Counted from the stretch's first letter, positions 1 to 64,000 are shown. The stretch is 64,000 nt of DNA from a virus (IMGVR_UViG_3300028844_006431:1-64000); one strand, 5' to 3'. The notes: generated by a model not told the origin, from the letters alone. Numbers and translations: made by a program.

Positions 1-234
1 GTGCGTTTGCGAGATGTTGATGTGGAAGTGATTGTTGTCCGAAGATTTACAAACTTTGTCACGGAAGAAAAAGTTGATCAATTAGGACAAGAACTAGTCG
101 CATGGGTTCAGAAGAATCAAGAGTATACAAATAATACTCGAGTAAAAGGACCTGTTCGTGTAGCAAGATTTGATCCAATGTGGACAATACCTTTTCTTCG
201 TAGAAATGAAATACATTTATTAGTAGATATTTAA
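1..234 (+). CDS. SOUL/HBP family heme-binding protein, C-terminal part (truncated by the window edge)
   Basis: VIVVRRF...ARFDPMWTIPFLRRNEIHL matches the SOUL C-terminal signature (YNPPWTLPFLRRNEV-like). Confidence 0.8.
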   Translation: MRLRDVDVEVIVVRRFTNFVTEEKVDQLGQELVAWVQKNQEYTNNTRVKGPVRVARFDPMWTIPFLRRNEIHLLVDI

Positions 235-633
235 ATGAAAGATCATAATCACATAGTGAAATATATTGATACTCCAGGTTATCGTGGAGATGACCGCAGA
301 AGACCAGAAAATTCTCCAAGAGTCCCGTGTATGGTTCCTGTTACTGTTGATGATGAATCGCCAGATAAGGAACCATATTATGGAAAGGTAATGAACATCG
401 GCCATGGAGGTTGTAAACTATTCACACATGAATTAGTGAATCAATCTGCTTTATTGAAAATTACCTTCTATTTGCAACGAGGTGAAGATTTTCATAAGTG
501 TACACCAATCACTGGTCGTGTAGTCCATGTACATGGAAAAGGATCAAATTATGTTGTGAATGTAGATTTTCGTGGTGCGATACACTATGAGCATGGTATT
601 CAAGAACTAATTGACATTAATTCAAAAAAATGA
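235..633 (+). CDS. Single-domain PilZ protein (variant motifs)
   Basis: DDRRRPENSPRVP and MNIGHGGC resemble the RxxxR and (D/N)xSxxG motifs; beta-rich remainder (ITGRVVHV...VVNVDF). Confidence 0.7.
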   Translation: MKDHNHIVKYIDTPGYRGDDRRRPENSPRVPCMVPVTVDDESPDKEPYYGKVMNIGHGGCKLFTHELVNQSALLKITFYLQRGEDFHKCTPITGRVVHVHGKGSNYVVNVDFRGAIHYEHGIQELIDINSKK

Positions 634-1037
634 AAACTAAACACAATCAAAGAAAAGAAGAACGCTTTCGAGTTTTACTTCCTGCTCGATTGACAGCAAC
701 TCATATTTCAGATTTAGTTCGTGTTGTAGATATCAGTATTATTGGTTGTCGATTCATGACAACCAAAAATTTAAATCTTCAAGCATCTACAACATTACAT
801 TTTTATCGAACTGATGAAATAATTGACCCTAAAACAGATGAGATTAGAGTTCAACATCATCCATGTAATGATATTTCTTGCCGTGTAGTTCGTAAATTTA
901 AATCACAACAAGAAGGCACAAATGTTTTTGGTGTTGAATTTATGGGTGTGGTCTTACCAGAACATTGTATAACTCAAATCATTGGTGAACTCGAAGTAGT
1001 TCGTAAAGATAATCGAGCAGCCTCTATAAAAAAATGA
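630..1037 (+). CDS. Single-domain PilZ protein (canonical c-di-GMP motifs)
   Basis: QRKEER (RxxxR), DISIIG (DxSxxG), CRVVR and FGVEF; ATGA overlap with both neighbours. Confidence 0.8.
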   Translation: MKTKHNQRKEERFRVLLPARLTATHISDLVRVVDISIIGCRFMTTKNLNLQASTTLHFYRTDEIIDPKTDEIRVQHHPCNDISCRVVRKFKSQQEGTNVFGVEFMGVVLPEHCITQIIGELEVVRKDNRAASIKK

Positions 1038-3166
1038 AATCTATATTACTCTTTTTGTGTATGTTGTTGTTCACTACTTCAGCATACACAAAAGAGACAC
1101 TGACTATTACATCCCCACAGCAAACTAAAATAGACCTACCTACTCATGCTTCTTATTTCGAATCAAAAAATCGTTTTTGGGCTGGTCATACTTTTTCAAT
1201 TGCTGACCTTGAAAAAGCAGAATGGACGGATGAACTAAAATCTCAACGTTCATACTATAGTGGTTTTTGGATTCGTTTTGAAATTTATAATGATACAAGT
1301 TATGAATACTTTGGTGTTGGCCATGAGAATCTCGAAGAAGCATATGTATATGTTGTTCATCGAGATAATGTCGTAAAGCATACTTATATACATAAAGAGT
1401 TTACGATATTAGAATCATTGACTGGTTTGGACTTTTATGATAACATGAGAGTTCGAATACCTCAACAATCTTCTGTGACTGTTTATAGTTGGATTGAATC
1501 ATCTCCTTACAATCGCTGGTATGGCATCACACGACCTTATGAACAAATTTATCTTACAGAATGGAATGAACTTCAAAAAAATATTCTATTCACATTTGGT
1601 TCAAAGTTAATTTTTGTAATTTTCGCATGGACTTTTGCCTTATATTTTCTGATCACATTACTCATCAATTTTCGTCGATATAATTTCTATCTTTTCGCCA
1701 TCACAGTTTGTACTGCAAGTTTATATACCTTTGGTGAAATAGGTATTGGTTATTATATTCATGCGCCAAAATTATTTACAATTTCAAATCTTTACGCTAT
1801 TGTAGCTGCAACTGGTATATTAGCTTACAACCAGTTCGTTTACGCAATGATTCAAAGTGTGCACTTTTATCCTCTTCTCAAGAAAATTCAAACAGTTACA
1901 CAATCAATCACAGCATTTGCCTTGTTCGCAAATATTTTTCTTTTGTTTTCTTTTCCGACCGATTTTGAAAAAGACTTAATTCAATATCCTTTGCTCGAAG
2001 TTCCACTTGGTCCATCTTTTGTTCCACCATTATTGATTATTATTTTTTGGACAATTCAATTATTTCCACTGATTGCTTTTGCGTCTGTTTCGTCTTTTCG
2101 TGGTAAATCTTATTCAGTCTCACTCTTAGTGAGTATGGTCTTTTTATTATTCATACCTTTCAAATACATTTTGATTTTAAAATTCAATGTGCCATTTGAC
2201 TCCTTACCTAGTTCAGAGTTTTTATTAGGTGGTTTGATTTGTTTACTTGGTGTCACATCAACTCTAAAGATTCGTCAAACAGAAAGTGACCAATTTAGTA
2301 ATCTCGTTTCACTCAAAGAATCTTATGCTCGTTTTGTTCCAGAAGAACTTCATTTATTACTCAATAAGAAAACAATCACAGAAGTGAAACTTGGTGACCA
2401 AAAAGCATATGATATGAGTGTTCTTTTTACTGATATAAGAAACTTCACAACAATCAGTGAAAAAATGTCACCAGAAGAAAACTTTAAGTTCATCAATGAT
2501 TTCTTAGATCATATGACACCAATCGTGAAAGAGAATAATGGTTTTGTGAATAAGTTCATTGGTGATTCAATCATGGCTATTTTTCATATGTCAAATACAG
2601 ATGCTGTAGATGCTGCTATTGATATGATTCGCAAGCTTTCAATTTTCAACACTTATTTGATCAATCAAGACTATGATCCAATCAAGATTGGTATTGGTGT
2701 CAACTCAGGAAGATTGATGCTGGGCACTTTGGGAATTGAAGACCGAATGGAAGCATCTGTGATTGGAGATGCCGTCAATCTCGCTGCCCGTCTCGAAGCC
2801 ATGACCAAGTACTATAATGTGCCGGTGCTATTGTCTGGACATACGGTCCAGAAGCTCCCAGAGTCTCGCTACCGGCTCCGAATGATAGACCGAGTAGCAG
2901 TGAAAGGGAAACAAGAAAAAACCGATATTTTTCAGGTTTTAGATGTCTATACGGAAGAGATGGTCACAAGGAAGCAAAAACTGCTTCCTCTCTTTGACCG
3001 AGCATATGATACATTTCAATCAGAAGATTTTGTTCGTGCTGAACTTCTGTTTCGTGAAGTCTTAGAGGGCGACCCTTCGGATCACGTTGCGAAGATTTAT
3101 CTTCAACGATGTAGTGAGGAGGGTGAACACCTCTCAGCAGAAAGACGGATGATACATTTTATGTGA
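1034..3166 (+). CDS. Membrane-bound class III adenylate cyclase with signal peptide, 7TMR-DISM-like extracellular domain, about 7 TM helices and a TPR-like C-terminal tail
   Basis: Catalytic motifs VLFTDIRNFT, NKFIGDSIMA, IGIGVNSG and SVIGDAVNLAARLE; hydrophobic segments about aa 185-410; FWIRFEI in the N-terminal domain. Confidence 0.92.
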   Translation: MKSILLFLCMLLFTTSAYTKETLTITSPQQTKIDLPTHASYFESKNRFWAGHTFSIADLEKAEWTDELKSQRSYYSGFWIRFEIYNDTSYEYFGVGHENLEEAYVYVVHRDNVVKHTYIHKEFTILESLTGLDFYDNMRVRIPQQSSVTVYSWIESSPYNRWYGITRPYEQIYLTEWNELQKNILFTFGSKLIFVIFAWTFALYFLITLLINFRRYNFYLFAITVCTASLYTFGEIGIGYYIHAPKLFTISNLYAIVAATGILAYNQFVYAMIQSVHFYPLLKKIQTVTQSITAFALFANIFLLFSFPTDFEKDLIQYPLLEVPLGPSFVPPLLIIIFWTIQLFPLIAFASVSSFRGKSYSVSLLVSMVFLLFIPFKYILILKFNVPFDSLPSSEFLLGGLICLLGVTSTLKIRQTESDQFSNLVSLKESYARFVPEELHLLLNKKTITEVKLGDQKAYDMSVLFTDIRNFTTISEKMSPEENFKFINDFLDHMTPIVKENNGFVNKFIGDSIMAIFHMSNTDAVDAAIDMIRKLSIFNTYLINQDYDPIKIGIGVNSGRLMLGTLGIEDRMEASVIGDAVNLAARLEAMTKYYNVPVLLSGHTVQKLPESRYRLRMIDRVAVKGKQEKTDIFQVLDVYTEEMVTRKQKLLPLFDRAYDTFQSEDFVRAELLFREVLEGDPSDHVAKIYLQRCSEEGEHLSAERRMIHFM

Positions 3167-3168
3167 GA

Positions 3169-3666
3169 TTACCACTTGGTCCACCAAAATAATCTGTTTC
3201 CGATGGGAGTTTTTTCGTCTTCAATTTCCACTACTAGTGGCCACTTCATTCTCTCATCATTCGTTACCATTGCAATTTCGCAATATTCGTGATGTGCTGC
3301 ATCTTTGACTTCTCGATAAGATGCCTTCACATCAAAGGGAAAATGATTTTCGTAGATAACAATCCGTAGGTCATCATAGACAGTGATTTCTTTAAAATCA
3401 TAAATGTCTTTGTACAAAGCAATCACATCATCATAATATGTTTCTTTGAGTTCACAAATTGTATAAAGGGGGTAGCCGTATAAATCATTTTTGCTTGTGT
3501 AGAAAATCGGTAGTAAAACTCCTCCGCGGGTGATATAACGATTGATATCTACAAACTCTTGGTCATTACCAATGACGGTATCTGAATGTAATTCAGCTTG
3601 AGCAGGGATGGGCATGAAAAGAAAAGAGACAAGCACACACATAACAAGGATACGAATAAAAGACAT
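3169..3666 (-). CDS. Hypothetical exported protein
   Basis: Likely start MSFIR at 3666, preceded by AAGGAG; Sec-type signal peptide ending AQA. Confidence 0.65.
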   Translation of the reverse strand: MSFIRILVMCVLVSFLFMPIPAQAELHSDTVIGNDQEFVDINRYITRGGVLLPIFYTSKNDLYGYPLYTICELKETYYDDVIALYKDIYDFKEITVYDDLRIVIYENHFPFDVKASYREVKDAAHHEYCEIAMVTNDERMKWPLVVEIEDEKTPIGNRLFWWTKW

Positions 3667-3697
3667 GGGACTCCTTGTCGATAGGTTATAAAGATAG

Positions 3698-3715
3698 TAT
3701 TTAGTATGATAAATA
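3698..3715. promoter_or_regulatory. Back-to-back T4-type late promoter motifs: GATAAATA (+, 3708-3715) and CTAAATA (-, 3698-3704)
   Basis: Similar to the T4 gp55 consensus TATAAATA and located between divergent genes. Confidence 0.5.
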
Positions 3716-3762
3716 AAAGTAATCAATAATCATTTATAACGAACATATCTGGAAAAAAATTC

Positions 3763-5748
3763 ATGAGTTATTATATACAGCCACTTCTTTCGTCAAACAC
3801 CTTTGGCGAATTTATGAACAGAATTAACGATGTAATTGATGAATTCAATTTGGCAAATTCTGTATTTCAACCAAATGTCATGGTTCGATTTGATTCAAGC
3901 GGTTCGTTATCTGCGAATACAATTGATACGAGTGCTATAAGTTTTTCCGGTTATACAATCAATTCTATTCAACAAAACTTCTTTACAAATAATCATAACT
4001 CTCTTGCTACTTCAAAAGCAATTTATGATTTATTAACAGGAGGTACAGCTTTAAGATTAAAGTTAAAAGCAAATTCGATTAACTTTGGCGATGGATATGA
4101 ATTAGATCAGATACTCCAAGTATCAGATATGCTTCAGTCAAGATTTACATATAATTATAATAAACCAATCACAGCAAATGCTGTGTTCGAAATTTTAGAT
4201 GGAGTACGACATCCACATAATTCTTATGCTATAAGTCCAAAATACATAGCACTTCCTAGTTCTGATGGCCAAATCTATCGGTTCAAACACAATTTTTCAG
4301 ATGTATCACATTCAGTGATTGTAAGTGCTAAAGCAATCAAGGATTGGTTATCAGGTTCAGGTTCACCTTTAGATTTGAAATTGGGTTCACTTGACTTTCG
4401 TGAACCAGGTAGTAATAAAGTTATTCGTATTGCCAATAATTTTGTTACACACAATGATGATGAGACTCTTATTACAGCCAAAGGTATCTATGAGTTAGTT
4501 GGTGGAGCAGATAAAGACATACGAACTCTTGAAGGAACTTCTCTCCGAATCAAAACTCATCTAATTGATTCAATACGAGATGATTTCACTTTAATTCAAA
4601 GTAATACACTACCTTCTACACTTGCTGTTCAAAACTATCTTGAAAGTGGAAATTATGATTTAGAAATTCAAGCAAATAATATTTTCTTGAATTATGAGAT
4701 CACAGCAAATACTGGAAATATCAATAAAGATTTATTTGTTGGTAATACAATCAATGTTGCAAATAGTCTGACAGTTCCTTATCTTTCTTCAAAAGAATTT
4801 TTCCTTTCAAACACAGCCAATCTTTTTGAAATCACAATCAATGCGATTTCAAGAGATATTCTTAGTTTAGATGACCACACTCTCGCAACTACAAATGCAA
4901 TTCATAAGTTCTTGGGTTCAGGAAATGTAGAATCGATTAGCGCAAATACATTGTTCACTCTTGCTGGTTATTCAGTCAATGCGATTACACGCATGATTGA
5001 TGCTGCAAATACAAACAATACAACAATTGCGACAACAGGCGCCATCTATGATTTGCTTACAGGTGCTGTTGTTAGTGTTCCTCCTCTACCCATTTCCGCA
5101 AATACATTTTCATTTCCTGGTGCGGGTCCTGGTGGTAATGTTGTTGTCAATTCAATCGCAACTGATTTCACAACAATCAATGATACTACATTAGTTACAG
5201 CAAATGCTGTTTACAATCTTCTTACTGATAATTCTTTATCTGCTCGACTAAACTCACTCAGTATTCAGGGTGGTCAAGTTGTTACGGATATTACAACACT
5301 TATAACACCAGCAACTACCAATCATAACACACTTGCTACTACTGAAGCAATCAAATTCTTAGTTGATAATAATCTATCTTCAGGTTCTGCTGTAATTTCT
5401 GCTGATGAAATTGCAGCAAATGATATTGAGGTAAAAAATCTGTTTACAAGAGTTATTGAAACAGGCGGAACAATCACGGGAGAATCACTCGGTCAGCAAT
5501 CATTCTCTGATTATACAGACCTTGGATATGTAGCTGGGCCTTATGTTTATTCTTCTGCTATTGAAGCATATGAAGAAAAGGATTTGAATAGTTCGGTAAT
5601 CTTACTTGGGGAGGGAGGAACTTCTGGAACAGGAGCATCAGATCAACAAGGTGAAGCACGAACAATCAAAATTATTGCCGGTGGAACAAATCTTACAGTA
5701 AACTCTCTTGGTGTGTTTATCAATGGCGCACCAGTTGTCACTTCCTAA
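3763..5748 (+). CDS. Virion structural, fibre-like protein with internal repeats
   Basis: N-terminal SNTFGEFMNRIN resembles the TF..W...N start of T4-like fibre/neck proteins; about ten repeats of (L/I)AT..AI..LL; late promoter motif upstream. Confidence 0.6.
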   Translation: MSYYIQPLLSSNTFGEFMNRINDVIDEFNLANSVFQPNVMVRFDSSGSLSANTIDTSAISFSGYTINSIQQNFFTNNHNSLATSKAIYDLLTGGTALRLKLKANSINFGDGYELDQILQVSDMLQSRFTYNYNKPITANAVFEILDGVRHPHNSYAISPKYIALPSSDGQIYRFKHNFSDVSHSVIVSAKAIKDWLSGSGSPLDLKLGSLDFREPGSNKVIRIANNFVTHNDDETLITAKGIYELVGGADKDIRTLEGTSLRIKTHLIDSIRDDFTLIQSNTLPSTLAVQNYLESGNYDLEIQANNIFLNYEITANTGNINKDLFVGNTINVANSLTVPYLSSKEFFLSNTANLFEITINAISRDILSLDDHTLATTNAIHKFLGSGNVESISANTLFTLAGYSVNAITRMIDAANTNNTTIATTGAIYDLLTGAVVSVPPLPISANTFSFPGAGPGGNVVVNSIATDFTTINDTTLVTANAVYNLLTDNSLSARLNSLSIQGGQVVTDITTLITPATTNHNTLATTEAIKFLVDNNLSSGSAVISADEIAANDIEVKNLFTRVIETGGTITGESLGQQSFSDYTDLGYVAGPYVYSSAIEAYEEKDLNSSVILLGEGGTSGTGASDQQGEARTIKIIAGGTNLTVNSLGVFINGAPVVTS

Positions 5749-5762
5749 TTTCCTCTAGACCT

Positions 5763-5791
5763 AAAAAAAGGCAAGCCTTTCGACTTGCCTT
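5763..5791 (-). terminator. Rho-independent terminator of the baseplate operon (possibly bidirectional)
   Basis: Minus strand AAGGCAAGTC-GAAA-GGCTTGCCTT followed by a T run, between convergent genes. Confidence 0.85.
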
Positions 5792-5828
5792 CTTCATTAA
5801 ACTTAAGAAAATCTCGTAAGTAGTTGAT

Positions 5829-8537
5829 TTAAAACTGGATTGAGATTTTAAGATCCTCTGTCTGATTTTGCGATCTTGACACCATTGAGCGATTCTCAAC
5901 ATACAAAATATGTCCAGAACCTGGCATCATACCTGGCTCTTCAGCAAGGTCATCAGCTAGTTTTGAGGTTCCCCAAATCGGTTCATTTTTAACGCTATGT
6001 TCAGTTATCGACTGAATCTTCAAAGGAGAACCATTTCCTTGGAGAACAGTGTAGAAATCTCCTCTTGGCTTAATTACACGAATCTTCTTATTGATGCGGT
6101 CATGGTCAACAAGTTTTGCTGTTGCGATGACGTCACCGTCAGCATACGCATATTGTGATCCATCAGGCTTCATTCGTGTAGCAGATAACCAAAGTGAATT
6201 ATCACCCAAAATAGTATGTGCATTATTCGCAATAAATTGAATATCCATGTCTGGCTCAAAATTGACGATATCAACACCTACGACGTCACTTTCGATAAAT
6301 GTATCTGTATCTAAGTTAAATCGATAGCATTGGTCAGTTTTATATCCTCTGAACAATTGTGAGTATTCAGAAGGCTCCATCCACAAAGTATTCAATGCGA
6401 TTCTGGCATCTGGATCAGTATATCCACCAACATAAGAAGCAGCATTTGTATAACCCAAAGGATTTTTCAGAATACCAATCTTTCGGAATTCGTTACCTAC
6501 TGTGAACTCATCAGATTCAGTTCCTTCAAAACGAGCGTTAATCATAACGTTGAATCCACCAAGTTCTCCAACTGGATCAAATCCGTGTCCACCAACAGGA
6601 GGAATTGAAGCAAATAATTTAGGCTTTGACATTATTCTTGTTGCGTCTACTCCAGCATTGATACCTACATCATCTAAGACACCGGCACATACTTGATAAG
6701 TTGAATACGCAGGATCAAGCGCCAAAAACGTTGTTCCATCTGTTGTAGATGCATCATCAAGTTCTGCGATATTAGCAGCCAACTCACAGCTATCAATACG
6801 ATAATGATAGCGTCCTGGATTCAACACACGAACGTCTATAACTCTTCCGAGAGCGGCAGTTTGATAAGCTTTTTCAGGATTTGAATCCGCAATTTCTTGA
6901 CCAGAAAAGAATGGTTCGCAAATCGCAATTGCTTCAAAAGAATCAACAGTATCAGCTATGGTTGAAGATTGATGATTTGCTTTTACAATTACTTTAGGAT
7001 GAATTTCAATTGTGAGTCCAGTTTGTGAAGCAGTATCAAGTAATGGATCAATACCTTTTTTCTTTGAAAGTGCCTGATCATAATGAGATTCTCCTACATA
7101 TTTTTCATAAACAGCCGTATCACACTTCAATTCGAGTTTTAGTCCATTCCAAGCTACATCTGTGATTTCCCAAGCAATTGATCCATAACGGTCTTGCATA
7201 TATTCGTCAGCAAGATTATTTGGCAAACCTTCACGAATCCAAACTGAATATCCTCTCATAATCAAACCGAGAGCAGTGGCAGCATCGCCACCAGCTGAGT
7301 CAAATATTCTCTGAAGATACCCTAATTTTGTATTATCATTCGTACCAGGATCACCAATTTCAAATTGATTTTTATTACAGGCAGTGTTCACATAACTGAC
7401 TGCTACGTTAGCATCTGGCCAATGACATCCTACTTTGTCATCCACAAGGTCATTCACTGTAAATTTCACAAATTCCGTTCCTGCGGTATGATCCAAATCC
7501 ATTTGAACATTCTCAAATGCCACCTGAAAGAATCCACATCCACCACCAGTAATTTCATATCCAAGAACAGTTCCATCTGACTTTTCTACAGGTGCTTTAT
7601 CTACAAGCACATTCATAATCGCACCCGGACGAGCATTCTCTTCCATGTAATATTGATCTGTATAATCAATTGGTCGTTCACCATTTTCTTTACGAACGGT
7701 TCGAACAGGAATATAAGAAGTTGTTACAAATTTGAGTGCTTCACCGGCATCAATTGTATAATAATATTTCCATTGATAGCCATCGTTAAATTCATTACCG
7801 ATTGTCATAAAATCTTCAGACAATCCAGACTCTGTAATTGTAGTTTGCGGTTCTCGGAAAGAATTATGATTCCAAACATAAAGGTTGTCATCAGAATCTT
7901 TATAGGTACCATCCGCAGGAGTTACTGATGACAAATCCATTGTTGCGGGATCATGAGCATACAGTTGAAAACGACCAATTCCTTGCTTCAAACACTTATA
8001 AACACGGAATCTTTCGTTTACAGTATGAATTAGAATATCATCATCAAAAAGATTATCAGCACGGTCATCGTATCCATCATATCGCATACCGATTTTCCAG
8101 TTTCTTACACCTTCCTGGATTTCATCGGCACGTTCTCGTTTGATTACATGAGAAACTTCCTTTGCTGATACTTTTTTAGCAGCAATCATATCATCCCAGT
8201 GATTGAAATGAGAATCTTTCATACTATCAACAGGAAATGGTGGAGCGTTCTCATTAATATTTGGATTGGGAACACCGTCTGGGGTATCATAAGCATTCCA
8301 AGCTGATACACGACCAATAAACAAATACATTTGGTCGTCAAGAGCATAGAAAGGAATTTTGTTTCCGTCTCCGGCCGAAAGAGCAGCACCAAGCGAAGGT
8401 TCTCCAGTGGCAGGATCAACGTTCATATTCGCTAAAGGAATGTATCCACCTACACCATGTTCTGTTTTTTCCTCAAAGCTTTCTTTAAATTGCTTTGCGT
8501 TACTTACACGAAAAGTAGTATGCACTAATGCGGGCAT
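5829..8537 (-). CDS. gp8: Baseplate wedge subunit, T4 gp8-like, enlarged to 902 aa
   Basis: YLFIGR..W, MIAAKKV, RVYKCL, DGYQWKYYYTI, GGHGFDPVGELG, FRKIGILKNP and C-terminal GHILYVENR...QTEDLKI; downstream of gp6 and gp7. Confidence 0.88.
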   Translation of the reverse strand: MPALVHTTFRVSNAKQFKESFEEKTEHGVGGYIPLANMNVDPATGEPSLGAALSAGDGNKIPFYALDDQMYLFIGRVSAWNAYDTPDGVPNPNINENAPPFPVDSMKDSHFNHWDDMIAAKKVSAKEVSHVIKRERADEIQEGVRNWKIGMRYDGYDDRADNLFDDDILIHTVNERFRVYKCLKQGIGRFQLYAHDPATMDLSSVTPADGTYKDSDDNLYVWNHNSFREPQTTITESGLSEDFMTIGNEFNDGYQWKYYYTIDAGEALKFVTTSYIPVRTVRKENGERPIDYTDQYYMEENARPGAIMNVLVDKAPVEKSDGTVLGYEITGGGCGFFQVAFENVQMDLDHTAGTEFVKFTVNDLVDDKVGCHWPDANVAVSYVNTACNKNQFEIGDPGTNDNTKLGYLQRIFDSAGGDAATALGLIMRGYSVWIREGLPNNLADEYMQDRYGSIAWEITDVAWNGLKLELKCDTAVYEKYVGESHYDQALSKKKGIDPLLDTASQTGLTIEIHPKVIVKANHQSSTIADTVDSFEAIAICEPFFSGQEIADSNPEKAYQTAALGRVIDVRVLNPGRYHYRIDSCELAANIAELDDASTTDGTTFLALDPAYSTYQVCAGVLDDVGINAGVDATRIMSKPKLFASIPPVGGHGFDPVGELGGFNVMINARFEGTESDEFTVGNEFRKIGILKNPLGYTNAASYVGGYTDPDARIALNTLWMEPSEYSQLFRGYKTDQCYRFNLDTDTFIESDVVGVDIVNFEPDMDIQFIANNAHTILGDNSLWLSATRMKPDGSQYAYADGDVIATAKLVDHDRINKKIRVIKPRGDFYTVLQGNGSPLKIQSITEHSVKNEPIWGTSKLADDLAEEPGMMPGSGHILYVENRSMVSRSQNQTEDLKISIQF

Positions 8538-8567
8538 CTTTTTTCTCCTTGAAAATTACTTTATAAA

Positions 8568-11500
8568 TTAAACAAAACACTCAGACTTTGTATTAGCATA
8601 CATCGGATAAGCAATTCCTCTAGAACTTTCCAAAAACTCTACTTCTTGGATGCTTGCTTCAAAATCTGTAACAAATGTATTTAGTTTAGAAGTTTCCCAT
8701 AAATAACCTTCCAACCTACCAGTTTTCATCTGTAAATTCGTGTTTGTAAATTTTCTCCAATCGTTTTTTAAACTCTTTGCTTTAAATCGTTTATTATTCA
8801 TCTTATATATATCAACGTCAAGATATGGTCCCAACATTGAAGAAATTAAGAAATCATCACCTAAAAGCATTGTAGTATTTATATTACTTATTTTACACTC
8901 AGAAATTTGAAAAGGAGATTCGACATTTTCTTCCAAATTCAAAGAAGTCATGATTGCGGTATTTGAATTTACACCCGATGTATATTCATATCCACCATCT
9001 TTATAATTTTTCTGACGGAACTTTTTAATTTCAAACATCTGTTCTGTCAAAGAATGAACCGATCCACCTTTCAAATGTGTTCGTATTGAATCAGTAATTT
9101 CAAAAGTATCCATTCGGTCTAAAATATATTCATTCAATACATTATGGTCAATTCTTTTTTCAGTATCAATCATACGATCGGCATTCTTTACTTGATTCAA
9201 AAATTCAAATACATATTCTTTCTCAGCAATTTCTCCTGAACCATCAACAAAGTTTGCTTCTTTTTCGAGTGTTGTTTGAACTTCTTTGAGTTTTGTTTTA
9301 AGAATATCCGATACTTTATCACCATCTTCATTCAATTCAAACTCATTATACATCGCAAATGTAAAGTGTGATGAGGCATCAACAGTGCGATTTGATTTCT
9401 TGACATCATAAGAAGTTTTCTTGACTAATTCACGATGAGTGATTGGTTGATCTAAAAACTCTTGTGTAATTTTTTCATGTAAGTTGATTACATTTTCTTC
9501 AACTTTTAAATCATCAATTTTGTTAAACTCAACAAAAGTTTCACCCGCATATATTCCAGAATCAATTAAATTTGTATGATGATTAAGCAATACAAACTCG
9601 GAAGCCTCAACAAATGGTGAAGCTAAAGGATTCATTACATGTGAATCATCGGAAAGGTCTCTTGGTATTGAAATTGCTTGTTGGCTTTCATAATTTGTTT
9701 TAACTGTTCTCGTAATTTCACCATATTCTTGAACAAGGCCAAATTTCAAATAGTCTTCAATGCGTTGAGTGTTGAATCCTATAATTAATTCATTACCACG
9801 GATAATAAATCGATCTGAAATATGATCTTTTTCTGTAAAGATTTGATTGAATTCACCATGAACTTCAGTTCCAGCTTCTAAGAAAGTTCCATTTGGTAAG
9901 TATAAAGTTGTATCAATTGAATAATAAGGTTGAATATTTTGCTGAGGTATAATTGTTTGCGGACTATCATCAACATACTTAGACGCCGCATCTTTATAAT
10001 GAGAATAAAACTGTGGATTGTATGTAATTTCAAACATACTTTTGGCGCCTACCGAAGGTATATGCTCACGATTATTCACCGCTATTTTTGCAAGTAAATA
10101 ATCTCCAATCTGATGATCAATAATATCAGTTCCATATATTCTACCATCAAGAGAAATATATTGATTGCGGTCAAAGATATTCACATCACCATAAATCAAA
10201 GTTCTTGGTAAAGGAATATCTGAAGTAGCATCAAGAACAGTTGTATTGGCAAAATATAATGTAGTATCAATTGAATAGAAAGGTTGTATATCTTTAAATG
10301 CTAAAGCATCTTCATGCTCATCAACATACTTATCTTTAGCATCGTAGTAGTGGGCATATAACTGAGGCTTATAGGTAATTTCAGGTTCATTTTTAGCAGA
10401 GACAGAGGGAATTGCTTCACCTCCCCACTCTGTAATTGGTAAACCAAACATATCCCCAGATATAGGATAATCAAGTCGATTATTTTTGATCTTATCACTC
10501 AGAGCAAAAACTTTCCAACTATCATAAATGTTGACATCTTCAATCACTTTTACAGCAGCATCCCAAGACTGAACAGTTTGTTCAAAGAAGGTTGTATTTC
10601 CATCATTCCAAATCATTTCTGGCATATAATAATCTTGTATATCACGATTATGATAATTATCAAAATTTTCATCTACATATTTACTCTTTGAATCTGTGTA
10701 ATTATAATATAGTTGAGGTTTATAATCAATTTCAACTTGAGGTAGAACTCTCACTCCAGGTAAAGTATCGGTCGCCCAATCTCTCAAAACCATACTCCAC
10801 ATACCACCGGTCAACTGACGGTCAAGTAATTGAAAATCAATAATGTCAGCCAAACCAAAGTTACGATGTGAATCAAGAATTTTATTTTCTTTTTCAATGT
10901 TAGTTCTTATATAAACTTCTTTTGAAGATGTAGCATCTAAGAAAGTTGTATTGGGAAAATAAACAATTGTGTCTTGTATATAATAATCTTTTACATCAAA
11001 AGAAAAGTTGGTTCCTTCAAAATTTTCATCAACATATTGATCTTCAACATTCTTACCATAATGCCAGTATAATTGAGGTGAATATTCAAATTCAGTTTGT
11101 GGGTGACATTGAACAGAAGGTATAGTATCACCTCCCCAGTCTCTCAAACGAATTGCTATTTTCATAAACTCTTTGATATTTCTTTTCAACCAGCGATGAT
11201 TGAAAATATCAAATAAAGCAAATGATGTATTTTTATTTACAACGTCGACAACACCTTCTAATTGATCAACTTTATAAACTTCTCTTGAAGCCGAGCCATC
11301 TAAGAAAGTTGTATTTGGGAAATATATAATTTGATCAGCATTATATACAGGTAGTTGATATCCTTTTAAGTTTTCAGCTTCTTCATTTATTTGAGCATTT
11401 ATTTCAATTTCAGTTTGAGGAATTACAAGGGCTCCTGGTAAACCATCTTTAGTATATTCAACAAGTCTTTGTGGAATAAATGCGTTTCGAATCAAATCAT

Positions 11501-14500
11501 TAAGTAAATCATATTCAACAAAATCATCAAGCATGAAAAGTAAATTACGATTTGGTATCGCAAGTTTAGTTTTTACATCAAAAACACTTTCAGTGAAAAC
11601 AGGAGTTGCGTCTAAGAAAGTTGTATTAGGGAAATAGATCGTAGTTGTAGTTTCATATCCAAAATCTACAACATAATTATTTGCTGTGAAAATTTTAGGT
11701 TGAGAAAGAACTGAAACGCTCGGTATTTTATCACCAAAGTAATCCGTAAACTTACTGTTGAACCAATCATAAATTCTTGTTCTTATCCAGGGCGCAATGA
11801 TATCTGTTGTTTGAAAATAAGGATTACGGTCTTCAACATGGAAATGTTCAATCGTATAATTATAAATGTCATCATTAATTGTACCATCAATAAAGTTTGT
11901 ATTTCCTTCCAATCCTGTTTCAACATATTCAACCATTGGAATTTTCTTTTCCATTGGTGCCAAATAAATTGTCGGTTCATGAAAAGCAGAAACTGAAGGT
12001 ATTGTATCTCCAAGCCAAGACTTGCTTCGTGCTTTCAACCAGGGATCAAATACCTTGTTAGTCCAGTCTGTATATTCATTACGAATTTGTTTATCATAAT
12101 CAAAATATAACCAACGATTTCCAATATGCTTTTCAAGGTCATAATCTAATACTGTTTTTATATTATTTGCTGTATCTGTTTTATGTTTTTCATAAGAAAA
12201 GACAGGATCAAGTCCACCACTAATCAAAGTACTTTTGATTTTTATATTTTCTCTTTTGAGTTCATTATCCCAGTGAAACCAATTTTCAAGAAGAGGCATT
12301 TCAATTTTAGCCATGAAATTTGTTTTATCCCAAAAAGTAAGTCCTTTATGTGGATAAAAATATCCTCGGTCAAAAGCATATTCTTTACTATCAAATACAA
12401 ATGGAGTATCACCAAATAAAGGTAAAGGTGGTCTTTCACCATAAGCAAATACATGACTCAATAGTTTTCTGTCAAAAATAAATTCATCTGGCATCCATAT
12501 TGTTGCATCAACAGGCATTTCAAATTCACGTTCTTGTTCAACTACCCAATAACTTGAAGATGATCCATCAAGATTACTTAACTCAACCATAAATTCTTGA
12601 CGATTATATAAATCATATTGACTATAATCAAATGTATAATTTCTTTGGTAAGTAGCAACAGCATTCTGAACATTCATATTGTCAGCAGCAAAATAAATAT
12701 TTGTTTCAATGTTTGGATCAACTACCAACTCACCTAAAACATAAAAATCCTTTTCATCAAAAACAGCATTGAGTTTAAAATCATCTACATTTGTAATGTT
12801 AATAAAATCTACTTTGATTGCTACTTCAAGTTCACCCGGCTGATAATAAATTGTATCTAAATCAAAGAAGGAATGATTTTCATCAAACTTGGCATATATT
12901 GAGTTAAAGCCATAGGGAAACATTAATTTACCATGATGACCACTTCTTTGAAATGCGTTGATTTTGGTATCTAAAATTAAGATACCATCACGATTTCTTG
13001 GATCATTCAAAGCATCAGGATCCATTGCTAATGGATTGATGTTTATTCTTTCGTCTAATGGATAATGTTCAATTCTTCTTGTTTCAACAAAAGAAGTTAC
13101 TTCAGGTAATTCATAATGGCTAATGTTATAAAGATTTACCTTTGAATATGTAATGGGTCTGCCATTGATATCTGTTTTTTCATTTGCTTTTATCCATGTC
13201 TCAAAAGATAATAGAGATACTTTATTGCGGTCAAATTGTTCAAATCCAAGAATTGTAACATTGGCACTTTCAGCTTCGTGAACAAGTACACTATAATTTC
13301 TTTGCCAATCATGAAATAAATGTTGGTCGGTGTTTATAATTGAAGCACTCACATTTGCTTGATTATATTGAACATTTTCAATTACAATTTTTTGAATTGG
13401 CCGATTATGATTATTTGCATCCAATTCAAAATAATTTTTTGACAGATCAAGGGTGAGTTGAGATTCTGGCACACCCTTTACATGTACAGGAGCGCATTTG
13501 AAACTTTCATCAATATCAACAGTGGAAAATTGAAAGGACTCAAATCCTAAGTTTGAGAAATATGTGTTGGTTGTATTGGAGTAATGAAAGATTTCTCTTC
13601 CATAATCAACAGTTATTTCTCGATCTTGTAAGAGTGAAATGTTAACGTCAGGGCGGGCAAGAATAACATGTTCAAGTGACGGGGACATTGTTTTGGGCAA
13701 GGCCACTATCGATGGCACCAGGCCGTAGGGAACCCCGGTGGCGCTCTTCTGGTCTCTTATCAAAAAAAAAATTTCGGTCGCTGCCACCTCCGGATAAGGA
13801 TTGCGAATTCTATGATAATGGTCTTGAGAATAGTTTAATGAATCAGTATCAAGAGTGGTTGTAGTCAATGTATAATTTGATTCATTTGCTGTATTCCCAT
13901 GAAGAGCCAATCCTTCTGGATTTTGATAATCAAAAACAATTGGCTCCAAATGAACGGGCAATATAAAATTTTGATTATATTCAAGATTAACTGAAAAGTT
14001 TTCTTCACTTACTCGTTTACTTTCATCAATGTATATTTCCGGTAAAGTATAACTGTTATCAATAATATAGTGTAATTCAAGTTCATCCATATCAACTTCA
14101 GTAGCCTTTGTCGGCATCTTAGCAAAGCCTTCAAAGTTATTAATCATCACACAAAATAAAGGTCCTGAATATCTACTTTTGATTATCTTTACAGTATTTT
14201 TGAGTGGAACTTTACCTGCGATGGGACTTTTACCAGCTTCAACTATTTTATCATCTACAATTGCTATACCATCAGGAGTTCTTGAAATATTGATGTCACT
14301 TGATTTTTTCTTATATAAAAGGTCATGTGTATCACTTAAAGCTAGTTCTTGATCTGAGATCACCGTAATTGAAAAGGTTGAACCATCAGTATATGTGTAG
14401 ATATTTCCCTCAAAATGAGTTGAATAGACTTCAGAAGGTTCTGTATATTTTACAATACCATCGGATCGCACTTCAGCAACTTTGACACCATACTCTAAAT

Positions 14501-17500
14501 TTTGAAATTGAACCCAGCCGTTTTCTGTTAGAATTTCAGCATCAGGTAAATAAGCACCTTGTTTTGACAGTGAGTTACCAGTTACAACTGGCATGAAAGC
14601 GGTTTGTCTGGCAAAACTAAATCCAATATTTCCACTATCTAAAGTTAAGTCTGAAGAACTAAAATCAGCGGCTGAGGTGAAAATTGATTGTGAGAAATCA
14701 GCCAATGAATTTGCCATTTGAATATCATCTGAATCAAATGTAGCACCTATTGTATTCGCAGATGTAATTGGTGATAAAAATGGATCTCTCGCAATGATCA
14801 TACCACCAATGTTTGTTCCTGTAATATATGTTTTGAGGTCATCAATCCAAACACGATGTTGGTGTATTGTCTTACCTGCCATTGTTTCAATTGGACCAGA
14901 ACGTGTTCCAATTGTTTGTGAGATCCAGTTTGCTTTGTCTTCTACATTAATCAGTTTTGTCCAAGATTGTGTTGCCATCAATAGGTCATAGACAGCACTA
15001 TTGGTTGAAATATGAGGCTCTGTTAAGTCACTCATATAATCATCAAATTCTTCATCAAGACTACGATGTGTATTCGCAATTAGAACTTGCTCTTCAGATA
15101 CAGTTCTCTGAACAATTGAGCGCCTTGAATTATTACCTATTCTTGTACCTAATCCTACATCACGATTATCGAATTTCCAAGGTCTACGATTATTTGACCA
15201 ATACGGGGGTATTACAGTATCATCAATAAAATACTTGAAAGCTTGATAGATATCAGCTATACCATCAACATCAATTTCAGTATATTCCTTTGCTTTGACA
15301 ACTTCATACTGCATTAGATTGGTTTCAATTTCATTCTGTAATATTTGATTAATAGTGAGTTCTCCAAATCTTTCCCATTCTTGTTCCATATGAGGATAAA
15401 TTACAGAATGGCAGTAGCCTTGTGATTCAATTTCAATCTCAGGCATTTCAAAATTCATAAATCGAAGCCTAAATTCAGAATCAAAACGATTGCGAATGAA
15501 AGCTAAGAAACCTGCTGGATGAAGTTCGTCAAGAAGAAGCGGTTCGATTGCTGTTGCTGGTATTTTTGTAATGATTTCATAAGAATACCATTGATAATAA
15601 TAATTGTCAAAGAAATACTTATCAGAAGATAGCATACTTTGATTGTTACGATATTCTTCATAAGGACGGTGATGAACGTCAAACACAGGTTCAACTTCAA
15701 ACGTCAAACCATGTTGGCAACGAAGATAGTTTGGTTCTTTTAGTGGATTACTAAAATTCTTACTTTCGGGCGCATTGAAAAAGAAAGGTGTTAAGTTTCG
15801 TCCCTTTTGAAGAGCCGGCTCTAAGACCTCAAGACCTGCTACACCATCACCTAAATGTGCCGTGATTTTTGCGGTATCACTGAGAGGTTGTACATTTACT
15901 AAGTCTACAATTTTACAGGTACGGACAGCCCCACCAGTATCTGTAAAAGTAAACATCGCATCATTTTCTAAATCGGCCATTGACCTTTGAGAAGCGAACC
16001 TTTTAGCAATATGATCTTCTGATAAAAGACCTGGAAGTAGAATCATACTATTTGTAACAGTCACATCACCAATATAATAAGCATCATTGTTTAGATTTGT
16101 TCCAGCACCAGATAATTCAATTGTTGTGTTTGTAACAATGAAATCATTATTCGCATCACTATCATCTAATAACAAATCAAAGACAAGCATTGTCTGAGCT
16201 TCTTTAATTGATGAATTTACATAAGCTGGTGGTGCAAATTTATAATCAAGTCCAGAATCTTCAAATGTGATCTCTTGAATCTGTCCAACTTCATAAGCTG
16301 GGAACATTGAAGCAGGAAGAATTTGATTAAGTGTAGAATCTTTAGCAGGTTGTGCAGCATTGTGAAATAAAGGATCATCTAATTTTACATGAGCAAATTT
16401 TGATAACTCATGATTTTTTATTTTATTGAATTGACTATTGAAAAAAGTTGTCAGAGATGGATCTTTATAGATTGCTGAAACATGTGCTTTAGCAAATTTT
16501 GTCGCTCCAGTAAAATCATTTTCAAAAACGACTTCATCTCCAACTGCATAACAAATACCAGGATCTTCAATCGTCATCTTAGTGACTGAATATTCTTCAA
16601 GTTTTGTAACTCTTGCCCGCCCATCAGCAAATCTGAATTCATCACCAACTTCATGTCCGATACCACCATCAGCTATTTTTAAATCAGTAACTGAAGTGTC
16701 GATGAATACTTCGGTTACTTTTATTCCCGTTGTCATATCAAATATATCGACTTTTTCACCAGCAATAAATTTTCCATTCAAATACACAAGGTCCATGTAC
16801 ATGCTGATTATACCATTATTTGAAGCCGAAATAATTTTACGACATATTGCTGATGCTTTTGATGATGTACCGTATATTCTTTTTTGGGAAAGTTGAGATG
16901 GTGTGTCGTGGTTTTCAATCGCAACTAAATTTTCACGATAATAACCACTATCAGATAATTTTAAAATGTCAACTTTGGGAAAATATAAGTCAATTGGCTC
17001 ATCAAAGAATATTCGAAAAAACCAATAATATGAATTTTCTGTTCCTCTTTTTTTGTAATAGTCAAGAATTTTTTTCGTAAGAGTTTTAGGATCTAGTTTA
17101 CGAAAAATACTATGGTCTAAAGAAACATTTTTATGAAAATATTTTTTGAAAAGAGTAAGAGTGGTTTGATAAACTGAATTTTCTTCAATGTCTGCAATGT
17201 ATTGATAGATATTTTTATACAGAGAACGTATAAAATATATTTCACCTGAAGTACCATTTACAATTACTTCATCTTTATAGAATTGATTATCTTTAGTTAA
17301 GTAATCAAAATAAACTCGATCTGGTGTAACTGTTTTTACAACTCCCTTTGCTTTTGAAAGAGAACCATAGATAAAATCACCCTCTTGAACATTCTTTATT
17401 TGGTCAAGAACCAAAACTGATGATTCAAGAAAGTTATAATATTCTCGGACAAACTCGGCAAATTGTGGGTATTGCTCGAGAAAGTAACCAGGCAGTTGGC

Positions 17501-17528
17501 TCTCGATTAGATCTTTAGGAGTTGTCAT
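8568..17528 (-). CDS. gp7: Baseplate wedge initiator, T4 gp7-like, with a C-terminal extension of about 2300 aa (Hint-like domain, repeats)
   Basis: IESQLPGYFLEQYPQFAEFVREYYNFLE, YYKKRGTENSY..FFRIFF and YYQWYSYEI...LHPAGF; lies between gp6 and gp8. Confidence 0.82.
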   Translation of the reverse strand: MTTPKDLIESQLPGYFLEQYPQFAEFVREYYNFLESSVLVLDQIKNVQEGDFIYGSLSKAKGVVKTVTPDRVYFDYLTKDNQFYKDEVIVNGTSGEIYFIRSLYKNIYQYIADIEENSVYQTTLTLFKKYFHKNVSLDHSIFRKLDPKTLTKKILDYYKKRGTENSYYWFFRIFFDEPIDLYFPKVDILKLSDSGYYRENLVAIENHDTPSQLSQKRIYGTSSKASAICRKIISASNNGIISMYMDLVYLNGKFIAGEKVDIFDMTTGIKVTEVFIDTSVTDLKIADGGIGHEVGDEFRFADGRARVTKLEEYSVTKMTIEDPGICYAVGDEVVFENDFTGATKFAKAHVSAIYKDPSLTTFFNSQFNKIKNHELSKFAHVKLDDPLFHNAAQPAKDSTLNQILPASMFPAYEVGQIQEITFEDSGLDYKFAPPAYVNSSIKEAQTMLVFDLLLDDSDANNDFIVTNTTIELSGAGTNLNNDAYYIGDVTVTNSMILLPGLLSEDHIAKRFASQRSMADLENDAMFTFTDTGGAVRTCKIVDLVNVQPLSDTAKITAHLGDGVAGLEVLEPALQKGRNLTPFFFNAPESKNFSNPLKEPNYLRCQHGLTFEVEPVFDVHHRPYEEYRNNQSMLSSDKYFFDNYYYQWYSYEIITKIPATAIEPLLLDELHPAGFLAFIRNRFDSEFRLRFMNFEMPEIEIESQGYCHSVIYPHMEQEWERFGELTINQILQNEIETNLMQYEVVKAKEYTEIDVDGIADIYQAFKYFIDDTVIPPYWSNNRRPWKFDNRDVGLGTRIGNNSRRSIVQRTVSEEQVLIANTHRSLDEEFDDYMSDLTEPHISTNSAVYDLLMATQSWTKLINVEDKANWISQTIGTRSGPIETMAGKTIHQHRVWIDDLKTYITGTNIGGMIIARDPFLSPITSANTIGATFDSDDIQMANSLADFSQSIFTSAADFSSSDLTLDSGNIGFSFARQTAFMPVVTGNSLSKQGAYLPDAEILTENGWVQFQNLEYGVKVAEVRSDGIVKYTEPSEVYSTHFEGNIYTYTDGSTFSITVISDQELALSDTHDLLYKKKSSDINISRTPDGIAIVDDKIVEAGKSPIAGKVPLKNTVKIIKSRYSGPLFCVMINNFEGFAKMPTKATEVDMDELELHYIIDNSYTLPEIYIDESKRVSEENFSVNLEYNQNFILPVHLEPIVFDYQNPEGLALHGNTANESNYTLTTTTLDTDSLNYSQDHYHRIRNPYPEVAATEIFFLIRDQKSATGVPYGLVPSIVALPKTMSPSLEHVILARPDVNISLLQDREITVDYGREIFHYSNTTNTYFSNLGFESFQFSTVDIDESFKCAPVHVKGVPESQLTLDLSKNYFELDANNHNRPIQKIVIENVQYNQANVSASIINTDQHLFHDWQRNYSVLVHEAESANVTILGFEQFDRNKVSLLSFETWIKANEKTDINGRPITYSKVNLYNISHYELPEVTSFVETRRIEHYPLDERININPLAMDPDALNDPRNRDGILILDTKINAFQRSGHHGKLMFPYGFNSIYAKFDENHSFFDLDTIYYQPGELEVAIKVDFINITNVDDFKLNAVFDEKDFYVLGELVVDPNIETNIYFAADNMNVQNAVATYQRNYTFDYSQYDLYNRQEFMVELSNLDGSSSSYWVVEQEREFEMPVDATIWMPDEFIFDRKLLSHVFAYGERPPLPLFGDTPFVFDSKEYAFDRGYFYPHKGLTFWDKTNFMAKIEMPLLENWFHWDNELKRENIKIKSTLISGGLDPVFSYEKHKTDTANNIKTVLDYDLEKHIGNRWLYFDYDKQIRNEYTDWTNKVFDPWLKARSKSWLGDTIPSVSAFHEPTIYLAPMEKKIPMVEYVETGLEGNTNFIDGTINDDIYNYTIEHFHVEDRNPYFQTTDIIAPWIRTRIYDWFNSKFTDYFGDKIPSVSVLSQPKIFTANNYVVDFGYETTTTIYFPNTTFLDATPVFTESVFDVKTKLAIPNRNLLFMLDDFVEYDLLNDLIRNAFIPQRLVEYTKDGLPGALVIPQTEIEINAQINEEAENLKGYQLPVYNADQIIYFPNTTFLDGSASREVYKVDQLEGVVDVVNKNTSFALFDIFNHRWLKRNIKEFMKIAIRLRDWGGDTIPSVQCHPQTEFEYSPQLYWHYGKNVEDQYVDENFEGTNFSFDVKDYYIQDTIVYFPNTTFLDATSSKEVYIRTNIEKENKILDSHRNFGLADIIDFQLLDRQLTGGMWSMVLRDWATDTLPGVRVLPQVEIDYKPQLYYNYTDSKSKYVDENFDNYHNRDIQDYYMPEMIWNDGNTTFFEQTVQSWDAAVKVIEDVNIYDSWKVFALSDKIKNNRLDYPISGDMFGLPITEWGGEAIPSVSAKNEPEITYKPQLYAHYYDAKDKYVDEHEDALAFKDIQPFYSIDTTLYFANTTVLDATSDIPLPRTLIYGDVNIFDRNQYISLDGRIYGTDIIDHQIGDYLLAKIAVNNREHIPSVGAKSMFEITYNPQFYSHYKDAASKYVDDSPQTIIPQQNIQPYYSIDTTLYLPNGTFLEAGTEVHGEFNQIFTEKDHISDRFIIRGNELIIGFNTQRIEDYLKFGLVQEYGEITRTVKTNYESQQAISIPRDLSDDSHVMNPLASPFVEASEFVLLNHHTNLIDSGIYAGETFVEFNKIDDLKVEENVINLHEKITQEFLDQPITHRELVKKTSYDVKKSNRTVDASSHFTFAMYNEFELNEDGDKVSDILKTKLKEVQTTLEKEANFVDGSGEIAEKEYVFEFLNQVKNADRMIDTEKRIDHNVLNEYILDRMDTFEITDSIRTHLKGGSVHSLTEQMFEIKKFRQKNYKDGGYEYTSGVNSNTAIMTSLNLEENVESPFQISECKISNINTTMLLGDDFLISSMLGPYLDVDIYKMNNKRFKAKSLKNDWRKFTNTNLQMKTGRLEGYLWETSKLNTFVTDFEASIQEVEFLESSRGIAYPMYANTKSECFV
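9870..12015 (-). repeat. About 7 degenerate protein repeats of 90-120 aa inside gp7
   Basis: Recurring G(D/E)xIPSV...PxxEIxYxPQLY and (Y/F)PNTTFLD(A/G) motifs. Confidence 0.8.
14130..14555 (-). other. Degenerate Hint (intein-like) domain within gp7, about aa 992-1133
   Basis: Block A-like AYLPDAEILTENGW, FEGNIY, block B-like ITVISDQEL and block F-like YSGPLFCVMI; the canonical Cys1, TxxH and terminal His-Asn are absent. Confidence 0.72.
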
Positions 17529-19411
17529 GAGTCAAATAAACTTGCTTTTTCGAGTGATGATGATGTTGCTAATCTGTCTACAAATGGTCTTGGATCAACA
17601 ATCACATCATCAATTGTAATTGAAAAAATTTGATCTTTTTTAGGAACTAATAAATATTCGCTTGTACCAAATTCAAAAATCATTTCAGTTGAATTGTTTT
17701 GAACAAAGCTTGGAGAAAAACCTTCAAGTTCTAAAATACCCGATTCATAATCTACTTTACCAATGCCTTTATGTAAAATTTTTGTTGTACCATTTAAATC
17801 AAAAGCGATATCTACATTATATTTTTCGCCTTTTCGAACTGCTCTTGTAGCGTATTGAGAAAGTTCTGCTTCTTCTTCAACTTTTTCTCCACTTTCTTTC
17901 AAATAACAATTTGATATAGGATTTCCTTTAGCATCATTATAAACAAATTTTGTTGTTGCAAGAGTTTCTTTATCAATTCTACCATTGAAATCAATATTAT
18001 AATACTTGCCAACACCTATACGAATATCTCGTTTTTGATACACTCTTATTTTTACAGTTGTACCCATAAAATATTCATTCAAGTCATTTATTTCATTTGT
18101 TAAATTGGCTAATTGAAATGACCTATTAAATTTTAACAAATTTTCTTTAGCATACGAAATAGTCTTATTTTTTACTAAATCAATTACTTCAAGTTGACTC
18201 ATGTTTAAGTGGACTGAATTATAAATCACTCGAACATCCAATTTTAAATAAACATATTCTGGATCTACAATTTTAGGAACAATTGTAATTACATTTAACT
18301 GTTCAAGACGACTAATAATAAATTCTTTTTCATCAATGGTGAGTAACCCACGATTTTTTGGTTTGACTGCACAATAAACAGTTCCATACATAGGTGGTGT
18401 ATTTTTTTCTCCGCCCCATACAGCAAGAGAATCAATAAAGGGAAAGTATCGAAGTATTTGAATTTCAGTATCTCTTTCTGTCACTGAACGATTTTGACTT
18501 AAAAATAATCTTCGTGAATTGTGTCTTATTGTTTCAATGTTTTCTTCTTCTGTACCTTGCGAAGAAAATTGCTTTGTTACAATTACATAAGTAGTAGGTA
18601 AGATTGCCCGATCTGCTATATCAAAAGTAACACAACCATTACCTTTTGAGCCGGTTGTAATAATATACTCAGCCTCAATAATTTCATTATTTTCAGCTTC
18701 TCTTCCTAGAACACCATCACCAAATATAATTTGATATTTTTGATCATAATCTTGTTCAATATAAAAAACTTTTGACTCTTTATTTAGAAGTGTAATATCA
18801 TAAACTTGTTTATATTGTTCTCTTTTAGCAAAACGATCTTTTTTGATATAAATGTCTAAATTGTCTAGGTCAATATCAGGACTTTCTAATTTATATTTTT
18901 TCTCAAGTAATAAATTGTTGATTGTAATTTGCTGTTTTACAAACTGACCTTGAACTAAATCCAGGTCAGCGGTAAATTGATTTGACCTGTGAAGAGTAAC
19001 TGTATTCCATGTCATGAATGGATATACTTCACCTGTGCTATTTTTACCATAGAATAACGTATATCTTGGTATTGTAATCGCACCTGATAAATTTTGAGTA
19101 TTTGTTAGACGAAATGTTATATCTGCAATTGCTGCTTTTTTTGAGTTAGCAGTATAACCCATTTGTTTGGCATGAGATACCGCATTTTTTCTTTTTTGAG
19201 CGGTATCTAAAAACATTTCACTTGCTACTTGATTTAAGTAAAATGCTGTATATTGTGTATTGTATGAAAGAAGGTCAACAAGAAAATTTAAACCTGAAGC
19301 TTCAAAATCATAGTTTTTGAATTCAGAATTATTTTTGACAAAGGATAAAAAATTTTCACGAATCTCGTTAAAATCAAGTTCATTAATATTTTCTGGTGGT
19401 ATCTTTGCCAT
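17525..19411 (-). CDS. gp6: Baseplate wedge subunit, T4 gp6-like
   Basis: ELDFNEIRENF...YDFEASGLNFLVDLLSYNT...EMFLDTA, FGDGVLG, QNRSVT, VWGGE, GKVDYESG; 628 aa. Confidence 0.93.
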   Translation of the reverse strand: MAKIPPENINELDFNEIRENFLSFVKNNSEFKNYDFEASGLNFLVDLLSYNTQYTAFYLNQVASEMFLDTAQKRKNAVSHAKQMGYTANSKKAAIADITFRLTNTQNLSGAITIPRYTLFYGKNSTGEVYPFMTWNTVTLHRSNQFTADLDLVQGQFVKQQITINNLLLEKKYKLESPDIDLDNLDIYIKKDRFAKREQYKQVYDITLLNKESKVFYIEQDYDQKYQIIFGDGVLGREAENNEIIEAEYIITTGSKGNGCVTFDIADRAILPTTYVIVTKQFSSQGTEEENIETIRHNSRRLFLSQNRSVTERDTEIQILRYFPFIDSLAVWGGEKNTPPMYGTVYCAVKPKNRGLLTIDEKEFIISRLEQLNVITIVPKIVDPEYVYLKLDVRVIYNSVHLNMSQLEVIDLVKNKTISYAKENLLKFNRSFQLANLTNEINDLNEYFMGTTVKIRVYQKRDIRIGVGKYYNIDFNGRIDKETLATTKFVYNDAKGNPISNCYLKESGEKVEEEAELSQYATRAVRKGEKYNVDIAFDLNGTTKILHKGIGKVDYESGILELEGFSPSFVQNNSTEMIFEFGTSEYLLVPKKDQIFSITIDDVIVDPRPFVDRLATSSSLEKASLFDS

Positions 19412-19789
19412 TTATCTTATTCGTTTGAGTGTTTTTTCAAAAACAAGTAGTTCTGAAGGTTCTGATTTTAAACGAAAATATATTGAAATTTCAATGTTAT
19501 GTAAATCTTCTACTAAAAGAAAATCTTCTAATGTTATTCTTGGTTCAAAATTTGATATTTGAGTTTTTATTTCAGTTTTTATACTGTCTTGAAGAACAAA
19601 GTTATTGATTTCAAATATATAATCTTGTATACCTACACCAAATGAATTATTGTATAACCTTTCACCTTTTCTTGTAAATAAAATATGATTCAATGACCGA
19701 AAAATTGCAGACTTCGGATCAAGATTATTGACTTTACGAGTTATAGGATGTGGTATAAACTTTAAATCTATATCTGAAAAACGTGACAT
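19412..19789 (-). CDS. gp25: Baseplate wedge subunit, gp25-like
   Basis: FSDIDLKF..HP, TRKGER, FG.GI, NFEPRI. Confidence 0.92.
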   Translation of the reverse strand: MSRFSDIDLKFIPHPITRKVNNLDPKSAIFRSLNHILFTRKGERLYNNSFGVGIQDYIFEINNFVLQDSIKTEIKTQISNFEPRITLEDFLLVEDLHNIEISIYFRLKSEPSELLVFEKTLKRIR

Positions 19790-19810
19790 TTATAAGAAAA
19801 TCCGTATAAT

Positions 19811-19818
19811 TATTTATC
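19811..19818 (-). promoter_or_regulatory. T4-type late promoter motif GATAAATA upstream of gp25
   Basis: Motif about 20 nt before the gp25 start codon. Confidence 0.6.
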
Positions 19819-22800
19819 TATCTTATCCGGTAGAAATAAATTTCACTATCAAGAATTTGAAAAATTAAAGATTTCATATCAACTTCTGGTTTAGCAAATA
19901 AAGTTTTTTGAATTTGCTGCTGTTGTGGTGTAAGAAATTCTTGAGGTGGTTCATAACCTATGAGTATATAAGGTAATAATTGTTGGTCTTCTGATTTCTT
20001 AACTTCAAAAATTTCTGATAGAAATTTCTTTTTCTTACGATTTCCAAAATTGAAAACTGTATCGTGTTCAGCATTGACTTCAATTGCCTTTGTAAAGGTA
20101 TAGCCCTTTTCTTTAAAGAACACACCAAGATGAATGTTTATATTATTTAGTTTAGGCAATTCTCTGATGTTTAGTCCCGCCGCAGAAGAATGAGGTATAA
20201 CTGACATTGTAAATTCAAAACGATAAGTATATGTTTTTGCAACACCCGCAGACCATTTTGGTAGTGTCAAAACATTTTTACTTCTTACACCATGTAAATT
20301 CTTAAGTAACGGATTTTTCAAACGAAATTCATAATGAGGTGAAGAAGAAATTACCTCAAAGTAATCTGGATTTGTTGACTTATCAATTACATTTTCAAAA
20401 TTTGTATCACTTACACAACGGAAAGGTTCCCATTCAATTTTGATTGGTTCTGGCTTTGCTATGTTTTGTGAAGATGGATTCATATTTTTTGCTTGTTTAT
20501 CTAACGCACCTTTTAAAGTATCTAATGTATTATTAGGTAACATTGCGGATGCTCTACCTACATCAATTTGTTCAAGAGAAGGTGCTGTGATTGGATTACC
20601 ATCTTCATCAATCAAGCGCCAAGCATCAGCAAGCCATCTTACTGGATAGACATGCATTCCTTTTGGTAAATAACTTAAAAGAACCATTGAGAATCCAAAT
20701 TCACTTGAATACTTACGTTCTACTTTTGCAATTTCATTGTAGATTTTTCCTGTCCAATATTTTACTTTATCTTCTTTTGTATTTTTTTCATGCTGTGCTG
20801 TTTCAACAATTCCTGCATTGTCTAGATTGGCAAAAAGTCCGCTACCAATTTCAATAGGGAAAAAAGCAAGTTCCATCGCATCACTGATTTGTTCCGCTAC
20901 TGCTTCCTTTAACTTCAATGATTGTTCAATGACAGCCTCTCTTGCTCCGTAACCTTCATAAGGATTTGTAATACCAGGACGAATTTGACCATCAGGTGGC
21001 ATCAAAGGATCTACTTGACTTTTTTCATTGATCGCCTTTATTCGTTCATCATGATTTTGTTGTTGAAGATATAATTGGTCAATATCTAATTTGATTCGAT
21101 TTGCTTCCTCAGGATCAATTTTACGGATCTTCCCAAGATATTTTTGAACAGAAGAAAGTGAACTTGGTCTGAATCCTTTTTTTGGTGGTTTGGAATGGCC
21201 ATTTGTATTTGTCAAATCAGCGGCAAGTTTATCATATCCTTCAATACCCTCTTCTCGGCAATACTTACCCCATACAGTTCCTTCAAATTCAATACTCAAT
21301 AATAAAATGTTAAGAAGGTCGTCAATAATATCGATCAATTCAAGAAGCTTATCACGAATATCTCTTAAAACTCGAATCAATTGTTTCAACATTGTATCAT
21401 TCGGAGTAAACATATTCTCAAATGATTTCACTTTTTTCTGAAGTGCTTTAATTGTGGTTGTTGTTCCAATTAAATCTGAGAAATTTACACCAAACCAATT
21501 ACCATAACCTCCTGGATTAAAGTTCATTAGATTTTCATCCATAATAAAACCATCACCTAAAAATTCAAAGGTTGAGGTTGATGATCCACCCCCTGCTGCG
21601 CTACCTTTGCGATAAAGATGAACATAATCTCCAGAAACAAAATGATCTCTGGACATAGGAGGTCTGCGATATGAAAATTCGTAAACATAATTTTGCTGAG
21701 AAAGAGCATTTGGTAAATTTACTTTATCATTTTTATAAATGTCCCAAATATCTTTCGTGAAAGCAGTTTTATAATAAGTTTCAAGATGATTGCGATATAA
21801 ATGATTTTTATTTTTGATAGGATAACTACGATGAAAATAAGACATATAAGTTGAATTCTCATCATCAGTGGGTGGAACCATACCTGTTGTATTCACCATC
21901 TTACTTTCAAAATTTTTCAATTGCTTTTGCTTTACAGCAACTGATTCATGAAGACCTTTAAAATGTTCATTGAAAATTACTAAAGCTTCTTCTTTGAAGG
22001 TTTTTTCCATAATTTCAATATCTGAAATATATTCATCAATTTTCTTTTGTCTTTCTTCATTTGCCAAATTGGGTGGTGTGATTCGAAATATATCGGTTCT
22101 GCTTAGATAATCATCTCTTATAGAACTTGACATATTTTTTAATTCTGCTCCTATGCTCATCAACTGTACATACTGAGGATGATCCTTAGTGAGAAAAATA
22201 CCACTGGTGGCGTTCTCTACTTCAATCAGAGGGGCGTTTTCTGAAGTGTCTACTACTACCACATCACCTGTGACCGGATCAACGGTGGTGATAGATGTGA
22301 GACTTTTCGCTTTGAGATTCTTAACTTTCTCATATTGTTCACGAAATTGTTTTCTTTTTTCAATCAAAGTAAGAGTGTTATTTAATCGTGAATCTTTTGT
22401 CCAGGTGACACCAAAACTTGGTACTGAAGAAGATGATTCGCTTGCTGTTTCCACAAGGTCACTATTATACTTATTCATAAACTCTTCAACAACATCTAAG
22501 CTTGGATCTGTTAAGTTTTCAAGAATTGATTCAGGATTTGAAAAATCAACACCTCTTGCGAATTCAGCAGCAGCATATTGTGAAGCATAGAAAGTGTGTT
22601 CAATTTTAAGTTGAGCTAAATTTTCTTTTTTCAAACGATACAGATTACTTTTACGAATAAGTTCATTTTCAATATCTTGAATAATTTCATTTACACGATC
22701 GGGATTATGTTTTACATCATCTATTGAAGCATCTAACGAATCAATTTCATCTTGAACATTCGCTTTCAATCTTTCAAAACGATCTTCAGGCATAAATTCG

Positions 22801-23810
22801 AGAGGATCGGCTTTGACCATAATAATATCAGTTAGTTCATCATCAATTGGTATTTGTTTTCTTGTATACGCATCCACCTTTTCATATCTTACTTTTGAAG
22901 GATTTGTTACTTGAACTCCCTTCATTTGATAATTTGTAAGAATTTTTACTTTGCGTTGTTCATGTCGAAAGAAGAGAGAATCAAAATCTTCATGAAGCGC
23001 ACCTAAACTTTCAATTTGAAATAAATTTGCTAAACTTGCTATTGAATCAATAAACTTACGAATATTTGGCATATTCGTATTTGAGTCTATACTGAAATAT
23101 AAAAAGATTGCATCATATACACCAAGAGGTCTTGAAAGATTTTGAATTGACTTCTCAAAATCAATGTAATCGGTTTTCATTTCATCAAGAGAACTTTTAG
23201 CTCCTGGTATCAATTGTTCGAGAAGTGAACGTCCTTTATTGTCATGATGAACTCTTGTATATTTTTCGATTTTATTTTGAAGTTTTTTACCGCTTTCAAT
23301 GAGTCTTTCGTCTAGATCTTTTACATAAGGAAGTGCATAAGGAACATAAGGATCAGCAGAATCATAAAACTTTTTATAAACATTTTCTGCTTGCTCATCT
23401 AGTGATGTAGTTGGATAACCTTTATATGCTCGTTCTGTAAAATTTGGAGGAACAACTAATACATGCATACCTAAACGAAGATATGCATCAAGAGCATTAT
23501 AAACCAGGTTGGAGAGATATGTCATTACCATCGACATAAAATTCGGCAGCAAAAACATAAAGTCATTAATCAAAGTCAAAGTAGTAATTGCAAAATCAAA
23601 ATTGTTTACAACTAAATTTCTTATGTTCTCTAGATATTCTTTTGAATCTTCAATAAATTCTTTATTACTGCCAGTAAGGCCTGCGGCTAAGTGGTTGATT
23701 TGACGCCACTCACCTTCACCTGTCGGATTTGCAAACTCATCGCTTTTCGATAATTGATTTCCAAATTCAGTAAGAGTCCTACCAATTGGATATCTTTGAC
23801 CATCACTCAT
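19818..23810 (-). CDS. Large hypothetical protein (1330 aa, coiled-coil rich), probably virion or baseplate associated
   Basis: Long ORF within the late baseplate operon; helical and heptad-like segments; no recognised motif. Confidence 0.55.
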   Translation of the reverse strand: MSDGQRYPIGRTLTEFGNQLSKSDEFANPTGEGEWRQINHLAAGLTGSNKEFIEDSKEYLENIRNLVVNNFDFAITTLTLINDFMFLLPNFMSMVMTYLSNLVYNALDAYLRLGMHVLVVPPNFTERAYKGYPTTSLDEQAENVYKKFYDSADPYVPYALPYVKDLDERLIESGKKLQNKIEKYTRVHHDNKGRSLLEQLIPGAKSSLDEMKTDYIDFEKSIQNLSRPLGVYDAIFLYFSIDSNTNMPNIRKFIDSIASLANLFQIESLGALHEDFDSLFFRHEQRKVKILTNYQMKGVQVTNPSKVRYEKVDAYTRKQIPIDDELTDIIMVKADPLEFMPEDRFERLKANVQDEIDSLDASIDDVKHNPDRVNEIIQDIENELIRKSNLYRLKKENLAQLKIEHTFYASQYAAAEFARGVDFSNPESILENLTDPSLDVVEEFMNKYNSDLVETASESSSSVPSFGVTWTKDSRLNNTLTLIEKRKQFREQYEKVKNLKAKSLTSITTVDPVTGDVVVVDTSENAPLIEVENATSGIFLTKDHPQYVQLMSIGAELKNMSSSIRDDYLSRTDIFRITPPNLANEERQKKIDEYISDIEIMEKTFKEEALVIFNEHFKGLHESVAVKQKQLKNFESKMVNTTGMVPPTDDENSTYMSYFHRSYPIKNKNHLYRNHLETYYKTAFTKDIWDIYKNDKVNLPNALSQQNYVYEFSYRRPPMSRDHFVSGDYVHLYRKGSAAGGGSSTSTFEFLGDGFIMDENLMNFNPGGYGNWFGVNFSDLIGTTTTIKALQKKVKSFENMFTPNDTMLKQLIRVLRDIRDKLLELIDIIDDLLNILLLSIEFEGTVWGKYCREEGIEGYDKLAADLTNTNGHSKPPKKGFRPSSLSSVQKYLGKIRKIDPEEANRIKLDIDQLYLQQQNHDERIKAINEKSQVDPLMPPDGQIRPGITNPYEGYGAREAVIEQSLKLKEAVAEQISDAMELAFFPIEIGSGLFANLDNAGIVETAQHEKNTKEDKVKYWTGKIYNEIAKVERKYSSEFGFSMVLLSYLPKGMHVYPVRWLADAWRLIDEDGNPITAPSLEQIDVGRASAMLPNNTLDTLKGALDKQAKNMNPSSQNIAKPEPIKIEWEPFRCVSDTNFENVIDKSTNPDYFEVISSSPHYEFRLKNPLLKNLHGVRSKNVLTLPKWSAGVAKTYTYRFEFTMSVIPHSSAAGLNIRELPKLNNINIHLGVFFKEKGYTFTKAIEVNAEHDTVFNFGNRKKKKFLSEIFEVKKSEDQQLLPYILIGYEPPQEFLTPQQQQIQKTLFAKPEVDMKSLIFQILDSEIYFYRIR

Positions 23811-23959
23811 TCACTTTTCTCTTTTCTTGGAGTTTTTTCATCAAGTTTATTAATGAAGTTAACACATAGAACAAGTGTTTCACGAAGTTCTTCAAGATGT
23901 TTTATTTGTTTTTGTATATTTTCTTTTTCTTTATGTCGATTCTGTGCATCTTCTGTCAT
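23807..23959 (-). CDS. Small hypothetical coiled-coil protein (50 aa, MTEDAQNRHKEKENIQKQIKHLEELRETL...), not in the ORF track
   Basis: Fills the gap between neighbours; its stop overlaps the next start (ATGA). Confidence 0.6.
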   Translation of the reverse strand: MTEDAQNRHKEKENIQKQIKHLEELRETLVLCVNFINKLDEKTPRKEKSE

Positions 23960-26099
23960 ATAATTGTGTACCTATAGTGTGGAATTTTTCGATATCTGTG
24001 ACGTCTGGAATACCTTTATATTCTTCAAGTCTTTTGTCTAAGTATTCTTCATAAGCAATTAAGTTGTATACACTTTGTCTTGTTTTGAATGCAATTCCTT
24101 CTTTATTCAAATACCATAACATAAATTCAATGAGTTTATATGTTAGGTTCTTAGGAACACCCGATGATAAAGTTTGAAATTGAGTAGGATCAGCGCATAA
24201 AGCACTCCACGTGGCTATATCATATCCCACATCACTTTCAAGTATGCTCTTGATATTACTATGAAGTCCAATTATTTGATTGATCTCACCTACAGTATTT
24301 ACATCGCAGAAAGGATAGTCTCGATTCAAAGCATTGGCATAAGGAAGCGGCATTACAGGATTTTTTAAAGTTGCTGCTTTTGTTGCCGAGGTAATAAAGT
24401 TTTGTAACCAAGATAAATTACCAGCACTGGCATCGTCCGGATAACCATTTTCAATATATGAATTCCAAACATCAAAGTTTGTTGGGAAAACTATTTGGTC
24501 AAGATACGGTTCAATTTCCCACTCTTCTCTTTGGACTTCAACATCCGGTCTTGAAGTATGATGTTCTAACTTAGTGAGTAAACTGTATCCATCAGGATGT
24601 TGAATCTTACCTTCATTTTGTTTTGATAACTGTTCAATAAAAACACCAGGGTTTGTTTCAAATGTTAAGCGAAATAAATTTGGAACAAAATACTTGTATT
24701 TTCTACCTAACTTGTGGTCATAATATTTATTTTTAAAATGATAGTCCGATTCAACAACTTTATTTTCTAAAAATGGTTTTTCGTAATGAAATGTATTTGT
24801 AAAGGGATGACAAGGATTACGGTCAAAATAAGGATATTCAAACTGATTATAAAAGTAAGACCACTCGCTGATTTGTCCAAAGTTCATCATAATTGGATAA
24901 GCTTTAGAACTTTCTTGATTTACTTCAGCTACTTTTGATCCAACTTTTTTCAAAGTAAAACTACCTCTAGCATGATGGGGTTTTTCATAACCAAAAGCGG
25001 CTTTGAATAAAGTATCAAGAAATTTAAGAGGAGCGCATATTGCTGCCCAAAGTTTGTCAAATACGTTAGGATTTCCAACACCAGGAACTTTATCTGTTAT
25101 ACTACCAATCAAATTATCAAGAGATGAAAGAATGCCTGGTTTAAGATTTTGATACACATAGTCATATATACCTGACGAATTCCAACCACCTCTTGTATAG
25201 ATTACAAAATGCCATCTTATTTTTTGGCTAAAAGGTCTTCGTGTAATTGTTACGATCTTTTTTTCATTCATTTTACCATCATTATTAACTGCCTTTGCGC
25301 CAGAGGCAAAATAAGGATTATAAAACTTTTTCAAAAAACTTGCATTTGAAATACTAGCAGGTGCTTGTACTGTTCCATGACCTTTATGATAATTATTTGG
25401 ATCTGGTGTTTTATCATAATCGTTTTCATCACCACACCAACAATAACTTAACATACCAGTTGGCCAATAGTCTCCATTCCAATTTCCAAAAACCCTATCA
25501 TTACGGGCCCATTGTGTAACTTCAAACCTTACTTCAGTTTCATATTCATCTAGTTGGTCACCCCAGTTTCCTACCCAATCATATATGAATGTTTTGGCTT
25601 CTACTTGTGAATAAAGTGATTTATTTTCAAATTTGCTTTTGGTATCGCCATGTTCCTGACTAATTTCTGAGTGAAAATGAAATAATACTTTTTCTTCAAA
25701 TTCATCTTCTTCAGTTCCACCAACAGCTTTATCGTAATTTATTTCTTGACGATGACATATACCAGGATTACTATAAAGCTGCGAATCTAAAGCCTTTGTC
25801 AAATCATTATGGCATTGTGATAGAGGATCATAACTGAAAGGTCCTATACCTAATCCTCGTCCTTTAAATTCTTCATGAGGAGTATATGGTTCTGTATATG
25901 TTCCACTCTTTAGACCAATATCAGGTGTTAGCCAATGACCAAGATAATTATAAAATTCCTTTGCTGGAACTTTCATCATATCATTGACTTGATCTGTATT
26001 GGCATTCCAGCCTTTTTTGATAATCACTTCAGGGCATACAACTGTTAATATACCAATATTATCTTGAACTATTTTTACTATCTTTTTAAAAAATGCCAT
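23931..26099 (-). CDS. Hypothetical protein (722 aa), probably structural
   Basis: Long ORF in the late operon, aromatic-rich, no recognised motif. Confidence 0.55.
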   Translation of the reverse strand: MAFFKKIVKIVQDNIGILTVVCPEVIIKKGWNANTDQVNDMMKVPAKEFYNYLGHWLTPDIGLKSGTYTEPYTPHEEFKGRGLGIGPFSYDPLSQCHNDLTKALDSQLYSNPGICHRQEINYDKAVGGTEEDEFEEKVLFHFHSEISQEHGDTKSKFENKSLYSQVEAKTFIYDWVGNWGDQLDEYETEVRFEVTQWARNDRVFGNWNGDYWPTGMLSYCWCGDENDYDKTPDPNNYHKGHGTVQAPASISNASFLKKFYNPYFASGAKAVNNDGKMNEKKIVTITRRPFSQKIRWHFVIYTRGGWNSSGIYDYVYQNLKPGILSSLDNLIGSITDKVPGVGNPNVFDKLWAAICAPLKFLDTLFKAAFGYEKPHHARGSFTLKKVGSKVAEVNQESSKAYPIMMNFGQISEWSYFYNQFEYPYFDRNPCHPFTNTFHYEKPFLENKVVESDYHFKNKYYDHKLGRKYKYFVPNLFRLTFETNPGVFIEQLSKQNEGKIQHPDGYSLLTKLEHHTSRPDVEVQREEWEIEPYLDQIVFPTNFDVWNSYIENGYPDDASAGNLSWLQNFITSATKAATLKNPVMPLPYANALNRDYPFCDVNTVGEINQIIGLHSNIKSILESDVGYDIATWSALCADPTQFQTLSSGVPKNLTYKLIEFMLWYLNKEGIAFKTRQSVYNLIAYEEYLDKRLEEYKGIPDVTDIEKFHTIGTQLYDRRCTEST

Positions 26100-26101
26100 A
26101 A

Positions 26102-27727
26102 TTAATCACCAATTTTATTAACAAGTAAACTATGATTACCGGGTTTGCTACCAACAACTGTGTTTGTTGTAATATTCGTTACTGTACTCGTAGGCCCTGA
26201 GCCTGTGGTTTGTCCGATACTACCTAATCCTGAACCAATATATTTCAATTGAAATGTTTTTGATACTATGTCACCACAGCCATTGAACAACTCAATTTTT
26301 ACAGATGTATCTATGTCGCTCGGAAGAATATTAAGTTGTTTCGGAACATCAGCTTCAAGTGCACTGTAAACATGATAATCTTGAACAGGATAATGTATAT
26401 GATAATACTGTTCGGGAAATTGATGTATTATTCTTTCAACATAAACATTTAATTTTAAACCAGCATCTGTAAATTCATACTCATTATTTGCATTGGGCGC
26501 AGATGCCATGTCAAAAGACTGCGTAACTATGTCAGGAATTGTACATTCATCGTAAACTGTAAGACCATTAAAAGATCCTATAAAAACACCAAGTTCATGT
26601 TTTACTGGAGGAACATCTGTATTTGTAAAATAATCCAGTGGTGACTTTTTAGAACCTTGTCCTTTAAGAGTAGTTAAGTCACCAAATTCAATAAAGGTAT
26701 TTGAATCTGGATCAGTTGTAACCCACCATTTAGTATAATTATTTGCTCCATCACTTTGTAAGTTAGGAAGATATACGTCAAAACTTGCGCCCGAACTTGA
26801 CGATAAATTTTTTGTTGTCGCATTCGCATAACACTCATGAAAAGAAACATTAGGAGTAAATGTGTCTTCTGTGAAAACATCAGCACTCATCGCATAAAAG
26901 TTAGCCCATCCTGTATTATTTGCTGTTCTCCATTCAGCATCATTTTCACCTTTATGCACAATTGTTTTTATGGGTGTTAATACTTCAGGGCGCCAATCAT
27001 TTGTTCCGATTGAAAATGAATAGTCAACAGTCTTACCAATTATATCCGCATCAGTAACTCCTTTGACTTTAATATTATGAGAACCGATACCAGAAATAGT
27101 CTCAAGAACAGGAAAACTATTTGCGTTTGCCCAAGCACCACCATCAACAGAAATCATCACATGACTTACATTTCCTTCTGAGCATTCTTCCAAAGGATAT
27201 GCCATGATTTCAATACTTACAGGACCTGTTGAATGAAAATGTCCTGTCTTGTTACGAAGAGTGACTATTGGTCCAGGAGGAGGTGGCGGTGATGGTATCC
27301 AATATATTGAACCACCATTAGTTCCGTCATGGGAATCCTTAACACTTACGCTAACACTATATTCATGTAGTCCATCACTTTGTTGTATATTTTGATCTTT
27401 ACCTAAGTACCAGATACCATTTGTTGTATAACCATTCCCTGTTGTACTTAGGTAATCATAGTCAAGACTAGACCAAGAACTACTCCAAACTACTGTGCCA
27501 CTTCCGGTAGATCCGGCAGGTCGTTCAGTAATCGTAACAGAGTTGCCCTTACCTCCGCCAGGATAACTAAATCCGTAACAATTGTTACCACCTGCGCCGC
27601 ATGATTCAAAACCAAGACCAAAATGTAATCGTATAAAACCCTTTTCATGATAAGCCTGTCCTAAACCAACACCGCTTCCACTCGAAGGTGGTTTTGATAT
27701 TCCTTTTAAATATTCGATAGTGGACAT
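26102..27727 (-). CDS. Hypothetical structural protein (541 aa) with a Gly/Ser-rich N-terminal domain, Pro linker and Ig-like beta region
   Basis: PSPPPPPGP linker; SVDGGAW...GSHNIKVKG resembles Ig/FN3-like strands. Confidence 0.55.
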   Translation of the reverse strand: MSTIEYLKGISKPPSSGSGVGLGQAYHEKGFIRLHFGLGFESCGAGGNNCYGFSYPGGGKGNSVTITERPAGSTGSGTVVWSSSWSSLDYDYLSTTGNGYTTNGIWYLGKDQNIQQSDGLHEYSVSVSVKDSHDGTNGGSIYWIPSPPPPPGPIVTLRNKTGHFHSTGPVSIEIMAYPLEECSEGNVSHVMISVDGGAWANANSFPVLETISGIGSHNIKVKGVTDADIIGKTVDYSFSIGTNDWRPEVLTPIKTIVHKGENDAEWRTANNTGWANFYAMSADVFTEDTFTPNVSFHECYANATTKNLSSSSGASFDVYLPNLQSDGANNYTKWWVTTDPDSNTFIEFGDLTTLKGQGSKKSPLDYFTNTDVPPVKHELGVFIGSFNGLTVYDECTIPDIVTQSFDMASAPNANNEYEFTDAGLKLNVYVERIIHQFPEQYYHIHYPVQDYHVYSALEADVPKQLNILPSDIDTSVKIELFNGCGDIVSKTFQLKYIGSGLGSIGQTTGSGPTSTVTNITTNTVVGSKPGNHSLLVNKIGD

Positions 27728-27735
27728 ATTTTCTC

Positions 27736-30700
27736 CTAATCTAACTCAATATATTCAAATTCAACATTTCTTAAGAAATACGCATCAAGTAATCTTGGAG
27801 GTGATGAGAGTGGCTTATCTAAGCTCAACACAAATGTTCCGTCATCTGTTTCAGTCACCGAAGCAGCATCGACAATATGATTACTATTCACACTTATATT
27901 TACTGGAGAAGAACCAATCTCATGCGTGAATTCAGTAGCATTCATCAAATAGTTAAATTCATAATAAGATGCTGATGTTCCTTTACCACCAAAAATCATT
28001 GTCCTTGGATCCGATACAGTTGAGTATATAATACTATTCGCATTTACTGATCCATCCATGAATACATGCTTGAAGTATTTTGCCCAGTATTCAACAATAG
28101 GTCCGTTTGTTGCTGTTAGATATAAATCTGGATTTACATCATAAGAATGGAAAAATTTGTTTGCTTCTGAGAAACCATAAGAGCCATTTTTCAAAACTTT
28201 AAATCTTGAAGAATCAATTACTTCCTCAACACGAACTTGTAAACCACAATGACTATAATCATATTCATTGAGATGAGGGCTTTCAAAATGTGATACGCAA
28301 TCACCAAAAGGATCATCATATGAATGATGAGGTTCTTCTTTTACTTTACGAATCGTTAGAACATCTCCAGGAGAATATCCATTTGAAATGGAATCATCAT
28401 TCTCAAGAGTTTCAAGAACAATATAAGGATCTGTTCCATCTGTGAAAGTGACCTGTCCATTTTCTTTTTGATTTAGAATTTCTTCAATCGCTTCGAAGTG
28501 TTCTTCATATATAAGCTGACCTAAATCCTTTCCTTTGCTCTGTAGAAACGCTTGAAATAAATTATAGTCATAGGCTTCCATGAATTTTTCAACACCTTTT
28601 TTCACATTGAAAACTGGTTTAGCAGAGAGTCCTGTTGGTGCTTTTGTGAAATCATTTCGATTATGATGATATAAAATTGCTCTTGAGGGGTAATTTGCTA
28701 GAGCATTGGGTTCAATAGCAGGAGGAATATAGAAAGTTGGGCTATCTTCATTATAAGCATTTGTTGTTGTATTGTATAATCGGAATTGACCAACACCTTC
28801 AATATCAAATCCATTCAAATACATAGCAGGTGAAGGTTCTTGAGATTCAATGTTAAATCCAATGCGATTGACCGTACCTTCAAATCTTTCACCGTAATTA
28901 TAGTCTGGTGTAATTTGAATGGTTGTTTGACTATCTACCGAAGATACTTTATGATATATTTTAAATTCAGGTAACGCTCCTGAGATACCAACATTTGATG
29001 AACGAGAAAACTTTTCAAAACGAGTGAGTGTTACTCCTTGTTGACCCGCATTGATCGCAACATTATCAGTTCGATAAACACCTTTCAACCGGTTTCCTTC
29101 AATTGCTTGAAAACGATATTTTACACCATTGATTTGAATTAAATCACCCACTTCATAAAAATCAGAAACAAATCGTCCTGAATCTAAGTTTGGAAATTCT
29201 ATTTGTGAAATATAATTATTGATTGTATCTGGATAAAGATTGACTGTATCAGTTCTTTCTTTGAGTAAGTCAAGCATACCAAATTTGAGAGGTCTAATAC
29301 CGGCAATTCTATAAGTAGCATCATAAGTAATTGTATACCCATCAATTAATGTTTGTTGTTCCGAAGGATGTACTACTTGGTCAGTTAAGATATATTCCAT
29401 ATCAGCAATTTGAACACGAATATCATTATGATATTTCTTTGTAAAATCTGTTCCTGAATAGTATATTGTATGTCCGCCCATCGTATAGAAAGTACCACCT
29501 ACATATCTTGTGGGGAAAACAATTTCTATAATATTACCTACTTTAAGTTCATCTTCAAATCTTGTATTTGTTCCTGTAACAGGGTCTCTTTGATACATTA
29601 CAGAACCGGAATAAACAACATCACCTAAGCCAGTTCCTCTTGCGAGAAGATCGTAAGAACTTGCAGTATTACCTGTGAATGTAAAGGTATTACCTGAATC
29701 ATCTTCTCCTTCACCTTCCCACTTTGTTGGATTATATTCAACATCAATGTGAAGTAAATCGTCTTCATCATCAGTTACAAGAGTAAATGTTGTATTTGAA
29801 TCAATAATAACAGTATCTCCAGGACCTGTATCATCTCCTGGTCCTGGAGTAAAGGTTGGTTTACCTGGGCCACCAATTGGATTACGAATTGTTCCTGTTC
29901 CTGGATCACCAGGAGAAACTTCAGTAAATCCCGTAAGAGCAAAACGATTTTGTATAATGACTCTTTCTCCATCTACAGGTGAACCATCCATCACCATACG
30001 AAGTCTCAATGGCTTAGGTTGAATATCTTTTAGATAAGGGAATCCGTTATTTGGTGTGTTATATGGATATTGATTAGTTCCATAAGGTATAAGAATATTC
30101 AAGTCAGGTCGGTCTAAAGCACCTGTTGAAATGTCTGTAGATGATACACAATTCTCTGTATCAGGTATGTTTCTCAATAAACTACATTTCATGTATGGCA
30201 GCCAGGGTAGGTCAGGATCATTTCCACCATCACGATATTTAGGAATAAATGAAGTCAATGGTAGCTCAAGTTTATTTGATGCTGTAAATGCTACTGATGT
30301 GCCATTCACTACAGCATAGGCTTCACCTTCCATGTTGATTGCTTGAACAAGAATACTTTGCGTTTCACGGCTTGGTGAATCAACATAATAGTTGAAAGCA
30401 AATTTAGCAAAGTTACCACCACCTTTGAGGTCTGTTGACTCAGCACCTGTTGACCAAAATTGCTTTCCTGCTCCTGCTATACCATTCCATGATGAAACAT
30501 AAATGTCATTGATACGACTGGCAAATGTTCCGCTAGTTTGTTTATAACTATAGCTCGAAGCATTATTCATAATCCAAGTACCTATTGAATCACGATTTAT
30601 ATTACCACTATAACCGGCATTCATTGGTGAGACTGAAAATACACCACCTGAAAAATTGTTAAAGAAAGAAGGTGCTACAATATCAGGATTGTCTGTAATT

Positions 30701-31248
30701 TTTTGACTACCAATTGTAATTGCTGAAAAAGGATCTGATCCTACCGTTGAAGCAGAAGTAACACCTGCGGCAGGAAAAGCTTGCTGAATCATTTGTAAGG
30801 CATTATCACTACTTTGATACCCACCAATAATTGCGTAAGATTGTGAACCCGTGTTCATATAAGAATCTTCAACTAGAACAAGTGCTACATTTTTTGATCC
30901 AGTTGGTTCAATTTTATCTTGCCATGGCAAAGCACCTAACATATTGAAACGATAGATGTAACGATTGATTTCACCTTCTTCTGTGATATCGTGTTGAAGT
31001 CCTCTTAGAAATGCTCTTTTCATTCCAAGGGCTGTACATACACGAAGAATTTCAGATACTTCCGTGAAATCATGACTTCTCATTTCTTCAATAAGAAAAT
31101 TCGCATTATCAATGATTGTTTTTCTCATTTGCTGAATAGCAGGTGGTGCTTGAAGAAGTTGTTGCTTTAGAACTTTTTTCTTCTGAGCAAGACCTATATT
31201 ACCTCCGCCTGCTCCTACGGCAGTGGGTGGTTGAGAAGCTGATGCCAT
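27736..31248 (-). CDS. Large structural protein (1170 aa), fibre or baseplate-appendage like
   Basis: Repeated GT.F...L.VG(D/N).I motifs seen in virion beta-barrel repeats; PG-rich linker. Confidence 0.55.
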   Translation of the reverse strand: MASASQPPTAVGAGGGNIGLAQKKKVLKQQLLQAPPAIQQMRKTIIDNANFLIEEMRSHDFTEVSEILRVCTALGMKRAFLRGLQHDITEEGEINRYIYRFNMLGALPWQDKIEPTGSKNVALVLVEDSYMNTGSQSYAIIGGYQSSDNALQMIQQAFPAAGVTSASTVGSDPFSAITIGSQKITDNPDIVAPSFFNNFSGGVFSVSPMNAGYSGNINRDSIGTWIMNNASSYSYKQTSGTFASRINDIYVSSWNGIAGAGKQFWSTGAESTDLKGGGNFAKFAFNYYVDSPSRETQSILVQAINMEGEAYAVVNGTSVAFTASNKLELPLTSFIPKYRDGGNDPDLPWLPYMKCSLLRNIPDTENCVSSTDISTGALDRPDLNILIPYGTNQYPYNTPNNGFPYLKDIQPKPLRLRMVMDGSPVDGERVIIQNRFALTGFTEVSPGDPGTGTIRNPIGGPGKPTFTPGPGDDTGPGDTVIIDSNTTFTLVTDDEDDLLHIDVEYNPTKWEGEGEDDSGNTFTFTGNTASSYDLLARGTGLGDVVYSGSVMYQRDPVTGTNTRFEDELKVGNIIEIVFPTRYVGGTFYTMGGHTIYYSGTDFTKKYHNDIRVQIADMEYILTDQVVHPSEQQTLIDGYTITYDATYRIAGIRPLKFGMLDLLKERTDTVNLYPDTINNYISQIEFPNLDSGRFVSDFYEVGDLIQINGVKYRFQAIEGNRLKGVYRTDNVAINAGQQGVTLTRFEKFSRSSNVGISGALPEFKIYHKVSSVDSQTTIQITPDYNYGERFEGTVNRIGFNIESQEPSPAMYLNGFDIEGVGQFRLYNTTTNAYNEDSPTFYIPPAIEPNALANYPSRAILYHHNRNDFTKAPTGLSAKPVFNVKKGVEKFMEAYDYNLFQAFLQSKGKDLGQLIYEEHFEAIEEILNQKENGQVTFTDGTDPYIVLETLENDDSISNGYSPGDVLTIRKVKEEPHHSYDDPFGDCVSHFESPHLNEYDYSHCGLQVRVEEVIDSSRFKVLKNGSYGFSEANKFFHSYDVNPDLYLTATNGPIVEYWAKYFKHVFMDGSVNANSIIYSTVSDPRTMIFGGKGTSASYYEFNYLMNATEFTHEIGSSPVNISVNSNHIVDAASVTETDDGTFVLSLDKPLSSPPRLLDAYFLRNVEFEYIELD

Positions 31249-31260
31249 AATAAATTCCTA

Positions 31261-31728
31261 TTAGATAAATGGTCCGGGGTAAGGTATGAATAAAGTCTTC
31301 GGATCAGAAACTGTAATTACAATCGATGTTGCTTGTAAATGAATAGCATTTGCGAGTTCAATTGAAAATGGAACCGAATTCAAATTGAATTTACGAGCAG
31401 CCGCTACTACTGAAGGAAGCATAACAAGACCAGGAGAAACAGCATTTACTTGAAACACTGTATATAATCCCATCAATCCTTGCCAAACAGCCATTGAAAA
31501 TTTTAAAGCAAAGATTTCAGGAATTAGATTTGGTGTACGAAAACATTCGATCATTTGACCGTAAGGAAATCCCCAGCATACGAAAGATCCAAAAGCTGCA
31601 TTATTTCCTGTAGATAGATAATTTGTAATATTATTTACAACTCGTACACCAATGATAGATGGATCAGGTGTGGGTGTTGCAAAAGCTGAAATAAATTCAG
31701 GATACATCACTGCGGGGGCTAAAGCCAT
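31261..31728 (-). CDS. Small hypothetical protein immediately downstream of the spike gene
   Basis: 155 aa, hydrophobic, ELANAIH motif; no PAAR motif. Confidence 0.55.
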   Translation of the reverse strand: MALAPAVMYPEFISAFATPTPDPSIIGVRVVNNITNYLSTGNNAAFGSFVCWGFPYGQMIECFRTPNLIPEIFALKFSMAVWQGLMGLYTVFQVNAVSPGLVMLPSVVAAARKFNLNSVPFSIELANAIHLQATSIVITVSDPKTLFIPYPGPFI

Positions 31729-31729
31729 A

Positions 31730-33811
31730 TCAAAATACCATTGTTTTTAAACATAAAGATTGAGCAACCCAAGTTGCTAACATAGGATTTGTAATTAAGT
31801 CTACGGGCGTTGTTGGTCCCATTGCTGTAAGATGAGTGTGTGACCAAAAGGCTTTGAGAAAAGAAGGACCTTTCAAAGCAGGCTCACAAGCAGCATGAGA
31901 ACCCAAACGAACTGCTCCACCAATTGAAGCAATTGAAGTATCAACACCTGAAGTCATTCTTGTTGCTGTACCAGAAAAAGCATGTAATTCTGTTTCTGAA
32001 TAAATGACTGTTGCTGCTACTGAGTGTGTAAGCACAGCAGCATTCGCATGAACCATAAAGTTGACAGCAGCATTATTAATAATGTTTGATGCTGTTGAAG
32101 TTTGAACAATCAATCCTCCAGTTTCTTCAATCATACCCATCGGTGTTGTTCTTGTGCGAACACTGTTTAAGAATTTAGCTTCTGAAACAATGTCACCAAA
32201 ATAGGATTGCCAATAAATATATCCTGTTTTTGTCTGACCAACAATACTTCCTGGATGTGTTGGGTGAACTTCAATCATAGGTGATGGTTGCTGTTGAGCA
32301 ATCGAAGCGATTGAAGTAGGTAGAGCAGATGTAACTGTGAGTGATGCTGTATCAAAAACCCATCCTTTACCTCTTGCTGAAATTCTTGTATCACCATCCA
32401 TTGCGTTCATTTCAATGTGACCATGTGATGCTGTTACCTCAACCGCATTTGGAAAAGGTATGTAGAAAGGTAACATTGTAAAGGTATTCTCAGCATGAAT
32501 CGCAACTGTATGACCAGCACTCACATGTATGTTATCACCAGCACCCCAAGTTGAATTCATTTTTGAATTGAATCGTATCGATCCAGCAGTCATATCATAT
32601 AGACCACCCGCATCAATGCGATAATTATTTTCAATTTCGTTTATTTGGTCACCAGAATTGATTTGAAATAAGGATGGTGTGACTTGAAGAATACGATTCA
32701 ATGCTTCATGCTTGAGAGAATTTGTAACAAAAGTTGTTTCACCTGTTGGAACTTTGATTGTAAAATTACCCTCTTCTACAGTTAAATTATAATTCGCAGA
32801 ACCTGCTACTCTTACTTCGTAGTCTTCTCCACCAAAATTTCCAGCATTGACTAAGAGAGCAGCACCTTTACGATATGTTTCATACTTTGATCCTTTAGTA
32901 TATTCAAAACTATCTGCTTCAACAATATCATATTTCTCATTCATTGTTTGAGAAACTAATTTACCATCAGGATGTATTTCACGAAAGGTTCCTGAGCGAT
33001 GATATTCATGAATTCTTTCCGCCTTTGGTGTATCATCATACTCAATGATATGACCAGACTCTGTTTCTTGTACATGATTAAATGGATATACAGCATTATA
33101 AGGAGATGTTGGTTGATTGTAACTTACTCCTTTGCGAGATGTTTGAATATTTCTTGTTTCATTTAGATACTTTGAAAGCATCGGTTCTTTCATCGCCTTA
33201 TTTGTTTCAGCGATTGTTGAAACAGAAGCACTTTCTTCATCTAAAAAAATATTACGATCTTGAACACCTCTCGCAAGTTTAGGAACAGTTGAATATTCTT
33301 GGCTCTCTGTTCTTGGATATCTTTCAACATAATCATCTTCTTCAATTTCAGCACCTAGACGGTCTTTATCCTTACGAATATTGACCGGAGGTGAGGGAAA
33401 GCCTCGATTTTCAAGATGATGTTCTTCACGAACATCTTTGAATCCGTAAGCAAACCAATCAGGAGCATCTTCTGGATTCAGCTTATCTGGTGTGTGAGCA
33501 TAACCACCAATTGAACCAATCACTAAAGGTTGTTGAGCTTCTTCTCCATCAATGAAAAATCCTACAACCCAAGAACCCTCAACAATACCTGTTGGACTTT
33601 GACCCACATCTGTTTGTGCTGCTGATGTCACTGGCTGCATCACCATTGCCCATGGCAAATCTTCAGTTGGTATTTCAAAACGATTTGGTGTGTGATGTCC
33701 AAAACAACGAACACGAACACGACCTAAAAAATTTGGATCCATTCGATCTTCAACAACACCAAAGAACCAAACTAAATTTTGTCCAAAGTTTAATTTATTC
33801 AGGTCAAACAT
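31730..33811 (-). CDS. gp5: Baseplate central spike, T4 gp5-like (OB fold plus beta-helix, no lysozyme domain)
   Basis: WFFGVVEDRMDP..LGRVRVRCFG, LPWA, WVVGFF.DG, YPFNHVQETESGH..EYDDTP..ERI; C-terminal HTH. Confidence 0.93.
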   Translation of the reverse strand: MFDLNKLNFGQNLVWFFGVVEDRMDPNFLGRVRVRCFGHHTPNRFEIPTEDLPWAMVMQPVTSAAQTDVGQSPTGIVEGSWVVGFFIDGEEAQQPLVIGSIGGYAHTPDKLNPEDAPDWFAYGFKDVREEHHLENRGFPSPPVNIRKDKDRLGAEIEEDDYVERYPRTESQEYSTVPKLARGVQDRNIFLDEESASVSTIAETNKAMKEPMLSKYLNETRNIQTSRKGVSYNQPTSPYNAVYPFNHVQETESGHIIEYDDTPKAERIHEYHRSGTFREIHPDGKLVSQTMNEKYDIVEADSFEYTKGSKYETYRKGAALLVNAGNFGGEDYEVRVAGSANYNLTVEEGNFTIKVPTGETTFVTNSLKHEALNRILQVTPSLFQINSGDQINEIENNYRIDAGGLYDMTAGSIRFNSKMNSTWGAGDNIHVSAGHTVAIHAENTFTMLPFYIPFPNAVEVTASHGHIEMNAMDGDTRISARGKGWVFDTASLTVTSALPTSIASIAQQQPSPMIEVHPTHPGSIVGQTKTGYIYWQSYFGDIVSEAKFLNSVRTRTTPMGMIEETGGLIVQTSTASNIINNAAVNFMVHANAAVLTHSVAATVIYSETELHAFSGTATRMTSGVDTSIASIGGAVRLGSHAACEPALKGPSFLKAFWSHTHLTAMGPTTPVDLITNPMLATWVAQSLCLKTMVF

Positions 33812-35406
33812 TATACATTTTTATTTGTAGAGTTAATGAGTTGAACTTCAAGTTTTCTTAGTCTTGTTGCTAAGTTATAATCGTTTATAATCTCAGATGA
33901 AAGAATTGAAGTTCTTACAATATCTTGCTCTCGTTCTAAATCTAAATCTTTTGAGTTGACTTTGATTCCAATTTCATTTGATTTCTTTTTATCAGCAATA
34001 TCAAATCGATAATTTGTTGAAATCGAATCAGTGACCATTTCAACGAGAATACGATATTTACTATCTAGACTTACATTATGATGAATTCTTGTTACCATGT
34101 ATTTACCCGACAAATATAAATCACCTTCGGTATCCTGATGACGAGGAACATGAAAATGAACAAGGTCACCTACAGAAAGTCTACCTGAGCTATCACCAGC
34201 TAATTCAACTTGAACAACTAAAGCATCTAATTGAGCTTGCATGCTCATTCGTCTTTGATACATTTCTTTGCGATGGTCTGAATAATCTTGAGATTCAGGA
34301 TCGCCCGAATGAAACATTACAAGTTCATTGATTGTTGCTGGTGCTTCATTTTTAGGATCATGTAGAACATCACTATTTCGAGTTGTCAGTAAATAACCAT
34401 CGTTGTTTATATGATGTTGTTTTGACGCCTCATCTTGATAATAATAAGATTTTGTTTCAAACTTTCTTTTCTCTATATCAACATATGAAACTTCAGAAGA
34501 ATACATTCCTCTTGACATGTTTTGTAAAACATCAAATCTTTTAACTACTTTATAATCATAAACAATATTCCAAGAAAATTCAAATTCTTGACTTTTATCT
34601 TGAGAATCTTTTGGTATATAATATATTTTTTTTACATAATCATCATTTTTTGGTTTATTCTTAAAGATATCTTCGAGGCTTACAAATCGAAAACGATTAA
34701 TATCTTGAAAGAAAAAGAATAAAGAACCAGAAGGTGAAAGATTTCTTTTACATAATTTATTGATTACACGAAATGGTGAAAGACTTGGCGCAATATATTT
34801 CTCAATGTAAGGTGTTGTAGTTTCAACTGAATAATAATTATTATTCACATCTTTATTTTTTGATAAGTATCCACCACTATCAGTTGTTTTTACAGTTTGT
34901 TCATTGACTAAACCTAATTTTTTCTCACACAAATAAGCAACTACATGAGACAATTTACTTTTTGGAAAAGACATCGAAATCTTTTGTTTTTGATTTCGAA
35001 GAGCAACCTCTGAAATTAGATGTAAAGTATACATCTTTGTTTCTTCATTGATTTTTTCAATATTACTAATACTCGTTACACGAAACTTTAGTTCAATTGC
35101 AATTGCTGTATTCATTGAACGAAAAACAACATATAAAGTTTCTTCACCAATAAAAGGAAAATCAGTAAGTAAATTATTACCATCAATCAGTGTAATTGTA
35201 CCCGATAAACAATTTGAATATAAATCCTCATAGATACTAAAATTTTCAAAAATAAAATCAAGAGAAATCTTTTTCTGTAAAAAAGGCGCTGTTTCATCGC
35301 CTGAAAAGATCTTTGGTGTTTCAATAGTAAGAGCAATTAATTCGTAATCACCTATTTGATCTGGAAATAAATCACTTTTTAAAGTTTTATTAAAAACTCT
35401 TCTCAT
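33811..35406 (-). CDS. Baseplate hub protein (gp27-like)
   Basis: FSIYEDLYS..LSGTITLID...PFIGEE, FFFFQD and LSGKYMVTRIHH; position between gp53 and gp5. Confidence 0.68.
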   Translation of the reverse strand: MRRVFNKTLKSDLFPDQIGDYELIALTIETPKIFSGDETAPFLQKKISLDFIFENFSIYEDLYSNCLSGTITLIDGNNLLTDFPFIGEETLYVVFRSMNTAIAIELKFRVTSISNIEKINEETKMYTLHLISEVALRNQKQKISMSFPKSKLSHVVAYLCEKKLGLVNEQTVKTTDSGGYLSKNKDVNNNYYSVETTTPYIEKYIAPSLSPFRVINKLCKRNLSPSGSLFFFFQDINRFRFVSLEDIFKNKPKNDDYVKKIYYIPKDSQDKSQEFEFSWNIVYDYKVVKRFDVLQNMSRGMYSSEVSYVDIEKRKFETKSYYYQDEASKQHHINNDGYLLTTRNSDVLHDPKNEAPATINELVMFHSGDPESQDYSDHRKEMYQRRMSMQAQLDALVVQVELAGDSSGRLSVGDLVHFHVPRHQDTEGDLYLSGKYMVTRIHHNVSLDSKYRILVEMVTDSISTNYRFDIADKKKSNEIGIKVNSKDLDLEREQDIVRTSILSSEIINDYNLATRLRKLEVQLINSTNKNV

Positions 35407-36065
35407 AACTCAAACATTGATGATAGTTCAGAATATATACGAAATGCTACTTTTGAAGAAAATACTTTTATATTTTTCTTTTCTTCATTTTCACGAATAG
35501 CTTTTTGATATGCAGTTTCTCTTGTGGGTTTTTGTCTTTCAATTAATTGACCTTTATGTACTTGCGATGCTCTTCTTGTAACAGAAAATCCTAAATTAGT
35601 TCGCTCATTAACTGTCTGCTCACCATCTGTTTGTTTGAGAATCATGAAATTATGTGTTCTCCGTTTATATGCTAAGTTCAGTATTTCCCAACTCCTTTCG
35701 CTCACTTCATGACCAAATTCAGAATAATAATGAGCATATGTTTGATTTGAATTTTCAAGTGAACCATATTTTTGAATCAATTGAGTCTCAACAATATCAT
35801 TTGAGATCGGCCATTCATCATATATGCTGTATATCTTATTCAGTAATAAAATCATCCAAACATAATCGTATGTTCCATAAAGTTCATAAGATACTTCTTC
35901 TGGTCTTTTATCATTTTCAATTAGATAATCAAGAATAGTTAAATTATCTTTATACTTTTCAATATATTCAAAAAATTTTATACGAACAGAAATATCAATC
36001 ATTGAATATTTTTTATCGTTGGCATAAAATGTATCAAATCTTGGAAAGTCTGAAAAAAACTTCAT
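35403..36065 (-). CDS. gp53: Baseplate wedge subunit, gp53-like (LysM-like)
   Basis: FFSDFP, RPEEVSYELYGTYDYVWMILLLN, EWP, ENEEKKNIKV. Confidence 0.9.
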   Translation of the reverse strand: MKFFSDFPRFDTFYANDKKYSMIDISVRIKFFEYIEKYKDNLTILDYLIENDKRPEEVSYELYGTYDYVWMILLLNKIYSIYDEWPISNDIVETQLIQKYGSLENSNQTYAHYYSEFGHEVSERSWEILNLAYKRRTHNFMILKQTDGEQTVNERTNLGFSVTRRASQVHKGQLIERQKPTRETAYQKAIRENEEKKNIKVFSSKVAFRIYSELSSMFEL

Positions 36066-36073
36066 GTAAAACC

Positions 36074-37201
36074 TTAGTTTAGAATATGAACATCATCTAC
36101 ATGATCACGATTATAAATTACATTTTCTTGAAGTGTTAAGTTTAATGTAGTCGATGTGTAATATTTTTTACCATCTGATTCAAGAAATGAAATTTCATTA
36201 AGTCCACTATTTTCTTGATTGTTATTGTGCGAAACATCCACTCTTGTAACTACAGCAGGTAAGAACTTAAATTTCATAAACTCTTTTCCGTCAACAAAAA
36301 TTTGCATTTGAACTTTGTTTGGATAAGTAAAATGATTATTGAAATTTATTGTTTTTTCAAGTTGATCATTGTTTACAATACCTGGTAAAGAATTTTTTAG
36401 AAATGCTTTTTCAATATCACTCAATGTGATCGCATCTTGTTCTGTTTTGGGTACAAGATTCCAAGACGGATAAAAGACACGATAATACATATAGTTTTCA
36501 CCAGAAAATAATGTAGTCAAATTTGGATTATAAGCAATACCTAAATTATATGGAAAAACTTTGACAGTTGAATCTTCTGTATTTAATAAACGATTCAAAC
36601 CCCAAGCTTCTGCTAATGTTTGAAATTTAATTTCTTCATCAGACCAACCTAGTGATATTGCTTCTTTTAAACCATTTGGTGTTACACCAAATTCTCGAGC
36701 ATTTTCAAATAATACATTGTTAACAATACCCAAACGTTCAGGAACTGTTCTTGATGTTAGGTCTTCGTAAAATAATCTTCCTGGTAAAGGCATTATAATG
36801 GATGGATAAACAATCTCTGTGAACGCCTGAGTTGTTTTTAGATCCTTAAAATTTGATTTATGTCGATAAAAACTGAAGTAAATATAATTCTGTTTATAAG
36901 GAACTGTTCCCAAATCATAAGGATATTTTAACAATTTATATTCTGATTTAGGCTCAGGTTTTCCTAATGACTTAGCATTTTGTGTATATTTCTGAAGTAA
37001 TGCTTGAACCGTTTCACTCTGTTCATATTGAATTTGTCCAATAGGACTTATATTATTAGGTCTTTGATAACCAGTTGGTTCAGAAATATGTTGTGGTAAT
37101 TCAGCACCGTAACTTTTTGCCAAAGCAACAAGTTGTTTTGAGATTTTATCTTGTTCAATGAGTAACTTTTGTTGGTCTGGAGGTGTAGCTGTTAATCCCA
37201 T
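36074..37201 (-). CDS. Baseplate tail-tube cap, gp48/gp54-like
   Basis: KYPYDL, IIMPLP, YNPNLTTLFSG...R.F...WNLVPK...DA, TLNLTLQE. Confidence 0.7.
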   Translation of the reverse strand: MGLTATPPDQQKLLIEQDKISKQLVALAKSYGAELPQHISEPTGYQRPNNISPIGQIQYEQSETVQALLQKYTQNAKSLGKPEPKSEYKLLKYPYDLGTVPYKQNYIYFSFYRHKSNFKDLKTTQAFTEIVYPSIIMPLPGRLFYEDLTSRTVPERLGIVNNVLFENAREFGVTPNGLKEAISLGWSDEEIKFQTLAEAWGLNRLLNTEDSTVKVFPYNLGIAYNPNLTTLFSGENYMYYRVFYPSWNLVPKTEQDAITLSDIEKAFLKNSLPGIVNNDQLEKTINFNNHFTYPNKVQMQIFVDGKEFMKFKFLPAVVTRVDVSHNNNQENSGLNEISFLESDGKKYYTSTTLNLTLQENVIYNRDHVDDVHILN

Positions 37202-38664
37202 TACACACTCTCATATTTAACAACATGTGTTGAATTGAATTGTTTTTGTTCTCTTACCATCCAAGTTACATCATAAGAAGTGAAAAAATATTCATTATCT
37301 CCTGAAATTTGATCAGTGTGTTTGACAAAAGTATCCGCATCAGCACCACCCAAAATTGTAGAAAAACTATCTGTCATAAAAGGAAATGGAAAGTTTACAA
37401 GATGAGTAACTTCAGACATTTCTTTACCAACTTTTTCACAGACAGTAAATATAAATTCATGAGGAGCACGATAAGTTGAACTGTATAATTTATGATCGTA
37501 TTCTTTTTTCTTTGTTACATCAGACTGTTCTTGTAGAGTTTCATCTGGTCTAGTTTCATCTACAAAAGCTGCAACTTCCTCTAAAGCATATTTAAATTCA
37601 TCAACAACCGATACATCTGATAACTGAGGTAATGATGCTTTTTGAAGTTTTTTGAGAATAAGTTCAAGTACAGTTGCATCTTCATAGGTTTTTGGACGAA
37701 AGGTCCATCTTAAGATCAATTCTCTTGTAGGACCACCAATACCTTGAAACATGTTTGTGAAGTTTGGTGCTCGAGCAAAACCAGCACCTGCTCTCAATGC
37801 CTGAAAACTTTGATCTTCTGTTTTTTGAATTTGTTGTTCTAACCAAGTCGCCGGTAATTTTCCTAAGTTATCATAAAAACTTGACATACTTTCTCCCATC
37901 ACACGACCTATTTGATTCATCGTTCCTTCAAGCCCCAAGATTTTAGTCAGATTTGCATTCTCTGTTTTCAATGCTTCAGCAACAGAACCTAATTCTTCAG
38001 GACTATAAAGTAAAGAATGATTCTCTTGTAACAAACCATTAGGAACTGGTAAATAAATAATCATGTAAGGATTACGATTCTTTTCTTTTATGTTGATCGC
38101 AAAAGCTTCAATCCTCATGAAAAATTTTTGAAATTCTTCTGGGTTCGCAGGATAACTAAGTATTAAAGTTTGTTTTGGATCTTCAATTATATTCTTTGAA
38201 CCTCTTTTCATGGTGCCAGTTGGGGCAACTGACAATGTTCCAGAATCATTCGAAGTTCCTTGAGGTTGTCCATTAATTGCATCATATGTTTGTGGTCTTG
38301 CTGTTCCTCGAGGATTGACAACTTTATATTCAGTATCTGGACGATCATAGGGCCCTAAACCCTCTGCTGAAAAACCTGAACCACCTTTTAACTTCTGTTC
38401 AGCTTCTTTTATTTCATTGCGTGTGTTTTTTTCTTGAAGATATTTTTTCAAATCTTCTTGAAAAACATCTATTTTTTTTGATTCAATTTGTGGTGGTGCT
38501 TCTTCTGGAAGTTTAACTGTAGGGTTTTTACTAGTATTTGGTTGATCACCAGACCCTGAAAATCGATCCCCAACAGAACTATTATCTGATTCTAATGTAT
38601 TTTTTTTAAATAATTCTTGAATTTGTTGAGCAGTGGTTACTCTTCTAGGACCGTTATAAGCCAT
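37201..38664 (-). CDS. Baseplate tail-tube cap, gp48/gp54-like paralogue with an N-terminal extension
   Basis: IYLPVP, APNFTNMFQG...RELILRWTFRPK..EDA; same motif order as the neighbouring gene. Confidence 0.65.
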   Translation of the reverse strand: MAYNGPRRVTTAQQIQELFKKNTLESDNSSVGDRFSGSGDQPNTSKNPTVKLPEEAPPQIESKKIDVFQEDLKKYLQEKNTRNEIKEAEQKLKGGSGFSAEGLGPYDRPDTEYKVVNPRGTARPQTYDAINGQPQGTSNDSGTLSVAPTGTMKRGSKNIIEDPKQTLILSYPANPEEFQKFFMRIEAFAINIKEKNRNPYMIIYLPVPNGLLQENHSLLYSPEELGSVAEALKTENANLTKILGLEGTMNQIGRVMGESMSSFYDNLGKLPATWLEQQIQKTEDQSFQALRAGAGFARAPNFTNMFQGIGGPTRELILRWTFRPKTYEDATVLELILKKLQKASLPQLSDVSVVDEFKYALEEVAAFVDETRPDETLQEQSDVTKKKEYDHKLYSSTYRAPHEFIFTVCEKVGKEMSEVTHLVNFPFPFMTDSFSTILGGADADTFVKHTDQISGDNEYFFTSYDVTWMVREQKQFNSTHVVKYESV

Positions 38665-38674
38665 ATATAAAACT

Positions 38675-39109
38675 ATGAGAAAAACTAAATTTCGTCAGGG
38701 AAAGTTCTTCCCTAAAAATGTTGAGAGGTACAAAGGAAACTCGACTGCAGTTATTTATCGTAGCAGTTGGGAGAAACGAGTGATGCACTTTTTTGACACT
38801 TCATCCAATGTTCAATGGTGGAACAGTGAAGGTCTAATTGTTCCCTATTTGAATCCGATTGACAAGAAAGTCCACAGTTATTTTCCTGATTTTGTCTACA
38901 TGAGCAAATCAGGACAAGCCTACATGATTGAAATCAAACCATATCGTGAAACTCTTCCACCTTCGAAACGCCTGAGAAATCATAAAGCTGCCGTGATTAC
39001 CTATATTATCAATCAGTCAAAATGGAAGCAAGCTCAAGAGTTTTGTAAGAAGCAAGGCTGGCAGTTTGTTGTCTGGACGGAGAATGAACTCAAGAAGATG
39101 GGAATTTAG
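38675..39109 (+). CDS. gp4: Head completion nuclease, T4 gp4-like (TnsA/PD-(D/E)xK fold)
   Basis: YRSSWE, WWNSE, YFPDF, IEIKP, NQSKW, F.VWTE.EL. Confidence 0.93.
   Translation: MRKTKFRQGKFFPKNVERYKGNSTAVIYRSSWEKRVMHFFDTSSNVQWWNSEGLIVPYLNPIDKKVHSYFPDFVYMSKSGQAYMIEIKPYRETLPPSKRLRNHKAAVITYIINQSKWKQAQEFCKKQGWQFVVWTENELKKMGI
38752..38759 (-). promoter_or_regulatory. Late promoter motif GATAAATA for the baseplate operon, embedded in gp4
   Basis: The divergent start codons are only 10 nt apart, so promoters must lie inside coding sequence; this motif sits about 90 nt upstream of the first baseplate gene. Confidence 0.55.
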
Positions 39110-39145
39110 TGAAGAAACGTTTTTAATATATTAACAATTTTCCAC

Positions 39146-39174
39146 TTGACAACGTAACTACGTTGTGTTACAAT
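39146..39174 (+). promoter_or_regulatory. Sigma70-type (early) promoter TTGACA-17-TACAAT with an extended -10 TG and an internal palindrome
   Basis: Near-consensus boxes; ACAACGTA-AC-TACGTTGT inverted repeat at 39149-39166. Confidence 0.82.
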
Positions 39175-39216
39175 GCAATCTGACGTGTTCTTTCCCATCA
39201 ACCACGCAGGAGTGAA

Positions 39217-41082
39217 ATGAAAATATATCATATTGATAACTACCTTTCTGAACTGGACTCAAATCTCTTCTTTCGTCATAAAAAATATACTTCTCTGATT
39301 AACTCACCCACTGGCACTGGCAAGACAGAAACAATCTTTGACCGAGCAAGAACTCAAGAGAAAGTGATTGTTGCTTTTCCTTACACTTCTCAGGTCATTC
39401 AACAGGCAAAGAAGAACCCTGGCTTTCAGTGCTTGTATGATGATGCTCAATACTCAACTGAGAAGACTCAGAGAATTATTTGTACCTATGACAAGCTTGT
39501 CACCTTAATTAATCATGACGTCAATCTGAATGAATATGAACTTCATCTAGATGAATGCCACAATCTCTATGTTGCTGCTGACTATCGAGATCGAGTCATG
39601 TACTATATTGCGTCCTCCATACGCCAGAGGGCTTACCAGCAGGTCTTTTGTTACTCTAGCACATATGACTCGAAGTATCTCAGTAACTATCTGGTGATAG
39701 ACCAGCACTTTCGTATTCAGAAGAATCTTCCTGTTCGGGATGATGTTACTTGTGTTCACCTTAACAATCAGAAAATCACGCTCAATGAATCACTCTATGA
39801 CTATATTCAGAAAAATGTCTCAGTCGATGAAAAAATTCTCATCTATCGCAATAACAAAAGTGAAAACACCGCCTTGGCTGATCTTCTGGAAGATGCGGGT
39901 ATATCGACAACGCTTGTGGATAGTGATTGCAAAAATGAGCAGGAGACAATTGAGCTTCTGGAGAACGAAATGCTTTCAAAGCAAACAAAGGTCCTCATTA
40001 CCACATCAATGTTGACAGAAGGAATCAATCTGCTGAACAATAACATCACTCAGATTCATTACATTGATAAGAGTAAGAGTGCTGCTACCATTCGTCAATT
40101 CGCAAGTCGGGCGAGGAACTCTACTCATAAAACTTTCGTCTGGTACAAGAAGGATGAGACACTTCATGTGAAGAAGGATATCTTTGAAGAGTGGATTGAT
40201 TTCATTGAAACATCTGGTCGGTTGGAGAAAAACTACAACAGTCTTGTAGCTGACACGCCAGATCATCTGAAACATAAACATATCAATCACTTGCTTCGTG
40301 GTTCTTCCATGTATGACCGAACCTGGAGACAGAAAGGTTTTCGTAATGTCAGTGGTGAGATCAAGATTGATTACACCAGAATTGCGAATTATTTTTACGA
40401 GTTAGATGTGACTAATCAAAGTCACAACTCATATATTCTGGGTGAAGAACTGGAGAAGTATGATTTTGATGTGTATTATATCAATTACGATACATCTAAT
40501 ATTGATCAATCTGATATTGATTCCTCAAAAGAAAAGTCCAGAACTGTTCGTGCGATTCGTAAAGCGGAACGTCTTGAAATTCTTGAGGGTTATCGAGATG
40601 ACCAGATTGATGTGAGAAAGCGATTGAATGTTTTGCTGAGAAAAAAAGGCAAGACAGCCAATGAAAATCGTGAAATCAAGATTGCGAAAGAATGGATTGC
40701 ACTGAAGAAGAGTAATGTGGCGGAAGATGATATCATTCAAATCATTCGTAAAAATAACACAAACAAAGCCAAGTTTCGTTTGTCATTAAAAGAACAGCAG
40801 AAGAATGATCTACTCTACAGTGAACTTTCATCACTCATTCATTTGAATCAAAGATATGATGTAACTGAGAGAAGTAATCTACTTGTAATTGCTGAGAAAA
40901 ACATTCGAGACAAACATTCAATTGAACTAAATATAAGGAAAACAAAAAACAATGAGATTCATGGTAAGATTAGTAAAGGTATTTTTAATACCTTGTTTAA
41001 TACAGAGTCTCATGTCTACAGCGGCAAGCATTCAATCTCAGTCACAAACTTTGATCCGCTGTTCTTTAAAACTACTAACTGA
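39217..41082 (+). CDS. SF2 (DExH) helicase-like protein, possibly origin-binding type
   Basis: SPTGTGKT (Walker A), ICTYDK, LDECH, TTSMLTEGINL, QFASRAR; basic C-terminal domain; GGAG RBS. Confidence 0.8.
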   Translation: MKIYHIDNYLSELDSNLFFRHKKYTSLINSPTGTGKTETIFDRARTQEKVIVAFPYTSQVIQQAKKNPGFQCLYDDAQYSTEKTQRIICTYDKLVTLINHDVNLNEYELHLDECHNLYVAADYRDRVMYYIASSIRQRAYQQVFCYSSTYDSKYLSNYLVIDQHFRIQKNLPVRDDVTCVHLNNQKITLNESLYDYIQKNVSVDEKILIYRNNKSENTALADLLEDAGISTTLVDSDCKNEQETIELLENEMLSKQTKVLITTSMLTEGINLLNNNITQIHYIDKSKSAATIRQFASRARNSTHKTFVWYKKDETLHVKKDIFEEWIDFIETSGRLEKNYNSLVADTPDHLKHKHINHLLRGSSMYDRTWRQKGFRNVSGEIKIDYTRIANYFYELDVTNQSHNSYILGEELEKYDFDVYYINYDTSNIDQSDIDSSKEKSRTVRAIRKAERLEILEGYRDDQIDVRKRLNVLLRKKGKTANENREIKIAKEWIALKKSNVAEDDIIQIIRKNNTNKAKFRLSLKEQQKNDLLYSELSSLIHLNQRYDVTERSNLLVIAEKNIRDKHSIELNIRKTKNNEIHGKISKGIFNTLFNTESHVYSGKHSISVTNFDPLFFKTTN

Positions 41083-41092
41083 ACAATGAAAG

Positions 41093-41626
41093 ATGACTTT
41101 AGAAGAAGCATTTGAATATCATCACGAAGAAAATTTACCTTACTGTTTCAATCTTTTTCAACCTTACAGTAAAAAATTCTACGAGTTTTTTGCTGAAGCA
41201 AAAGAAAGGAAATTCACACATGAAGATGATCGAGAACTTTTTGAAGAAACAGATTTAGGTGAATTCGATACCTTTGAAGGTGCCTGGGTGCCTCTTGACT
41301 TACCTATTCTTTGTGAATCAAAGTCAGAGTATCAAGGTAAGAAAGTTGAACTGAACAAGCCAAAGCGAGGTGGTGACAAGAAATTCTATGTCTACACTCG
41401 CAATCCGCAAACAGGGAAGGTTATCAAAGTTTCTTTTGGCGCTGAAGGTGGTGGTGGAAGTTTGAAAGTTAAGTTTAATGACCCAAAGGCAAGAAAAAAC
41501 TTTGCTAGCCGTCATGATTGTGCGAATAAGAAAGATAAAACCAAGGCATCCTTTTGGAGTTGCAGGTTGCCTCGGTACGCTGCAAAACTTGGTATGAGTG
41601 TGAACAATCCAGGAGGCTATTGGTAA
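41093..41626 (+). CDS. Conserved T4-like phage protein (basic C-terminal domain)
   Basis: KVELNKPKRGG.KKFYVY...KVSFG...ARKNFASRH.C...FWSCR, a pattern I recognise from large T4-like phages; function unknown. Confidence 0.65.
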   Translation: MTLEEAFEYHHEENLPYCFNLFQPYSKKFYEFFAEAKERKFTHEDDRELFEETDLGEFDTFEGAWVPLDLPILCESKSEYQGKKVELNKPKRGGDKKFYVYTRNPQTGKVIKVSFGAEGGGGSLKVKFNDPKARKNFASRHDCANKKDKTKASFWSCRLPRYAAKLGMSVNNPGGYW

Positions 41627-41886
41627 ATGAACACTTTGTTCAGAATGGAAACATTCGAACAATTGAAAATGATCCAAGCCATTTCATTTGGCATCAAGAT
41701 GAATTTGACCGCATCATCTCTTTAATTTCAGGCGACAAATGGTTTCTACAAATGGAACATCAGTTGCCTGAAAAAATAGAGAAAAACAAAAACATGTATA
41801 TACAAAAAGAAGTCTGGCATCGTGTGTTCTGTACAAATACGAATGCTGAGAATCATCTAATCATTTCAATACAAGACATTCAATGA
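41620..41886 (+). CDS. Small cupin-like phage protein
   Basis: WHQD..DR, WFLQME..LP, I.KEVWHRV; probable TTG start at 41620 after AGGAGG. Confidence 0.6.
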   Translation: MVNEHFVQNGNIRTIENDPSHFIWHQDEFDRIISLISGDKWFLQMEHQLPEKIEKNKNMYIQKEVWHRVFCTNTNAENHLIISIQDIQ

Positions 41887-42962
41887 AATCTTTTAAAGAA
41901 TTACACGAAGAATATCTCGAGGAAAAAAAATATCCTAAACTGAAACAACGCAAAGATGTTAGTTCAAAAACTAAAAGCGGTAAAGATAAGTCAACACCTG
42001 AAAAAAATTATCATGGTTTGAGCAAAGGTACCGCACAGGAAAGAGAGGATCATTGGAAGAAGCAGAGAGAAAAACATCATAGTGACTCTTCAGCTTACAC
42101 ACCCGCACCTGGTGATAAAAACGCCAAGACAAAGCCTTCCAAATATACAAAGGCCTATCATAAAAAATATGGTGACCCTTCAAAGGAAAAGAAGAAGGTC
42201 AGCGAAGATGTTGAAGGAGTGAACATACCATCCGAAACTTCAAAAGAAATTGAAAGACTTTCTAAATCATATAATGTAGAAGTATCTGAAATTGTAAAGC
42301 TTTATCGTAAACTTTACGAAAGATATCGAATTATGATGAGAACTGGTAACAACGCAAGTGTTCCGAATGAAAAAGAAGCAAAGATTCTACAGGGTTCAAC
42401 AATGTCGGCTATGAAGAAAGCTTTAGAGAAAAAAGATGATGATGTAAATTCTGAAATAAAAAGAAGAAGAATGGGTGGTCAAGAACGACCTGTTCGAGAA
42501 CCTCAGGATGACCGTTTCGCTGAAATGAAAAGACGTTCACAAATGGAGTCAACTGAAAGTTCAATTAAAGAACGTGTTTTAAATGAATATTATGAAACTG
42601 TTTTTGAGGTAAATCCTGTTGAATTATATGGTGAATATTTGGAAGAAGGAAAAGCCGATACAGGATTAGCCGCTAAAGCCAAAAAAAGTGGCATATCTTT
42701 AAGTACGTTAAGAACTGTATATAATCGAGGGATGGCAGCATGGCGTGGTTCACATCGACCTGGAACTACACCTCAACAATCGGCGAATGCTAGGGTAAAT
42801 TCCTATATTGCAAAAGGTAAAACTTGGCACACTGCCGATGCAGACTTACATGGCGGAAAAAAGAAAGATAATAAAACCAAGAAAAAGGGATCATCCACAA
42901 AACAATCAACTAAACCACGTACTAAAACCGGAAGAGGTGGAAGGACTAAATTACATCCATGA
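41883..42962 (+). CDS. Basic, probably head-internal protein with a DUF5824-like domain
   Basis: N-terminus MKSFKELHEEYLEE; PAPGDK..KTKPSKYT; KAKKSGI...VYNRG.AAW..SHRPG...ARVNS. Confidence 0.6.
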   Translation: MKSFKELHEEYLEEKKYPKLKQRKDVSSKTKSGKDKSTPEKNYHGLSKGTAQEREDHWKKQREKHHSDSSAYTPAPGDKNAKTKPSKYTKAYHKKYGDPSKEKKKVSEDVEGVNIPSETSKEIERLSKSYNVEVSEIVKLYRKLYERYRIMMRTGNNASVPNEKEAKILQGSTMSAMKKALEKKDDDVNSEIKRRRMGGQERPVREPQDDRFAEMKRRSQMESTESSIKERVLNEYYETVFEVNPVELYGEYLEEGKADTGLAAKAKKSGISLSTLRTVYNRGMAAWRGSHRPGTTPQQSANARVNSYIAKGKTWHTADADLHGGKKKDNKTKKKGSSTKQSTKPRTKTGRGGRTKLHP

Positions 42963-43465
42963 AAACAAAATGTTGTGTGCCAACTGTAATACACCATATA
43001 AAACCACGTTATATTGGTGGTACAGATGAGCCTGAAAATTTGATAGAACTAACATACAAAGAACATGCCACAGCACATTTTTTATTGTGGCTACAATACC
43101 ATGATGAAAGAGATTGGTTAGCATGGCGAGGCTGCGAAGGACTTATCGGTAAAGAACAAATACATAAAGAGATATGTTCAATCGCTGGTAAGAAAAGTTA
43201 CGCTGAAGGAAAAGGAATACACGATAAGACAAAAAAATCTGAATGGGCTAGAATGGGCGCAGCCGCAGCATATGCAAAACACAAAGAAAAGATAGATGCC
43301 CAGCTGAGAGAGAATGCCCGTAGAGGAGCAGAACTTGGACTTGGTGGGCATGAAGCAGGTAAATGGATTTGGATAACTAACGGACAAGAGAGTAAGAAAG
43401 TTTTGAAAGCAGAACAACTACCAGACGGATGGCGCAGAGGTCGTCATAGTCGAAAGGCAGCATGA
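42959..43465 (+). mobile_element. Free-standing HNH homing endonuclease
   Basis: HHIKP..IGGTD...NLIELT.KEH..AH.LL; C-terminal WITNG...LPDGWRRGR DNA-binding motif; overlaps both neighbours by 4 nt. Confidence 0.85.
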
Positions 43466-44673
43466 AAGCATTTAAACAATTCGTTATTGAAGAACAACTT
43501 TTAACTGAAGGTGGTAATTCACCTTTTATTAATCGTGAAACAGGACAAGTTCTAGGTCGTGCTGAACGTATGAACATGGCATCTGTAAATCGTAAACAGA
43601 TTCAGGAGAAGTTGCTGACCATGCTTCAGGAACTTAACGTTAAATTCGGTAAAATGTTTGGCAAACCCTTATGGCCGTCTTGGTCAATTGTTGCGTCTGG
43701 TGAAGCTTTTAACGGTTCCAGTGAGCAATTTTTTGACAGCTCGATCTCTGATGCGGACTTCAAGAAATATAAGAAAACTGTTGGTGATATGGACCTGACA
43801 ATCCCTCATGGTAATCTTGGACCTTTGTTTGACTTACTTGCTACTCTCGAAAATAAAAAGCTTGCTGGAGGAACTTTTATCTACAAGGGACAGAATAAAA
43901 AGAAACAGCAGGGACATCAAATCAATTCAATCTTTCAATTACAAAATCCAAAACTCAATCTTCAAATTGATTTTGAAGGTGTGAACTACGAGAAAGATAA
44001 ACCAGACGCCTTTGGTAAGTTTTCACATAGTTCAAACTGGGAAGATATGAAAGCAGGTCTGAAAGGTCTGGGTCATAAACTTTTACTGATGAACATGGCA
44101 AGAGCCTTATCCGCAATGCATAATGTAGTTGTGCTGACACCTTCCTCAACTGCTGAAAACCCTAAAGTTTCGGAAGCAGAAACAGAAAAGTTTCCCACGA
44201 ACTTAGCATTCTCTGTTGATAGTGGCGCTCGTTTTAAATACGAGCCAGTGATGAAAGGTGAAACGCAATTAGAGATCAATGGTAAAAAGGCTTACAAGAA
44301 ACTTCCGACAAAGAATAGTAAATACACAACAAATCTAAAAGAAATTTTTTATATGATGTTTTCAAAGAAACCATCAGAAACGGATCTGATTAAGTTTCGA
44401 AGTTTTGTAGGTATTCTTTCATTGCTCAAAGAAAAGAAAATAAAAAAACAAGTAATTATAGACATCTTTGAAAACCTTCTTACAAAAAGTATGTTCTGTA
44501 AACATTGTCAGGGAACAGAAGTAAATAATCCAGATGGTGATCGAAATACAAAAATGATCATTGTCAATAAAATGGTATCAGAATTTTCGTATCTCAAGCC
44601 GATTCTGGACAAAGCTCAACCGATGATTGAAAAGTATTATCAAAACTATAAAGAAGTAAAGGTAGATTCATGA
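43462..44673 (+). CDS. Pol-beta superfamily nucleotidyltransferase-like protein
   Basis: FNGSS...VGDMDL...QIDF (GS, DxD and third Asp); N-terminus MKAFKQFVIEEQLLTEGG. Confidence 0.62.
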   Translation: MKAFKQFVIEEQLLTEGGNSPFINRETGQVLGRAERMNMASVNRKQIQEKLLTMLQELNVKFGKMFGKPLWPSWSIVASGEAFNGSSEQFFDSSISDADFKKYKKTVGDMDLTIPHGNLGPLFDLLATLENKKLAGGTFIYKGQNKKKQQGHQINSIFQLQNPKLNLQIDFEGVNYEKDKPDAFGKFSHSSNWEDMKAGLKGLGHKLLLMNMARALSAMHNVVVLTPSSTAENPKVSEAETEKFPTNLAFSVDSGARFKYEPVMKGETQLEINGKKAYKKLPTKNSKYTTNLKEIFYMMFSKKPSETDLIKFRSFVGILSLLKEKKIKKQVIIDIFENLLTKSMFCKHCQGTEVNNPDGDRNTKMIIVNKMVSEFSYLKPILDKAQPMIEKYYQNYKEVKVDS

Positions 44674-46283
44674 TGACTTTTCGCACTTTCGTAGTCAGAA
44701 AAAATTACATAACAGAAGCCGCCTCAGGTAGACTTGATACAAGTATTGTAAATGCGGACAAAGCTTTCAAGAAGAAAGTTGAGTTCTTCTTTGTCTTAGA
44801 TAAAACAGGTAATACACTCAATCCTAGAGAATATACGATTGAAGAAAAGTTTGATGGTGTCAAGTTGAATCTTTTTCGCAATAATCAAGATTTTGATCCA
44901 AAAGATTTTTCAAAGAATTGGATTGTTTCTTATAAGAACAATATTATGCATCCTGATGAATTCAAATCAGTTTCTGCTAAAAAATCAAAAGAGCAGGGAA
45001 TTGGTATCACTCAGTATCGTTTAGTGTTTGATCACTTAAGAAAGCATCATCGTCACACAAAAAGTATACCAAAGAACACTGAATTCTTTATTGAATACAT
45101 GATGAAGAAACCGACTCTCACTCGAGAGTATGAAACAAATCATTCGATGGTTCTGATTGGTTATGCTCATAATATGAAAATTGATAAGCAATCTGATTTT
45201 CGTATCTACACTAAAGAAACTACTTTAGAGAATAAAGAAAATGCTCACTATGCGGAGATGCTTGGAATTGAAAGCGGTGCGGTAGTTTTCGAAGGATCAA
45301 TTGATTCTTATAATGACCTACATTCAGGTGCTAAGAATAAATCTTTGAAATCAGCTATTTCAAAGAATAAAAAGTTTCTACAGAAATTATATAAGGACCG
45401 TAATTGGGATGAACTTTATACTCTGGTCAAAGAAATATTTCTTGAAGTGAAAAGTGTCTATGGTGGTAGTAAGACAGAAGGTGTTGTAATCAAAGATCAT
45501 TTGACAAAAAAGACATTCAAATTCTTACAAGATGACCAACATGATAAAGATGTTCGAGCAAATGTCAAATCAAATTATAAAATGAACGATGAAGAAGAAA
45601 ATAATTATTATACAAAACTTCGTGAAATTGCTACTGAAATTTTGAATGACCTTGACCTTTCACAATCTTTCAGTGAAGTGATGAAAGAAATTTCAGCTAA
45701 AGTACATCGATATAAACTACCTACCAAAATTCACACAAAGAAAAATATACATCAAGTTCGTGAAGACTTACATTTGACTACGAAGATGAAGTTTGAAAAA
45801 CTGAAAGAAGGTTGGGCTGGTGTTGTAGGCAAGTTCCGAATTGTTACAAATGAACATGTCAAGATGATTGAATCCGCTTTTGACAAAGGTTATAAAGGTG
45901 TGACTGTAATGATCGTTGCGGGTTCAAGAGATCCTGGATTAGCAAATGCGAGTAAAGAAATTCTTCAAGAAATCTTCAAAGGAAAGCCAATTGAATTTGT
46001 GATCGCAAAAACAGGTAACATTGTTTCTCTTGAAAGAAAAACTCGTAATCCAATTGTAGCCTATATATGTGGACCAGATCGTGAATTAGATTATGAAAAT
46101 CAACTCAAGTCAGCAAACAGTGATGCGATTGTTGATACTTACGATGGTGGTAAACGAGGAGAAGTTTCTGCGACTCAAGCAGAAGAAGCATTGAACAGTA
46201 ATAACTATGGCAAGTTAGCCAAAATTGTACACGAAATTGCACTTAAACAAATTGATAAATGGTCTAAGTTTATAAAGAAATAG
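44670..46283 (+). CDS. ATP-dependent ligase-fold (RNA ligase/capping-type) protein fused to a degenerate HIGH-type nucleotidyltransferase domain
   Basis: IEEKFDG (motif I), FFIEY (III), EGVVIK (IV), FK (V); C-terminal VVGKFRIVTNEH, CGPDR and VSATQA. Confidence 0.6.
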   Translation: MMTFRTFVVRKNYITEAASGRLDTSIVNADKAFKKKVEFFFVLDKTGNTLNPREYTIEEKFDGVKLNLFRNNQDFDPKDFSKNWIVSYKNNIMHPDEFKSVSAKKSKEQGIGITQYRLVFDHLRKHHRHTKSIPKNTEFFIEYMMKKPTLTREYETNHSMVLIGYAHNMKIDKQSDFRIYTKETTLENKENAHYAEMLGIESGAVVFEGSIDSYNDLHSGAKNKSLKSAISKNKKFLQKLYKDRNWDELYTLVKEIFLEVKSVYGGSKTEGVVIKDHLTKKTFKFLQDDQHDKDVRANVKSNYKMNDEEENNYYTKLREIATEILNDLDLSQSFSEVMKEISAKVHRYKLPTKIHTKKNIHQVREDLHLTTKMKFEKLKEGWAGVVGKFRIVTNEHVKMIESAFDKGYKGVTVMIVAGSRDPGLANASKEILQEIFKGKPIEFVIAKTGNIVSLERKTRNPIVAYICGPDRELDYENQLKSANSDAIVDTYDGGKRGEVSATQAEEALNSNNYGKLAKIVHEIALKQIDKWSKFIKK

Positions 46284-46288
46284 GTACT

Positions 46289-46888
46289 ATGAATGTGTTG
46301 ATTGAAATTTATGGAACACCAAAAGAAATTGTTGTTGGAGAAATCAATGAAGAACAATATGAATTCTGGAAAGAAAGAGAACATGACCTTTTGTATGGAT
46401 CTGAAGGTGAATTTCTTTCTTTCCAAGAATATTGTTTAGGAAAATATAATGAATATCAAGTCTATGAAGATTATGATTTTATTCTTGATGATTGGTCAGA
46501 TGTAAATGATGTTTATACGAATATAGGATTTTTTCAAGATGAAAACCTTAATGAAATTGAAGTCAAGTTTACACAGGTTGACTCTGAAAATTCTTTGACT
46601 ATATCATATACAGAACCTAAAATTGAAACATTCGTTGAAATTGATGAACCTGATGTTGGTTCTTTTCATTTCATAGGACAAGAAATTTATGAAAAACAAT
46701 TATGTTTTTCTGCTACTGTAAATGAAGAAGATTTGAATGAAAGTATAGTCAAAGAACTATCTTTTCAGCAAGATATCATTTATGATCAAAAAATAATCAC
46801 AGAGGTTTCTTTTCGAAATGTAAGTTTATTTAATAAAGCTAAAATAAATTCATCAGTGATTGAACAAAAATTCTATTTGAAACCTTAA
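46289..46888 (+). CDS. Highly acidic hypothetical protein
   Basis: About 43 Asp/Glu versus about 14 Lys/Arg in 199 aa (hand count). Confidence 0.6.
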   Translation: MNVLIEIYGTPKEIVVGEINEEQYEFWKEREHDLLYGSEGEFLSFQEYCLGKYNEYQVYEDYDFILDDWSDVNDVYTNIGFFQDENLNEIEVKFTQVDSENSLTISYTEPKIETFVEIDEPDVGSFHFIGQEIYEKQLCFSATVNEEDLNESIVKELSFQQDIIYDQKIITEVSFRNVSLFNKAKINSSVIEQKFYLKP

Positions 46889-47202
46889 TTTGACTCAGAT
46901 ATCAAGCGGTCGTAATCGACTTTAATTTCATAAGTGTAGTCCTCATAGAAATGAAATTTGATCAAATCATCTTCAAGCCGCTCTAAATATAAGAGTTGAA
47001 ATTTGTTTAGAAAAACTTTTTTTGAATCAACTTCACATGTAAAAAAATACTCAGAAAATTCTGATGTGTCGATAGATTCATAGCCAGGAATTTTCAAAGA
47101 TGTAGTTTTATTGTAATGAACTGTAATGTTTTGACCTTCATATTCAATAACATTTGCATTTGAAAAATTAAATAAGAAATTATCAGCTTCGACTAAAATC
47201 AT
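46885..47202 (-). CDS. Hypothetical protein (105 aa)
   Basis: AAGGAG RBS; GATAAATA on the minus strand at 47239-47246. Confidence 0.65.
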   Translation of the reverse strand: MILVEADNFLFNFSNANVIEYEGQNITVHYNKTTSLKIPGYESIDTSEFSEYFFTCEVDSKKVFLNKFQLLYLERLEDDLIKFHFYEDYTYEIKVDYDRLISESN

Positions 47203-47216
47203 GATTCTCCTTACGA

Positions 47217-47246
47217 TATAAATAATATAAGATTAAGTTATTTATC
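47217..47246. promoter_or_regulatory. Divergent late promoters: TATAAATA (+, 47217-47224) and GATAAATA (-, 47239-47246)
   Basis: Exact T4 late consensus upstream of the tail fibre genes, with a mirror motif for the opposite gene. Confidence 0.7.
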
Positions 47247-47268
47247 ACAAAATTATAAAGGTTTATTA

Positions 47269-48549
47269 ATGGCTAGAGTAGATTCAATTCAAAAACCTAC
47301 AACTCTTTTGACTTTGAAAAAATCAAAGTCAGTAGCAAACGAAACTGCTGGAACATTAGCCGGTGAAATCATGCTGATTACAGATGATTTAGGTACTGTT
47401 CAGGGTGACATTCGCATTTCTTCAGGTAGATACTATCATACTCTTCCTTTTGTTCAAGTAGGCTCAATTATTTATTACGCAGGAGAACACGTTCCTGATG
47501 GTTATCTTATTTGCGATGGTTCACTTGTTTCACAAAGATTATATCCAGAACTATTTGATAAAATACAAAATTTTTGGTGGAAACGACCATTCAAACATGA
47601 TAATCAACAAGATGCTACAGAAGTTTATTATGTAGGTTCAGGTGGAACTCGTCCAACGGGATCGTTAGAAACTTGGTTTTGGAGCAATTGGAAGATTAAA
47701 TTTCTTCAAGAAGACCATCCTTCAGGTCCTCAATTTAATACATATGGCAAAATCTTTCAAGAAAGAGATGACCAATTTGAACCTTATTATCAAAAAATTC
47801 AGTATCCTTCATGGACTAGATCTTGGATTTCCAGTGAAATATCATCTCAGGGTAATTTTTTATTTAATGGCGGTACAAATTTTAACGCAGAATTTAATGC
47901 TGCGTACGGTCGTCTTCCTGATCCAGCAATAGATATAGTTCGTGATCCTGTTTTTGCTTTACCCAACTTTACAAGTTTATATACGGCTGAAGCAACAGAA
48001 AGAGAAAAATTACAAGGTTACTTTGTTCGTAATTTGAATGAAAATTATACAGAGTCGCATCCAGATTATTATAAAACTGAATATGATGAAAGAGGATTGT
48101 GGAATTGGTCTTATCATGATGGTTCAAATTATAGAAGTTCTGGACCAGTTGAATTTCATAAAATTATGAGAAGTTATAGTTCTCTTCAAGAAAATGAAGT
48201 TCGACGACATCGACATCGACTTGAAGATGTTGGTGAAGGCCCGGGAAGGTCAGGTAAATCAGGCGCTCATGCTCATGATTATCATGGTTCTGTGAATTCT
48301 ACCAATGGAGATCCTTTAGGTAGAGCGGTTGCCGGAGTCGCCGGTAGAGAAGACCAATTCGGTAGAAGGGCAACAACAGTTGAAACTTTTGATTCTGGAT
48401 GGCATAACCATTTTGGTTATGTAGGGTTTGGACATTCTGTAGACCATGAGGAGCATGAAACTTATGTTGTCAATAAAAAAGATGAAACTCTGAATTCTAT
48501 TGAAACAAGACCATGGTCTTATTCAGTACAATTTTGTATAAAATACTAA
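47269..48549 (+). CDS. Tail fibre protein with a phage tail collar domain
   Basis: VGSIIYYAG..VPDGYLICDGS.VS...YPELF, FALPNF, HxH motifs, C-terminal ETRP.S.SVQFCIKY. Confidence 0.85.
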   Translation: MARVDSIQKPTTLLTLKKSKSVANETAGTLAGEIMLITDDLGTVQGDIRISSGRYYHTLPFVQVGSIIYYAGEHVPDGYLICDGSLVSQRLYPELFDKIQNFWWKRPFKHDNQQDATEVYYVGSGGTRPTGSLETWFWSNWKIKFLQEDHPSGPQFNTYGKIFQERDDQFEPYYQKIQYPSWTRSWISSEISSQGNFLFNGGTNFNAEFNAAYGRLPDPAIDIVRDPVFALPNFTSLYTAEATEREKLQGYFVRNLNENYTESHPDYYKTEYDERGLWNWSYHDGSNYRSSGPVEFHKIMRSYSSLQENEVRRHRHRLEDVGEGPGRSGKSGAHAHDYHGSVNSTNGDPLGRAVAGVAGREDQFGRRATTVETFDSGWHNHFGYVGFGHSVDHEEHETYVVNKKDETLNSIETRPWSYSVQFCIKY

Positions 48550-48563
48550 AGGTATAATTAACA

Positions 48564-50606
48564 ATGGCGTTACAATCAATTAAATCAGGAGCCTTCAAAT
48601 TTTCAAAAACAATTGAAAATCTTGATAAAGTTTCAACAGCAGGTTCAATTATTATTTCTGTAGATGATGATACAAATTTGACAGGTGATATTCGTGTTCA
48701 TGATGGTGTAACACCAGGAGGAATTTCTGCTCCTCCACCAGGAACAGTTTCTTATATTATTACTGAAAGAAAATTAATTGAAGAAGTATTTATAGCAAAT
48801 GTTCATTCTGATTTTATAACAACAGCGCCTGGAGGAATTGGCAACGCTATTTCATTTTCAGCAAATTATCCAGCTTCTGGTAATTTAGATACTGGTCCTT
48901 ATCGTTTTTTTGGTATTCAAATAGAAACAGAACGTAAAGACATACCTTTGGATGCTATTGATGCTTTGAGTGATAAATTCTTTTTATTCCCAACACTAAG
49001 AGGAACGGGTGAGACAAAATTTGATATTACACATTTATTAAGAGATTCATCTACGGGATTTCAGTATCCTTATACAAGTGAATTAATGTCATCAAGTGCT
49101 AGTAATCCTAATCGTAAAATCGAAAGAACTGGTTTAGTGATTCCCGATGATACTGAATTAAGCCGTTTTATGTATTCATTTGATGCTGATGCAAATACAA
49201 TCACAATTTCTGCAGATGATTTTATTTTTCCTTTAAAGACAGGGGATAAAATAAAATTACAATATGTAGATGGTGATACAGGATTTCAAGATCCTGATGG
49301 TTGGTTTTATTGTGATGGTAGAAGAGTGAAAAAAGAATTTTATTCTGCTTTGTTTCGTGAGATTGGTGATATATGGAATATATCACCAAGTGATAGAGAT
49401 ATCTTTGATCCAGGTTTTTATATAAATCGTGCTACTTTTCCATTTCAAGATATTCGTGAATATTTTTCACAAGGATTTGAAAAAAGATTTGATGTAAATT
49501 ATTCAAACGGAAGAGTTCGTGTATTTAAAGCACCTTCGGGATTACCAAATGATATAGTTGAAGTTCCAACATCAGATTATACATTAGGGACAGCCGGAGA
49601 TGGTCAGACTTATATTCGTTTTCCTGATGATAAAATACCGCAATCTGGAGAAAGAATTTTAGTTGTTGGAACTCCAGATAGTGATGAATTTCAAATACCA
49701 GATTTTCGTGGGTTTTATTTGCGGGCTTGGAATTCAAAAAGATTCATTGATACAAAAGGTGTAACTCATTACACGCCTCCTGGAATTCTATCAAAAAAAC
49801 ATTATGCTGTTCAAAAACACTCCCACTTTATAGGACTTGCCACTGGTGGTAAACACAAACATAAATATATACCTTGGGAATTTGGTGGAAATTCACCATT
49901 TGCAAAAGCAGTTTGGGGTGATTGGCCAACAAATATGCCAACTGGTGAAAACTCATGGCTGAGTTCGTATACTCATCACAGCCCAAGTTTAATTGGAACA
50001 GGGGAAGATTTTTATGGAAAATGGCAACATGATGCAACTGAAGCTGAAGTAGGAAGTAATATTGATATAAAACGAAGAACTAAGTTATGGCAAGTTGGAG
50101 TAGGAAATTATTCAAAAGTAGAACCTGATAAAGCGCATAGAGGTTATAGTAATGCATCAGGATATCAAGATTGGTCTCTAGATGGTTCTTGGAATTATTC
50201 AAAAGATCATGTTTCGTACGTTCTTGGTTCAGGGCCTTGTAATATGGTTGATTTTGGTCCTTCAAGAATTGAAAACACGACTTTTAATTATCGTCATAAA
50301 CATTTTATAAAATTTTCAAAAACAATTATTGACCCAGGTGATATTCGTGGAAGAAGTTCAGCCGCTCTTGGATATGAAGGTCCAGGTTCAGGCATTTTCA
50401 CTAATGGGCATACATACCTAGGAACATCTCGAACTGGATGGCAAACTGAACATAACAATCAACCGGTATATGGTTACGAAAGCTATAACAGTGGTACTGG
50501 TGTATCAAAAGCTCAAGGTGGATATCGAGTTGAAGGTAGAGATACTACAAGTTTACATGAAGTTGATATCACAAATATAAAATTACCAACTTTTATAAAG
50601 TACTAA
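48564..50606 (+). CDS. Tail fibre protein with a split tail collar domain
   Basis: GDIRVHDG.TPGG, PPGTV...PDGWFYCDG...YSALF..IG...FQIPDFRG.YLR, HxH motifs, ends FIKY. Confidence 0.82.
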   Translation: MALQSIKSGAFKFSKTIENLDKVSTAGSIIISVDDDTNLTGDIRVHDGVTPGGISAPPPGTVSYIITERKLIEEVFIANVHSDFITTAPGGIGNAISFSANYPASGNLDTGPYRFFGIQIETERKDIPLDAIDALSDKFFLFPTLRGTGETKFDITHLLRDSSTGFQYPYTSELMSSSASNPNRKIERTGLVIPDDTELSRFMYSFDADANTITISADDFIFPLKTGDKIKLQYVDGDTGFQDPDGWFYCDGRRVKKEFYSALFREIGDIWNISPSDRDIFDPGFYINRATFPFQDIREYFSQGFEKRFDVNYSNGRVRVFKAPSGLPNDIVEVPTSDYTLGTAGDGQTYIRFPDDKIPQSGERILVVGTPDSDEFQIPDFRGFYLRAWNSKRFIDTKGVTHYTPPGILSKKHYAVQKHSHFIGLATGGKHKHKYIPWEFGGNSPFAKAVWGDWPTNMPTGENSWLSSYTHHSPSLIGTGEDFYGKWQHDATEAEVGSNIDIKRRTKLWQVGVGNYSKVEPDKAHRGYSNASGYQDWSLDGSWNYSKDHVSYVLGSGPCNMVDFGPSRIENTTFNYRHKHFIKFSKTIIDPGDIRGRSSAALGYEGPGSGIFTNGHTYLGTSRTGWQTEHNNQPVYGYESYNSGTGVSKAQGGYRVEGRDTTSLHEVDITNIKLPTFIKY

Positions 50607-50607
50607 A

Positions 50608-53085
50608 ATGTCTAGAAAAAATTATTTTTCAAATCGCATATCAATCAATCAAATTAAAGATGATTTAGGTATTATAGGTGATCCAAGCAGGGCTGCTTTA
50701 GAAAAACCTGGTATTCAAAGACTGAATAATTCAGCGATTCGTATAGTAAACAAGAGAGAATTTTCAGCATTTCGAGATTCTTTTATAACAACTGAAACTG
50801 CTTTTGATACTTTCAACCAAAAAAAGACAACATCTTCAACTAAAACTTTGCACTATCGTGATCCAGTTTCAAACGCTCACGCACCAGAACCTTATAGTTG
50901 TTTTGATGGTCCTGACAAACCAACAAAAGGGCAAATTGTAGTTATTGAAAATCCTTATTATAAAGGTCAACTTGATGGTGATATACGAATTACAGATGGA
51001 GGTAAAAGTTTTTCCGGTGTAACATTCCCACCAACTGGAACTTTGGGATATTTTGCTTATGATGATAAAACACCAGACGGTTGGCTTGAATGTAATGGAC
51101 AACCTGTTTTGTATCGTAAGAGATTAGGTCAAGGATATGTTGATACTGAATATACAAGATTATATGAAATTTTATATTCTTGGGGAATATTCACTGATTA
51201 TACAGATATTACACCAGATGCTACCTACGGTAAAGTTTTTCGAGCACCAAACTTAACAGGTTTCTTTGTTCGTGGTCTCAATGTAACAAGCACAGGCCTT
51301 GAAGATAATAGCAGTCTTCAAAGAAAACCTTTTGACCGAACAATCAACATTGATGTAGTTGATCATGAGCATACTGGATACAATCCTTATAATCGTCCTG
51401 AAAAAATTACAAAAGTTTGGTTTCGAAGACCAAATTATACTCCACATCGTTCAGGTGAGTTGGGTCAGTGGGAAGATACATCAAGCCCGCCTCCAGATCC
51501 GGGTAGAGGTTACAGAAATCAAAATGGTTACAGACATCATAGGCGAGATGTTCATACCGCAAGATATGACAGTAATTCAGGTAATAAAATAGCTTATCAA
51601 GGTGATGGCGCTCAAGGAAGATACTGGTATCCAACACCTTCAACAGGATATGAAGTTTATTTCTTTGGCCGAGGTGGTGGAAAATTTTCTCTTTATGGAG
51701 AAACAAATCCATATAGTTATGGTTGGGGCTATGATAAGTTATATTGGGATGATTATATGCTTGTTAATTATAAGTACTATAGAGGCGCTCCTAAAGGTTT
51801 GTGGATGTGGCATCACGATATTTGGCATCGCCATTCTAACTCAAATAGTCCATGGACTCATGGCTACATGAAAGTTTTTTATGCCAATGAAAAAAGCGCA
51901 CATCCTTACGAAGGCGAAGGGGACGCAACTAAGGGACGCATCGATTACCAAACTTATGTTGAAGATTGGTCTCATGGAAATGATAATGGTACTTATCATC
52001 ATGGAAATGCTGAAATGATGTGGGATGATTTATATGATTATAGTAACTTTGTTATAAATCTTGAGGTGGATAATCAAAACGCTGCTCAAACCACTGGCTG
52101 GTATAAAAAATCATTTTCAAATGTTGGCCAATATTGTGACCATGCGCCTGATTATTTAATAGAAAACAAGCAAACGGTGTATCAACAAAATGTAGTTCTT
52201 CGTCAAAATACTGGAAGACGATATGGAATATGGTGTGGTAAATATGCTAATCAATCATATTATTATAATTGGCAACGAGGTAGCGATTGGCACGATGAAG
52301 GTGTGACAGTTGGTGATGGTGCTGATAGTACTGGTAGATCGAATAGTCATATTTATTATCCAAATGCAAGTGTAGTTCGTAGAAAACATGAAAATGAACC
52401 CCCAACTGGGCCATATGGTACAGCTACAAGTTATAATGATAGCCAAGATGAATCAAAAAATAATTTTCGAAGAAATCCATGGATTTGGGGTTTTGACCGC
52501 CATTATCATAATAATATTATGACATATTATCGTAGTACTTGGTTTCCAGATCCTGATCCAGCCTTAGGGTATTCTGGTTGGCAGTTTCCACAACATTCTG
52601 ACCATACACGATGTAATATTGATAAATTGACTTTAAGAAATGAGATTGGATGGAGGGCACTGAACAAAGATCGTTATGTTTATGATTCAAGCCGAGATGA
52701 AATTGATTATTTTTATTGGTCAAATGAAGGTGGTGTTGTTTGGAAAGAAAGAGGTAGTAACAGTAGAAATGATGATTTAAAATCGATATATATGCAGGCT
52801 GGTCATAGTGGTATTACACGTCGAAGGTATATGGCAAAAAATGATACATACACTCCGCATAACGATCACTGGTGGGTATCTTTTTGTTACATAACAAAAC
52901 CTTCTGTTGATAGTTCTGGTAATGTTGAGGAGGCTCTACTAAATACAGGTGATAATGGAGCAAAAACTTCTTTAGCCGGAGATCACAATCATCTTGCTTT
53001 TGGTCATGAAGATAGTGTATTTTACCAAGGTCAAGAAGAAACAAGACCGCATAATGTGGCATTGAGAATGTTTATTAAGTATTGA
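50608..53085 (+). CDS. Tail fibre / receptor-binding protein with a tail collar domain
   Basis: PTGT..YFA...PDGWLECNG, FRAPNLTGFFVRG, large Trp/Tyr-rich insert, ends ETRPHNVALRMFIKY. Confidence 0.85.
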   Translation: MSRKNYFSNRISINQIKDDLGIIGDPSRAALEKPGIQRLNNSAIRIVNKREFSAFRDSFITTETAFDTFNQKKTTSSTKTLHYRDPVSNAHAPEPYSCFDGPDKPTKGQIVVIENPYYKGQLDGDIRITDGGKSFSGVTFPPTGTLGYFAYDDKTPDGWLECNGQPVLYRKRLGQGYVDTEYTRLYEILYSWGIFTDYTDITPDATYGKVFRAPNLTGFFVRGLNVTSTGLEDNSSLQRKPFDRTINIDVVDHEHTGYNPYNRPEKITKVWFRRPNYTPHRSGELGQWEDTSSPPPDPGRGYRNQNGYRHHRRDVHTARYDSNSGNKIAYQGDGAQGRYWYPTPSTGYEVYFFGRGGGKFSLYGETNPYSYGWGYDKLYWDDYMLVNYKYYRGAPKGLWMWHHDIWHRHSNSNSPWTHGYMKVFYANEKSAHPYEGEGDATKGRIDYQTYVEDWSHGNDNGTYHHGNAEMMWDDLYDYSNFVINLEVDNQNAAQTTGWYKKSFSNVGQYCDHAPDYLIENKQTVYQQNVVLRQNTGRRYGIWCGKYANQSYYYNWQRGSDWHDEGVTVGDGADSTGRSNSHIYYPNASVVRRKHENEPPTGPYGTATSYNDSQDESKNNFRRNPWIWGFDRHYHNNIMTYYRSTWFPDPDPALGYSGWQFPQHSDHTRCNIDKLTLRNEIGWRALNKDRYVYDSSRDEIDYFYWSNEGGVVWKERGSNSRNDDLKSIYMQAGHSGITRRRYMAKNDTYTPHNDHWWVSFCYITKPSVDSSGNVEEALLNTGDNGAKTSLAGDHNHLAFGHEDSVFYQGQEETRPHNVALRMFIKY

Positions 53086-53095
53086 AAGGATTTTT

Positions 53096-53689
53096 ATGGC
53101 GAATTTAAAAAAATATAAAGATGTATGTGTAGTTGATGAAGATAATATTTTTGTTTCAATAGCAAGAGCATATTTAGATCCCAAAGATCCAACTCGTTAT
53201 TTGGTTGGTGACTCAAGTTTAGATGTTGAACCTCCTCTTGTTGATAAGCTTCAAAAACATCTTGCTAAATGGGATAACGAAGAAAAACGTTGGAAATATA
53301 TATTGCGACATGAATATGAAACGAATCCAGAAGCAGAAGAAAAATTTGAAGAACCTCCTCAAGCACCAATTGAAGGTTTTACTGAAGAGTCTGCTGAAAC
53401 AGAAGCAATGGATATTTTATATTTTATTCGAGAAAATCGATTGAAAGATACAGATCCTTTTGTTCTTGTAGCCTATGAAAAGGGGACTGAAGTACCTAAA
53501 TATATTCAAGAATATCGTCAAAAGCTAAGAGATATACCAAATAAAATTCGTGAAGGTAAATTTGAAAAGCCTGTTCTTTCTGATGTTTATAAAACAACTT
53601 CAGAAAATGTGAGAAGAACAAAAGCAACTGATTTGATTGTATTCAATCATTGGCCGAAAACTCCAGACAAAATTACACATGGACTCTAA
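53096..53689 (+). CDS. Tail fibre assembly chaperone-like protein
   Basis: R..RLKDTD...YRQKLRDIP...WPKTP; follows the fibre genes. Confidence 0.78.
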   Translation: MANLKKYKDVCVVDEDNIFVSIARAYLDPKDPTRYLVGDSSLDVEPPLVDKLQKHLAKWDNEEKRWKYILRHEYETNPEAEEKFEEPPQAPIEGFTEESAETEAMDILYFIRENRLKDTDPFVLVAYEKGTEVPKYIQEYRQKLRDIPNKIREGKFEKPVLSDVYKTTSENVRRTKATDLIVFNHWPKTPDKITHGL

Positions 53690-54455
53690 TAAAAAATATT
53701 GTGTCATTGATGAAAAAAATAAATTTGTAAAAGTTCTTGAAACAGACAGTGCTAATTATAACACAGTGTATGCTGTTCCACCATTTCTTCGAGCAAATGG
53801 GGAAGCTTTTTGGAAAAATCCAGGTTGGTCTATTAAAGTAAATCGTTCTGATCAAAAAAATCGTATTGCTCTATCTGAAGAAAAAGAAACAGCAATAAGA
53901 AATATCACAGAAATGACTGTGAAGAATAGAAAAATGAGCTATGTTGATTTTCTTATTGAACGACTTGAAAAAAGAATGGAACAGTATGATGAAATGGTGA
54001 TTTTTTATTATGAAAAAAGAAAATTACCAGAACAATTTACAGGTTATAAAAAGAAACTTCAAGATGCATTGAATAGAGTAAAAGAAAATTATCTAAATTT
54101 TGAATTTTATTTTTTATATAAAGGTGACCAAAATCAGTCATTTTCTGAAACAGAAGAAAAAGAAACTATAAAAGTAATGATGGAGAATATTATTACTTCA
54201 AATGAAGAAGAATCAACTGATAGTGGTTTAACAGTACCACCAGGTGCTTTAGATAATATTCCTGAAGAATTAGAAATAAAATATACATTTGATTTGATTA
54301 CGCAAAAGTTATTTACTGATTATACATTTGACTTAAAGAGAATGTTTCCTGATTTACTTGAAGAAGAGTTAAATTATCCCCTTGAGCTAAATTATTTTGT
54401 AGATACCGTTTCAGATATTATAAAAGAAGAAGAAGCTGCTGCACTAAATCAATGA
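53679..54455 (+). CDS. Second tail fibre assembly-like protein
   Basis: Likely start MDSNKKY at 53679; shares CV(V/I)DE..(I/K)FV, PP, W and YxxKL with the upstream gene. Confidence 0.55.
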   Translation: MDSNKKYCVIDEKNKFVKVLETDSANYNTVYAVPPFLRANGEAFWKNPGWSIKVNRSDQKNRIALSEEKETAIRNITEMTVKNRKMSYVDFLIERLEKRMEQYDEMVIFYYEKRKLPEQFTGYKKKLQDALNRVKENYLNFEFYFLYKGDQNQSFSETEEKETIKVMMENIITSNEEESTDSGLTVPPGALDNIPEELEIKYTFDLITQKLFTDYTFDLKRMFPDLLEEELNYPLELNYFVDTVSDIIKEEEAAALNQ

Positions 54456-54610
54456 AAGAAGTACCAGAATCACTCAAGCTTGAGTTCACTATGGCAATTC
54501 GAGAATTACAAGATGAAATTAAAAAACAACAAGAACGAAAAATGATTCAACAGGCAATTGAAGAATCTTTTTCAGAAGATAAAAAATGGAAGAAGTTCCA
54601 GACGAATTAG
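54452..54610 (+). CDS. Small hypothetical protein (52 aa, MKEVPESLKLEF...)
   Basis: ATGA overlap with the upstream stop; helical charged sequence; below the ORF-track cut-off. Confidence 0.5.
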   Translation: MKEVPESLKLEFTMAIRELQDEIKKQQERKMIQQAIEESFSEDKKWKKFQTN

Positions 54611-54693
54611 ATTCAGGGGACTTAGATTTTCTTTTCCGCCTCGTTGTTGAGGCTCGTAAAAATAAAGATCGGCACAAGAAAAAAAATACTTGA
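54586..54693 (+). CDS. Micro-ORF (35 aa, MEEVPDELDSGDLDFLFRLVVEARK...)
   Basis: Fills the gap up to the next promoter; no clear RBS. Confidence 0.35.
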   Translation: MEEVPDELDSGDLDFLFRLVVEARKNKDRHKKKNT

Positions 54694-54718
54694 CAATTTA
54701 CTCGAAGTATGCTATATA
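54690..54718 (+). promoter_or_regulatory. Sigma70-type promoter TTGACA-17-TATATA with an extended -10 TG and upstream A-tract
   Basis: Near-consensus boxes directly ahead of the structured hsp20 leader. Confidence 0.8.
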
Positions 54719-54722
54719 TTAA

Positions 54723-54808
54723 TGCAGTGTGAATGGTTCGCACTGCATCAGCAATTGCTCGATTGAGGATTGCGTCTGACTAACCTTGCTTATTTAGGAG
54801 GCAATATG
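54723..54808 (+). ncRNA. ROSE-like RNA thermometer in the hsp20 5' UTR
   Basis: Two upstream hairpins (TGCAGTGTGAA/TTCGCACTGCA; GCAAT..CTC/GAG..ATTGC), then CCUUGCU pairing with the SD AGGAGG. Confidence 0.72.
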
Positions 54809-55297
54809 TTTATTACAAATATATCTACCAATGAATTTGACCGTTTTCTACGTCATTCAATTAATGTATTTGACCACTTAGATGAAGTGTTTCGAGAATC
54901 TCGTTTCTCGAGCAACGTGACTTCAACGTTTCCCCCTCACAATATTCGCCAAAAAGATAATTCGTATCTGATTGAAATGGCTGTTGCTGGTTTCTCAAAA
55001 GATGAAATCACAATCACAAAAGAAAAAGATTATTTACATGTGGAAGGAAAGAAAGCTGAAGATGAAAAGAACGATGAGTATCTAACTTATCGTGGCATCG
55101 CTTCACGTTCTTTTAAAAAGTCTTTTGTGTTAGGCAAAAACATGAAAGTCTTGGCTGCTGATGTGAAGGATGGATTGTTGTTTATTGGTCTTGAGAAGGA
55201 AGTTCCTGAAAAAGATAAACCTGAGACAATTGAAATCGGATCAGATGAAAATATATTGTCAAATATTGTTTCGAGTGTCAAGAAATTGGCCGCATAA
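54806..55297 (+). CDS. hsp20: Small heat shock protein (Hsp20/IbpA family)
   Basis: FPPHNI, IEMAVAGF, YRGIASRSF, A..KDGLL.I.L...VPE..KP..IEI; start set at the ATG after AGGAGG. Confidence 0.95.
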   Translation: MFITNISTNEFDRFLRHSINVFDHLDEVFRESRFSSNVTSTFPPHNIRQKDNSYLIEMAVAGFSKDEITITKEKDYLHVEGKKAEDEKNDEYLTYRGIASRSFKKSFVLGKNMKVLAADVKDGLLFIGLEKEVPEKDKPETIEIGSDENILSNIVSSVKKLAA

Positions 55298-55307
55298 TAT
55301 GAAGGAC

Positions 55308-55335
55308 GAGGTGACCAACAGGTCACCTCATTTTA
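55308..55335 (+). terminator. Hairpin or terminator after hsp20
   Basis: GAGGTGACC-AACA-GGTCACCTC perfect 9-bp stem followed by ATTTT (short U tract). Confidence 0.7.
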
Positions 55336-55350
55336 AACACACACACCACA
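55336..55350 (+). repeat. 15-nt CA-rich leader AACACACACACCACA, copy 1
   Basis: Identical to 55670-55684; both copies directly precede an RBS. Confidence 0.8.
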
Positions 55351-55358
55351 GGAGAAAT

Positions 55359-55666
55359 ATGTCTTACTTCGATCTACATACCACCTTTCGGTCCACCCGC
55401 TACCAAGAAATGCAAACTTATTTTAAGAATGAATATAAGCTTGACCACGAATGGGCTTTTAACAATTGGCTTGAATCAAAAACTGAAGCCAAAAAAAAAG
55501 TTTTTTCGCATATTGCTGCGATCTTTGGAGTCTTGCTTTTCCTACGGAGCAACAGCTAAAAGAAAAATATTTAAGTCAGGCGACTGACCTTGTGGATCTT
55601 GAACATCGTTTAGAAAACTGGGATCGACGAAGTAGTCGCCAGAATAATTCAGGCGTAACATATTAA
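55359..55666 (+). CDS. Small protein whose DUF3563-like C-terminal half lies in the -1 frame after an A9 run (frameshifted gene or homopolymer error)
   Basis: Frame 0 starts MSYFDL (AGGAG RBS) and stops at 55559; the -1 frame from about 55499 reads SFFAY...EKYLSQATDLVDLEHRLENWDRR to a stop at 55666 and has no start codon of its own. Confidence 0.55.
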
Positions 55667-55669
55667 TAT

Positions 55670-55684
55670 AACACACACACCACA
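55670..55684 (+). repeat. 15-nt CA-rich leader AACACACACACCACA, copy 2
   Basis: Identical to 55336-55350. Confidence 0.8.
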
Positions 55685-55694
55685 AAAGGTAATT

Positions 55695-55973
55695 ATGGCT
55701 GATGGTAAAAATCCATATCAAATTCGTCAAGAACTTCTGAATCAAGCACAATCGTTTGTTGAGAATGCGTATCAAATGCAACAATCTGTCATTGAACGAA
55801 ATTTTCAACTTGCTGAAATGATGATGAAAACAAATGAAGCAGCAGGAGTGTCCTTGTTCAAAGCAACAACAGATAACTTAGAGAAATACTGTAAAGGTTA
55901 TCCTGGTGTTGATGCTGTTGTTGAAGCAGCACGTGAGATGCAAAATTTTGTGGATAATAAATCAAAACAGTGA
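55695..55973 (+). CDS. Conserved small phage protein
   Basis: KNPYQIRQELL..A...YP....V..A..M.NFV, a pattern I recognise from T4-like phages; function unknown. Confidence 0.65.
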   Translation: MADGKNPYQIRQELLNQAQSFVENAYQMQQSVIERNFQLAEMMMKTNEAAGVSLFKATTDNLEKYCKGYPGVDAVVEAAREMQNFVDNKSKQ

Positions 55974-55978
55974 TTTAT

Positions 55979-56024
55979 TTGCTCCTAAATATTAAGGTCA
56001 ATAATCTTCAGTATTTAGGAGCAA
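55979..56024 (+). promoter_or_regulatory. RBS-sequestering hairpin with a late-promoter-like CTAAATA in its 5' arm
   Basis: TTGCTCCTAAATA (55979-55991) is the perfect reverse complement of TATTTAGGAGCAA (56012-56024), which carries the SD; ATG at 56026. Confidence 0.75.
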
Positions 56025-56025
56025 C

Positions 56026-56604
56026 ATGTTACACATTGGCGTTGATTTTTCCATCACAAGTCCTTGCGTTTGTTTTTGGAATACAAACAAAGAACATCTC
56101 TTTGAAAACTGTGACTTCTTTTTTCTAAAATCTCACAGCAAACAAAACGATTACCCATCAAATATTTCATTCGCAGATTCTTCATTTTCGAAAGACAACT
56201 CAATTCGTTTTTCTGAAAATGCTCAGGTTCTTAGGACTGAAATTAAAAAAAGACTTGACTCTTCACGCCATTATGCTATAATGATGGAAGGCTATTCAAT
56301 GGGAGCAAAGGGTAGACTTTTTGACATCGGTGAAGCCACAGGAATTTTCAAGTATTTTCTTTCGCAAGAAAAAATTAACCCAATTATAATAGCACCTTCA
56401 GTGATTAAAAAGATTGCTACAGGAAAAGGTAATGCGAATAAACATCAAATGCTTGAAAAATTTTTAGAAATAAATAATAGTTTACTCGAATCACAATGGG
56501 TAAAAAATCTTATTACGGAAAAGCGTTTACAATCTCCGTTGACCGATATTGTAGACGCTTTTTTTATTGCTAACTCATTCACGGTTTCATATGATCAAGG
56601 CTAA
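56026..56604 (+). CDS. ruvC: RuvC-like Holliday junction resolvase
   Basis: IGVDFS, MEGYS, E..G..K, P..IKK.ATGKGNA.K, DIVDAF.IA. Confidence 0.82.
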   Translation: MLHIGVDFSITSPCVCFWNTNKEHLFENCDFFFLKSHSKQNDYPSNISFADSSFSKDNSIRFSENAQVLRTEIKKRLDSSRHYAIMMEGYSMGAKGRLFDIGEATGIFKYFLSQEKINPIIIAPSVIKKIATGKGNANKHQMLEKFLEINNSLLESQWVKNLITEKRLQSPLTDIVDAFFIANSFTVSYDQG

Positions 56605-57505
56605 TATAGTTCAAGATAGTAGTCTTCCTACAGGAGAAAGATTATTGACATACAATCTCCGATATGGTAGACTTATTCATAGTGAACTTTTGCGGCATCG
56701 AGCAGCATCCCATTCAGTCAAAAGTTCAAGAGCAATTCCCACCAAGAAATATCGCAAAGAAGTTGAAAGCGATCCTTACATTCCAGTCAAATTTGGAACA
56801 AATCAGAAAGGTATGCAAGCTGGTAAACAAACAGCAGCCAGTGTAGCCTATGGTACTAAAATCTGGAAACTTTCAGCTAAGTTTGCTTGTATGGCACATT
56901 CACTCATGGAGTATGTGAATGTTCACAAAGAAGTTGCGAATCGTATTTTAGAACCTTATGTATGGGTTGAAGAAACATTGACAGTTGAATTTGACGCACT
57001 TCAACAAATTGCAGAGCTTCGTATTCATGATGATGCTCAAGAAGATATTCGTGCGATTGTTGAAGAAATGATTTATGAGGCAGAACAACATAAAGAGAGC
57101 AGTGTGATTCTTGAAGAAAATCAATGGCATGTGCCATATGTTATTCGTCAAGTGAATGGTAATATGATTTATAAAGATAATGATGGTAAAAACCTTACAC
57201 TGGATGAAGCAATCATTTGTTCAGCTGCAAGGTGTGCGAGAAGTTCTTATGCAAATCATGATAATTCAACAACTACATATGATAATGATACAAAACTTGC
57301 TGATCGATTGATTGGTTCTGAACCAATGCACTTGTCACCCTTTGAGCATCAAGCAAGAGCATTTATCAGTCAACAAGAACGTTATGAATTTGGCTCAAAT
57401 TTTCGTCATTTCTTTCAACAACGAAAGGCAATTGAGAGACAATATGCATCTACAAATCAAACCTCTGAAACCTTTGAAGAAGAAAACCTTCAGAAAGCTA
57501 GTTGA
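56591..57505 (+). CDS. thyX: Flavin-dependent thymidylate synthase
   Basis: ELLRHRAASHSVKSSRAIP (RHRx7SxR), AQEDIR, AARCARSSY, HLSPFEHQA; likely start MIKANIV. Confidence 0.88.
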   Translation: MIKANIVQDSSLPTGERLLTYNLRYGRLIHSELLRHRAASHSVKSSRAIPTKKYRKEVESDPYIPVKFGTNQKGMQAGKQTAASVAYGTKIWKLSAKFACMAHSLMEYVNVHKEVANRILEPYVWVEETLTVEFDALQQIAELRIHDDAQEDIRAIVEEMIYEAEQHKESSVILEENQWHVPYVIRQVNGNMIYKDNDGKNLTLDEAIICSAARCARSSYANHDNSTTTYDNDTKLADRLIGSEPMHLSPFEHQARAFISQQERYEFGSNFRHFFQQRKAIERQYASTNQTSETFEEENLQKAS

Positions 57506-58778
57506 AGAGAACTGGAGAAGTCCGAACAAAGCAATTCTTCAGCATATCGAAGATACAGCAGATCGAAAAGGCTATCCAAACATACCGAATTGGCTTGACT
57601 TCACTCAGGGAAAGAATGAAGTCGAAGTCTATTCGACATTGATGAATTATATTCTAACAAAACAACTTCCTCTACCAAGTTCAAGAGGAACGGAAGAGGA
57701 AGCTCAAAAGGCTTTTCACAAATATAAGTATAAAACATTTTCACCTTTTGTTCATTCGAATGATATTGATCGAGAACTCACACATCGCTTGACTGAAAGT
57801 TTGAAATATAAACATGACTATTGTGATGAGTATACATTAGGTTATTTTCCTCAATATACTCGAGCAAATCCTATTTCAAACTATTTTGCTGAAGGCGAGA
57901 GATTGTTATGTGAAGTGATCAATAAAGAATCACCAACTTTTCTCTGGACAGAAGAGCATGGTGTTTCTCGTTTGATGGACACAATGAGAAGAATCGGTGT
58001 GAAAAAATTGAATGAAGCAGCCTTCAAAAGTTTCTTTGCTCATGCGGGTCAAATTGCTGCTCAATTTAATGTGAACACGGCAAAGAACATTTATAACACC
58101 GCAAAGGGAGACGTCATCTTTGACATCTCTTGTGGATGGGGTGATCGATTGACAGGCTTCTATCTCTCAGAGAAAAGCACATATTATGGCACTGATCCAA
58201 ATCTAAATATGTTTGAGATTTATAAAGAGATGTGTCACACATATGAAAAATGGTTAGGTTGTGAAAGTATCCTTTATAAGGAAGGAAAAGATTATTTTGA
58301 AATTCATGGTAAGAAACATGTTCGTATCTACAATCTTCCCGCTGAAGATGTGAACTACGATGAAATACCAGATATTGATTTGACATTTTCATCTCCGCCA
58401 TATTTTAATAAAGAACTTTACGGCAAGAATTCAAAGGCGCAAAAGAATCAATCATGGAGCAGATATGTCACAGAGGATGCCTGGCTCACAGATTTTCTTT
58501 ATAAGATTATGGATGAACTCATACCTAAATCAAGAACAACAATGATCAATATCACTGATGTAGGTATTGATAAGAACCGAGTAAACATTTGTGATCCAAT
58601 GGTAGAACGATACAAAGATTCTTTTGTTGGTATCGCAGGATTTCAACTTTCAAAAAACATGAATGTCAAAGAAGAGAAAGATTTATTCCGAAAAGATACA
58701 ATTTATACAGAACCTATCTGGACATTCGGTGAACCTTTAGTTGAAAAAAATCGTGCTAAACTTTTAGACTTATTTTGA
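57444..58778 (+). CDS. Orphan amino-DNA methyltransferase (N4-C or N6-A)
   Basis: Motif I FDISCGWGDRL, YGTDPN and motif IV FSSPPYF..E.Y; likely start MHLQIK. Confidence 0.82.
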   Translation: MHLQIKPLKPLKKKTFRKLVEENWRSPNKAILQHIEDTADRKGYPNIPNWLDFTQGKNEVEVYSTLMNYILTKQLPLPSSRGTEEEAQKAFHKYKYKTFSPFVHSNDIDRELTHRLTESLKYKHDYCDEYTLGYFPQYTRANPISNYFAEGERLLCEVINKESPTFLWTEEHGVSRLMDTMRRIGVKKLNEAAFKSFFAHAGQIAAQFNVNTAKNIYNTAKGDVIFDISCGWGDRLTGFYLSEKSTYYGTDPNLNMFEIYKEMCHTYEKWLGCESILYKEGKDYFEIHGKKHVRIYNLPAEDVNYDEIPDIDLTFSSPPYFNKELYGKNSKAQKNQSWSRYVTEDAWLTDFLYKIMDELIPKSRTTMINITDVGIDKNRVNICDPMVERYKDSFVGIAGFQLSKNMNVKEEKDLFRKDTIYTEPIWTFGEPLVEKNRAKLLDLF

Positions 58779-58784
58779 GGAATT

Positions 58785-59069
58785 ATGGCATTACACCGCA
58801 TCACTGCTATCTTTGATAAAGATAAAGTATTTGAAAAGATGATCAATTTAGATTATCTAATTTCAATTGAACCTTATGCTGAAAAGAATAGTTGTTACTT
58901 AAAGTTTGTAACAACAACAGAAGACTTTAGTTTTGTTTATAATAACATGGAAGACATGAAAAAAGATTATGACAAAATTCACGAAAGCATGTCAGACCAA
59001 TTTAACTCAACACAAACAGTAATTGACGGATGTGTAGATATTCAAACATCTCAACTACTTACGGGGTAA
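58785..59069 (+). CDS. Hypothetical protein (94 aa)
   Basis: GAGG RBS; tight spacing in the operon. Confidence 0.6.
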   Translation: MALHRITAIFDKDKVFEKMINLDYLISIEPYAEKNSCYLKFVTTTEDFSFVYNNMEDMKKDYDKIHESMSDQFNSTQTVIDGCVDIQTSQLLTG

Positions 59070-59070
59070 T

Positions 59071-60525
59071 ATGAGAGAAGTAGACGTAGTAATCTTTGGC
59101 GCAGGTTCTGCTGGTATGTCAGTATATCGTGCCGTCAAGAAAGCAAACAAATCATGTATTCTAATTGAAAATCATCTTTACGGAACTACATGTGCGAGGG
59201 TGGGTTGTATGCCTTCGAAATTGCTGATTGCTGCCGCTCATGCTGCTCATGAAGTAAAGAAAGCTCATCAGTTTGGAATTCATACAGACTTAAACTCTCT
59301 TGAAATAAATCGTTCTCAAGTGATGAGAAGAATACGACAAGAAAGAGATCGTTTTGTTGGCTTTGTTCTTGAAGATATTCATGATTTTCCTAAAGAAGAT
59401 ATGGTGCTAGGTGATTATCATTTCATCAATGAAAACACAATTGAAAGTGAGATAGGTAGACAAATTCAAGCAAAAAGATTTGTCATTGCTACTGGTCAAA
59501 AACCATTTATTCTACCTGTTTTCTCAAATATACCTGATCGAATTCTTGATACAGAAGATTTCTTTAACTTTAAAATTCTACCCAAGAGTGTTGCTGTAAT
59601 TGGAACAGGAGCGATTGGTCTTGAAATCGGACAATCACTGACAAGATTGGGTGTAAAAACAACAATCTTGGGAATTGACCGTTTAATTGGTACACTTACA
59701 GATCCTGAGCTACTCAATATTGCGAATGATATATTCAAAGGTGAATGTCGAATCTTTAACGAAGCGAACATTCTTTCAGCAAATCTTGTAAATAAGCCCG
59801 ATGATGAATACGAAAAAGTTGTTGAACTTCATTGGGAAGAAAATGATATTCTACATACAGAACATTTTGAATATATTCTCTCAGCAACTGGTACAGTACC
59901 AAATCTCGCATCACTCAATTTAGAAGCTACACCTTTAAAGTTTGAGAAGAAAAGACCAGTCTACAATCGTCAAACATTGCAATGCGAGAATCTAGATGGT
60001 TCTTCTTCAAATTTCTTTATTGCTGGAGACATTACGGGTGAAAGAATGATTCTACATGAGGCAATCTGGGAAGGACAGTTTGTTGGTAAAAATGTAGTGG
60101 AATCAATGAGGGATGGTTATATTGATTCTGCTCCGAATCTAGTGATGTCAAGAGAAATTAAAACAGCATTGGGTGTAATCTTCACTGATCCTCAAATATG
60201 TATGGTAGGCAAAACCTATTCAGAACTTACTGATGAACATGCAATTGGTAGAGTTGATTATACAAGACAAGGTCGTTCAAGAATTGAACTGAAGAATTAT
60301 GGCGCACTTCACATCTATGGGAATCAAGAAACTCGCCAGATTGTTGGTTGTGAAATGTGTGGTCCTGCTGCTGAACATATTGGGCATCTGATTGCCTGGG
60401 CGATTGAAATGGGCTTGACAGTTGAGCAAGCCTTAGAAATGCCTTTTTATCATCCTGTGAAAGAAGAAGGTGTTCGTACTGCTTTACGTGATTTACAAAA
60501 AGAATTCAATGAACGACAAATCTGA
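59071..60525 (+). CDS. lpd: Dihydrolipoamide dehydrogenase-family pyridine nucleotide-disulfide oxidoreductase
   Basis: GAGSAG (FAD), GTTCARVGCMPSK (redox disulfide), GTGAIGLE (NAD), FIAGD, YHPVKEE (catalytic His-Glu). Confidence 0.9.
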   Translation: MREVDVVIFGAGSAGMSVYRAVKKANKSCILIENHLYGTTCARVGCMPSKLLIAAAHAAHEVKKAHQFGIHTDLNSLEINRSQVMRRIRQERDRFVGFVLEDIHDFPKEDMVLGDYHFINENTIESEIGRQIQAKRFVIATGQKPFILPVFSNIPDRILDTEDFFNFKILPKSVAVIGTGAIGLEIGQSLTRLGVKTTILGIDRLIGTLTDPELLNIANDIFKGECRIFNEANILSANLVNKPDDEYEKVVELHWEENDILHTEHFEYILSATGTVPNLASLNLEATPLKFEKKRPVYNRQTLQCENLDGSSSNFFIAGDITGERMILHEAIWEGQFVGKNVVESMRDGYIDSAPNLVMSREIKTALGVIFTDPQICMVGKTYSELTDEHAIGRVDYTRQGRSRIELKNYGALHIYGNQETRQIVGCEMCGPAAEHIGHLIAWAIEMGLTVEQALEMPFYHPVKEEGVRTALRDLQKEFNERQI

Positions 60526-60841
60526 AGAATATACTGATTACAATTCAGAAGTTGTTGATAAGATTGTTGAAAATGATCCGCAACTCAGTAAGATTGTTAC
60601 ACCTGTTGATGATTGGACTTACTGGGCCAAGTGGATTGGCAATTTCTTTCTAATTGTAGGGACACTTCTCACGAATCTAGAAATATATCCTTTCAACTAT
60701 ATTTTCACACTGATTGGTTTAAGTCTATGGGCAATTGTTGCTGCTCAATGGAATGACCGGTCACTTGTTGTACTCAATGTTTTTTTACTGGGAACAGTTT
60801 GTATGACTTTAGCTAATCACGTAAAACAATTCTTTTTGTGA
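60509..60841 (+). CDS. Small membrane protein (about 3 TM, DUF6552-like)
   Basis: WAKWIG...LT...IYPFN...G..LW..V...W.DR.L..LN; likely start MNDKS. Confidence 0.6.
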   Translation: MNDKSEEYTDYNSEVVDKIVENDPQLSKIVTPVDDWTYWAKWIGNFFLIVGTLLTNLEIYPFNYIFTLIGLSLWAIVAAQWNDRSLVVLNVFLLGTVCMTLANHVKQFFL

Positions 60842-61494
60842 ACAGATACATGGTATATTCAGACATCAAAATTGTAGCAGAGCGGGTTCAAACCGAGAAC
60901 ATTGAATTTTATCAAATTGAAAATTTCCTCACCAAATATGAATGTGACAATTTGATTGAGATTATGAAACCGAAATTGACACCTTCAAAAATAGTTCAAA
61001 ATTCGAATTCAAATGGATATCCAGATATAGTTAGCTCAGAGACACGAAGTAGTTCAACTTGTTATTTTTCAGACAAAAATGAATTACTTGTTTCAGTTGT
61101 TGAATCGAAAATGTCTCTAGTATCCGGAAATGATCCAAAGAAAAGTGAATCTCTACAAGGTCAACATTATACTGTAGGGCAAGAATTCAAGAGACATTTA
61201 GATACCTTTCCTTCAGGTGATGAGAACAATGCTCATCTGAGCAGAGGTGGTCAAAGAACTTGGACCTTCATGGTTTATTTGAATGATGTCGAATCTGGAG
61301 GTGAAACAGTATTTGATATGATTCCTCTGACTTTCATACCAAAAGCAGGAAAAGCAATTTTCTGGAATAACTTGACAATTGATTCAAAAGGTGATAAGAT
61401 CGTTAACATCTATGCTTCGCACTGCGGCCTCCCTGTGGTCAGCGGTGAAAAATATATCCTCACTAAATGGTTTCGTGAATCTTATTTCAAATAA
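60838..61494 (+). CDS. 2OG-Fe(II) oxygenase, prolyl 4-hydroxylase-like
   Basis: NFLT..EC, HLD, WTFMVYLND...GGET.F, H.G.PV.SGEKYILTKWFRE. Confidence 0.9.
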   Translation: MNRYMVYSDIKIVAERVQTENIEFYQIENFLTKYECDNLIEIMKPKLTPSKIVQNSNSNGYPDIVSSETRSSSTCYFSDKNELLVSVVESKMSLVSGNDPKKSESLQGQHYTVGQEFKRHLDTFPSGDENNAHLSRGGQRTWTFMVYLNDVESGGETVFDMIPLTFIPKAGKAIFWNNLTIDSKGDKIVNIYASHCGLPVVSGEKYILTKWFRESYFK

Positions 61495-61506
61495 TCAAGG
61501 ATTATA

Positions 61507-64000
61507 ATGTTTTACACAAACGTTGCTCTCATAGGCAATAATATGCATATGAGGTATATTGAAAACGGTGTGAGAAAACAAGGTAAATTTCGTTTCAGTC
61601 CCGAACTTTTCATCTCGCACCCGAACGGTGATTATGTCGATCTCAAAGGTAAACCCTATAAAAGCAAAACAGTCAAAAGTGTTTACGATGCTCGACAATA
61701 TGTCAAAGATTATTCTGTTGATGGTAACACAATCTGCGGCAATCCTAAACCTGAATTTGAATTCATTGATAAGTTCTTCAAAGAAGATGTTTCATTCGAT
61801 CAAGAATTGATCAACATTGTCTATCTTGATATTGAAGTTTTCACTGATGGTACCTTTCCTGATCCATCAGAATCAAAGTTTCCCATCAATGCGATTTCAC
61901 TTCGAACAAGAGGCGTCACCTATGCCTTTGGTCTCACCTATGAAGGTTGTGGTGATTTTGTAAATGACCGTGATGATATTATTGTTCAGCTATATGATAA
62001 CGAAGAAACTCTTCTCTCAAAGTTTATTCAACTCTGGACTGAGCTTGAGATCGATGTCATCTCTGGCTGGAACTCAACTACTTTTGACTTACCTTACATC
62101 TGTGGAAGAATTGAGAAAGTCTTAGGTGAAGACAGTATACGAAAACTCTCACCTTTTAACAATGTCTATGCTGGCACAAAACAAAACAGTTTCGGTCAGC
62201 GTGAGTTGTTCTATGTGATCAAAGGTATCTCTCAGTTAGATTATCTTGCTCTCTATAAAAAGTTCACCTTTGTCAATCGTGAAAGCTACAAGCTTGATTT
62301 CATTGCTGAAGTTGAGTTAGGTGACCATAAAGAAGATATCTCTGAGTTTGATAATCTGTTTGACTTGTATGAGAAAGACTTTCAACTGTTCATGGACTAT
62401 AACATCAAAGATACTGAACTTGTTGAACGGCTTGATGATCGATTGAAGTTTATGGATATCGCATTGACTCTTGCCTATTTTTCAAAGGTCAACTATGAAG
62501 ATATCTTCAGTCCGATGCGATACTGGGAAAACATCATTCAGAACTATTTGTATAGTGAAAAGATTGTTGTGCCTTATGAAAAGACTGTCAGTGAGAAAAC
62601 AGCCAAGTTTGAAGGTGCTTATGTCAAGTCACCGATCACAGGTAAGCATGAGTTTATGGTATCCTTTGACTTCACTTCTCTGTATCCTTATATCATTCGC
62701 ACATTCAATATCTCACCCGAGACAATTGAATATCAGAAGCCAATGACCATTGAGGATATTCTGAATCAGCAGAAAGATTTGTCTGAAGACTATCGTAAAG
62801 ATGTTGCTGTTGCCGCAAACGGCGTTCGCTTCTCAAGGAATCGAACAGGTTTCATTCCGACTCTTGTCAAGAGAATGCTTGACCTGAGAGTTGATTCAAA
62901 AAAGGCAATGATTTCAACGAGACAAGAAATTGAAAGACTGAAAGAAACAGGTGAAAAGTCTCGCATTTCTGAACTCGAAAAGAAGGCTGTTGCTCTCTAT
63001 AATATGCAGCTTGTTGCGAAAGTTGCCGCAAACTCCTTCTATGGTATTTGTGGTCTGAAATACTTCCGTTTCTATGACATTCGTCTAGCTGAAGCCGTCA
63101 CCTATTCAGGTCAGGCAGTCAATCGTTTTGTTGAAAACTATTTGAACAATTATCTAAATGAAACATTCAAGACAGACAACCTTGACTATGCTGCCTATAT
63201 GGATACCGATTCAATCTATTTTCGACTTGATGAGATTGTGAACAAGGTAATGCCAAACAAAAGTCGAGCAGAACAAAACAAGTTTGTTCAGAAAGTTGGC
63301 TACACAAAACTCTCTGAAAAGATTGACGAAGCTGTCGACAAGTTCAATAAATATCTGAACGTTCATGAAGAAGTTCTGAACATGAAGATTGAAGCAGTTG
63401 GTAGTGGTGTGTTCATCGCAAAGAAAAAATATGTGATGTCAATTGTTCACATGGAAGGTGTTGACTATGCTACACCAAAGATCAAGATGACCGGCGTCGA
63501 AGCAGTCAAATCATCAACACCCGCACCCGCAAGAGAAGCATTGACTGATTGTGCTAAGATTGTAGTTCAAGGCACAGAAGAAGAACTCATTGATTATGTT
63601 GCTGAATTTTCAAAGAAATGGTATTCACTCTCACCTGAAGAGATTGCCTTACCTACATCAATCAAAGGTATTCGCAAGTATCATCGTGGTGAAAATCAAT
63701 ATAAACTTGGATGTCCGATTCATGTAAGAGCAGGCATCAATTATAATTATTGGCTGAAAAGCCACAAACTGGAGAACTATTATTCTGATATCAAAGATGG
63801 CGCAAAAGTTAAGTATGTCTTTCTAAAAGACCAAAACTACACGAAAGAGAATGTGATTGCCTTTCCAAATCGTCTACCAAAAGAACTTGACCTACATGAT
63901 AAAGTTGATTTTGATGCGATGTGGGAAAGAGCATTTATCTCACCTCTCAAGATTATGTTAGAGCCAATCAAATGGCACTATGAAAAAAGAGTAAATCTTA
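61507..64000 (+). CDS. gp43: Family B DNA polymerase, T4 gp43-like (runs off the window; absent from the ORF track)
   Basis: ATG at 61507 after AAGGA; MFYTNV..., ExoI YLDIEV, ExoII GWNSTTFDLPYI, ExoIII YNIKD, SFDFTSLYP, KVAANSFYG, YMDTDS, in one frame where checked. Confidence 0.96.
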   Translation, partial: MFYTNVALIGNNMHMRYIENGVRKQGKFRFSPELFISHPNGDYVDLKGKPYKSKTVKSVYDARQYVKDYSVDGNTICGNPKPEFEFIDKFFKEDVSFDQELINIVYLDIEVFTDGTFPDPSESKFPINAISLRTRGVTYAFGLTYEGCGDFVNDRDDIIVQLYDNEETLLSKFIQLWTELEIDVISGWNSTTFDLPYICGRIEKVLGEDSIRKLSPFNNVYAGTKQNSFGQRELFYVIKGISQLDYLALYKKFTFVNRESYKLDFIAEVELGDHKEDISEFDNLFDLYEKDFQLFMDYNIKDTELVERLDDRLKFMDIALTLAYFSKVNYEDIFSPMRYWENIIQNYLYSEKIVVPYEKTVSEKTAKFEGAYVKSPITGKHEFMVSFDFTSLYPYIIRTFNISPETIEYQKPMTIEDILNQQKDLSEDYRKDVAVAANGVRFSRNRTGFIPTLVKRMLDLRVDSKKAMISTRQEIERLKETGEKSRISELEKKAVALYNMQLVAKVAANSFYGICGLKYFRFYDIRLAEAVTYSGQAVNRFVENYLNNYLNETFKTDNLDYAAYMDTDSIYFRLDEIVNKVMPNKSRAEQNKFVQKVGYTKLSEKIDEAVDKFNKYLNVHEEVLNMKIEAVGSGVFIAKKKYVMSIVHMEGVDYATPKIKMTGVEAVKSSTPAPAREALTDCAKIVVQGTEEELIDYVAEFSKKWYSLSPEEIALPTSIKGIRKYHRGENQYKLGCPIHVRAGINYNYWLKSHKLENYYSDIKDGAKVKYVFLKDQNYTKENVIAFPNRLPKELDLHDKVDFDAMWERAFISPLKIMLEPIKWHYEKRVNL

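Follow-up and report, generated by a model that had tools for sequence, protein, structure and literature searches.

The left end of an uncultured virus genome raises two questions: whether a cluster of genes resembling second-messenger proteins belongs to a T4-like phage at all, and what such genes could do to an infected host. The record (IMG/VR, IMGVR_UViG_3300028844_006431) is 84,110 bases long and rated 38% complete; bases 1–64000 were analyzed and are referred to here as the window. The cluster sits at the extreme left end of the record, the window beginning at base 1, and comprises four open reading frames on the plus strand, the first of which is open at the first base of the contig (Table 1). 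An earlier reading made from the DNA alone (the sequence-only reading) had described these as translationally coupled genes for a SOUL protein, two PilZ proteins and a receptor adenylate cyclase. The coupling is as described: the SOUL and PilZ1 genes abut, with TAA followed directly by ATG, and the PilZ1/PilZ2 and PilZ2/cyclase junctions are ATGA overlaps. An SD-like motif was found at none of the three starts, and the context at all three was AAAAAA-ATG-AAA or similar. The profile searches proposed at that time returned the expected families, namely SOUL (E 2e-9), PilZ for both small proteins (E 4.6e-7 and 30.5 bits for PilZ1, E 5.8e-7 and 30.2 bits for PilZ2, against a cut-off of 22.5) and Guanylate_cyc for the cyclase (E 3.7e-22, 79.2 bits, cut-off 21.9).

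Table 1. Features of the cassette and its right-hand neighbors, in window coordinates.
Feature	Position	Strand	Basis or remark
SOUL, C-terminal 77 residues	1..234	+	Pfam PF04832
PilZ1, 132 aa, stand-alone, degenerate ligand motifs	235..633	+	PF07238
PilZ2, 135 aa, stand-alone, canonical c-di-GMP motifs	630..1037	+	PF07238
Receptor-type class III nucleotide cyclase, 710 aa	1034..3166	+	PF00211
Cyclase beta-sandwich sensor, predicted extracytoplasmic, aa 23–176	1100..1561	+	AF2, Foldseek
Cyclase seven TM helices and signalling helix, aa 177–429	1562..2320	+	AF2, hydropathy, hhalign
Cyclase catalytic domain, aa 457–629	2402..2920	+	Pfam, alignment to OaPAC
Cyclase C-terminal helical TPR-like tail, aa 640–710	2951..3163	+	Weak TPR-type Pfam in relatives
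Small secreted protein, convergent ORF	3169..3726	-	Accompanies the module in two lineages
Fibre-like virion protein (context)	3763..5748	+	Homologues at gp8 loci
T4 gp8-type baseplate wedge protein (phage anchor)	5829..8537	-	PF09215, E 1e-8

Phage origin and extent of the cassette

The cassette lies immediately upstream of a tail-fibre gene and baseplate wedge genes, in agreement with the earlier claim that it adjoins T4-like virion genes. The markers recognized were gp8, a gp6-like domain, a baseplate wedge protein and a gp5 OB domain; the gp8 gene gave tblastn matches to cyanophage baseplate wedge genes, and the record also encodes a gp43-type DNA polymerase (PHROG E 1.7e-259) that is 41% identical to cyanomyovirus polymerases. 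The fibre-like protein had no significant Pfam match, and at 10 of 13 gp8 loci a homologue separates gp8 from the module or from other cargo. Relatives without the module have conserved genes on the flanks of the fibre gene, and these genes were absent from the 84 kb. The convergent ORF that precedes the fibre gene, for which no Pfam, PHROG, PADLOC or NCBIfam match was obtained, has homologues accompanying the module in L097 (53% identity) and L104 (71% identity), and other ORFs take its place in the L003 lineage.

The block could in principle be cellular DNA, introduced through a chimeric assembly, as the host flank of a provirus or as a misjoined bacterial island. It forms the terminal part of the record, and each of the six IMG/VR contigs with the module breaks off within it or a short way to its left. 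Two records begin at the same base within SOUL, the RCC1 genes further left have a higher GC content (0.41–0.45), and an archaeal MAG is given as the source of one PilZ2 relative. The left side was linked back to phage core genes on none of the contigs examined. The right-hand junction argues against a cellular source, however, since the connection to the fibre gene and gp8 was seen in five independent IMG/VR contigs and in two metagenome contigs, and a 7,663-nt contig from a public run, one not flagged as a possible source of the record, covers window positions 549–8211 with 0 differences, which bears on the chimeric join that the earlier reading had wished to exclude. Pieces covering the PilZ genes, cyclase, fibre and gp8 were also recovered from a viral-fraction metagenome, 19 of 23 at 99% or above, with contig depths of 3–5 for those listed. 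At least half of the sampled words occurred in 17 runs from seven studies, four of these runs being possible sources. The composition is indistinguishable from that of the phage, as had been noted before: the GC content of the block is 0.351 versus 0.344 for the rest of the window, and in tetranucleotide make-up it is closer to the rest than are 51 of 58 other equal-size windows. Finally, a scan of 185,579 species genomes, which sees only relatives sharing its six 8-residue words, matched nothing beyond the catalytic domain, with identities no higher than 48%, and we know of no T4-like phage that integrates. A cellular source is regarded as extremely improbable, and the block is phage DNA and not a chimera.

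The block is also conserved. The order cyclase, fibre, gp8 recurs in five of 13 gp8-anchored IMG/VR loci, the outcome of the synteny search that the sequence-only reading had recommended, and PilZ2, PilZ1 and SOUL are also present in L102 and L104, the latter keeping the ATGA overlaps at 70–80% protein identity. The dN/dS ratio was 0.13–0.35 across every gene of the block (0.14–0.21 for the cyclase, 0.22–0.31 for PilZ1 and 0.35 for PilZ2), which speaks for functional genes. The block is a real accessory cassette of an uncultured marine T4-like myovirus lineage. In one metatranscriptome run, contigs were present at 475–689, 1125–1335, 1919–2086 and 3506–3656, a weak hint of expression that may reflect DNA carry-over, the run having been found using the same stretch.

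The SOUL fragment aligns to profile positions 104–172 of 173, so only the C-terminal third of the protein is present; it is the end of the contig that interrupts the gene, which is not itself truncated. Full-length homologues have 242 residues (L007, L006) or 251 residues (L104), and the L007 protein matches PF04832 over positions 1–172 (E 3.5e-34). The full-length homologues carry a signal peptide followed by a Cys, so SOUL is predicted to be exported and not cytoplasmic, and membership of the family makes it a putative heme or tetrapyrrole binder. A public-run contig reaches 1043 nt further left than the window, and on related contigs a full SOUL gene and RCC1-repeat exported proteins lie to the left of the block, as had been suspected from the window. 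The order of these genes strongly indicates that the full cassette would consist of one or more RCC1-repeat exported proteins, exported SOUL, PilZ1, PilZ2 and the membrane receptor cyclase.

The receptor cyclase: catalysis, sensing and known relatives

Class III cyclases use two metal-binding Asp residues together with a transition-state Asn and Arg. Alignment of the phage protein to OaPAC and other adenylyl cyclases identified the catalytic residues as D467, K507, D511, S575, N582 and R586, and these six columns were invariant or nearly so (K507 invariant) in a 14-row family alignment that included 32%-identical relatives. The two Asp residues, N582 and R586 all occur within one chain, which is the homodimer type, and from these residues the cyclase looks catalytically intact. 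Its full-length relatives form 14 clusters at 67–96% identity. The C-terminal tail aligns with the tail of the Melnitz cyclase up to residue 693, and weak TPR-type Pfam matches were present in two relatives (P0016 and P0272).

The best solved relatives were the adenylyl cyclases OaPAC, bPAC, CyaB and CyaC, with E values down to 8.5e-24, and the best 15 of 42 solved relatives at E<=1e-5 were all adenylyl cyclases; no solved cytidylyl or uridylyl cyclase was present among the 42. The second purine-specifying position, at which Asp or Thr is usual in class III adenylyl cyclases (Thr in OaPAC), is occupied by S575. The Lys507/Ser575 pair points to ATP, and the enzyme would be adenine-directed with cAMP as the most likely product; because Ser575 replaces the usual Asp or Thr, this specificity is one that we infer. 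The same serine is a point in favor of a different product, either cGMP or a pyrimidine cyclic nucleotide, which might serve, for example, as a decoy or trigger for a host Pycsar-type system. The cyclase shares the class III-type fold with Pycsar PycC proteins, and 12 PycC models matched it, the best with E 3e-20 and 70.6 bits. That score is nevertheless lower than the 79 bits for Guanylate_cyc, and, unlike Pycsar cyclases, the phage protein retains the adenine-type Lys and has adenylyl cyclases as its nearest solved relatives, and its gene is phage-borne and not in a defence island. There is also no adjacent cNMP-binding effector, and neither cNMP-binding (PF00027) nor GGDEF genes were found in the 84-kb record, which represents 38% of the genome. 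A product other than cAMP is considered very unlikely.

Residues 1–21 form a signal peptide or first helix ahead of the sensor domain. In the AF2 model (pLDDT 70), the beta-sandwich is followed by seven helices (residues 177–211, 214–234, 246–276, 280–306, 332–355, 359–384 and 393–429), and the membrane helices were also examined by hydropathy scan. The earlier description of an adenylate cyclase equipped with a receptor was upheld in that the catalytic residues are complete and predicted to be adenine-directed, and the predicted extracytoplasmic sensor and seven TM helices are complete as well. The more specific label of 7TMR-DISM fared less well. The Pfam model 7TMR-DISMED2 (PF07696) reached E 0.033 and 14.6 bits, below the cut-off of 22, and PF07695 (7TMR-DISM_7TM) gave no match on the window cyclase. 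Because the direct profile match falls below the cut-off, the label draws on weaker lines. Foldseek aligned the sensor with the RetS sensor domain 2xbz_A (prob 1.0, TM 0.54 on target, rmsd 5.4, E 0.017), hhalign against 7TMR-DISM cyclases gave a probability of 75%, and a 32%-identical relative, P0015, matched PF07695 with E 0.006. The N-terminal profile, in addition, reached two SpoIIE proteins with PF07695, P0300 (E 4.8e-7, 30.3 bits, passing the cut-off) and P0290 (E 8e-4). The sensor is probably a divergent 7TMR-DISM, a weakly supported assignment, and belongs to a very small family with 34 representatives at E<=1e-3 among 1.84 billion.

In its predicted architecture the protein resembles bacterial 7TMR-DISM receptors such as Leptospiraceae cyclases and RetS, with a signal peptide, beta-sandwich, seven TM helices, signalling helix and cytoplasmic output, and its catalytic domain is 42–47% identical to bacterial cyclases bearing both PF07696 and PF07695. 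It differs from them in failing to reach the cut-off of either DISM Pfam model, and in that no full-length relative was found in the species genomes scanned, within the six-word limit of that scan.

The sequence-only reading knew of no such module in a T4-like phage. Receptor cyclases have been described in two cultured marine T4-like phages, Pelagibacter phage HTVC008M and Methylophilales phage Melnitz (PMC9599517), which makes the idea only partly new; the novelty here lies in the 7TM sensor and in having PilZ and SOUL proteins as partners. In HTVC008M and Melnitz a CHASE2-cyclase closes a CsgF-CsgG-curlin-FecR cassette beside baseplate or tail genes. The likeness extends to the marine T4-like myovirus background, a membrane receptor class III cyclase (theirs being 611–683 aa) with a helical C-terminal tail, and the position of the cyclase as the last gene in a same-strand cassette of exported envelope proteins abutting baseplate or tail genes. 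The sensors differ, being CHASE2 in those phages (E 9e-39 and 8e-41) and a beta-sandwich with seven TM helices here, and so do the partners, which here are RCC1, SOUL and two PilZ proteins. Among the genes left of the cyclase nothing matched curli or FecR, and the cyclase itself had no CHASE2 match. The catalytic domains are 26–35% identical and lie on very long separate branches, from which it follows that the cyclases were acquired independently.

The PilZ pair and a model for host second-messenger control

The motifs that define c-di-GMP-binding PilZ domains are RxxxR and (D/N)xSxxG. PilZ2 carries both, as R8-K-E-E-R12 and D34-I-S36-I-I-G39, and they were present in 12/12 PilZ2 sequences. 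The AF2 model of PilZ2 (pLDDT 85.7) is a six-to-seven-strand barrel with a C-terminal helix, and all 13 Foldseek matches in the PDB at E<=0.001 were PilZ domains, most of them solved with c-di-GMP and including VCA0042, BcsA, MotI, Alg44, YcgR and MapZ. Motifs and model together strongly indicate a canonical c-di-GMP receptor domain. In PilZ1, Glu or Gln is aligned to the first Arg of the RxxxR motif of PilZ2, the spacing is RRRxxxxxR, and the Ser position of the second motif is G, A, S or C in four sequences. PilZ1 appears from these alignments to be a paralogue of PilZ2 with a degraded binding site, lacking the c-di-GMP ligand motifs. The proposal that the PilZ proteins are c-di-GMP receptors thus stands for PilZ2 and not for PilZ1. 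PilZ2 shares its motifs, barrel and C-terminal helix with MapZ, PA4608-type and YcgR/MotI PilZ domains; unlike stand-alone PilZ adaptors, it is phage-encoded, paired with a degenerate paralogue, and its gene overlaps that of a cyclase. No PilZ or SOUL relatives were found in 50,697 phage records (by tblastn for PilZ2), and no sequence relatives of PilZ2 in the PDB, NCBIfam or PHROGs.

The relationship between PilZ2 and the cyclase was approached through gene order and divergence. The ATGA overlap between the two genes is kept in every lineage seen, and this conserved coupling is the only computed tie between them, so the claim of one sensor-to-messenger circuit was not sustained. A narrow HMM of the phage family detected no PilZ relative beside the 80 cellular cyclases closest to this one, and there is therefore no independent cellular precedent for the pair. 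The dS values were 0–0.23 for SOUL-PilZ1 and about 1–1.4 for PilZ2-cyclase, and the histories of these two pairs therefore differ; the four genes may represent two sub-modules rather than one circuit.

Separate histories would also suit a counter-defence role, in which PilZ2, perhaps with PilZ1, acts as a sponge for c-di-GMP or a related cyclic dinucleotide of a CBASS/STING-type system, the cyclase having a separate function within a shared operon. PilZ2 is a small (135 aa), stand-alone protein with a confidently predicted PilZ fold and fully kept motifs, and bacterial STING effectors use c-di-GMP. Phage cyclic-nucleotide sponges are an established class (Acb2, Acb4, Tad1/2), and in the portions of published work surveyed PilZ is not among the sponge families. 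This role is judged unlikely: PilZ2 is locked to the cyclase by the ATGA overlap in every lineage seen, and with PADLOC models there was neither a PADLOC match nor a match to any known sponge family.

We think it rather likely that the cassette resets two host second-messenger outputs, one through the cyclase and one through PilZ2. The cyclase would enter the host inner membrane during infection, its catalytic domain driven by the extracytoplasmic beta-sandwich and seven-helix membrane module, and would raise cAMP on a periplasmic or envelope cue. As no cNMP-binding protein is encoded in the 84 kb, the cAMP is proposed to act on CRP-type receptors of the host. The ATGA coupling could set a fixed PilZ2:cyclase ratio. 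PilZ2 would read or titrate host c-di-GMP and, with PilZ1, might relay the c-di-GMP state, the recipient being either the cyclase or a host target, for instance a pilus or flagellar motor. The net outcome would be that the phage resets outputs governing host surface structures, motility and carbon use. The host, the ligand and the PilZ-cyclase link are parts of this model that we infer.

A downstream elaboration is surface remodelling or superinfection exclusion, with PilZ1 and PilZ2 directly engaging the type IV pilus or the flagellar machinery of the host and cAMP altering pilus or receptor expression, such that other phages could not adsorb or the attachment of the infected cell would change. 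The adjoining exported RCC1 and SOUL proteins are consistent with this, as is the presence of two motility brakes (YcgR, MotI) and a chemotaxis adaptor (MapZ) among the structural relatives of PilZ2. The position and logic of the cassette also resemble those of the curli-secretion and cyclase cassettes of HTVC008M and Melnitz (PMC9599517), and phage proteins reported to act through PilB or PilZ to disable type IV pili have been published (PMC11461919, PMC13436744). The cassette is, however, without a pilus or flagellar gene, and naming a target requires the host. As it extends the preferred reading and is not an exclusive alternative, we treat exclusion as an unlikely account in its own right.

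A bolder version of the preferred reading, control of two second-messenger outputs, is a cross-talk device in which c-di-GMP-loaded PilZ2, with PilZ1 as a ligand-blind partner, docks on the 7TM cyclase. This is put forward tentatively and is unlikely; to our knowledge, a PilZ-gated adenylate cyclase is not known from any organism, and literature searches gave none. If it were correct, cAMP output would respond to two inputs, an envelope or extracellular cue and the sessile-or-motile state of the host, which would let the phage sense what condition its host is in and adjust the infection programme to it. Close relatives of the cyclase and PilZ2 were also observed on one 346-kb contig.

The SOUL-PilZ-PilZ-cyclase block and its phage setting

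Open reading frame and Pfam analyses upheld the four-gene SOUL-PilZ-PilZ-cyclase block that the sequence-only reading had placed beside T4-like virion genes. At the SOUL/PilZ1 junction the ATG was found immediately after the TAA, and the PilZ1/PilZ2 and PilZ2/cyclase junctions were both ATGA overlaps. To the right of the block lay a small convergent ORF, a fibre-like gene and then the genes for gp8, a wedge protein, a gp6-like protein and gp5, with a gp43-type polymerase further right that shared ~41% identity with those of cyanomyoviruses. The phage belongs to the marine T4-like myoviruses, among which it branches deeply, and has no close relative in culture; the IMG/VR source record comprises 84,110 bases with a completeness rating of 38%. 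Searched against NCBIfam, eight cassette proteins gave no match other than one to GGDEF on the cyclase, a cross-match below threshold.

Features of the cassette in the window and, in left-to-right order, in the related metagenome contig L007
Feature	Locus	Position	Strand	Observation
SOUL, C-terminal end	window	1-234	+	PF04832 E 2e-9, profile positions 104-172 of 173 only (Pfam)
PilZ1	window	235-633	+	Pfam PilZ E 4.6e-7
PilZ2	window	630-1037	+	Pfam PilZ E 5.8e-7
Class III cyclase	window	1034-3166	+	Pfam catalytic domain E 3.7e-22
Convergent ORF	window	3169-3726	-	internal start, then signal-peptide-like stretch; no family match
RCC1-repeat protein	L007		same strand	at least 628 aa
Four small Arg/Glu-rich ORFs	L007	1897-2945		between two RCC1-repeat genes
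RCC1-repeat protein	L007			488 aa; signal peptide then Cys
SOUL	L007			242 aa; like leader (signal peptide then Cys); PF04832 E 3.5e-34
PilZ1	L007
Lys/Glu-rich ORF	L007	5650-6273		207 aa
PilZ2	L007
Cyclase	L007

The convergent ORF was kept beside the cyclase in the gp8-anchored loci L097 (53%) and L104 (71%), and was replaced in the lineage of the related locus L003 by ORFs of 174 and 118 aa.

Several independent lines of evidence indicate that the block is phage DNA. The loci compared were four IMG/VR contigs retrieved through the cyclase and 13 retrieved through gp8. The cyclase occupied the same site in five of the 13 gp8 loci (L097, L101, L102, L104 and L106), with PilZ2, PilZ1 and SOUL also present in L102 and L104 and both ATGA overlaps kept in L104. 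The whole block was absent from six gp8 loci with a full 10-kb flank (L098, L099, L100, L105, L107 and L108; site at ~15,300-19,000 of each locus), and L096 and L103 were too short for a call of presence or absence. Two metagenome contigs, L006 and L007, continued through the block into fibre genes. Public-run contigs were compared over window 1-12000, and the stretch 3166-3763, where a chimeric join was to be excluded, proved continuous, a single contig of 7,663 nt covering 549-8211 with 0 differences; another held window 1-3171 together with 1043 nt further left. Pieces from a viral-fraction metagenome lay over the PilZ genes, cyclase, fibre and gp8 (19 of 23 at ≥ 99% identity; contig depths of 3-5 for the pieces listed). 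In 17 public runs from seven studies, half or more of the sampled words were present; four of these runs may be the source, and the labelled ones among the 17 were marine or aquatic metagenomes. The composition was also like that of the rest of the phage, as had been claimed, with a GC content of 0.351 vs 0.344 in the rest of the window and a tetranucleotide distance from the remaining sequence below that of 51 of 58 other windows of equal size. Finally, dN/dS was 0.13-0.35 across all block genes, indicative of purifying selection.

That the block is cellular DNA was judged very improbable. The module-bearing IMG/VR contigs all ended inside or near the block, and none among the contigs examined reached the left-side phage core genes. 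One long contig, of 346 kb, encoded proteins related to the cyclase and to PilZ2. Its cyclase was 89% identical to that of locus L002, which adjoins phage fibre and gp8 genes, a finding that suggests that the 346-kb contig comes from the same group of phages. The protein P0262, 93% identical to PilZ2, carries the NCBI source name Candidatus Poseidoniales archaeon MAG and lies on a contig of ~4 kb, which is most likely phage sequence that was assigned to the archaeal bin.

A weak hint of cassette transcription came from one metatranscriptome run, in which contigs mapped to 475-689, 1125-1335, 1919-2086 and 3506-3656, the run having been found with the same stretch and DNA carry-over being possible; there was no RNA cover over 3657-10700, which says nothing on relative expression. 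Promoter and terminator scans found no more than chance would give (24 vs 24.4 expected), and the T4 late-promoter word occurred three times vs 5.5 expected. No tRNA genes were found in the window, and the Shine-Dalgarno-like motif seen before 10 of 39 ORFs was not informative on the host.

The membrane cyclase and the two PilZ proteins

Marine T4-like phages are major killers of bacteria and known carriers of genes that rewire host metabolism. The reading that we favour, and consider reasonably probable, is that this phage would equip the host membrane with an adenylate cyclase gated by a ligand while co-producing a c-di-GMP receptor (PilZ2) with a ligand-blind paralogue (PilZ1), and that two host messengers would thereby come under phage hold. 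The signalling circuit proposed earlier is supported in part: its gene content, catalytic and ligand motifs, folds, conservation and phage linkage are shown, whereas the cyclase product, the ligand, the targets and a PilZ-cyclase contact are those parts of it that we infer.

The best solved relatives of the catalytic domain were the adenylyl cyclases OaPAC, bPAC, CyaB and CyaC, with E-values down to 8.5e-24. Alignment with OaPAC placed D467 and D511, which we take from the class III literature to be the metal Asp residues, together with K507 and S575 (Thr in OaPAC), presumably the purine-specifying pair, and N582 and R586, presumably the transition-state residues. These six catalytic positions were conserved across the 14 rows of a family alignment, in which relatives with only 21-22% N-terminal identity were included. 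Pycsar cyclase models also matched the window cyclase (E 3e-20), a match to be expected because any class III domain would give one, and production of another cyclic nucleotide was regarded as quite improbable. Since the relatives are adenylyl cyclases, no pyrimidine cyclase was present among the 42 solved matches and no cNMP-binding gene was found in the 84 kb, the predicted product is most likely cAMP.

The phage clade fell inside an unresolved polytomy in the cyclase-domain tree, and viral scans with three distant full-length relatives (P0015, P0272 and P0276) returned nothing new. P0015, which has the same layout at 32% identity, represents 420 members clustered at 90% identity, a Tara Oceans gene among them, and one word-based IMG/VR scan found no viral contig with it. 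No PilZ was found beside 80 cellular cyclase loci using a narrow PilZ HMM, which makes for a weak negative.

An AF2 model of cyclase residues 1-430 (pLDDT 70) began with a leader helix, which was followed by a beta-sandwich (23-176) and a set of seven long helices (177-429). The 7TMR-DISM label given to this sensor by the sequence-only reading fell below threshold in Pfam itself (7TMR-DISMED2, E 0.033), but several further weak lines make a divergent 7TMR-DISM the probable origin. The sandwich matched the RetS sensor domain in Foldseek (probability 1.0, TM 0.54 on the target, E 0.017), hhalign gave 75% probability against 7TMR-DISM cyclases, and PF07695 was found at E 0.006 in P0015. A profile search of 1.84 billion representatives returned just 34 proteins at E ≤ 1e-3, and these included two SpoIIE phosphatases with PF07695, one of them above the cut-off; the sensor family is small. 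The top Foldseek matches, WLS and TMEM87A, had the sandwich-plus-7TM layout in common at a low TM-score (0.29), and a VIA wide search gave GPCR- or rhodopsin-like bundles at Z ~14, near noise for helical bundles. A scan of 185,579 species genomes yielded catalytic-domain matches only, at ≤ 48% identity, and the absence of the family there is weak evidence because the six exact words used by the scan are missing in most diverged members.

PilZ1 and PilZ2 were found to be paralogues of ~25% identity with a C-terminal E-H-G/C-I motif common to both. In PilZ2 the RxxxR (R8..R12) and DxSxxG (D34..G39) motifs were present in 12 of 12 sequences, and the model (pLDDT 85.7) was a barrel plus C-terminal helix. 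All 13 PDB structures matched by this model at E ≤ 0.001 were PilZ domains, the majority solved with c-di-GMP; a search by sequence found no PDB match, and the ESM Atlas held generic PilZ clusters only. PilZ1 has Glu or Gln at the first Arg position and G, A, S or C at the Ser position (four sequences); it is probably ligand-blind. A PilZ2 that binds c-di-GMP could also act as a sponge against a cyclic-dinucleotide defence, an alternative that we consider unlikely, and the same low weight was given to a direct effect of the PilZ proteins on the pili or flagella of the host, serving exclusion or attachment.

Comparison with known phage cyclases

Among phage isolates, cyclase-domain genes were detected in nine records from four organism groups (Pelagibacter phage HTVC008M, Methylophilales phage Melnitz, Acinetobacter phage MD-2021a and one Ruminococcus phage), in each case through the catalytic part only and at 26-35% identity. 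In HTVC008M and Melnitz, a CHASE2-cyclase is the last gene of a same-strand cassette with CsgF, CsgG, curlin repeats and FecR, which abuts tail and baseplate genes. PMC9599517 assigns this cyclase a putative role in regulating the curli secretion encoded by the phage. The window cassette is like those of HTVC008M and Melnitz in cassette logic and kind of genomic position, but differs in its sensor, its partners and its independently acquired catalytic domain. To our knowledge, the function of the pelagiphage receptor-type adenylate cyclases has never been tested.

When 50,697 phage records were searched by tblastn, the PilZ and SOUL proteins had no match, nor do they have a PHROG, and full-text literature searches for phage-borne PilZ, at the level of listings and abstracts, returned nothing relevant. 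The cassette represents a second, independent phage capture of a receptor-type cyclase, with a different sensor, and the cyclase adjoins predicted PilZ-type c-di-GMP receptors that are the first to be seen in the phage collections searched. Should the parts function as predicted from sequence, a lytic phage would draw on cAMP and c-di-GMP, the two main lifestyle messengers of bacteria, from one operon. This is a clean, conserved case of a lytic phage with a predicted cAMP source and c-di-GMP receptor domains, tempered by the published phage receptor cyclases. Being compact, under purifying selection and present in 17 runs from seven studies, the cassette offers a practical test case for phage control of host signalling.

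Leftward extent and mosaic history of the cassette

The suspicion that the block runs left of the window was confirmed by same-strand RCC1-repeat and full SOUL genes in L007 and in L104, the order in L104 being RCC1, SOUL (251 aa), PilZ1, PilZ2 and cyclase. Given these full-length genes, the SOUL piece in the window is a gene cut by the contig end. SOUL relatives of ≤ 39% identity belonged to a number of proteobacterial and bdellovibrio-like sources. When the L007 SOUL protein and the two RCC1 proteins were used in viral scans, nothing beyond the known contig and an RCC1 relative of 27% identity was returned; these scans need exact 8-residue words, and L104 was missed despite its full SOUL gene.

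The four Arg/Glu-rich ORFs of L007 had repeated E-R-R motifs, a hydrophobic helix at the end of two of the four and no Pfam match. The Lys/Glu-rich ORF between PilZ1 and PilZ2 was also present in L003 (774-1397, 207 aa), with a counterpart of 85 aa in L006 (1877-2134); it was absent from the window and L104 and had no family match. In the related locus L008 (1-3152), a PilZ1 homologue, 59% identical, came after an RCC1-like ORF and was followed by Lys/Glu/Asn-rich ORFs and then, by eye, a TAXI-type solute-binding protein; a SOUL gene was absent and there was no cyclase within 2.3 kb. The partner of PilZ1 may be the RCC1 genes rather than the cyclase.

When the window was compared with the L003/L007 lineage, the SOUL end (dS 0) and PilZ1 (dS 0.23) were nearly identical, whereas PilZ2 (dS ~1) and the cyclase (dS ~1.4) were saturated, a contrast that points to a recent swap of the left sub-module between phage lineages. 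With L007 as comparison, the mosaic boundary was sharp, separating window 1-633 from 630-3166. Between the same lineages gp8 was 45% identical vs 72% for the cyclase, and the block was wholly absent from gp8 lineages equally distant. The dS mosaic, the gp8-cyclase difference and the patchy presence together indicate that the cassette or its parts are mobile between related phages.

Base 1 of the window and base 1 of a second, separate IMG/VR record (L003/L102) coincided inside SOUL, with one difference in the first 243 aligned columns. The shared start base is not a DNA end, since public-run contigs extended beyond it to the left, by 52 nt and 1043 nt. The shared tract reached a depth of 29.7 in one run, twice the 14.4 of its neighbour, as is expected where two co-occurring lineages collapse in an assembly graph. 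A break of the assembly graph in a tract common to co-occurring lineages is the probable cause of the shared start, and movement of the cassette between phages probably led to the coincident record starts.

The fibre-flanking genes of the module-less relatives were also compared with the 84 kb, and one partial match at 36% was the only one found. In L098, L100 and L108, the gp8 loci whose genes were compared at this site, a conserved gene run of about 86-89, 462-468, 134-136 and 264 aa was located upstream of the fibre gene instead of the cassette.
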